From a virus (lineage: Duplodnaviria > Heunggongvirae > Uroviricota > Caudoviricetes): a stretch of 36,611 nt of DNA. Below are positions 1-36,611 of this stretch, piece after piece (position 1 is the stretch's first letter; every line of letters begins with the position of its first letter). Below the pieces are notes generated by a model, which saw nothing but the letters and a program-made list of their open reading frames with translations, did not search any database and had not been told where the DNA came from. The position numbers were made by a program, and so were the translations under genes. The stretch lies in the IMG/VR virus record IMGVR_UViG_2537561930_000005, one strand, 5' to 3'.

Positions 1-82
1 TGTGCCTAAGTTAACGCGTTATTAGTTATCTTATTCTCAAATTGTGTTACGATAATCCGAGCGGATAATCAGGAGAGGAAAG

Positions 83-1984
83 ATGAGCAAAGTAAAAATC
101 GGTGAATTAATAAACTCACTTGTTAGCGATGTTGAGTCAATAGATAACTCTGACCGTCCTCAAGGGGAGAAAACAAAAAAAATAAAGGCTGTTGCATTAA
201 AATTTAAAAATGCATTATTTAATGACAAGCGAAAGTTTAGGGGGAAAGGATTAGAAAAAAGAATTACAGCCAACACATTCAATGCCTATATGAGCAGGGC
301 CAGAAAACGGTTTGATGATAAACTTCATCATAGCTTTGAAAAAAATATACATCGCCTATCTGAAAAGTATCCTTTATATAATGAGGAGCTATTGTCATGG
401 CTTTCTCTACCTGCTGCCGATATTCGCCAGAGAATGTCAGCTTTACAGGCAAAATTAAAATTAATTCTCCCTCTATCAGAAGATTTATCTAATATCAGAA
501 TTGGCGATAACAAAAGTCATAATAAGTTATTGAAATTATCAAATAAATATAAAGAGTGGCAATTCGCCATTTCTGATTTAACTAGCGATAACTGGAAAGA
601 TAAGCGCGATTATTTATATAAATTACTACAGCAAGGATCTGCCTTACTTGAGGAGTTGAATCAGCTAAAAGTTAACCATGAGATTCTCTATCATCTTCAA
701 CTAAGCCCTGCCGAACGTGCATCTATCCAGCAACGATGGGCGGACGTTCTGCACAATAAGAAACGTAACGTGGTGGTCATTGATTACCCTAAATATATGC
801 AAGCTATTTACGATATTATAAATAGCCCTGCTACATTAAATAATCTAAACACTCGTTCAGGTATGGCTCCTTTGGCATTTGCACTTGCTGCATTGTCAGG
901 AAGACGAATGATTGAGATTATGTATCAAGGTACATTTACTGTTTCTGGTAAGTATACCGTTGATTTTTTAGGCCAAGCTAAAAAAAGAACTTCTGATGAT
1001 ATAACCAGAAAAATATATACATTATGCGAAGCAAAAACATTTGTTTATTTAATAAATGTACTTCGCTCATGCCCAGCAGCATCTGATTTTGATGATGTCG
1101 TTAAAGGTTATGGAGATAACGACACACGCTCTGAAAACGGACGTATTAATGCCATATTAGCAAAGGCTTTTAACCCGTGGGTTAAATCATTTTTCAAAGA
1201 TGACCGCCGTGTTTATAAAGATAGTCGTGCTATTTATGCCCGTATTGCGTATGAAATGTTTTTCCGCGTAGATCCTCGTTGGAAAAACGTAGATGAAGAT
1301 GTTTTCTTTATGGAAATTTTAGGCCATGACGATGAAAACACTCAATTACACTATAAGCAATTCAAGCTGGCCAACTTCTCAAAGACATGGAGGCCAAATA
1401 CTGGAAACGAAAATACCAGGCTGGAAGCATTGCAGCAGCTTGATGACGAAATGCCTGGATTCGCCAGAGGAGATGCCGGGGTTCGTCTGCATAACACAGT
1501 TAAGCAGCTGGTAGAGCAGGACCCCTCTATAAAAATCACGAACAGCACTCTAAGAGCGTTCAAATTTAGCCCAACAATGATTAGTCGATACCTGGAATTT
1601 GCTGCTGATGCTCTGGGGCAATTTGTTGGCGAAAACGGACAATGGCAACTGAAAATAGATACTCCAGAAATCGTTATGCCTGACGAAGAAGAACTGGAAG
1701 CAATACCTGAACTGGCGGATGAATTGTCAGAGGATGACGATCTGGATGACGACGAAATTGAGATAGAGGAAGAGGAAGAGGAAGAGGAAGAGAGCGTAGA
1801 AGAACAGCAACCGCCTGCACCTTCTTCGCCTGTATCTAAGCCGGTATTTAAGCCGGTGAGAAATATTGGTGATGGCTCATACGTTGTTGAGTTTCATTAT
1901 AATGGCCAGAATTATGCGTGGTCCGGCAGTGCAAACAGCCCCATGTCAGCAATGCAGTTAGCATGGCTGACATATTTCGGTTAA
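83..1984 (+). CDS. telN: Protelomerase (telomere resolvase), TelN/TelK-like, 633 aa
   Basis: ATG at 83 preceded by RBS AGGAGAGG (71-78). The protein has the N-terminal MSKVKIGELIN... and tyrosine-recombinase-like core I recall for N15 TelN / phiKO2 TelK, plus a C-terminal acidic tract. Length is close to the ~630 aa of TelN. Confidence 0.8.
   Translation: MSKVKIGELINSLVSDVESIDNSDRPQGEKTKKIKAVALKFKNALFNDKRKFRGKGLEKRITANTFNAYMSRARKRFDDKLHHSFEKNIHRLSEKYPLYNEELLSWLSLPAADIRQRMSALQAKLKLILPLSEDLSNIRIGDNKSHNKLLKLSNKYKEWQFAISDLTSDNWKDKRDYLYKLLQQGSALLEELNQLKVNHEILYHLQLSPAERASIQQRWADVLHNKKRNVVVIDYPKYMQAIYDIINSPATLNNLNTRSGMAPLAFALAALSGRRMIEIMYQGTFTVSGKYTVDFLGQAKKRTSDDITRKIYTLCEAKTFVYLINVLRSCPAASDFDDVVKGYGDNDTRSENGRINAILAKAFNPWVKSFFKDDRRVYKDSRAIYARIAYEMFFRVDPRWKNVDEDVFFMEILGHDDENTQLHYKQFKLANFSKTWRPNTGNENTRLEALQQLDDEMPGFARGDAGVRLHNTVKQLVEQDPSIKITNSTLRAFKFSPTMISRYLEFAADALGQFVGENGQWQLKIDTPEIVMPDEEELEAIPELADELSEDDDLDDDEIEIEEEEEEEEESVEEQQPPAPSSPVSKPVFKPVRNIGDGSYVVEFHYNGQNYAWSGSANSPMSAMQLAWLTYFG
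1766..1794 (+). repeat. (GAGGAA)n hexamer tract inside telN encoding a poly-Glu linker
   Basis: Direct read: gaggaagaggaagaggaagaggaagag, in frame, encoding EEEEEEEEE. Confidence 0.9.
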
Positions 1985-1994
1985 AGCATACAGT

Positions 1995-2026
1995 AAAGGC
2001 ACCGAATTAACGGTGCCTTGTTGTGT
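1995..2026 (+). terminator. Rho-independent terminator after telN
   Basis: 9-bp stem AAGGCACCG / CGGTGCCTT with loop AATTAA, followed by GTTGTGTG, 11 nt after the telN stop. Confidence 0.55.
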
Positions 2027-2155
2027 GACCTACCTCGCCTGCCCCCTGCAAAGGGCAGAAGTAACGGAGGAAACGCGGATGCAACCACAGACATCACCGC
2101 CCCGACTGCGAGGCTTCCCTTCTCTAAGAAGGGCATAAATTCGGGCTGGTCAACC

Positions 2156-2341
2156 CTATTTATTGGTGATTTCTGCTGGCTTTAGCTGCGCGGATAACTG
2201 CTCAAGTTTTTGAACTGCCAGTTCAAAATGCGCGGGTAAAGCATTGCAAATATCATTCGCCACAAACCACGGATCGCCGTTAATCATCACTACACGTACC
2301 TGATGCTCTTCCTGAAAGGAAAAGACTGCTAACGCGCTCAT
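2156..2341 (-). CDS. Small protein with Bro-N-like N-terminal motif (61 aa)
   Basis: Motif VRVVMINGDPWFVANDICNAL resembles the Bro-N/antirepressor N-terminal domain. Start overlaps the upstream gene stop (ATGA). Confidence 0.4.
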   Translation of the reverse strand: MSALAVFSFQEEHQVRVVMINGDPWFVANDICNALPAHFELAVQKLEQLSAQLKPAEITNK

Positions 2342-2571
2342 TCAGCCTCCTTACCGTGCAGCAATTGCGACGAGAGCGATGCTGAATATCCCTGTGCTTC
2401 GTGTGTTAACTCACACGCAATTTGAAGGAGTTTCCCTGCTTCTGAGAGATAAATCGACGCCTCACAGCTGGAGACTGTCCGATGGGCTGATGATACGAGC
2501 GCATAGACCTGAGCCAGACGTTCATCCAACGATTCCAGCAGGCCAACAGTGTTCATTTTTACCTGATTCAT
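2338..2571 (-). CDS. Hypothetical protein (77 aa)
   Basis: ORF translationally coupled at both ends (ATGA overlaps) within a three-gene minus-strand operon. Confidence 0.4.
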   Translation of the reverse strand: MNQVKMNTVGLLESLDERLAQVYALVSSAHRTVSSCEASIYLSEAGKLLQIACELTHEAQGYSASLSSQLLHGKEAE

Positions 2572-2732
2572 GCAGCCACCTCGCGCACCGGAATACGGGC
2601 AGACAATACCAGGACAAACCGGCTGGCGAACTGGCGACGAGCTTCCCGTTCAGATGACGCGATGGTGGAAAGATGATGGATGTGTGACTTTTTGTCTGTG
2701 CGAACGACTGCCGCAAATTTGAATTTGAACAT
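2568..2732 (-). CDS. Hypothetical small protein (54 aa, MFKFKFAAVVRTDKK...)
   Basis: Hand-translated ATG-initiated ORF not in the supplied track (<60 aa). Its TGA overlaps the ATG of the next gene. Confidence 0.3.
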   Translation of the reverse strand: MFKFKFAAVVRTDKKSHIHHLSTIASSEREARRQFASRFVLVLSARIPVREVAA

Positions 2733-3110
2733 GGTATGCACTCCGTTTAATTGGTCGTGCTACCACCAGAGTTCTCACGCTCTTGAATGGTGGTAGCCCA
2801 AGCGGGGGTGAGAATACCGGCAAACGAAGAAACCGGCCTGACCGAAGTCAGCCCCGCCTGAGCCACCATAAATCGGATATGCGCAGGTATATACACACAA
2901 AAAAACACGCTGGCGCGTGTTGTGCGCTTCGTTTATCCGGGTTCTCACGCCCGGCTGCGGAATTTGCCGCAGCGGAGTAACTTTACCGTCAAAACGACGC
3001 ACACGTCAATAATTTGCAAAGACATTTTACCCCGTGACCAGTCACGGGGACAGGTGTTTTTATAGTTTGCTTGAACGAGTGATCAGAAGTTGATCGTTAA
3101 TCAAAGGCCA

Positions 3111-3398
3111 TTACGGATTAAGAGAGTGGAAATACCTAACTAACTTACCGGCATCATCACATTTTTCTTTATCTTCTTCCTTAACATAGCCGCGACAGAA
3201 GGCTGAATAAAATTTCGCATTTTCAGAAGCAAAAGCAGCCGTCGAAAGGAGCAGTTCTTTGCATGATTCTTTTGATGCAGCATCGGGATTATTTTTACAT
3301 GCAAGCTCCGCTGATGAGTTAATAACAGAAATGCTATCTTCCTGGGCATAAACCGCAGCAGAAAAGGCAAAACATAAAACCAAAATAAAACTCTTCAC
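3111..3398 (-). CDS. Small secreted protein with four Cys (signal peptide MKSFILVLCFAFSAAVYA|QE)
   Basis: GTG start at 3398 with RBS AGGAG 5 nt upstream. Typical Sec signal peptide with AxA cleavage site; four cysteines in the mature part; low GC. Confidence 0.45.
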   Translation of the reverse strand: MKSFILVLCFAFSAAVYAQEDSISVINSSAELACKNNPDAASKESCKELLLSTAAFASENAKFYSAFCRGYVKEEDKEKCDDAGKLVRYFHSLNP

Positions 3399-3425
3399 TT
3401 TATCTCCTGTAACAGTTATCACAAC

Positions 3426-3821
3426 TCAATCAACTTTTTTAGCATCAGCCATACGCTTCAACCAGTAATCAACAATCGGCTGCTCATCCACAGAATGTTT
3501 ACCAGGTATAACTCGCCAGCTATCTTGCGAAAATCTGCCGTACTTACGCGGGAATAGGCCTTTCTTTATCTCCCGCCATGTACTAGGAAAACCATCCACA
3601 AAAGTACCAATTAACAGGAGAGGGACAAAAATCAGAGCTACAAACCATCGTGCAAGAAAGTGTTCAACAACAACATTTTCACCGTTGTAGTAATACGCAT
3701 ACGCATCCAATATGCGAATTTTCCTTACCTTAAAAATAGCCTTATGCTGAGAACGACTTAACTTGATACGAATGTATCCCTTATCCAAAGGGGATTCGTA
3801 TTTGTATGATTGAACAGCCAT
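3426..3821 (-). CDS. Membrane protein with one predicted TM helix (WFVALIFVPLLLIGTFV), 131 aa
   Basis: ATG at 3821 (MAVQSYKY...). Lies 27 nt upstream of the secreted-protein gene on the same strand; low GC. Confidence 0.45.
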   Translation of the reverse strand: MAVQSYKYESPLDKGYIRIKLSRSQHKAIFKVRKIRILDAYAYYYNGENVVVEHFLARWFVALIFVPLLLIGTFVDGFPSTWREIKKGLFPRKYGRFSQDSWRVIPGKHSVDEQPIVDYWLKRMADAKKVD

Positions 3822-3918
3822 TTTTAACCCCACTCACCATCAGCAAACAAAGCGTTATACTCTGACATTGACATCCTCCCCCACCTTCGCACTTCGTGAC
3901 TCAGGAGGGGGATTCCCA

Positions 3919-5151
3919 TTAGTGGGTGACGGCTGATTGCTCAGCGTCTGGTTCCTGCTTCAACGGGCGGTCTGACTGCACCGTCCCTCCACAGGCAAGT
4001 ACGGCGTGCCCCGCCGCTAAAATGTTGCGAGCGCCGTTTACATCGGCGTTCGCTGTATATCCACAAGCCCGACACACGAATTTACTTTGTGTCAGGCGGT
4101 TTTCTTTCGCTGTATGACCACAGCACGCGCAACGCTGGCTTGTGTACGCTGGCGGAACAGCAAGCACCTGACCACCACGCCAGAGCTGCTTATACTCAAG
4201 CTGGCGGCGCATTTCATACCAGCCCTGATCCAGTATCGAACGGTTTAAACCTGATTTTGCCCGAACATTGCGCCCCGGTTGGCTGACCGTACCCGCTGCT
4301 GACTTTGACATGTTGCTGACCTTCAAATCCTCAATGACTATCATTGCGTGGTTTTTGCTGATGATCGTTGTGACTTTATGAAGGTAGTCTCTGCGGATAT
4401 TTGCGATACGGGAATGCAGACACTGTATTTTGCGTTTCTGCTTCTGCCAGTTGTTGCTGAATTTGACCCTGCGGCTTAACTGTCGCTGAAGTCTCGCCAG
4501 CTTCTTCTGGTTTTTCTGAAAACTGTTTACAGGTTCAAAGACTGTGCCATCTGACAGCGTGGCGAGTTTAGCCACGCCAGCATCCAGACCGACTATCGTT
4601 GTGCTTGTGTGATTTGGTTCTGCCGTTTCAACTTCAACCTGAAACGAGATATACCACTGTCCCGCTAACTGACTGATTGTCGCATTTTTGATTTTACCGT
4701 TCACACGTTGAGATTGCCGGAATTTTACCCACCCAAGACCTGACGGTAGCTTCACTCTGCGATTTTCAAGGCAGCAATATTTCTCAAAGTTCACAAAACG
4801 GATTGAGTCTCTTCCCTCATTTTTTCGTTTCCATACCGGAGCCTTAGCTGCGAGCTTTTTATCAAAACAACGTTTCCATGCGGTATGCAGGTCTTTCAGC
4901 TTTTGTTGCAGATTGTCGGTATAAGCATGCTGTAAGAAGATGTATTCCGGCATTTTTTTCCACACTGTAATCATCCGGTTCAACTCGAAAGCCGAAGGTA
5001 ACTTTTCGCCTGAGCCAAGTATGCGCTTTGTCTCCGCAAGACCTAAATTCCAGACAAAACGGGCGCAACCACATAACTGCCGCAAACGCTGCGACTGTTC
5101 ATGCGTTGGTTCCAGTCTGAATTTGTAGGCTTTCAGGATTAGCATCATCAT
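3919..5151 (-). CDS. tnpB: TnpB (OrfB) RNA-guided nuclease, 410 aa
   Basis: C-terminal zinc-finger CxxC...CxxC (CACCGH...CRACGY) and RuvC-like region typical of IS605 OrfB; adjacent to tnpA. Confidence 0.8.
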
Positions 5152-5203
5152 TCAGTGTGTAGTAGATTTTCTTGCAATATTACTGTTTTTACGGCCAACC
5201 TCA

Positions 5204-5608
5204 ATGCAAAAATACAAAATCAATCGTTCAAGACATGCTGCCTTCCTTTTGCATGTTCATCTTGTCTTTGTAACAAAATACCGTCGAAAGATACTGGGAG
5301 AGTTACACTGTGCAGCATTCCATCAGTATGCAGCAGAAGTCTGCCGTGATTTTGGGGCAGAACTTAAAGAAAGTAACGGAGACGTCGATCATGTCCACAT
5401 GCTGATCGAATACCCACCAACAGTGCAGCTTTCGGTACTGGTTAACTCACTGAAAGCAGTGACATCCCGCCGTCTGCGAAACGAATTTCTTGATTTGCGG
5501 GGGGCATACGGAAAAGCCGTGCTCTGGTCGAGGTCATACTTTGCTGGCTCCTGCGGAGGTGCGCCGCTGGAAGTTGTGAAGCAATATATTCAACATCAGC
5601 GAGGCTGA
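5204..5608 (+). CDS. tnpA: IS200-type Y1 (HUH) transposase TnpA, 134 aa
   Basis: HUH motif (HVHMLIEYPP) and conserved IS200 TnpA length and architecture. Confidence 0.85.
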   Translation: MQKYKINRSRHAAFLLHVHLVFVTKYRRKILGELHCAAFHQYAAEVCRDFGAELKESNGDVDHVHMLIEYPPTVQLSVLVNSLKAVTSRRLRNEFLDLRGAYGKAVLWSRSYFAGSCGGAPLEVVKQYIQHQRG

Positions 5609-5680
5609 GCACCCTTCGGGCTTTTCAAGCCCGTCCAAATTCCCCTCCCGCCTTATGTCGGCGGGAGTACCCTTTGGAAG

Positions 5681-5968
5681 TTAAGATGGTAGACGGTTGC
5701 CCTCGATGTAGAGATTCAGTTCATACTTCGTCTCCGGGTTTTCCTTGTCGGCTCGTTCCCAACGCTCAGCAGCCTCACGCGCCAATAATTCCACTGCTTT
5801 CAGATAATCCTCCGTACGGAACCAGCCAAAGATAAGGCCACGATCTGTTACAGCCCAGGCAACCTTTTTTTCTTCCTCCTGGATAGCCTTAATGCGTCGA
5901 TCGCATTCATCCCGGCAAAACTGCAGCTGACGGTAATCAAGTTTGTCCAAAAATGCAGTAGTAGACAT
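5681..5968 (-). CDS. Hypothetical protein (95 aa) downstream of repA
   Basis: ORF on the repA strand; no recognised domain. Confidence 0.35.
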   Translation of the reverse strand: MSTTAFLDKLDYRQLQFCRDECDRRIKAIQEEEKKVAWAVTDRGLIFGWFRTEDYLKAVELLAREAAERWERADKENPETKYELNLYIEGNRLPS

Positions 5969-5972
5969 ATTT

Positions 5973-6164
5973 TTACTCCCCGTTCACCGAAAAATCACGA
6001 TAGAAACGTTTCCACATACGATAAGTCTGCGCGAGTTGTTCACCACGAAACATCGCCTTCCTGGCCTTCATGTTTTCCTTGTGAGACTTTCGATCTATGA
6101 ACCAAAACCATTGCTGGAACACACAAAGCAAGAGACACAAAGATAATATCCACTGATTACCCAT
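5973..6164 (-). CDS. Small membrane protein (63 aa, MGNQWILSLCLLLCVFQQWFWFI...)
   Basis: ATG at 6164 lies 2 nt upstream of the repA TAA stop (ATGGGTAA), suggesting translational coupling. One clear hydrophobic helix. Confidence 0.3.
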   Translation of the reverse strand: MGNQWILSLCLLLCVFQQWFWFIDRKSHKENMKARKAMFRGEQLAQTYRMWKRFYRDFSVNGE

Positions 6165-9100
6165 AGAAAGCGCCCTGCTCTTCGTAGCTGCATGGGCTAT
6201 TCCCGGTAATGTATTCACGTAACCGCCGCAGTTCATTGCTGGATAAGTGATCCATGAACTCTGTGAGGTACAGAGATGCAAACGTCATAGCTATGCTGGC
6301 TGATGACCATGATGACATAGTGGCCAGCTCCTCACCGGAAAGCGCACTCATCGCCCAGGACTCAGGTACAACCACTGGCAACACAGCCAAAGCCTCAGAA
6401 ATTACTGAATGAGGGGCGTTTTGAACCTGCTCGTTTGTGGATCGCGTTTTATCATCCATATATATATTGAGATCCAAATCGCGATCCATTTCGATGGCGG
6501 TCTTCTCGGCTTTACGCGTTTTCAGGGTTAGGCCATCTTTCTGACGCTGAGCAAGAATATCCAGCATAAATGCCGCTGATTCAGGCTCAACAAAACGCAA
6601 GGTTGGACGCTTATCGCCGTCTCTGCCGCGACGTTTACCTGTTTTAAGGCCAAGAGAGTCGCAAATGTTTTTAAACAACGCTTCCGGCACTTTAGGCTTC
6701 CCTTTTGGCGTCATAAAACCACCAATGTGCAGAACGTTATTCAACAGGTCACGGCGTTCGGCTGTCATGAGGTTATCTCGAGCAAATTTGAGACGCTCCT
6801 GAGTCGCCTCGCCGGTCATAGTCTCAGGGTTGATACCGCAGTCGATAAAGTACTGCCGGAGAGTTGCTGATTTAAGCGCATAGAAACCGCGCGCCCCGAC
6901 TTCAACAGTAGGAGTAGCTTTTACCTTGTGATCGATTATTCCAGGGAATTTAGTTTTAAAGACATCATCAGCCTGCTCGCGAGTCATCGCGGTCACTACA
7001 AAATATTGCCACTGTCCCGCCTGACGGTATGCGTAGGTAAAATTGATGGCTGCTTCTTCCCGGTCGTAACGACGAGCTGTTACCTCATCTAAAAGCATTG
7101 TTTCATAGCGGCGAACTTTGTCTCGAGCACCATCGAAATAGAATTTCAGCGTGCCTTCTTCAACCGGTAGTTTCAGTTCGTTTTCAATATCCCAGCGGAC
7201 AAGTTTTGCCTGTTCTTCAAGCGTCAGCGCGCGTTTTTTTAGCAGTTCTTCACGCTCTGATTCTTGTGGAGTTTCTGTATTGAGATGCAGATCCAGTGTC
7301 TGTTCCCACACAATATCCCGCGCTTCTTTACGCAGCTCTTTACCGATATCATTCGCAGCATAATCGGTGGCCAGCGGCGATACCTTATAACCGTCGCTGT
7401 GCATGATGCAGATCATGTTGCTGGCGTAGTCGTTACGCGCAGTCGCTTCAATAGCGGCTGCTTTAATTTTCATCCTGGTAAAGTCGGTATTGGCCACCCC
7501 CATTGATATACGGTCGCCATCGAAAACGACATCCGTCAGTTCACCGTTCATACCTGCGGTAGCAAGCAATGCCTGGGCGAATGCTCGTTCTATTTTTTGC
7601 GGGTCAGTTTCACGTTTTGCACGAGCTTTATCAAAGCCGATAATAAATTCTTTTGCTGTACGGTCGCGGCGTAGCATTTGCACTGCGTCGCTGGGTACAA
7701 CTTCACCACAGAACATGCCGAAATGACGGTCAAAATGTTTTTGCTCAATCGACACGCCGGATGAAATAGACGGGCTATAAATCAGGCCGTCGTATTTTTT
7801 GACCATCTTTTTCGGTTGATTGGTAAATGCTTCAACTTCTGGCTCTGGTTTGTTTTTCTGGTTTACACACAGAAATTTCTTACCAGGAAAATGCATTCTC
7901 AGGGTGGCTGTCACATCTTCTGCAAAGGTGGAGCTGTCGGTGGCCAACATGATTTTTTCGCCATCCGATACAGCTTTCACCACCTCGGTCATGATGCGAT
8001 CTTTTTCTGTATAAAAAACCCGGATTGGCTCACCTGTTTCGCGGTTGCGAACATCAACAGGTAATTCAATTACGTGGATCTGCAGCCATGCCGGTAAACC
8101 TAGTTCTTCACGGCGTTTCATAGCCAGTTCAGCCAGGTCAACCAGCAGATCATTCGCATCAGCATCCACCATGATTGGGTGTTGTTCTGTTCTGGCCAGC
8201 GCGTCAATTAGCGTATTGAATACAGCCACCGGGTTTTCCATAGCCCGACCGGAAAGAACGGCACGTAGCCCTTGTGTGGCCTCGTCAAAGCCAAAATAGT
8301 CGTGCTGGCGCATCAACGGTTGCCAGCAGTTTTTAACAATCGAGTTTATGCAGATGGTCAGTTTACTGGCGTATGGAGCCATTTCCTGATAGCCAGGATC
8401 CTGATAGTGCAGGATATCGGCTTTTACACCTTTTCCTTCTGTCATCATTTCCCACAGGCCGCCAATAAGGGAGACACGGTGAGCAACAGAGATACCACGT
8501 TCTGAGCTATGCATTAACGGTCGTAACAATCCAGTAGATTTGCCGGAACCCATACCAGCACGGACGATGACTATCCCCTGTAGTGATTGCACGTACTTCA
8601 GGACATCATCGGTCATTACCGAAGTTTCAAAACGCTTATAGGTGATATGTTGAGGGCGTTTATTGGGATCAGTTATGCGTTCGCTGAAAGAGCGCGGAGC
8701 CTGGGCAATACGGCACTTTTTATTCAGGCGACGGGCAATGTGGTCTTTTACCGTAGCGCGATAGATATTTTCCAGTCCCATTTCACGCAGAACGATGCAG
8801 AACATGTTAAATAAATCTGACGGACTGTTAGGAACCGGACAGGTTAGCATGCCAATATCCACCGCTCTCAGCAGCTCTTTGGCAAAAGTACGACGGTTAT
8901 CCCGCTTAATTGTCTTCAGGCGGTTGAGCGTCAGAGATAGCAAATCAGTACCAGTTTTCAGGCGGTTTGCTGTTGCAAATAGTTGACGTGCTGTTTCACG
9001 AAGTCCACGTAGTTTGTGCAGGTCGTTGAAGTCACTGCACTCCATTTGCGGATCGTCTTCAAAAGTTGGATAGACGCAGCGGACATCGTTGAATTTCGAT

Positions 9101-10152
9101 AAGATTTCATAGCCAGTCCGCAGGCCGGTATTCCCTTTTCCTTCTGTGGCAGATTTCCGGTCATTATCCAGTGCGCAGGTGATTTTTGCCGCCGGGTACA
9201 TGTTTACCAGTTGTTCCACAACATGAACCATGTTGTTAGCGGATACAGCGACAACCACAGCGTCAAAGCGTTTATCTTTTTTCGTGGCAAGCCAGATGGA
9301 TGCACCAGTAGCAAAACCTTCTGTAACAGCGATGTTTTGCGCCCCTTTCAGCTCACCGATAACAAAGCAGGCACCGACGAAATCGCCGCTGGTTACTGCG
9401 CTGGTCTGGTATTTTCCACCTTGTTTGTCGATTCGCTGCCAACCCACAATACGACCATCGTAACGACCGTCCAGGTGAGCCAGAGGGATAGCCATATACG
9501 TGGTTGGCCCCCTGCTCCATTTTGCGCTGTCGTGACTGGTCACGCGACGCACATCACACGAATTAAAAACGTCACGAATACCTTTTTTAATCGCATATGG
9601 CCATGAGCCGTCTTCTGCAGGAGCATGTTCCCACGCGCTGTGAAATGCCAGCCATCCCAGCAAACGTTCATGGTCAATTTGGTTGTTTTTCAGGTCATTA
9701 ATTCGTTTTTGTTCTTCACGGCGACGACGTGCTTCGGCCTGACGTTCTATTCTTGCCCGTTCTTCTTCCGGTTGTGCGACCACGGTCGCATTATTCCGTT
9801 GTTGCTCACGGCGATATTCAGAAAACAGGAAGGAGAAACCGCTCCATGAGCCAGCATCGCTGCCTTTATGGACGAAGTTAATGAACGGGTAATCAATCCC
9901 TTTGCTGTGTTCCAGCCGGGAGTAAATTTCTACGCGTCCTTTGAGGCTCTTCTCGAGAGCTTCTGGAGATGTTTTATTGTATGAAGAGTAACGCTCAACA
10001 CCCCCGCGAGGGTTGAGTTGGATGTTGTCGGAACAGGCAGGCCAGTTGATACCAGCCATCTGTGCCAGCTCGGTTAGTTCATCCCGTGCTGCTTCAATTA
10101 GCGAGAACGGATCGCTGCCAAAGCGATCCGCATAGAAATCGTTTAATGTCAT
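6157..10152 (-). CDS. repA: Replication protein RepA, primase-helicase fusion, 1331 aa
   Basis: Giant ORF with Walker A (GMGSGKST) helicase region and N-terminal primase-like region. Size and position (divergent from telN, adjacent to cB) match N15 repA, which I recall is ~1324 aa. Confidence 0.8.
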   Translation of the reverse strand: MTLNDFYADRFGSDPFSLIEAARDELTELAQMAGINWPACSDNIQLNPRGGVERYSSYNKTSPEALEKSLKGRVEIYSRLEHSKGIDYPFINFVHKGSDAGSWSGFSFLFSEYRREQQRNNATVVAQPEEERARIERQAEARRRREEQKRINDLKNNQIDHERLLGWLAFHSAWEHAPAEDGSWPYAIKKGIRDVFNSCDVRRVTSHDSAKWSRGPTTYMAIPLAHLDGRYDGRIVGWQRIDKQGGKYQTSAVTSGDFVGACFVIGELKGAQNIAVTEGFATGASIWLATKKDKRFDAVVVAVSANNMVHVVEQLVNMYPAAKITCALDNDRKSATEGKGNTGLRTGYEILSKFNDVRCVYPTFEDDPQMECSDFNDLHKLRGLRETARQLFATANRLKTGTDLLSLTLNRLKTIKRDNRRTFAKELLRAVDIGMLTCPVPNSPSDLFNMFCIVLREMGLENIYRATVKDHIARRLNKKCRIAQAPRSFSERITDPNKRPQHITYKRFETSVMTDDVLKYVQSLQGIVIVRAGMGSGKSTGLLRPLMHSSERGISVAHRVSLIGGLWEMMTEGKGVKADILHYQDPGYQEMAPYASKLTICINSIVKNCWQPLMRQHDYFGFDEATQGLRAVLSGRAMENPVAVFNTLIDALARTEQHPIMVDADANDLLVDLAELAMKRREELGLPAWLQIHVIELPVDVRNRETGEPIRVFYTEKDRIMTEVVKAVSDGEKIMLATDSSTFAEDVTATLRMHFPGKKFLCVNQKNKPEPEVEAFTNQPKKMVKKYDGLIYSPSISSGVSIEQKHFDRHFGMFCGEVVPSDAVQMLRRDRTAKEFIIGFDKARAKRETDPQKIERAFAQALLATAGMNGELTDVVFDGDRISMGVANTDFTRMKIKAAAIEATARNDYASNMICIMHSDGYKVSPLATDYAANDIGKELRKEARDIVWEQTLDLHLNTETPQESEREELLKKRALTLEEQAKLVRWDIENELKLPVEEGTLKFYFDGARDKVRRYETMLLDEVTARRYDREEAAINFTYAYRQAGQWQYFVVTAMTREQADDVFKTKFPGIIDHKVKATPTVEVGARGFYALKSATLRQYFIDCGINPETMTGEATQERLKFARDNLMTAERRDLLNNVLHIGGFMTPKGKPKVPEALFKNICDSLGLKTGKRRGRDGDKRPTLRFVEPESAAFMLDILAQRQKDGLTLKTRKAEKTAIEMDRDLDLNIYMDDKTRSTNEQVQNAPHSVISEALAVLPVVVPESWAMSALSGEELATMSSWSSASIAMTFASLYLTEFMDHLSSNELRRLREYITGNSPCSYEEQGAFYG
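6436..6490. other. Candidate internal replication origin element within the 3' part of repA
   Basis: Inverted repeat GGATCGCG (6439-6446) / CGCGATCC (6480-6487) flanking an AT-rich spacer containing TATATATAT; three GATC sites within ~50 bp. Confidence 0.3.
9775..9790. other. sopC-like partition (centromere) site copy 1, TGCGACCACGGTCGCA, inside repA
   Basis: 16-bp element with 7-bp inverted arms around AC. Exact 16-mer is repeated at 12218 and 16512. Differs at 2 positions from the F SopB-binding core TGGGACCACGGTCCCA as I recall it. Confidence 0.6.
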
Positions 10153-10273
10153 TTTTTAGCCATTCCATGCGAATTATGTTTTTTCGGGTTGAAAAAATCC
10201 GCAGGAGCAGCCACAATAAACGCATCTTGAATTGACGGAATCCGTCGCTTTGTTGTGGCTGCTTCCTGAAAAG

Positions 10274-10303
10274 GACCCGAGTTTGCCGACTCGGGTTTTT
10301 TTT
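10274..10303 (+). terminator. Rho-independent terminator (stem CCCGAGT/ACTCGGG, loop TTGCCG, T8)
   Basis: Direct read: perfect 7-bp GC-rich stem followed by 8 T on the plus strand, between repA start and cB end. May also act on the minus strand. Confidence 0.6.
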
Positions 10304-10397
10304 CGTCTTTTTTCTGCTGCTGTAACCTGAGTCAACCCACAGAACATATGCCCTGCATTAAACCAGATTTACAGCAAACAATAAACCCCGTATTAAG

Positions 10398-10994
10398 TCA
10401 TCTACCCTCAACCATGAATGATTTGATCGTTCCGACTATTTGGTGAACAAATTCAAGATCGCTTTTCCTGAAGATAGCGCGTTGTGAGTTTGTTCCATCC
10501 AGATAGTAATTTTCATCATCAAAACGGGCTAGGCGCTGGATAGTGATATTTCCTGCAGTATCACGAACCAGAACATCCTCGCCGGGGACCAGTTCCAGCG
10601 CAGAATCGACCAGGAGAAAATCGCCTGGCTGATAGTTTCCCTGCGTAAGATTGCTGATAGTTAACGCATACACAGTATTGCGCTGGCTGATGAATGGCAG
10701 GAATCGCTCAGTATTTGGAACCTGTCCCGGCTTCCACTCTTCATCAGGCCCACTTTCAGTTGTGCCAATAACAGGAATGCGATCAGGGTCATATTCTGTC
10801 CCATATAGCACCCAATGTACTGGCTTGCGTAAGCACTTAGCCAGGGCAATACCTATCTCCAGTGACGGCATTACGTCGCCACGTTCTAAGTTTTGGACGC
10901 CTGCTATAGAGATATCGACAGCCTCAGCAACTTCTCGCAACGTCAGCTTCATCTCTAAACGGCGTGCTTTCAGTCGTTCGCCTCGTGTTTTCAT
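10398..10994 (-). CDS. cB: Prophage repressor CB (CI-like, N-terminal HTH), 198 aa
   Basis: HTH_XRE segment LTLREVAEAVDISIAGVQNLERG, CI/LexA-like C-terminal fold, divergent from a cro-like gene with palindromic operators between them. Confidence 0.8.
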   Translation of the reverse strand: MKTRGERLKARRLEMKLTLREVAEAVDISIAGVQNLERGDVMPSLEIGIALAKCLRKPVHWVLYGTEYDPDRIPVIGTTESGPDEEWKPGQVPNTERFLPFISQRNTVYALTISNLTQGNYQPGDFLLVDSALELVPGEDVLVRDTAGNITIQRLARFDDENYYLDGTNSQRAIFRKSDLEFVHQIVGTIKSFMVEGR

Positions 10995-11016
10995 ACTGTA
11001 ATCATAAATGATCTTC

Positions 11017-11032
11017 TTATAGCTGGCTATAA
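11017..11032. promoter_or_regulatory. Operator OR copy A, TTATAGCTGGCTATAA
   Basis: Near-perfect 16-bp palindrome in the cB-cro divergent intergenic region. Confidence 0.65.
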
Positions 11033-11042
11033 AATTTATTTA

Positions 11043-11058
11043 TTATAGCTGGCTTTAA
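11043..11058. promoter_or_regulatory. Operator OR copy B, TTATAGCTGGCTTTAA
   Basis: Second copy 26 bp centre-to-centre from copy A; TATAAT-like -10 at 11074-11079 just before the cro ATG. Confidence 0.6.
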
Positions 11059-11085
11059 TTATTGTTTATTGTTTATAATAACAAC

Positions 11086-11307
11086 ATGAAACCAGAAGAA
11101 CTTATTCGCCACTTTGGCAGTGTTGAAAAAGCAGCGGCAGGGGTAGGTGTAACACCCGGAGCTGTTTACCAATGGTTAACCGCTGGAGAGATTCCTTCAT
11201 TGCGGCAAAGCGATATTGAAGTTCGTACTGCTTACAAGCTGAAGAGTGACTTTACAACTCGGCGGGTAAAGCAGTCGATTAAGGAGAGTCGTAAGCGTGG
11301 AGCTTGA
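11086..11307 (+). CDS. cro: Cro-like repressor (HTH), 73 aa
   Basis: HTH FGSVEKAAAGVGVTPGAVYQWL; divergent from cB. Possibly leaderless, as the -10 lies immediately upstream. Start codon uncertain. Confidence 0.6.
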   Translation: MKPEELIRHFGSVEKAAAGVGVTPGAVYQWLTAGEIPSLRQSDIEVRTAYKLKSDFTTRRVKQSIKESRKRGA

Positions 11308-12007
11308 GTATATACGCAGCTGCGTCTCTACGGCATTGGCTGATGTTCATTATCGCCAGCGTGGCATTCTGGAGGTCCAGCTTGAGCAGATGCGTCTCGG
11401 TAGATCAGGACGGTTTAACAATAAACCAGTCCGGTCAATCAGTGTGGGGGATGATAACTCATACGAAGTGTCCGTTCCCGCTGAGCCGGTTAGATTCCAC
11501 CAGGGGAAAACATTTAAACAATCATCAATGTTGCTCACTGATATTGATTTTCAGAGCGCCAGCTGGCGCAGGGCTATTTGTCAGTTGAATAACGAGGAAT
11601 CAGCCTGGCTTTATTATTGCTACGGATGCAAGCCTGACTACAACAATGATGTGATTGTTTGTCAGTGGTTATGGCTTGATTTTCTGGTTGCTCATTCGGG
11701 GGGCGGCTTTAAAAAAATGAAGGCCTCCACGAAAAAAGCCATGCGGAAATTGATTTATTACGCGGCACAGCAGGTTAAATCAGAACTTACGTGTGCTGAG
11801 GCAGTTGATGAGAGAGAACAGGACAGGCATCTGAGTTTTCTACTGAATATATCTATTGATAGCTGGAGACAAGATTATAAAGAACGCTGGCTTTTAATTA
11901 AGTCGCGATGTCTGAGCTTAAATCGAACCGCATTATTAAATGCGGCGGAGAAGCGCAGTGAAATCATCAAACGCCATCGGGCAGGAAGTGCCATTCTGCC
12001 TTTGTAA
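11297..12007 (+). CDS. Putative late-gene regulator (Q-like antiterminator?), 236 aa
   Basis: GTG start with RBS AAGGAGAG, overlapping the cro stop. Position matches N15 Q by recollection only; no diagnostic motif verified. Confidence 0.35.
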   Translation: MELEYIRSCVSTALADVHYRQRGILEVQLEQMRLGRSGRFNNKPVRSISVGDDNSYEVSVPAEPVRFHQGKTFKQSSMLLTDIDFQSASWRRAICQLNNEESAWLYYCYGCKPDYNNDVIVCQWLWLDFLVAHSGGGFKKMKASTKKAMRKLIYYAAQQVKSELTCAEAVDEREQDRHLSFLLNISIDSWRQDYKERWLLIKSRCLSLNRTALLNAAEKRSEIIKRHRAGSAILPL

Positions 12008-12260
12008 ACAAGTTATGTTCAGGAAACCGTCGAAGCCAGAATTAAGGTATTCGGGGGTAAGAAATGAATATGTCATCTGGTGTCCAACTTGCGGTTACAG
12101 GACACGACCCGATAGTAATAAGCAGTCTGTAATTGCCGATTGGTATTTATCAAATCAGCCAGGTAATAAGCATATAGAAAATCTTTGGATTAAGCGTTAT
12201 CTGGAAATTAGAGAGGGTGCGACCACGGTCGCACAAGAAAATGAAAATAACGCCATTTAA
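11940..12260 (+). CDS. Small zinc-ribbon protein (CxC...CPTCG), possibly Lar-like
   Basis: Cys pairs CLC and CPTCGY. The ATG at 11940 overlaps the Q-like gene; alternative start at 12015. Confidence 0.3.
   Translation: MRRRSAVKSSNAIGQEVPFCLCKQVMFRKPSKPELRYSGVRNEYVIWCPTCGYRTRPDSNKQSVIADWYLSNQPGNKHIENLWIKRYLEIREGATTVAQENENNAI
12218..12233. other. sopC-like partition site copy 2 (TGCGACCACGGTCGCA)
   Basis: Exact repeat of the 16-mer at 9775; lies within the 3' end of the zinc-ribbon ORF. Confidence 0.6.
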
Positions 12261-12444
12261 ACAGGGGCCGATGACGCATGATGAGGCAGAGCGTCTTTCA
12301 GATACTTATCGGCGGCGTGGTAAGAAAGTTCTGGTTGTTCGTTCTGATTTTTTAGGTGATGGATATTGCGTTTATGTTCATTTACCTGAATCAGAAAGAG
12401 CACCAAAACCATCCAGAACATATCAACAGAAGTTTTGGGCATAG
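12241..12444 (+). CDS. Hypothetical small protein (start uncertain: 12241 or 12271)
   Basis: ORF only; no recognised domain. Confidence 0.3.
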   Translation: MKITPFKQGPMTHDEAERLSDTYRRRGKKVLVVRSDFLGDGYCVYVHLPESERAPKPSRTYQQKFWA

Positions 12445-12467
12445 ATAAACATTGAGGAGAATTATTC

Positions 12468-13067
12468 GTGACTAATCAGATAATTTACGACAGGAAACGG
12501 TCTGATGTAATGATTGACCTTGAAACAATGGGTACTAATACATGTGCTCCAATTGTTTCTATCGGGGCAGTGTTTTTTTCTCCTGAAAGTGAGGAATTAG
12601 GTGCCACTTTTTATGTACCAGTGAATCTCAGAAGCTCGATGTTAAATGGTGGTGTTGCCGATGGTGATACCATTTTATGGTGGTTGCGGCAGAGCAAGGA
12701 AGCCAGAGCCGCAATTTGTACTAATGATGCCCTTGATATTAATGATGCACTTTTTGAATTATCACACTTTATTACTTGCCATGCTTGTAATTTAAAAACA
12801 TTGAAAGTATGGGGAAATGGAGCAACGTTCGATAATGTAATTTTACGCGGCGCTTATGAGCGCGTTGGCTTATCCTGTCCGTGGGAATATTTTAATGATC
12901 AGGATGTTCGAACAATCGTTAATCTTGGTCAGTTTATTGGTTTTAATCCTAAAAAAGATATGCCATTTGATGGCGAACGACACAATGCCCTGGCTGATGC
13001 TATTCATCAGGCTAAATATGTATCTGCAATTTTCTCCCGTCTTGTAAAAGGGCAAGGAGAATCGTAA
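12468..13067 (+). CDS. DnaQ-like 3'-5' exonuclease (DEDDh), 199 aa
   Basis: GTG start with RBS GAGGAG. Motifs MIDLETMG (Exo I D-x-E) and HNALADA (Exo III H-x4-D). Confidence 0.65.
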   Translation: MTNQIIYDRKRSDVMIDLETMGTNTCAPIVSIGAVFFSPESEELGATFYVPVNLRSSMLNGGVADGDTILWWLRQSKEARAAICTNDALDINDALFELSHFITCHACNLKTLKVWGNGATFDNVILRGAYERVGLSCPWEYFNDQDVRTIVNLGQFIGFNPKKDMPFDGERHNALADAIHQAKYVSAIFSRLVKGQGES

Positions 13068-13486
13068 TGGCAAAGGCTTTTACACCAGAACAGAGGGAAG
13101 AACTGAATAAACAAATTGTGGAACTCGTGCGCCTGAATGGACGAGGAACGGTTAGGCAACTTGCGGATGAAACTGGTATTAGCCGGTGTGCTGTTAGTCG
13201 TTTATCAAGAGAGCTTGCTGCCAGTGGTGATTTGTATATCTCTGGCTCCGGGATATTTCTGTCTGCACAAGCACGCAAGGACTGGCAAAACGCCCGTAAA
13301 AAACTATCAAGAGTAAAGCCGAAGAAATCGGTAGTGGTTGATCCAGACCTTATCTGGTCATTACCTGACGGAGAAATACGTCGCTACGACAGGCGCCTGA
13401 ACATGATTTGTCACGATTGTCGGAAGAGCGAAGTTATGCAGCGTGTGTTGGCGTTTTATCAGGGAAATTTTCAGGAGGTGGCGTAG
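13067..13486 (+). CDS. Winged-HTH DNA-binding protein, 139 aa
   Basis: Segment TVRQLADETGISRCAVSRLSREL resembles an HTH. ATG overlaps the upstream stop (TAATG). Confidence 0.45.
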   Translation: MAKAFTPEQREELNKQIVELVRLNGRGTVRQLADETGISRCAVSRLSRELAASGDLYISGSGIFLSAQARKDWQNARKKLSRVKPKKSVVVDPDLIWSLPDGEIRRYDRRLNMICHDCRKSEVMQRVLAFYQGNFQEVA

Positions 13487-13776
13487 TGAATATCGACACC
13501 ACGATAACGATCGATATGGCCCTAAATACCGGTCTGGCACTTCTCGGTTGGTTTTACATCATGTTCAGTGCGGGGAAGTGGGCGGCCTCTGTTTTTCTAA
13601 AGCAGTGGGGAAAGCGCCGCAAACAGGAAAAACGCCAGAAAGCGTTGGAGGCGTTCTATGACGCATTTGAACTTGGCCGCATTGAACCAGGTACAACAGC
13701 CAGGATAGCGACAAAAGGCGACCTGATGATAGTGATGTTCCGACAGGAGAGAGCAGAGAAAGGGGGATCAGCATGA
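13486..13776 (+). CDS. Small membrane protein (~96 aa)
   Basis: GTG at 13486 with RBS AGGAGG 7 nt upstream. Hydrophobic helix LALLGWFYIMF followed by a basic tail. Confidence 0.4.
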   Translation: MNIDTTITIDMALNTGLALLGWFYIMFSAGKWAASVFLKQWGKRRKQEKRQKALEAFYDAFELGRIEPGTTARIATKGDLMIVMFRQERAEKGGSA

Positions 13777-14432
13777 AATTTTCCAAATTTTCTGAGTTGG
13801 TGAATCGTATTTTGTCCAACAACCACAGCCATCGTCGCGATATGGATGTAACAATCGTTGTTCATTCGCCTGGCAGCATTGGTTCAACACCTTCAGTTGA
13901 GGTTCAGTCAATTCACGCTGGTTTTGATTGGGATTCCGGGAAAGTGCTTATTTTCCCAACACAGCCACTGACCACGCTAACACCAGAACAGATTACTGAT
14001 ATTACTGATAGTGTGCGCAAAGGTCAGTCTTGGCACGCATATCAGGAATATAAAAAGCATAAAGAGCAGTTGGAAAAATTGTCGATTGAGTTGGAATCAG
14101 CCAAAAATCACATAGCAGAACTGGAAGCCAAACCTGTAAGCCAAACTTACAAGTTAACTTTTGAGCAATGGCTGGAACAGCAGCATGACAAAATTGATGT
14201 TGATTGTGGATGTGTAAGTACAGAAATGCTTATGCACTGGATAAGGGTCGCGTATGAGGCTGGCAACTCTCCGGTAACTCCGGATGGTCATATTCAGTTT
14301 TCTGTTTCACTTCCTGCAGCATGTGGTGGAGATAAATATTTTATTGATGGTGTATTTCAACCTTTGAGATATGAGCGTGACTGTGAAAAAGCGGTTGTGG
14401 CCGCTGGCGGTGTAGTTAATTGGGTTAAGTAA
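13773..14432 (+). CDS. Hypothetical protein with central coiled coil, 219 aa
   Basis: ATG overlaps the upstream stop (ATGA) with RBS AGGGGGA. No recognised domain. Confidence 0.5.
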   Translation: MKFSKFSELVNRILSNNHSHRRDMDVTIVVHSPGSIGSTPSVEVQSIHAGFDWDSGKVLIFPTQPLTTLTPEQITDITDSVRKGQSWHAYQEYKKHKEQLEKLSIELESAKNHIAELEAKPVSQTYKLTFEQWLEQQHDKIDVDCGCVSTEMLMHWIRVAYEAGNSPVTPDGHIQFSVSLPAACGGDKYFIDGVFQPLRYERDCEKAVVAAGGVVNWVK

Positions 14433-14447
14433 TTTTCAGGAGGATTT

Positions 14448-14774
14448 ATGGCGCTGACAGCTGCAGAACGGCAAAGGAGACGCAGGGAACGGTTGAAGAA
14501 GGAAGGCACATCAAGACGGGACTGGATTCTGGAACCTGACGAGTTACGTATGTTGGGGGAAATTTGTGTATTGCGTAGACCAGGGCGAGTTCCATATTCA
14601 GAGAACGAAGTCATCGGACTGCTGATCAGGAAAAACTATAAGGAGTTGCAGAAACAGCTATCTACTACTTGTCCGCGATGTGGTCAAAGAATGCCTGTTT
14701 CAGAATGCATTTTTGATGGTGAAGGCTCATGCCACCTTACAACCACGAGGCTGAAACTTGCGCTCAAAGTGTGA
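14448..14774 (+). CDS. Hypothetical basic protein with C-terminal zinc ribbon (CPRCG...C..C), 108 aa
   Basis: RBS AGGAGG; Arg-rich N-terminus; Cys cluster. Confidence 0.45.
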   Translation: MALTAAERQRRRRERLKKEGTSRRDWILEPDELRMLGEICVLRRPGRVPYSENEVIGLLIRKNYKELQKQLSTTCPRCGQRMPVSECIFDGEGSCHLTTTRLKLALKV

Positions 14775-14792
14775 CTGGTCACGGAGGGGTAA

Positions 14793-14948
14793 ATGGACAA
14801 AAAGGCATTGCTTTTTGAAATGATACGAAAACGGAGCGAAAAGAGCTTTTCTGATGGTGGTGATGGGCTTTTGGAAGTGGTTGGGCGAGGCGCAGGAAGG
14901 GAACATAAGTATCGGACTACAAAGATATTTAACCAGTTAATCCATTGA
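14793..14948 (+). CDS. Hypothetical small protein (51 aa)
   Basis: Hand-translated ORF not in the supplied track. Strong RBS GGAGGGG 5 nt upstream of the ATG. Confidence 0.3.
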   Translation: MDKKALLFEMIRKRSEKSFSDGGDGLLEVVGRGAGREHKYRTTKIFNQLIH

Positions 14949-14965
14949 AAGCTGGCTATAAAATT
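14945..14965. promoter_or_regulatory. Third copy of the cB operator motif (AGCTGGCTATAAAATTT shared with OR copy A)
   Basis: 17-nt exact match to 11021-11037, in an AT-rich region upstream of the gene at 15017. Confidence 0.5.
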
Positions 14966-15016
14966 TGAGTTTTACCCTGTAATTTTATACAGTATCAAAT
15001 AACCTTTTTTAATTAA

Positions 15017-15235
15017 ATGGTATTAGATTCAATGACTGAAGCACCTGTATCAACTCTTGAAGAACTCGGATCAAACCTAAAAGACATCGACGCCGTTTTG
15101 GATCTGGTTAGCGTTGCTCTGGCTTCTCCAGAAGCCAGCTTGCATCTTGGCGAGATTTCACGACTTGTTAGTATGTCGCGGGAGATAGCTCAGAATTGCC
15201 AACAAGTTATTGCTGTTGAGAGTTTACATCATTGA
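15017..15235 (+). CDS. Hypothetical small acidic protein (72 aa)
   Basis: ORF downstream of the operator-like site; start uncertain. Confidence 0.35.
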   Translation: MVLDSMTEAPVSTLEELGSNLKDIDAVLDLVSVALASPEASLHLGEISRLVSMSREIAQNCQQVIAVESLHH

Positions 15236-15278
15236 TACACACCCCGCCCTTCCGGACGGGGTAGCGAAAAGGGTCTAA

Positions 15279-15566
15279 TCAATAGACGGCATTAATATTA
15301 ATCGTTGCACCGCATGCTTGGGCATATTTTGATAAAGTTTTCATGCTTGCCCCTAAAGGATTGCTTTCCAGGCGGCTGATAGCTGACGGGCGCAATCCCA
15401 TTCGTTCAGCCAGAGCTGACTTCGTTAAACCTGCTCTTTCCCTCATTTCGTATAACATTTCGACCATCTCCAGCTCTTTATCGGCCTCTTCATATCCTTT
15501 GATGGCTTCTGGAGTGTTGAGAAGTTTTTCTTTTACTTCGTTAAACGGGATGCCTTTCGCTTTCAT
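15279..15566 (-). CDS. HTH_XRE antitoxin (HigA-like), 95 aa
   Basis: HTH LTKSALAERMGLRPSAISRLE. ATG overlaps the toxin stop (TGATG); RBS AAGGAG lies within the toxin 3' end. Confidence 0.7.
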   Translation of the reverse strand: MKAKGIPFNEVKEKLLNTPEAIKGYEEADKELEMVEMLYEMRERAGLTKSALAERMGLRPSAISRLESNPLGASMKTLSKYAQACGATININAVY

Positions 15567-15877
15567 CAGTTCATCTCCTTCAGGCGAGTTCTGGCGATTT
15601 CGATAGCCTTCACCGGTGTTTTCTGTGTCTTTTTTACAAATGCATGCAATAGATAAATTTCGTTACCAGTCGCGTAGGCGTACAGCGTTCTTGCGATGTT
15701 TTTATCCCCTACTCGTAGTTCAAAAAGCCCTCCACCTATTACACGGCTATGGGGCATCTTCAGTTTGTTGCCTTCTTTCTCCAGTCGCTCAATTAATCTG
15801 GTCATGCGACCTCGCAAATCATCTGGTAGTTCAAGCAGTTCATCCAGTGCTGCAGGGTGGGTTATCACGTTAAACAT
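15566..15877 (-). CDS. RelE/ParE-superfamily toxin, HigB / Gp49-like, 103 aa
   Basis: Size, toxin-first order and sequence character match the phage Gp49-like (HigB-type) killer family, which was named after N15 gp49. Confidence 0.65.
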   Translation of the reverse strand: MFNVITHPAALDELLELPDDLRGRMTRLIERLEKEGNKLKMPHSRVIGGGLFELRVGDKNIARTLYAYATGNEIYLLHAFVKKTQKTPVKAIEIARTRLKEMN

Positions 15878-15935
15878 ATTATAGCCTCCATATCCATAAA
15901 ATACACCAAAACAAGAAAACAGCGCAAATTAAAAA

Positions 15936-15953
15936 TTTCACTAAAAAGTGAAA
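15936..15953. promoter_or_regulatory. Palindrome TTTCACT-AAAA-AGTGAAA, putative toxin-antitoxin operator
   Basis: Perfect 7-bp inverted arms ~60-80 bp upstream of the toxin start, in the divergent intergenic region. Confidence 0.45.
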
Positions 15954-16042
15954 AATAACACTGGATGTGTTCGTTTGGCAGAGTTACAGTTCGTGTCATT
16001 GAGGGGCAATAACCCACTAACTATATGAATTTGGAGGATATT

Positions 16043-16264
16043 ATGAATTATCAAGGTAACGAAAAAATGCGCGACGACGTTGCGGAGATAGCTAACGAAC
16101 TGTATGAGTTGTGGCAGAAGGTTGAACGTTTCGAAAAGGAATATGGTTTCAACAGTACCAACCTAGCAGACCGACTGGCTGGTCGCTTAGTTGGGACTAT
16201 GGGGCCAAAACTGGCTGAGTTGAACCGCTTTATGGCTGATGTTGATTTCCAGTTTCAAGATTGA
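16043..16264 (+). CDS. Hypothetical small protein (~73 aa)
   Basis: ATG at 16043 with RBS GGAGGA; an upstream in-frame ATG at 16025 is also possible. Confidence 0.4.
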   Translation: MNYQGNEKMRDDVAEIANELYELWQKVERFEKEYGFNSTNLADRLAGRLVGTMGPKLAELNRFMADVDFQFQD

Positions 16265-16277
16265 TTAGAGAGGCGTT

Positions 16278-16505
16278 ATGAATATTAATGAAATTCGTGG
16301 AAATATGACTGAAGCGGCCCTGAGTGTGGAATGTGTTATGCGTGGATACCCACGCATTTCCCTGAAAGAGTTAAGCGAAGCCTGTTTTTTGAGTCAGGCT
16401 GCCGTTGAATTTATCATCGAACAGATGATCTGTTTTGGGATTGCAAAGCGTAGCGGGTCTGGTCGATATTCTTTGACCGATGAATATAAGCAGGCAACTT
16501 TCTAA
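16278..16505 (+). CDS. Hypothetical small protein (75 aa)
   Basis: RBS GAGAGG; ORF only. Confidence 0.4.
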   Translation: MNINEIRGNMTEAALSVECVMRGYPRISLKELSEACFLSQAAVEFIIEQMICFGIAKRSGSGRYSLTDEYKQATF

Positions 16506-16511
16506 AAACTG

Positions 16512-16527
16512 TGCGACCACGGTCGCA
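16512..16527. other. sopC-like partition site copy 3 (TGCGACCACGGTCGCA)
   Basis: Exact 16-mer, intergenic, 7 nt after the stop of the upstream gene. Confidence 0.6.
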
Positions 16528-16614
16528 CAGCACAAAAACGAAAAAGCTTGGCAAAATGACGGTTTTTAGTTATTGTTTTGTTAAGTTGGGTTTTTTGTAC
16601 CCAACAGCTAACAA

Positions 16615-16637
16615 GCCGCCTTTATGGCGGTTTTTTT
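16615..16637 (+). terminator. Small rho-independent terminator (GCCGCC-TTTAT-GGCGG + T7)
   Basis: Direct read; position upstream of the late genes suggests a tR'-type terminator read through by antitermination. Confidence 0.45.
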
Positions 16638-16654
16638 GTGCCTGAAAAGTGGGC

Positions 16655-16680
16655 GCAGGACAAGTTGCAGCTTGTCCTGC
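16655..16680 (+). promoter_or_regulatory. Perfect 10-bp stem-loop GCAGGACAAG-TTGCAG-CTTGTCCTGC
   Basis: Direct read; no T-run follows, so not a classic terminator. Confidence 0.4.
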
Positions 16681-16772
16681 GGTCAACCCATGCCAGAGCT
16701 ATAGGCTGAACCTAAAGCCCACCCGCGATGCGCATCGCCGGGTTAGCTTACCCAGGCAAAAAAATAATAGCT

Positions 16773-17849
16773 ATGTTCAAAACCACTAATATTCATGGCG
16801 CGCAACTCGTTTGCGCAGATTCTCTGCAATTTATCAAAACCATCCCTGATAACTCGGTCAATTTGATTGCAACAGACCCACCATACTTCGGCGTAAAGGC
16901 TAACGCATGGGATAACCAGTGGGATAGCGATGCTGACTTTTTGGGGTGGATTGACGAATTTTTGGCAGAATTTTGGCGGATATTGGCCCCTAATGGCAGC
17001 CTGTATATGTTTACCGGCTCTCGCCTTGCGTCAAAAATTGAATTATTAACTCGCGACCGTTTCAATGTTCTGAACCATATCATTTGGGCTAAACCCAGTG
17101 GTATGTGGCGCGGTTGTCATAAAGAAAGTTTAAGGGCTTATTTTCCTGCTACTGAAAGAATATTATTTGCAGAGCATTACGGCGCGTCAGGTTATGCGAA
17201 AGGTCAGTCAGGTTATGCTTCAAAATGTGCAGATTTAAGAAAAAATATTTTTTCTCCACTAATTGATGCTTTTTCGCTGGCTCGCCGTCAGTTAGATATA
17301 TCAGCCGCAGACATTAATTCAGCGACAGGAAAGCAGATGTGTTCACACTGGTTTTCTTATTCGCAGTGGCGGCTTCCATCATTAATTGATTTTAATAAAC
17401 TATGCGAATTATTTCGCAGGAAGGCAGATTCACTCGGTGTCCAGTGTCCATATCCTTTTAATGTTGATTATTCAGAACATGAAAAGCGTTATAGCGATCT
17501 GAAATTACATTATGAGGAAGTAAAGAAGCAGTATGATGATTTGAAGGTGCAGTATGAAAATTTACGCCGTCCATTTCATGTTACTGCTGATGTACCTTAT
17601 ACCGATGTATGGGAGTTTCCTCCTGTGCAATATTATCCTGGCAAGCACCCATGTGAAAAACCTGCAGCGATGATGGAACATATTATAAAGAGTAGTTCAC
17701 GCCCCGGAGATATCGTTGCCGATTTCTTTATGGGATCAGGCTCAACTATTAAAGCTGCGCTGAAGTTAGGACGTCAGGCAATAGGTATTGAGATTGAGAG
17801 CGAACGTTATCTTCAGACAGTTGATGAAGTGAAAAAGTTATTTGAGTAA
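16773..17849 (+). CDS. Orphan DNA methyltransferase (N6-adenine/N4-cytosine class, DPPY motif), ~358 aa
   Basis: Motif IV DPPY followed later by motif I FFMGSGST. No adjacent restriction endonuclease gene. Start uncertain (16728 or 16773). Confidence 0.75.
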   Translation: MFKTTNIHGAQLVCADSLQFIKTIPDNSVNLIATDPPYFGVKANAWDNQWDSDADFLGWIDEFLAEFWRILAPNGSLYMFTGSRLASKIELLTRDRFNVLNHIIWAKPSGMWRGCHKESLRAYFPATERILFAEHYGASGYAKGQSGYASKCADLRKNIFSPLIDAFSLARRQLDISAADINSATGKQMCSHWFSYSQWRLPSLIDFNKLCELFRRKADSLGVQCPYPFNVDYSEHEKRYSDLKLHYEEVKKQYDDLKVQYENLRRPFHVTADVPYTDVWEFPPVQYYPGKHPCEKPAAMMEHIIKSSSRPGDIVADFFMGSGSTIKAALKLGRQAIGIEIESERYLQTVDEVKKLFE

Positions 17850-17944
17850 CTGGAGAATATATTCCCCTGCCGTTTTTGGTAGGGGTTATTTTTGCCATAT
17901 AGTTTCCAAGCCGAAACCTCAGCAACTATTGCGAGGTAAGAGAT

Positions 17945-18217
17945 ATGAAGATGGATGAACGATACAGCAGTGCATCTTATGGTAGCGCTGGTCTTGCTGC
18001 GTTCTTTGCCAGCCTGTCATTGCAGGATTGGGGCTTCATTATCGGTGTCGCGTTCAGCATTATCCTCGGTGTGCTTACATACCGGCTCAATAAACGCGAG
18101 CAGATGAAGCGCACGAAGATATTGCAGGACATATTGGATAAAACTGATGCCAATAATATTTCTGCCACGGCGATGGTTATTGGTGAATTGGGAAAGAGAG
18201 CACCGAAGGAAATATGA
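17945..18217 (+). CDS. Holin with dual-start motif (MKM...), 90 aa
   Basis: RBS GAGGTAA; Met-Lys-Met start; hydrophobic helix [18 protein letters not shown]; immediately upstream of the endolysin. Confidence 0.7.
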
Positions 18218-18714
18218 TGCAGTCATCATTACGCAAAGCTGTCGCAACTGCTATTGGTGGCGGGGCTATTGCCATAGCATCTGTGCTCATCTCTGGTCCG
18301 AGCGGCAACGATGGTCTGGAAGGTGTGAAATATAACCCCTACAAAGACATCGTTGGTGTATGGACTGTATGTTACGGGCATACAGGAAAAGACATTATGC
18401 TCGGTAAAACGTATACCGAAGCAGAATGCAAAGCTCTCCTGAATAAAGACCTTGCTACTGTCGCCATACAAATTAACCCGTACATCAAAGTCGATATACC
18501 GGAAACAACGCGCGGTGCTCTTTACTCGTTCGTTTACAACGTGGGTGCAGGCAATTTCAGAACATCGACACTTCTTCGCAAAATCAACCAGGGCGATATC
18601 AAAGGTGCATGTGATCAACTACGTCGCTGGACATATGCTGGCGGTAAGCAATGGAAAGGCCTGATGACTCGTCGTGAGATTGAGCGTGAAGTCTGTTTGT
18701 GGGGGCAACAATGA
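18214..18714 (+). CDS. SAR endolysin (T4-lysozyme-like, GH24), 166 aa
   Basis: N-terminal Gly/Ala-rich signal-anchor-release segment ([20 protein letters not shown]) and catalytic E-x8-D-x5-T triad ([17 protein letters not shown]). Confidence 0.8.
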
Positions 18715-19178
18715 GCAGAGTAACCGCAATTATCTCCGCTCTGGTTATCTGCATCATCGTCTGCCTGTCGTGGGCGGTCAATCATTACCGTGATAACGCC
18801 ATCGTCTACAAAGAACAGCGAGATAAAAAAGTCAGTGAGCTGAAGCAGGCGACCGCCACCATTACTGACATGCAGCAGCGCCAGCGTTCTGCTGATGCAC
18901 TCGATGCTAAATACACGAAGGAGTTAGCTTATGCGAAAGCTGAAAATGATGCTCTTCGGCGCAAGCTTGATAATGGTGGTCGGGTGTTCGTCAAAGGAAA
19001 ATGCCCTGTGCCATCCTCAGCCGAAACCTCCAGCGCCTCCGGCATGGGCAATGATGCCACCGTCGAACTCTCTCCAGTTGCTGGACGAAACGTTCTCGGT
19101 ATCCGGGACGGAATTATCCGCGACCAAACAGCACTGAGAACGCTTCAGGAATACATCAGGACGCAATGCCTTCGATGA
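18711..19178 (+). CDS. Rz: Rz i-spanin, ~155 aa
   Basis: ATG overlaps the endolysin stop (ATGA); N-terminal TM helix and coiled coil; contains an embedded Rz1. Confidence 0.75.
18931..19137 (+). CDS. Rz1: Rz1 o-spanin lipoprotein embedded in Rz (+1 frame)
   Basis: Lipobox IMVVGC followed by a Pro-rich mature region ([16 protein letters not shown]), wholly within Rz. Confidence 0.7.
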
Positions 19179-19351
19179 TAGCGATAATTTTACTCATCAT
19201 CCTTCACATCTGGCTCTGTAGACAGGGTGGTGCTCACTTCTGGAGTGAATCCAGATTAAACATCTCATTGCTGATGCTTGATATTGAGCATTTTGCGCGC
19301 GGTAAGGGGCTGCGTTGAGATAAGAGCCAGTCATTACAAATACCAGGATTT

Positions 19352-19376
19352 AGCCTCGCATTCGCGGGGCTTTTTA
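19352..19376 (+). terminator. Rho-independent terminator after the lysis cassette
   Basis: Stem AGCCTCGC / GCGGGGCT (one G-U pair), loop ATTC, then T5. A second hairpin follows at 19388-19413. Confidence 0.5.
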
Positions 19377-19669
19377 TTGCCATTACAAAAGCCACTTCCT
19401 ACAGAGTGGCTTTGATAATGGCTTATACCCTACACGGGATAACTTAACTGATATCCCTTTTAAAGGATAAAGGTATTCAAGCCTGACACATCATGCGCTG
19501 TATCGTCGCCGTATTCCCGTATTAACAGAGACCGTAGCCCGACGGGGAACTCCTTCTGCGCGAGTGTGCGGGAATAATCAAAAACGATGCACACCGGGGT
19601 TACCGGGTACACATATTTCATCATGCCAGCGAGTCCGGTTCTGGCACGGAAAAAACCGGACGTTATGAT

Positions 19670-20080
19670 TTAGTGCGGAAATATTTGTGTAGTGTTCTGA
19701 ATGTTCTCAGTAAAGAGTAATGAATTATCAAAGGTATAGTAATACCTTTTGTTTTCGTGGATATTTGTAATCCATCTGAAAACCCCTGCTGTAGCAAGAT
19801 TTTTCCTGTATTCGTAAAATGATAACTCTCCTGATTTGAATCCTTTTAAGGTGGCTTCTATAAGGCATTTATTTTTTGAAAATCTTACATTTACAACCTT
19901 ACCCTGTCCTTTTATTAAAACCGTATTATCGTTTTCAAGAACAAGATGAATATTCTCTGTGGCTAAATAGTAAATGTAATGTGAGACATTGTGACGTTTT
20001 AGTTCAGAATAAAACCAGTGATAGTTTAAATTATTTCGCACTTTATCGAATATTTGTTTAAAAATGGCAACCTGAGCCAT
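19670..20080 (-). CDS. DUF1398-like protein (resembles E. coli prophage YbcV), ~136 aa
   Basis: Sequence MAQVAIFK...RWITNIHE...[13 protein letters not shown] matches my recollection of DLP12 YbcV. Low GC, moron-like. ATG at 20080 has a GGAAGG RBS. Confidence 0.5.
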
Positions 20081-20137
20081 TGTAGTACCTTCCATGTGAT
20101 ATGAGGGGGCGTAGTCTGCACGATTATCTAAATTGCT

Positions 20138-20371
20138 TCAATCTGGTCTGACCTGTTTTCTGAGCAATTCAGTAATGTCACTCTTTTCTTTGTTTGCTTC
20201 AGGCGAAACTCTTTTTTCTGAGCACAGTCTCCGGCGGCAGGCTTCAATGACCCAGGCTGAGAAATTCCCGGACCCTTTTTGAACAAGAGCGATGTTAATT
20301 TGTTCAATCATTTGGTTAGGAAAGCGGATGTTGCGGGTTGTTGTTCTGCGGGTTCTGTTCTTCGTTGACAT
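20138..20371 (-). CDS. DUF3950-like small protein (resembles YlcI), 77 aa
   Basis: Sequence MSTKNRTRRTTTRNIRFPNQMIEQINIAL...SAWVIEACRRRL matches my recollection of prophage YlcI; ribbon-helix-helix-like. Confidence 0.5.
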   Translation of the reverse strand: MSTKNRTRRTTTRNIRFPNQMIEQINIALVQKGSGNFSAWVIEACRRRLCSEKRVSPEANKEKSDITELLRKQVRPD

Positions 20372-20539
20372 GAGGTTGCCCTGTATTCAGTGTCGCTGAT
20401 TTGTATTGTCTGAAGTTGTTTTTACGTTAAGTTGATGCAGATCAATTAATACGATACCTGCGTCATAATTGATTATTTGACGTGGTTTGATGGCGTAGAT
20501 GCACGTTGTGACATGTAGATGATAATTATTATCATTTTG

Positions 20540-20750
20540 CGGGTCCTTTCCGGCGATCCGACAGGTTACGGGGCGGCGACCTCGCGGGTTTTCGCTATTT
20601 ATGAAAATTTTCCGGTTTAAGGCGTTTCCGTTCTTCTTCGTCATAACTTAATGTTTTTATTTAAAATACCCTCTGAAAAGAAAGGAAACGACAGGTGCTG
20701 AAAACGAGCTTTTGGGCCTCTGTCGTTTCCTTTCTCTGTTTTTGGCCGTG
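20540..20750. other. cos: Lambda-type cos site (cosQ-cosN-cosB); cohesive end GGGCGGCGACCT at 20570-20581
   Basis: The run ...CCGACAGGTTACG|GGGCGGCGACCTCGCGGGTTTTCGCTATTTATGAAAATTTTCCGG... matches the lambda genome ends as I recall them, immediately upstream of Nu1. Confidence 0.85.
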
Positions 20751-20759
20751 GAATGAACA

Positions 20760-21279
20760 ATGGAAGTCAACAAAAAGCAGCTGGCTGACATTTTCGGTGC
20801 GAGTATCCGTACCATTCAGAACTGGCAGGAACAGGGAATGCCCGTTCTGCGAGGCGGTGGCAAGGGTAATGAGGTGCTTTATGACTCTGCCGCCGTTATA
20901 AGATGGTATGCCGAAAGGGATGCTGAAATTGAGAACGAAAAGCTGCGCCGGGAAGTTGAAGAACTGCGGCAGGCCAGCGAGACAGATCTCCAGCCAGGGA
21001 CTATTGAGTACGAACGCCATCGACTTACGCGTGCGCAGGCCGACGCACAGGAACTGAAGAATGCCAGAGACTCCGCTGAAGTGGTGGAAACCGCATTCTG
21101 TACTTTCGTGTTGTCGCGGATCGCAGGTGAAATTGCCAGTATTCTCGACGGGCTCCCCCTGTCGGTGCAGCGGCGTTTTCCGGAACTGGAAAACCGACAT
21201 GTTGATTTCCTGAAACGGGATATCATCAAAGCCATGAACAAAGCAGCCGCGCTGGATGAACTGATACCGGGGTTGCTGA

Positions 21280-21305
<26 letters not shown>
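20760..21305 (+). CDS. nu1: Terminase small subunit Nu1 (181 aa)
   Basis: N-terminus MEVNKKQLADIFGASIRTIQNWQEQGMPV... and length 181 aa as in lambda Nu1. Confidence 0.95.
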
Positions 21306-24986
<3,681 letters not shown>

Positions 24987-25006
<20 letters not shown>

Positions 25007-26306
25007 TCTCCCGCATATTGCCAGCATGGCCTTTAATGAGCCGCTGATGCTTGAACCCGCCTATGCGCGGGTTTTCTTTTGTGCGCTTGCAGGCCAGCTT
25101 GGGATCAGCCGCCTGACGGATGCGGTGTCCGGCGACAGCCTGACTGCCCAGGAGGCACTCGCGACGCTGGCATTATCCGGTGATGATGACGGACCACGAC
25201 AGGCCCGCAGTTATCAGGTCATGAACGGCATCGCCGTGCTGCCGGTGTCCGGCACGCTGGTCAGCCGGACGCGGGCGCTGCAGCCGTACTCGGGGATGAC
25301 CGGTTACAACGGCATTATCGCCCGTCTGCAACAGGCTGCCAGCGACCCAATGGTGGACGGCATTCTGCTCGATATGGACACGCCAGGCGGAATGGTGGCG
25401 GGAGCATTTGACTGCGCTGACATCATCGCCCGTGTGCGTGACATAAAGCCGGTATGGGCGCTGGCCAATGACATGAACTGCAGTGCAGGGCAGCTGCTTG
25501 CCAGCGCCGCCTCCCGGCGTCTGGTCACGCAGACCGCCCGGACAGGCTCCATCGGCGTCATGATGGCTCACAGTAATTACGGTGCTGCGCTGGAGAAACA
25601 GGGCGTGGAAATCACGCTGATTTACAGCGGCAGCCATAAGGTGGATGGCAACCCCTACAGCCATCTTCCGGATGACGTCCGGGAGACACTGCAGTCCCGG
25701 ATGGACGCAACCCGCCGGATGTTTGCGCAGAAGGTGTCGGCATATACCGGCCTGTCCGTGCAGGCTGTGCTGGATACCGAGGCTGCAGTGTACAGCGGTC
25801 AGGAGGCCATTGATGCCGGACTGGCTGATGAACTTGTCAACAGCACCGATGCGATCACCGTCATGCGTGATGCACTGGATGCACGTAAATCCCGTCTCTC
25901 AGGAGGGCGAATGACCAAAGAGACTCAATCAACAACTGTTTCAGCCACTGCTTCGCAGGCTGACGTTACTGACGTGGTGCCAGCGACGGAGGGCGAAAAC
26001 GCCAGCGCGGCGCAGCCGGACGTGAACGCGCAGATCACCGCAGCGGTTGCGGCAGAAAACAGCCGCATTATGGGGATCCTCAACTGTGAGGAGGCTCACG
26101 GACGCGAAGAACAGGCACGCGTGCTGGCAGAAACCCCCGGAATGACCGTGGAAACGGCCTGCCGCATTCTGGCCGCAGCACCACAGAGTGCACAGGCGCG
26201 CAGCGACACTGCGCTGGATCGTCTGATGCAGGGGGCACCGGCACCGCTGGCTGCAGGTAACCCGGCATCTGATGCCGTTAACGATTTGCTGAACACACCA
26301 GTGTAA
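24987..26306 (+). CDS. C: Head maturation protease C (439 aa, GTG start)
   Basis: GTG at 24987 gives MTAELRNLPHIASMAFNEPLMLEP... and 439 aa, as in lambda C; overlaps B by 20 nt. Confidence 0.9.
25701..26306 (+). CDS. nu3: Scaffolding protein Nu3 (in-frame internal start within C, 201 aa)
   Basis: Internal ATG at 25701 in the C frame, sharing its stop; this is the known lambda nested C/Nu3 arrangement. Confidence 0.75.
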   Translation: MDATRRMFAQKVSAYTGLSVQAVLDTEAAVYSGQEAIDAGLADELVNSTDAITVMRDALDARKSRLSGGRMTKETQSTTVSATASQADVTDVVPATEGENASAAQPDVNAQITAAVAAENSRIMGILNCEEAHGREEQARVLAETPGMTVETACRILAAAPQSAQARSDTALDRLMQGAPAPLAAGNPASDAVNDLLNTPV

Positions 26307-26315
26307 GGGATGTTT

Positions 26316-26648
26316 ATGACGAGCAAAGAAACCTTTACCCATTACCAGCCGCTGGGCAACAGTGACCCGGCTCATACCGCAACCGCGCCCGGCGTATTGA
26401 GCAAGAAAACGCCAGCAATGACCCCGCTGATGCTGAACACCTCCACCCGTAAGCTGGTTGCGTGGGATGGCACCACCGACGGTGCTGCCGTTGGCATTCT
26501 TGCGGTTGCTGCTGACCAGACCAGCACCACACTAACGTTCTACAAGTCCGGCACGTTCCGTTATGAGGATGTGCTCTGGCCGGAGGCTGCCAGCGACGAG
26601 ACGAAAAAACGGACCGCGTTTGCCGGAACGGCAATCAGCATCGTTTAA
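26316..26648 (+). CDS. D: Head decoration protein D (110 aa)
   Basis: [12 protein letters not shown]...; length as in lambda gpD. Confidence 0.95.
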
Positions 26649-26703
26649 CCTGACCCTTCATCACTAAAGGCCGCCTGTGCGGCTTTTTTTACGGGATTTT
26701 TTT

Positions 26704-27729
26704 ATGTCGATGTACACAACCGCCCAACTGCTGGCGGCAAATGAGCAGAAATTTAAGTTTGATCCGCTGTTTCTGCGTCTCTTTTTCCGTGAGAGCTATC
26801 CCTTCACTACGGAGAAAGTCTATCTCTCACAAATTCCGGGACTGGTAAACATGGCGCTGTACGTTTCGCCGATTGTTTCCGGTGAGGTTATCCGCTCCCG
26901 TGGCGGCTCCACCTCTGAATTTACACCGGGATATGTCAAGCCGAAGCATGAGGTGAATCCGCAGATGACCCTGCGTCGCCTGCCGGATGAAGATCCGCAG
27001 AATCTGGCGGACCCGGCTTACCGCCGCCGTCGCATCATCATGCAGAACATGCGTGACGAAGAGCTGGCCATTGCTCAGGTCGAAGAGATGCAGGCAGTTT
27101 CTGCCGTGCTCAAGGGCAAATACACCATGACCGGTGAAGCCTTCGATCCGGTTGAGGTGGATATGGGCCGCAGTGCGGCGAACAACATCACGCAGTCCGG
27201 CGTCACGGAGTGGAGCAAGCGTGACAAGTCCACGTATGACCCGACCGACGATATCGAAGCCTACGCGCTGAACGCCAGCGGTGTGGTGAATATCATCGTG
27301 TTTGACCCGAAAGGCTGGGCGCTGTTCCGTTCCTTCAAAGCCGTCAGGGAGAAGCTGGATACCCGTCGCGGCTCTCATTCCGAGCTGGAGACAGCGGTGA
27401 AAGACCTGGGCAAAGCGGTGTCCTATAAGGGAATGTATGGCGATGTGGCCATCGTCGTGTATTCCGGACAGTACGTGGAAAACGGCGTCAAAAAGAACTT
27501 CCTGCCGGACAACACGATGGTGCTGGGGAACACTCAGGCTCGCGGTCTGCGCACCTATGGCTGCATTCAGGATGCGGACGCACAGCGCGAAGGCATTAAC
27601 GCCTCTGCCCGTTACCCGAAAAACTGGGTGACCACCGGCGATCCGGCGCGTGAGTTCACCATGATTCAGTCAGCACCGCTGATGCTGCTGGCTGACCCTG
27701 ATGAGTTCGTGTCCGTTCAACTGGCGTAA
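26704..27729 (+). CDS. E: Major capsid protein E (341 aa)
   Basis: MSMYTTAQLLAANEQKF...; 341 aa as in lambda gpE. Confidence 0.95.
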   Translation: MSMYTTAQLLAANEQKFKFDPLFLRLFFRESYPFTTEKVYLSQIPGLVNMALYVSPIVSGEVIRSRGGSTSEFTPGYVKPKHEVNPQMTLRRLPDEDPQNLADPAYRRRRIIMQNMRDEELAIAQVEEMQAVSAVLKGKYTMTGEAFDPVEVDMGRSAANNITQSGVTEWSKRDKSTYDPTDDIEAYALNASGVVNIIVFDPKGWALFRSFKAVREKLDTRRGSHSELETAVKDLGKAVSYKGMYGDVAIVVYSGQYVENGVKKNFLPDNTMVLGNTQARGLRTYGCIQDADAQREGINASARYPKNWVTTGDPAREFTMIQSAPLMLLADPDEFVSVQLA

Positions 27730-27731
27730 TC

Positions 27732-27749
27732 ATGGCCCTTCGGGGCCAT
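27732..27749 (+). promoter_or_regulatory. Intercistronic hairpin with UUCG tetraloop (ATGGCCC-TTCG-GGGCCAT)
   Basis: Direct read, between the E stop and the FI RBS, followed by a T-rich run. Confidence 0.5.
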
Positions 27750-27770
27750 TTTCTCTCTGTGGAGGAGTTC

Positions 27771-28167
27771 ATGACGAAAGATGAACTGATTGCCCGTCTT
27801 CAGGAGCTGGGTGAGCAACTGAACCGCGATGTCAGCCTGACGGGAACGAAAGAAGAACTGGCGCTTCGTGTGGCAGAGCTGGAAGAAGAGCTTGATGACA
27901 CGGATGAAACTGCCGGTCAGGACACCCCTCTCAGCCGGGAAAATGTGCTGACCGGGCATGAAAATGAGGTGGTATCAGCGCAGCCGGATACCGTGACAGG
28001 ATACGGCTGAACTAGTCACGGTTGTGGCACTGGTGACGCTGCATACTGATGCACTTCACGCCACGCGGGATGAGGCTGTGGCATTTGTGCTGCCGGGAAC
28101 GGCGTTTCGTGTCTCTGCCGGTGTGGCAGCTGAAATGACAGAGCGCGGCCTGGCCAGAATGCAATAA
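27771..28167 (+). pseudogene. FI: FI (DNA-packaging/head assembly) disrupted by an apparent frameshift
   Basis: FI frame from ATG 27771 stops at TGA 28008-28010 after 79 codons. A different frame (open from 27997, stop at 28165) encodes ...DTAELVTVVALVTLHTDALHATRDEAVAFVLPGTAFRVSAGVAAEMTERGLARMQ, the expected FI C-terminus, with no start of its own. Confidence 0.6.
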
Positions 28168-28178
28168 CGGGAGGCGCT

Positions 28179-28532
28179 GTGGCTGATTTCGATAACCTGT
28201 TCGATGCTGCCATTGCCTGCGCCGATGAAACGATACGCGGGTACATGGGAACGTCAGCCACCATGACATCCGGTGAGCAGTCCGGTGCTGTGATACGTGG
28301 TGTTTTTGATGACCCTGAAAATATCAGCTATGCCGGACAGGGCGTGCGCGTTGAAGGCTCCAGCCCGTCCCTGTTTGTCCGGACTGATGATGTGCGGCAG
28401 CTGCGGCGTGGAGACACGCTGACCATCGGTGAGGAAAATTTCTGGGTAGATCGGGTTTCGCCGGATGATGGCGGAAGCTGTCATCTCTGGCTTGGACGGG
28501 GCGTACCGCCTGCCGTTAACCGTCGCCGCTGA
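28179..28532 (+). CDS. FII: Head-tail connector FII (117 aa)
   Basis: MADFDNLFDAAIA...; RBS GGGAGG; length as in lambda FII. Confidence 0.95.
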   Translation: MADFDNLFDAAIACADETIRGYMGTSATMTSGEQSGAVIRGVFDDPENISYAGQGVRVEGSSPSLFVRTDDVRQLRRGDTLTIGEENFWVDRVSPDDGGSCHLWLGRGVPPAVNRRR

Positions 28533-28543
28533 AAGGGGGATGT

Positions 28544-29122
28544 ATGGCCATAAAAGGTCTTGAGCAGGCCGTTGAAAACCTCAGCCGTATCAGCAGAACG
28601 GCGGTGCCCGGTGCCGCCGCAATGGCCATTAACCGCGTTGCGTCATCCGCGATATCGCAGTCGGTGGCACAGGTTGCCCGTGAGACAAAGGTACGCCGGA
28701 AACTGGTAAAGGAAAGGGCCAGGCTGAAAAGGGCCACGGTCAAAAATCCGCAGGCCAGAATCAAGGTTAACCGGGGGGATTTGCCCGTAATCAGGCTGGG
28801 TAACGCGCGGGTTGTCCTGTCCCGACGCAGGCGTCGTAAAAAGGGGCAGCGTTCAGCCCTGAAAGGTGGCGGCAGTGTGCTTGTGGTGGGAAACCGTCGT
28901 ATTCCCGGCGCGTTTATTCAGCAACTGAAAAATGGCCGGTGGCATGTCATGCAGCGTGTGGCCGGGAAAAACCGTTACCCCATTGATGTGGTGAAAATCC
29001 CGATGGCGGTGCCGCTGACCACGGCGTTTAAACAGAATATTGAACGGATACGGCGTGAACGTCTTCCGAAAGAGCTGGGCTATGCGCTGCAGCATCAACT
29101 GAGAATGGTAATAAAGCGATGA
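28544..29122 (+). CDS. Z: Tail completion protein Z (192 aa)
   Basis: Length and order as in lambda. Confidence 0.9.
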   Translation: MAIKGLEQAVENLSRISRTAVPGAAAMAINRVASSAISQSVAQVARETKVRRKLVKERARLKRATVKNPQARIKVNRGDLPVIRLGNARVVLSRRRRRKKGQRSALKGGGSVLVVGNRRIPGAFIQQLKNGRWHVMQRVAGKNRYPIDVVKIPMAVPLTTAFKQNIERIRRERLPKELGYALQHQLRMVIKR

Positions 29123-29514
29123 AACATACTGAACTCCGTGCAGCCGTACTGGATGCACTGGAGAAGCATGACACCGGGGCGACGCTTTTTGATGGTCGCC
29201 CCGCTGTTTTTGATGAGGAAGATTTTCCGGCAATTGCCGTTTATCCCACCGGCGCTGAATACACGGGCGAAGAGCTGGACAGCGATACCTGGCAGGCGGA
29301 GCTGCATATTGAAGTTTTCCTGCCTGCTCAGGTGCCGGATTCAGAGCTGGATGCGTGGATGGAGTCCCGGATTTATCCGGTGATGAGCGATATCCCGGCA
29401 CTGTCAGATTTGATCACCAGTATGGTGGCCAGTGGCTATGACTACCGGCGCGACGATGATGCGGGCCTGTGGAGTTCAGCCGATCTGACTTATGTCATTA
29501 CCTATGAAATGTGA
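29119..29514 (+). CDS. U: Tail terminator protein U (131 aa)
   Basis: Length and order as in lambda. Confidence 0.9.
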
Positions 29515-29521
29515 GGACGCT

Positions 29522-30262
29522 ATGCCTGTACCAAATCCTGTAATGCCGGTGAAAGGTGCCGGGACCACCCTGTGGGTTTATAAGGGGAGCGGTGACCCTT
29601 ATGCGAACCCGCTTTCAGACGTTGACTGGTCGCGTCTGGCAAAAGTTAAAGACCTGACGCCCGGCGAACTGACCGCTGAGTCCTATGACGACAGCTATCT
29701 CGATGATGAAGATGCAGACTGGACTGCGACCGGGCAGGGGCAGAAATCTGCCGGAGATACCAGCTTCACGCTGGCGTGGATGCCCGGAGAGCAGGGGCAG
29801 CAGGCGCTGCTGGCGTGGTTTAATGAAGGTGATACCCGTGCCTATAAAATCCGCTTCCCGAACGGCACGGTCGATGTGTTCCGCGGCTGGGTCAGCAGTA
29901 TCGGTAAGGCGGTGACGGCGAAGGAAGTGATTACCCGCACGGTGAAAGTCACCAACGTAGGACGTCCGTCGATGGCAGAAGATCGCAGCACGGTAACAGC
30001 GGCAACCGGCATGACCGTGACGCCTGCCAGCACCTCGGTGGTGAAAGGGCAGAGCACGACGCTGACCGTGGCATTCCAGCCGGAAGGCGCAACCGACAAG
30101 AGCTTCCGTGCGGTGTCTGCGGATAAAACAAAAGCCACCGTGTCGGTCAGTGGTATGACCATCACCGTGAAAGGTGTTGCTGCAGGCAAGGTCAACATTC
30201 CGGTCGTATCCGGTAATGGTGAGTTTGCTGCGGTTGCAGAAATCAACGTCACCGCCAGTTAA
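29522..30262 (+). CDS. V: Major tail tube protein V (246 aa, C-terminal Ig-like domain)
   Basis: [20 protein letters not shown]...; 246 aa as in lambda gpV. Confidence 0.95.
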
Positions 30263-30277
30263 TCCGGAGAGTCAGCG

Positions 30278-30700
30278 ATGTTCCTGAAAACCGAATCATT
30301 TGAACATAACGGTGTGACCGTCACGCTTTCTGAACTGTCAGCCCTGCAGCGTATTGAGCATCTCGCCCTGATGAAACGGCAGGCAGAACAGGCGGAGTCA
30401 GACAGCAACCGGAAGTTTACTGTGGAAGACGCCATCAGAACCGGCGCGTTTCTGGTGGCGATGTCCCTGTGGCATAACCATCCGCAGAAGACGCAGATGC
30501 CTTCCATGAATGAAGCCGTTAAACAGATTGAGCAGGAAGTGCTTACCACCTGGCCCACGGAGGCAATTTCTCATGCTGAAAACGTGGTGTACCGGCTGTC
30601 CGGTATGTATGAGTTTGTGGTGAATGATGCTCCTGAACAGACAGAGGACGCCGGGCCTGCAGAGCCTGTTTCTGCGGGAAAGTGTTCGACGGTGAGCTGA
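30278..30700 (+). CDS. G: Tail assembly chaperone G (140 aa)
   Basis: MFLKTESFEHNGVTVTLSEL...; 140 aa as in lambda gpG. Confidence 0.95.
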   Translation: MFLKTESFEHNGVTVTLSELSALQRIEHLALMKRQAEQAESDSNRKFTVEDAIRTGAFLVAMSLWHNHPQKTQMPSMNEAVKQIEQEVLTTWPTEAISHAENVVYRLSGMYEFVVNDAPEQTEDAGPAEPVSAGKCSTVS

Positions 30701-31116
30701 GTTTTGCCCTGAAACTGGCGCGCGAGATGGGGCGACCCGACTGGCGTGCCATGCTTGCCGGGATGTCATCCACGGAGTATGCCGACTGGCACCGCTTTTA
30801 CAGTACCCATTATTTTCATGATGTTCTGCTGGATATGCACTTTTCCGGGCTGACGTACACCGTGCTCAGCCTGTTTTTCAGCGATCCGGATATGCATCCG
30901 CTGGATTTCAGTCTGCTGAACCGGCGTGAGGCTGACGAAGAGCCTGAAGATGATGTGCTGATGCAGAAAGCGGCAGGGCTTGCCGGAGGTGTCCGCTTTG
31001 GCCCGGACGGGAATGAAGTTATCCCTACTTCCCCGGATGTGGCGGACATGACGGAGGATGACGTAATGCTGATGACAGTATCAGAAGGGATCGCAGGAGG
31101 AGTCCGGTATGGCTGA
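30278..31116 (+). CDS. T: G-T fusion tail assembly chaperone made by -1 programmed frameshift at GGGAAAG (30676-30682)
   Basis: Slippery heptamer G GGA AAG near the end of G; the -1 frame stays open to 31116. Known lambda G/GT mechanism. Confidence 0.85.
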
Positions 31117-33664
31117 ACCGGTAGGCGATCTGGTCGTTGATTTGAGTCTGGATGCGGCCAGATTTGACGAGCAGATGGCCAGAGTCAGGCGTCATTTTTC
31201 CGGTACGGAAAGTGATGCGAAAAAAACAGCGACAGTCGTTGAACAGTCGATGAACCGGCAGGCGCTGGCTGCACAGAAAGCGGGAATTTCCGTCGGGCAG
31301 TATAAAGCCGCCATGCGTATGCTGCCTGCGCAGTTCACTGACGTGGCCACGCAGCTTGCAGGCGGGCAAAGTCCGTGGCTGATCCTGCTGCAACAGGGGG
31401 GTCAGGTGAAGGACTCCTTCGGCGGGATGATCCCCATGTTCCGGGGGCTTGCCGGTGCGATCACCCTGCCGATGGTGGGGGCCACCTCGCTGGCGGTGGC
31501 GACCGGAGCGCTGGCGTATGCCTGGTATCAGGGCAACTCAACCCTGTCCGATTTCAACAAAACGCTGGTCCTTTCCGGCAATCAGGCGGGACTGACGGCA
31601 GATCGTATGCTGGTCCTGTCCAAAGCCGGGCAGGCGGCAGGGCTGACGTTTAACCAGACCAGCGAGTCACTCAGCGCACTGGTTAAGGCGGGGGTAAGCG
31701 GTGAGGCTCAGATTGCGTCCATCAGCCAGAGTGTGGCGCGTTTCTCCTCTGCATCCGGCGTGGAGGTGGACAAGGTCGCTGAAGCCTTCGGGAAGCTGAC
31801 CACAGACCCGACGTCGGGGCTGACGGCGATGGCACGCCAGTTCCATAACGTGACGGCGGAGCAGATTGCGTATGTTGCTCAGTTGCAGCGTTCCGGCGAT
31901 GAAGCCGGGGCATTGCAGGCGGCGAACGAGGCCGCAACGAAAGGGTTTGATGACCAGACCCGACGCCTGAAAGAGAACATGGGCACGCTGGAGACCTGGG
32001 CAGACAGGACAGCGCGGGCATTCAAATCCATGTGGGATGCGGTGCTGGATATTGGTCGTCCTGATACCGCGCAGGAGATGCTGATTAAGGCAGAGGCTGC
32101 GTTTAAGAAAGCAGACGACATCTGGAATCTGCGCAAGGATGATTATTTTGTTAACGATGAAGCGCGGGCGCGTTACTGGGATGATCGTGAAAAGGCCCGT
32201 CTTGCGCTTGAAGCCGCCCGAAAGAAGGCTGAGCAGCAGACTCAACAGGACAAAAATGCGCAGCAGCAGAGCGATACCGAAGCGTCACGGCTGAAATATA
32301 CCGAAGAGGCGCAGAAGGCTTACGAACGCCTGCAGACGCCGCTGGAGAAATATACCGCCCGTCAGGAAGAACTGAACAAGGCACTGAAAGACGGGAAAAT
32401 CCTGCAGGCGGATTACAACACGCTGATGGCGGCGGCGAAAAAGGATTATGAAGCGACGCTGAAAAAGCCGAAAGGCGTGAAGGTGTCTGCGGGCGATCGT
32501 CAGGAAGACAGTGCTCATGCTGCCCTGCTGACGCTTCAGGCAGAACTCCGGACGCTGGAGAAGCATGCCGGAGCGAATGAGAAAATCAGCCAGCAGCGCC
32601 GGGATTTGTGGAAGGCGGAGAGTCAGTTTGCGGTACTGGAGGAGGCGGCACAACGTCGCCAGCTGTCCGCACAGGAGAAATCCCTGCTGGCGCATAAAGA
32701 TGAGACACTGGAGTACAAGCGCCAGCTGGCTGCACTTGGCGATAAGGTCACGTATCAGGAGCGCCTGAATGCGCTGGCGCAGCAGGCGGATAAATTCGCA
32801 CAGCAGCAACGGGCAAAACGGGCCGCCATTGAGGCGAAAAGCCGGGGGCTGACTGACCGGCAGGCAGAACGGGAAGCCACAGAACAGCGCCTGAAGGAAC
32901 AGTATGGCGATAATCCTCTGGCGCTGAATAACGTCATGTCAGAGCAGAAAAAGACCTGGGCGGCTGAAGACCAGCTTCGCGGGAGCTGGATGGCAGGCCT
33001 GAAGTCCGGCTGGAGTGAGTGGGAAGAGAGCGCCACGGACAGTATGTCGCAGGTTAAAAGTGCAGCCACGCAGACCTTTGATGGTATTGCGCAGAATATG
33101 GCGGCGATGCTGACCGGCAGTGAGCAGAACTGGCGCAGCTTCACCCGTTCCGTGCTGTCCATGATGACAGAAATTCTGCTTAAACAGGCAATGGTGGGGA
33201 TTGTCGGGAGTATCGGCAGCGCCATTGGCGGGGCTGTTGGTGGCGGCGCATCCGCGTCAGGCGGTACAGCCATTCAGGCCGCTGCGGCGAAATTCCATTT
33301 TGCAACCGGAGGATTTACGGGAACCGGCGGCAAATATGAGCCAGCGGGGATTGTTCACCGTGGTGAGTTTGTCTTCACGAAGGAGGCAACCAGCCGGATT
33401 GGCGTGGGGAATCTTTACCGGCTGATGCGCGGCTATGCCACCGGCGGTTATGTCGGTACACCGGGCAGCATGGCAGACAGCCGGTCGCAGGCGTCCGGGA
33501 CGTTTGAGCAGAATAACCATGTGGTGATTAACAACGACGGCACGAACGGGCAGATAGGTCCGGCTGCTCTGAAGGCGGTGTATGACATGGCCCGCAAGGG
33601 TGCCCGTGATGAAATTCAGACACAGATGCGTGATGGTGGCCTGTTCTCCGGAGGTGGACGATGA
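31109..33664 (+). CDS. H: Tail tape-measure protein H (851 aa)
   Basis: MAEPVGDLVVDLSLDAARF...; size about that of lambda gpH (853 aa). Confidence 0.95.
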   Translation: MAEPVGDLVVDLSLDAARFDEQMARVRRHFSGTESDAKKTATVVEQSMNRQALAAQKAGISVGQYKAAMRMLPAQFTDVATQLAGGQSPWLILLQQGGQVKDSFGGMIPMFRGLAGAITLPMVGATSLAVATGALAYAWYQGNSTLSDFNKTLVLSGNQAGLTADRMLVLSKAGQAAGLTFNQTSESLSALVKAGVSGEAQIASISQSVARFSSASGVEVDKVAEAFGKLTTDPTSGLTAMARQFHNVTAEQIAYVAQLQRSGDEAGALQAANEAATKGFDDQTRRLKENMGTLETWADRTARAFKSMWDAVLDIGRPDTAQEMLIKAEAAFKKADDIWNLRKDDYFVNDEARARYWDDREKARLALEAARKKAEQQTQQDKNAQQQSDTEASRLKYTEEAQKAYERLQTPLEKYTARQEELNKALKDGKILQADYNTLMAAAKKDYEATLKKPKGVKVSAGDRQEDSAHAALLTLQAELRTLEKHAGANEKISQQRRDLWKAESQFAVLEEAAQRRQLSAQEKSLLAHKDETLEYKRQLAALGDKVTYQERLNALAQQADKFAQQQRAKRAAIEAKSRGLTDRQAEREATEQRLKEQYGDNPLALNNVMSEQKKTWAAEDQLRGSWMAGLKSGWSEWEESATDSMSQVKSAATQTFDGIAQNMAAMLTGSEQNWRSFTRSVLSMMTEILLKQAMVGIVGSIGSAIGGAVGGGASASGGTAIQAAAAKFHFATGGFTGTGGKYEPAGIVHRGEFVFTKEATSRIGVGNLYRLMRGYATGGYVGTPGSMADSRSQASGTFEQNNHVVINNDGTNGQIGPAALKAVYDMARKGARDEIQTQMRDGGLFSGGGR

Positions 33665-33990
33665 AAACCTTCCGCTGGAAAGTGAAACCCGGTATGGATG
33701 TGGCTTCGGTCCCTTCTGTAAGAAAGGTGCGCTTTGGTGATGGCTATTCCCAGCGAGCGCCTGCCGGGCTGAATGCCAACCTGAAAACGTACAGCGTGAC
33801 GCTTTCTGTCCCCCGTGAGGAGGCCACGGTACTGGAGTCGTTTCTGGAAGAGCACGGGGGCTGGAAATCCTTTCTGTGGACGCCGCCTTATGAGTGGCGG
33901 CAGATAAAGGTGACCTGCGCAAAATGGTCGTCGCGGGTCAGTATGTTGCGTGTTGAGTTCAGCGCAGAGTTTGAACAGGTGGTGAACTGA
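33661..33990 (+). CDS. M: Tail tip protein M (109 aa)
   Basis: Length and order as in lambda. Confidence 0.9.
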   Translation: MKTFRWKVKPGMDVASVPSVRKVRFGDGYSQRAPAGLNANLKTYSVTLSVPREEATVLESFLEEHGGWKSFLWTPPYEWRQIKVTCAKWSSRVSMLRVEFSAEFEQVVN

Positions 33991-34688
33991 TGCAGGATAT
34001 CCGGCAGGAAACACTGAATGAATGCACCCGTGCGGAGCAGTCGGCCAGCGTGGTGCTCTGGGAAATCGACCTGACAGAGGTCGGTGGAGAACGTTATTTT
34101 TTCTGTAATGAGCAGAACGAAAAAGGTGAGCCGGTCACCTGGCAGGGGCGACAGTATCAGCCGTATCCCATTCAGGGGAGCGGTTTTGAACTGAATGGCA
34201 AAGGCACCAGTACGCGCCCCACGCTGACGGTTTCTAACCTGTACGGTATGGTCACCGGGATGGCGGAAGATATGCAGAGTCTGGTCGGCGGAACGGTGGT
34301 CCGGCGTAAGGTTTACGCCCGTTTTCTGGATGCGGTGAACTTCGTCAACGGAAACAGTTACGCCGATCCGGAGCAGGAGGTGATCAGCCGCTGGCGCATT
34401 GAGCAGTGCAGCGAACTGAGCGCGGTGAGTGCCTCCTTTGTACTGTCCACGCCGACGGAAACGGATGGCGCTGTTTTTCCGGGACGTATCATGCTGGCCA
34501 ACACCTGCACCTGGACCTATCGCGGTGACGAGTGCGGTTATAGCGGTCCGGCTGTCGCGGATGAATATGACCAGCCGACGTCCGATATCACGAAGGATAA
34601 ATGCAGCAAATGCCTGAGCGGTTGTAAGTTCCGCAATAACGTCGGCAACTTTGGCGGCTTCCTTTCCATTAACAAACTTTCGCAGTAA
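33990..34688 (+). CDS. L: Tail tip protein L (232 aa)
   Basis: Length and order as in lambda; Cys cluster near the C-terminus. Confidence 0.9.
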   Translation: MQDIRQETLNECTRAEQSASVVLWEIDLTEVGGERYFFCNEQNEKGEPVTWQGRQYQPYPIQGSGFELNGKGTSTRPTLTVSNLYGMVTGMAEDMQSLVGGTVVRRKVYARFLDAVNFVNGNSYADPEQEVISRWRIEQCSELSAVSASFVLSTPTETDGAVFPGRIMLANTCTWTYRGDECGYSGPAVADEYDQPTSDITKDKCSKCLSGCKFRNNVGNFGGFLSINKLSQ

Positions 34689-34693
34689 ATCCC

Positions 34694-35437
34694 ATGACAC
34701 AGACAGAATCAGCGATTCTGGCGCACGCCCGGCGATGTGCGCCAGCGGAGTCGTGCGGCTTCGTGGTAAGCACGCCGGAGGGGGAAAGATATTTTCCCTG
34801 CGTGAATATCTCCGGTGAGCCGGAGGCGTATTTCCGTATGTCGCCGGAAGACTGGCTGCAGGCAGAAATGCAGGGTGAGATTGTGGCGCTGGTCCACAGC
34901 CACCCCGGTGGTCTGCCCTGGCTGAGTGAGGCCGACCGGCGGCTGCAGGTGCAGAGTGATTTGCCGTGGTGGCTGGTCTGCCGGGGGACGATTCATAAGT
35001 TCCGCTGTGTGCCGCATCTCACCGGGCGGCGCTTTGAGCACGGTGTGACGGACTGTTACACACTGTTCCGGGATGCTTATCATCTGGCGGGGATTGAGAT
35101 GCCGGATTTTCATCGTGAGGATGACTGGTGGCGTAACGGCCAGAATCTCTATCTGGATAATCTGGAGGCGACGGGGCTGTATCAGGTGCCGTTGTCAGCG
35201 GCACAGCCGGGCGATGTGCTGCTGTGCTGTTTTGGTTCATCGGTGCCGAATCACGCCGCAATTTACTGCGGCGACGGCGAGCTGCTGCACCATATTCCTG
35301 AACAACTGAGCAAACGAGAGAGGTACACCGACAAATGGCAGCGACGCACACACTCCCTCTGGCGTCACCGGGCATGGCGCGCATCTGCCTTTACGGGGAT
35401 TTACAACGATTTGGTCGCCGCATCGACCTTCGTGTGA
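34694..35437 (+). CDS. K: Tail tip assembly protein K (MPN/JAMM + NlpC/P60-like); full ORF 247 aa
   Basis: HSHP(x)G JAMM-like motif. The 199-aa form annotated for lambda corresponds to an internal ATG at 34838. Overlaps I. Confidence 0.85.
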   Translation: MTQTESAILAHARRCAPAESCGFVVSTPEGERYFPCVNISGEPEAYFRMSPEDWLQAEMQGEIVALVHSHPGGLPWLSEADRRLQVQSDLPWWLVCRGTIHKFRCVPHLTGRRFEHGVTDCYTLFRDAYHLAGIEMPDFHREDDWWRNGQNLYLDNLEATGLYQVPLSAAQPGDVLLCCFGSSVPNHAAIYCGDGELLHHIPEQLSKRERYTDKWQRRTHSLWRHRAWRASAFTGIYNDLVAASTFV

Positions 35438-36006
35438 AAACGGGGGCTGAAGCCATCCGGGCACTGGCCACACAGCTCCCGGCGTTTCGTCAGAAACTGA
35501 GCGACGGCTGGTATCAGGTACGGATTGCCGGGCGGGACGTCAGCACGTCCGGGTTAACGGCGCAGTTACATGAGACTCTGCCTGATGGCGCTGTGATTCA
35601 TATTGTTCCCAGAGTCGCCGGGGCCAAGTCAGGTGGCGTATTCCAGATTGTCCTGGGGGCTGCCGCCATTGCCGGATCATTCTTTACCGCCGGGGCCACC
35701 CTTGCAGCATGGGGGGCAGCCATTGGGGCCGGTGGTATGACCGGCATCCTGTTTTCTCTCGGTGCCAGTATGGTGCTCGGTGGTGTGGCGCAGATGCTGG
35801 CACCGAAAGCCAGAACTCCCCGTACACAGACAACGGATAACGGTAAGCAGAACACCTATTTCTCCTCACTGGATAACATGGTTGCCCAGGGCAATGTTCT
35901 GCCTGTTCTGTACGGGGAAATGCGCGTGGGGTCTCGCGTGGTTTCTCAGGAGATCAGCACGGCAGACGAAGGGGACGGTGGTCAGGTTGTGGTGATTGGT
36001 CGCTGA
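35335..36006 (+). CDS. I: Tail tip assembly protein I (223 aa)
   Basis: Length and order as in lambda; ubiquitin-like N-terminus and Gly/Ala-rich membrane segment. Confidence 0.9.
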   Translation: MAATHTLPLASPGMARICLYGDLQRFGRRIDLRVKTGAEAIRALATQLPAFRQKLSDGWYQVRIAGRDVSTSGLTAQLHETLPDGAVIHIVPRVAGAKSGGVFQIVLGAAAIAGSFFTAGATLAAWGAAIGAGGMTGILFSLGASMVLGGVAQMLAPKARTPRTQTTDNGKQNTYFSSLDNMVAQGNVLPVLYGEMRVGSRVVSQEISTADEGDGGQVVVIGR

Positions 36007-36066
36007 TGCAAAATGTTTTATGTGAAACCGCCTGCGGGCGGTTTTGTCATTTATGGAGCGTGAGGA

Positions 36067-36611
36067 ATGGGTAAAGGAAGCAGTAAGGGGCATACCCCGC
36101 GCGAAGCGAAGGACAACCTGAAGTCCACGCAGTTGCTGAGTGTGATCGATGCCATCAGCGAAGGGCCGGTTGAAGGTCCGGTGGATGGATTAAAAAGCGT
36201 GCTGCTGAACAGTACGCCGGTGCTGGACAGTGAGGGGAATACCAATATCTCCGGCGTCACGGTGGTGTTCCGGGCCGGTGAGCAGGAGCAGACACCGCCG
36301 GAGGGATTTGAATCCTCCGGCTCCGAGACGGTGCTGGGTACGGAAGTGAAATATGACACGCCGATCACCCGGACCATCACGTCGGCAAACATTGACCGAC
36401 TGCGTTTTACCTTCGGCGTGCAGGCACTGGTGGAAACCACCTCAAAGGGGGGCAGGAATCCGTCGGAAGTCCGCCTGCTGGTTCAGATCCAGCGTAATGG
36501 TGGCTGGGTGACGGAAAAAGACATCACCATTAAGGGCAAAACCACCTCGCAGTATCTGGCCTCGGTGGTGGTGGGTAACCTGCCGCCGCGCCCGTTCAAT
36601 ATCCGGATGCG
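36067..36611 (+). CDS. J: Central tail fibre / host-specificity protein J, N-terminal fragment (runs off the window end)
   Basis: MGKGSSKGHTPREAKDNLKSTQLLSV...; ORF open to the last base. Confidence 0.9.
   Translation, partial: MGKGSSKGHTPREAKDNLKSTQLLSVIDAISEGPVEGPVDGLKSVLLNSTPVLDSEGNTNISGVTVVFRAGEQEQTPPEGFESSGSETVLGTEVKYDTPITRTITSANIDRLRFTFGVQALVETTSKGGRNPSEVRLLVQIQRNGGWVTEKDITIKGKTTSQYLASVVVGNLPPRPFNIRM

Follow-up and report, generated by a model that had tools for sequence, protein, structure and literature searches.

Gene FI of a lambda-type head operon is split by a two-base frameshift in a predicted N15-like plasmid prophage of Escherichia coli 201600.1: probable pseudogene or draft consensus error

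The packaging gene FI is split by the absence of two bases in the DNA analysed here (the window, positions 1–36611, a stretch of 36,611 nucleotides that comprises the whole of contig AQFH01000007.1 from draft assembly GCA_000356745.2 of E. coli 201600.1). We think it probable that a real, recent, and non-programmed 2-bp deletion of TT has made FI a pseudogene in this strain. The split FI is either an ordinary frameshifted phage gene or a consensus error, and it bears no sign of a programmed mechanism.

Organisation of the FI locus

The head operon around FI is ordered D-E-FI-FII-Z-U-V, with FI flanked by the major capsid gene E on one side and by FII on the other. The 5′ part of FI (27771–28010, + strand, annotated as ENA24363.1) opens at ATG 27771 and reads MTKDEL...SAQPDTVTGYG to a TGA at 28008–28010, with the Shine-Dalgarno sequence GGAGGAG (27761–27767, + strand), read from the sequence and kept in the alignment described below, lying 3 nt before the ATG. 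A preliminary description of the window had given this ORF the same start, the same stop, and a length of 79 codons, and the sequence, the ORF list, and the translations, which are concordant on the split, bear this out. Residues 1–75 of the product are the authentic N-terminal domain and linker, and the last four (TGYG) are out of frame.

The 3′ part (27997–28167, + strand, 56 codons and TAA, annotated as ENA24325.1) lies in the +1 frame, where a TGA at 27994–27996 is followed by QDTAELVTVVALVTLHTDALHATRDEAVAFVLPGTAFRVSAGVAAEMTERGLARMQ as far as the TAA at 28165–28167. The C-terminal FI sequence therefore does continue in another frame up to 28165, as first described. No start codon or Shine-Dalgarno sequence of its own is present at the 5′ end of this part, and gene callers begin it at GTG 28024, which yields 47 aa. 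Between the FI TGA and FII, 168 nt (28011–28178) are untranslated in frame 0, in agreement with the ~170-nt gap originally reported. FII itself, encoding the head-tail joining protein (28179–28532, + strand, 117 aa), is intact, with a GTG start, its own GGGAGG upstream, and a full-length match at 97.4% identity.

Both parts of FI, each recognised by translation, profile, and tblastn, match Pfam family PF14000 (Packaging_FI) above its gathering score of 27 bits, the N-terminal part over profile positions 1–72 (E = 1.4e-31) and the C-terminal part over profile positions 81–131 (E = 5.5e-20). Using FI of Escherichia phage PhiR46_1 as a tblastn query, residues 1–75 align to 27771–27995 and residues 77–132 fall in the 3′ part. 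In place of the single continuous FI ORF of 131–132 aa, the window holds a 79-codon ORF and a +1-frame remainder, and the locus is a disrupted FI gene rather than an intact member of the PF14000 family.

Upstream of the FI ribosome-binding site, the E-FI intergenic region contains a GC-rich, terminator-like stem-loop, ATGGCCCTTCGGGGCCAT, with a T-rich tail (27732–27749, + strand). Its columns are identical in lambda and all aligned relatives, and it may modulate the expression of FI relative to that of the very abundant E protein.

The deletion and the neighbouring substitution

Window positions 27700–28250 were aligned at the DNA level with the closest E. coli prophages (those of UMNK88 and strain 2016C-3878), the phages mEp332 and PhiR49_1, and lambda. 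The UMNK88 prophage is 98.9% identical to the window over this interval, and the single length difference between the window and the 132-aa FI alleles is the loss of the TT of GTGATTCAGGAT between 27996 and 27997 (+ strand), the window reading GTGACAGGAT at 27993–28002. The preliminary description, which had placed about 2 nt missing near 27996, was thus exact in this six-sequence alignment. Its comparison with lambda was correct in the size and position of the lesion, however the parental allele is PDTVIQDTAELV and not the lambda sequence PDTVILDTSELV. As the lesion is a deterministic sequence feature, a chance test is not applicable to it.

All 49 same-flank alleles among the fetched loci (46 IMG/VR contigs and three reference loci) have TT at the junction, and all 49 relatives covering the deletion site carry two extra bases there. 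A second private change, a G to A substitution at 28014 (+ strand), lies 18 nt downstream of the deletion and is synonymous in the original FI frame (CTG to CTA, Leu); A is present at this position in 0 of 58 relatives. The junction between the FI linker and C-terminal domain is also a site of natural indel polymorphism, with 132-aa alleles reading GTGATTCAGGAT (V-I-Q-D) and 131-aa alleles reading GTGACT---GAT (V-T-D), the latter found as GTGACT---GATACG in many relatives. Alleles of 131 and 132 aa both occur among prophages with identical D protein, and the length variants are all in frame.

Lambda gpFI (NP_040588, the DNA packaging chaperone) occupies the same position between E and FII, with 94.9% DNA identity over 27700–28250. 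Whilst lambda gpFI is encoded by one ORF, the 2-bp deletion at codon 76 in the window puts the two domains in different frames.

Predicted consequence for the FI protein

The C-terminal 61 residues of an intact FI relative match PDB 2LSM, the C-terminal domain of lambda gpFI (E = 6e-29), and with this relative as the query 2LSM maps to FI residues 72–132. The break at residue 76 coincides with the N-terminal edge of this solved domain, so that the whole C-terminal domain is absent from the translated product. By its match to the family, the 3′ part is predicted to encode the C-terminal (head-binding) domain. When the 56-aa C-terminal piece was modelled with AlphaFold2 from its single sequence, only one of five models reached pLDDT 80, and these models were not used for placing domain boundaries. 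Popovic et al. are said to have located, in 2012, the head binding of gpFI in its C-terminal domain, and this domain is reportedly required for activity.

The preliminary description gave FI a role in head-tail joining in addition to packaging, and this is corrected here, as FI is a packaging chaperone and it is FII that joins head and tail. In the proposed mechanism, gpFI acts from its binding site on the prohead gpE lattice and aids formation of the prohead-terminase-DNA complex (PMC4856287). It is essential in vivo, dispensable in vitro, and can be bypassed by suppressors in the terminase and capsid genes (PMC13595911), with the proposed bridging mechanism requiring both domains in one chain (PMC13595911, PMC4856287).

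With a real deletion, ribosomes that initiate at ATG 27771 would translate 75 authentic and four out-of-frame codons before terminating at TGA 28008, and the remaining 56 FI codons would be left in the +1 frame without an initiation signal of their own. The product would keep the N-terminal helical domain and flexible linker but would not have the C-terminal domain that binds the gpE lattice. Such a fragment is expected to be unable to connect the prohead to the terminase-DNA complex, and packaging following induction would be strongly reduced. The truncated FI is, as judged from its sequence, an N-terminal fragment and probably inactive, and on the basis of the literature we infer that a phage with this split FI is FI-null or strongly hypomorphic.

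A laboratory parallel is provided by amber mutants in FI of lambda and the fin suppressors that bypass them (Murialdo et al. 1981, 1997, cited through PMC13595911). By analogy, the same phenotype would be expected, namely loss of the prohead/terminase-DNA chaperone that can be bypassed through changes in the terminase or capsid, however the lambda amber alleles are laboratory nonsense mutations and the window carries a natural frameshift in a plasmid prophage. Gene A of the window has two private nonsynonymous changes, I300M and T450I.

Real deletion or draft consensus error

No carrier of the FI deletion was found among 2,969 FI places in 5,426 complete E. coli genomes, where the best identity over 27950–28050 is 97.1%, corresponding to exactly two gap columns and one mismatch at the private substitution. 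The deletion junction has no match in 185,579 species genomes, IMG/VR, JGI metagenomes, PLSDB plasmids, or GenBank phages, and a look-up of the exact 79-aa FI product across 153 billion gene positions gave this single contig. Every FI homologue examined is one ORF of 131 or 132 aa, and all annotated neighbours are single-ORF. Searches with the 79-aa product, the 47-aa ORF, the D allele, and the 851-aa H allele found no second assembly or clonal relative of the contig, the closest contigs being only about 97.5–98% identical to the window. The derivation of the lesion from a single draft assembly of this kind counts against a real mutation.

The remainder of the contig favours a real mutation. 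In tblastn searches with the 54 proteins of PhiR46_1, 48 align full length and in one frame to the window, and across ~33 kb of coding sequence no gene besides FI contains a frameshift. The sole other gene disrupted relative to PhiR46_1 is a 108-aa hypothetical with an IS200/IS605 insertion. As FI is the only frameshifted gene, the assembly does not appear prone to indels, which counts for a real mutation. Furthermore, the deletion site is neither a homopolymer nor a simple repeat, where platform indel errors are concentrated, and this too counts for a real mutation.

It is possible, although we consider it somewhat unlikely, that the true FI is an intact 132-aa ORF from which the draft consensus lost two bases, with position 28014 perhaps miscalled as well. 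None of the collections searched has a second example of the lesion, as would be so for such an error. Additionally, the two private changes fall within 19 nt of one another, and with a private substitution density of ~1 per 777 nt the chance of a second change 18 nt from the deletion is about 0.05; local clusters of this kind are also found at misassembled spots. Both changes lie inside the imperfect palindrome ACCGTGA...TCACGGT. A source of mixed reads is conceivable, with several FI copies (as many as 5) often sharing one E. coli genome, the 131-aa allele GTGACT---GATACG having its indel at exactly the same site, and a column-wise consensus of mixed reads able to give GTGAC--AGGATACG. The contig also ends inside the repeated J gene, which indicates that repeats troubled this assembly.

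Against such an error, comparison of about 33 kb of coding sequence with that of a viable relative revealed no other frameshift, and the missing bases are not the usual homopolymer length error. Both flanks are of the 132-aa, UMNK88-like type, and 34 polymorphic columns upstream of the site contain no admixture of 131-aa sequence. A junction that no read contains cannot, moreover, be produced by a de Bruijn assembler. The reading of a real TT deletion is the one we follow below.

Two more elaborate origins of the junction were considered and rejected. A hybrid of the 132-aa and 131-aa alleles, arising by recombination or mixed-read consensus and reading GTGAC--AGGAT, is at odds with the 34 upstream columns and position 28011, all of which are of the 132-aa type. 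A plain TT deletion is more parsimonious than this hybrid, which survives only within the explanation by consensus error. Template switching at the quasi-palindrome predicts ACCGTGACCAG, whilst ACCGTGACAGG is observed; with the TT deletion the outer stem ACCGTGA/TCACGGT does gain a base pair (8 bp instead of 7), however the mismatch in the copied arm, together with the absence of any pairing gain from the G to A change at 28014, leads to its rejection.

Recoding and split-gene readings

Besides a tolerated defect and a sequencing error, which correspond to the two readings weighed above, the preliminary description suggested that the break could be a recoding site. Programmed recoding of FI is not supported and is very unlikely. 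In this reading a fraction of ribosomes would shift +1 between 27997 and 28007 to yield full-length FI, and we regard it as highly improbable. A shift of +1, not −1, is needed (28024 − 27771 = 253 = 3 × 84 + 1), and rescue by a frame change is possible only within 27997–28007. The candidate site is GGC UGA at 28005–28010, with an SD-like AGGA (27998–28001) three nt upstream in a prfB-like geometry, and the 0-frame stop is only 11 nt after the +1-frame stop (27994–27996). The programmed frameshift site of prfB is laid out as AGGGGG-UAU-CUU-UGA. This is resembled by the AGGA-UAC-GGC-UGA of the window, and a stable local RNA fold (z = −3.1) is also present.

Against recoding, the 0-frame codons ACA, GGA, UAC, and GGC cannot re-pair in +1 or −2, the +1 triplets of the permissive interval being CAG, GAU, ACG, and GCU, and the 11-nt interval offers no homopolymer on which transcription could slip. 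Every intact allele has the AGGA and the hairpin as ordinary coding sequence, and likewise the bases of UGA 28008, and the frameshift is unique to this contig, occurring in no FI homologue found. The likeness to prfB extends to the 0-frame UGA, the SD-like element three nt before the P-site codon, and the requirement for a +1 shift, however the P-site CUU U of prfB contrasts with a GGC that cannot re-pair in +1, the SD-like element is only AGGA, and the layout lacks conservation. The prfB-like layout in FI is an accidental product of the deletion. The lambda G-T frameshift in the same operon likewise differs in being a conserved −1 site built on an X XXY YYZ heptamer, whereas the FI break needs +1 and has no such heptamer, none being present in 27990–28010. 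The true lambda-type site of the window, GGGAAAG, looks quite different from the FI break.

That slippery heptamer lies at 30676–30682, in the overlap of G (30278–30700) and T (30682–31116), and the operon of FI itself thereby contains a programmed frameshift site that is intact and serves as a positive control.

Two further routes to frameshifting were rejected. RNA structure as a stimulator was set aside with the finding of the same fold in the intact UMNK88 allele (−39.1 vs −37.9 kcal/mol), and a translational hop from GGC 28005 to GGC 28026 would still land in frame 0, where it meets a TGA at 28047.

Equally improbable in our judgement is a split gene, in which the N-terminal fragment and a C-terminal domain reinitiated at GTG 28024 after TGA 28008 would jointly supply FI. 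The break coincides with the domain boundary, and the GTG, 14 nt past the stop, is where gene callers predict the 47-aa ORF. However, no SD precedes GTG 28024, and the ORF would begin at residue 86 and so leave out the first 14 residues of the 2LSM construct. Bridging moreover needs both domains in one chain (PMC13595911, PMC4856287), and the arrangement was seen in no other genome, the other contigs with the 47-aa ORF being remnants of a large deletion from A to FI. The chance that a low-level +1 shift at AGGA-UAC-GGC-UGA (27998–28010), or reinitiation at GTG 28024, leaves a little functional FI is accordingly rated as very slight. If such residual FI were made, the locus would be a natural example of a recoding or split-gene arrangement starting from a plain deletion.

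The N15-like plasmid prophage

The gene content of the window is that of an N15-like linear plasmid prophage whose head and tail module is of the lambda type, a module shared with PhiR46_1. Positions 1–19598, which take in the protelomerase, RepA/primase, cI, Q, and methylase genes, match PhiR46_1 (PV340565.1) at 97.2% identity over 87% of the query, and this left 19.6 kb is also ~97% identical to YDC107_1 and to many linear plasmid records with protelomerase and CyRepA1. N15 and phiKO2 are more distant N15-like telomere phage-plasmid relatives. The protelomerase ORF (83–1984, 633 aa) and the RepA/primase ORF (6157–10152, − strand, 1331 aa) share 99% protein identity with those of PhiR46_1, whose 633-aa ORF adjoins telL, and in plasmid records their homologues are annotated as protelomerase/telomere resolvase and CyRepA1. 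The window also encodes a DNA methylase (16728–17849), cI, Q, and a lysis cassette, followed by lambda-type genes from Nu1 into J, of which the 5′ end is present. Relative to the left end of PhiR46_1, the first base of the contig lies about 120 nt inwards, and the contig stops inside J. Compared with elements of the PhiR46_1 type, the window has a broken FI and an IS200/IS605 element in a small conserved gene, and the contig is without the right arm (the 3′ end of J, tail fibres, parAB, and telR).

Replication as a linear plasmid in the lysogen would make a defect in virion assembly free of cost there, and the TT deletion could persist. Private substitutions number 8 nonsynonymous and 10 synonymous in about 14 kb. 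Those in tail terminator U (L43P, position 29246, codon 43) and tail-tip L (D124Y, position 34359, codon 124) are seemingly non-conservative and possibly damaging. In gene H, encoding the tape measure, a private in-frame deletion of 6 nt, CAGTCC (Gln-Ser), at 32473/32474 gives 851 rather than 853 aa, and the exact 851-aa protein is found on the window contig only. The private changes in virion genes suggest relaxed selection, or some consensus noise; together with the deletion in H, they fit relaxed selection in an element with plasmid replication, and this counts for a real mutation in FI.

Provided that the deletion is real, this prophage of E. coli 201600.1 probably has a packaging defect, FI should be annotated as a pseudogene rather than as two FI proteins (ENA24363.1 and ENA24325.1), and the locus illustrates, on a small scale, how virion genes decay in an element able to persist as a plasmid. 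If the lesion is an artefact, it amounts to one consensus error in a draft genome. Either outcome is of little import beyond annotation, with no bearing on open questions of recoding or DNA packaging.

The IS200/IS605 element (~3870–5690) interrupts the conserved 108-aa hypothetical gene such that its residues 1–94 are encoded at 5968–5687 and residues 91–108 at 3880–3827. The element carries TnpA, a Y1 transposase (5204–5608, + strand), and TnpB, an RNA-guided nuclease of 410 aa (3919–5151, − strand), and a copy about 97.5% identical is present in the record of the filamentous phage If1.

The same 47-aa FI ORF is found elsewhere as the result of a different event, a large deletion joining gene A to FI. 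The Logan contigs SRR17798829_461, ERR12126897_601, and ERR12107321_1332 represent this recurrent prophage remnant, in which the first ~197 codons of the terminase gene A are fused to the C-terminal region of FI upstream of FII and Z, and one such contig is common to 15 samples. In PhiR49_1, the region matching 28525–28585 of the window contains a 43-nt tandem duplication over the FII stop, the Z ribosome-binding site, and the Z start, and it is owing to this duplication that Z of PhiR49_1 is annotated 54 nt further from FII.
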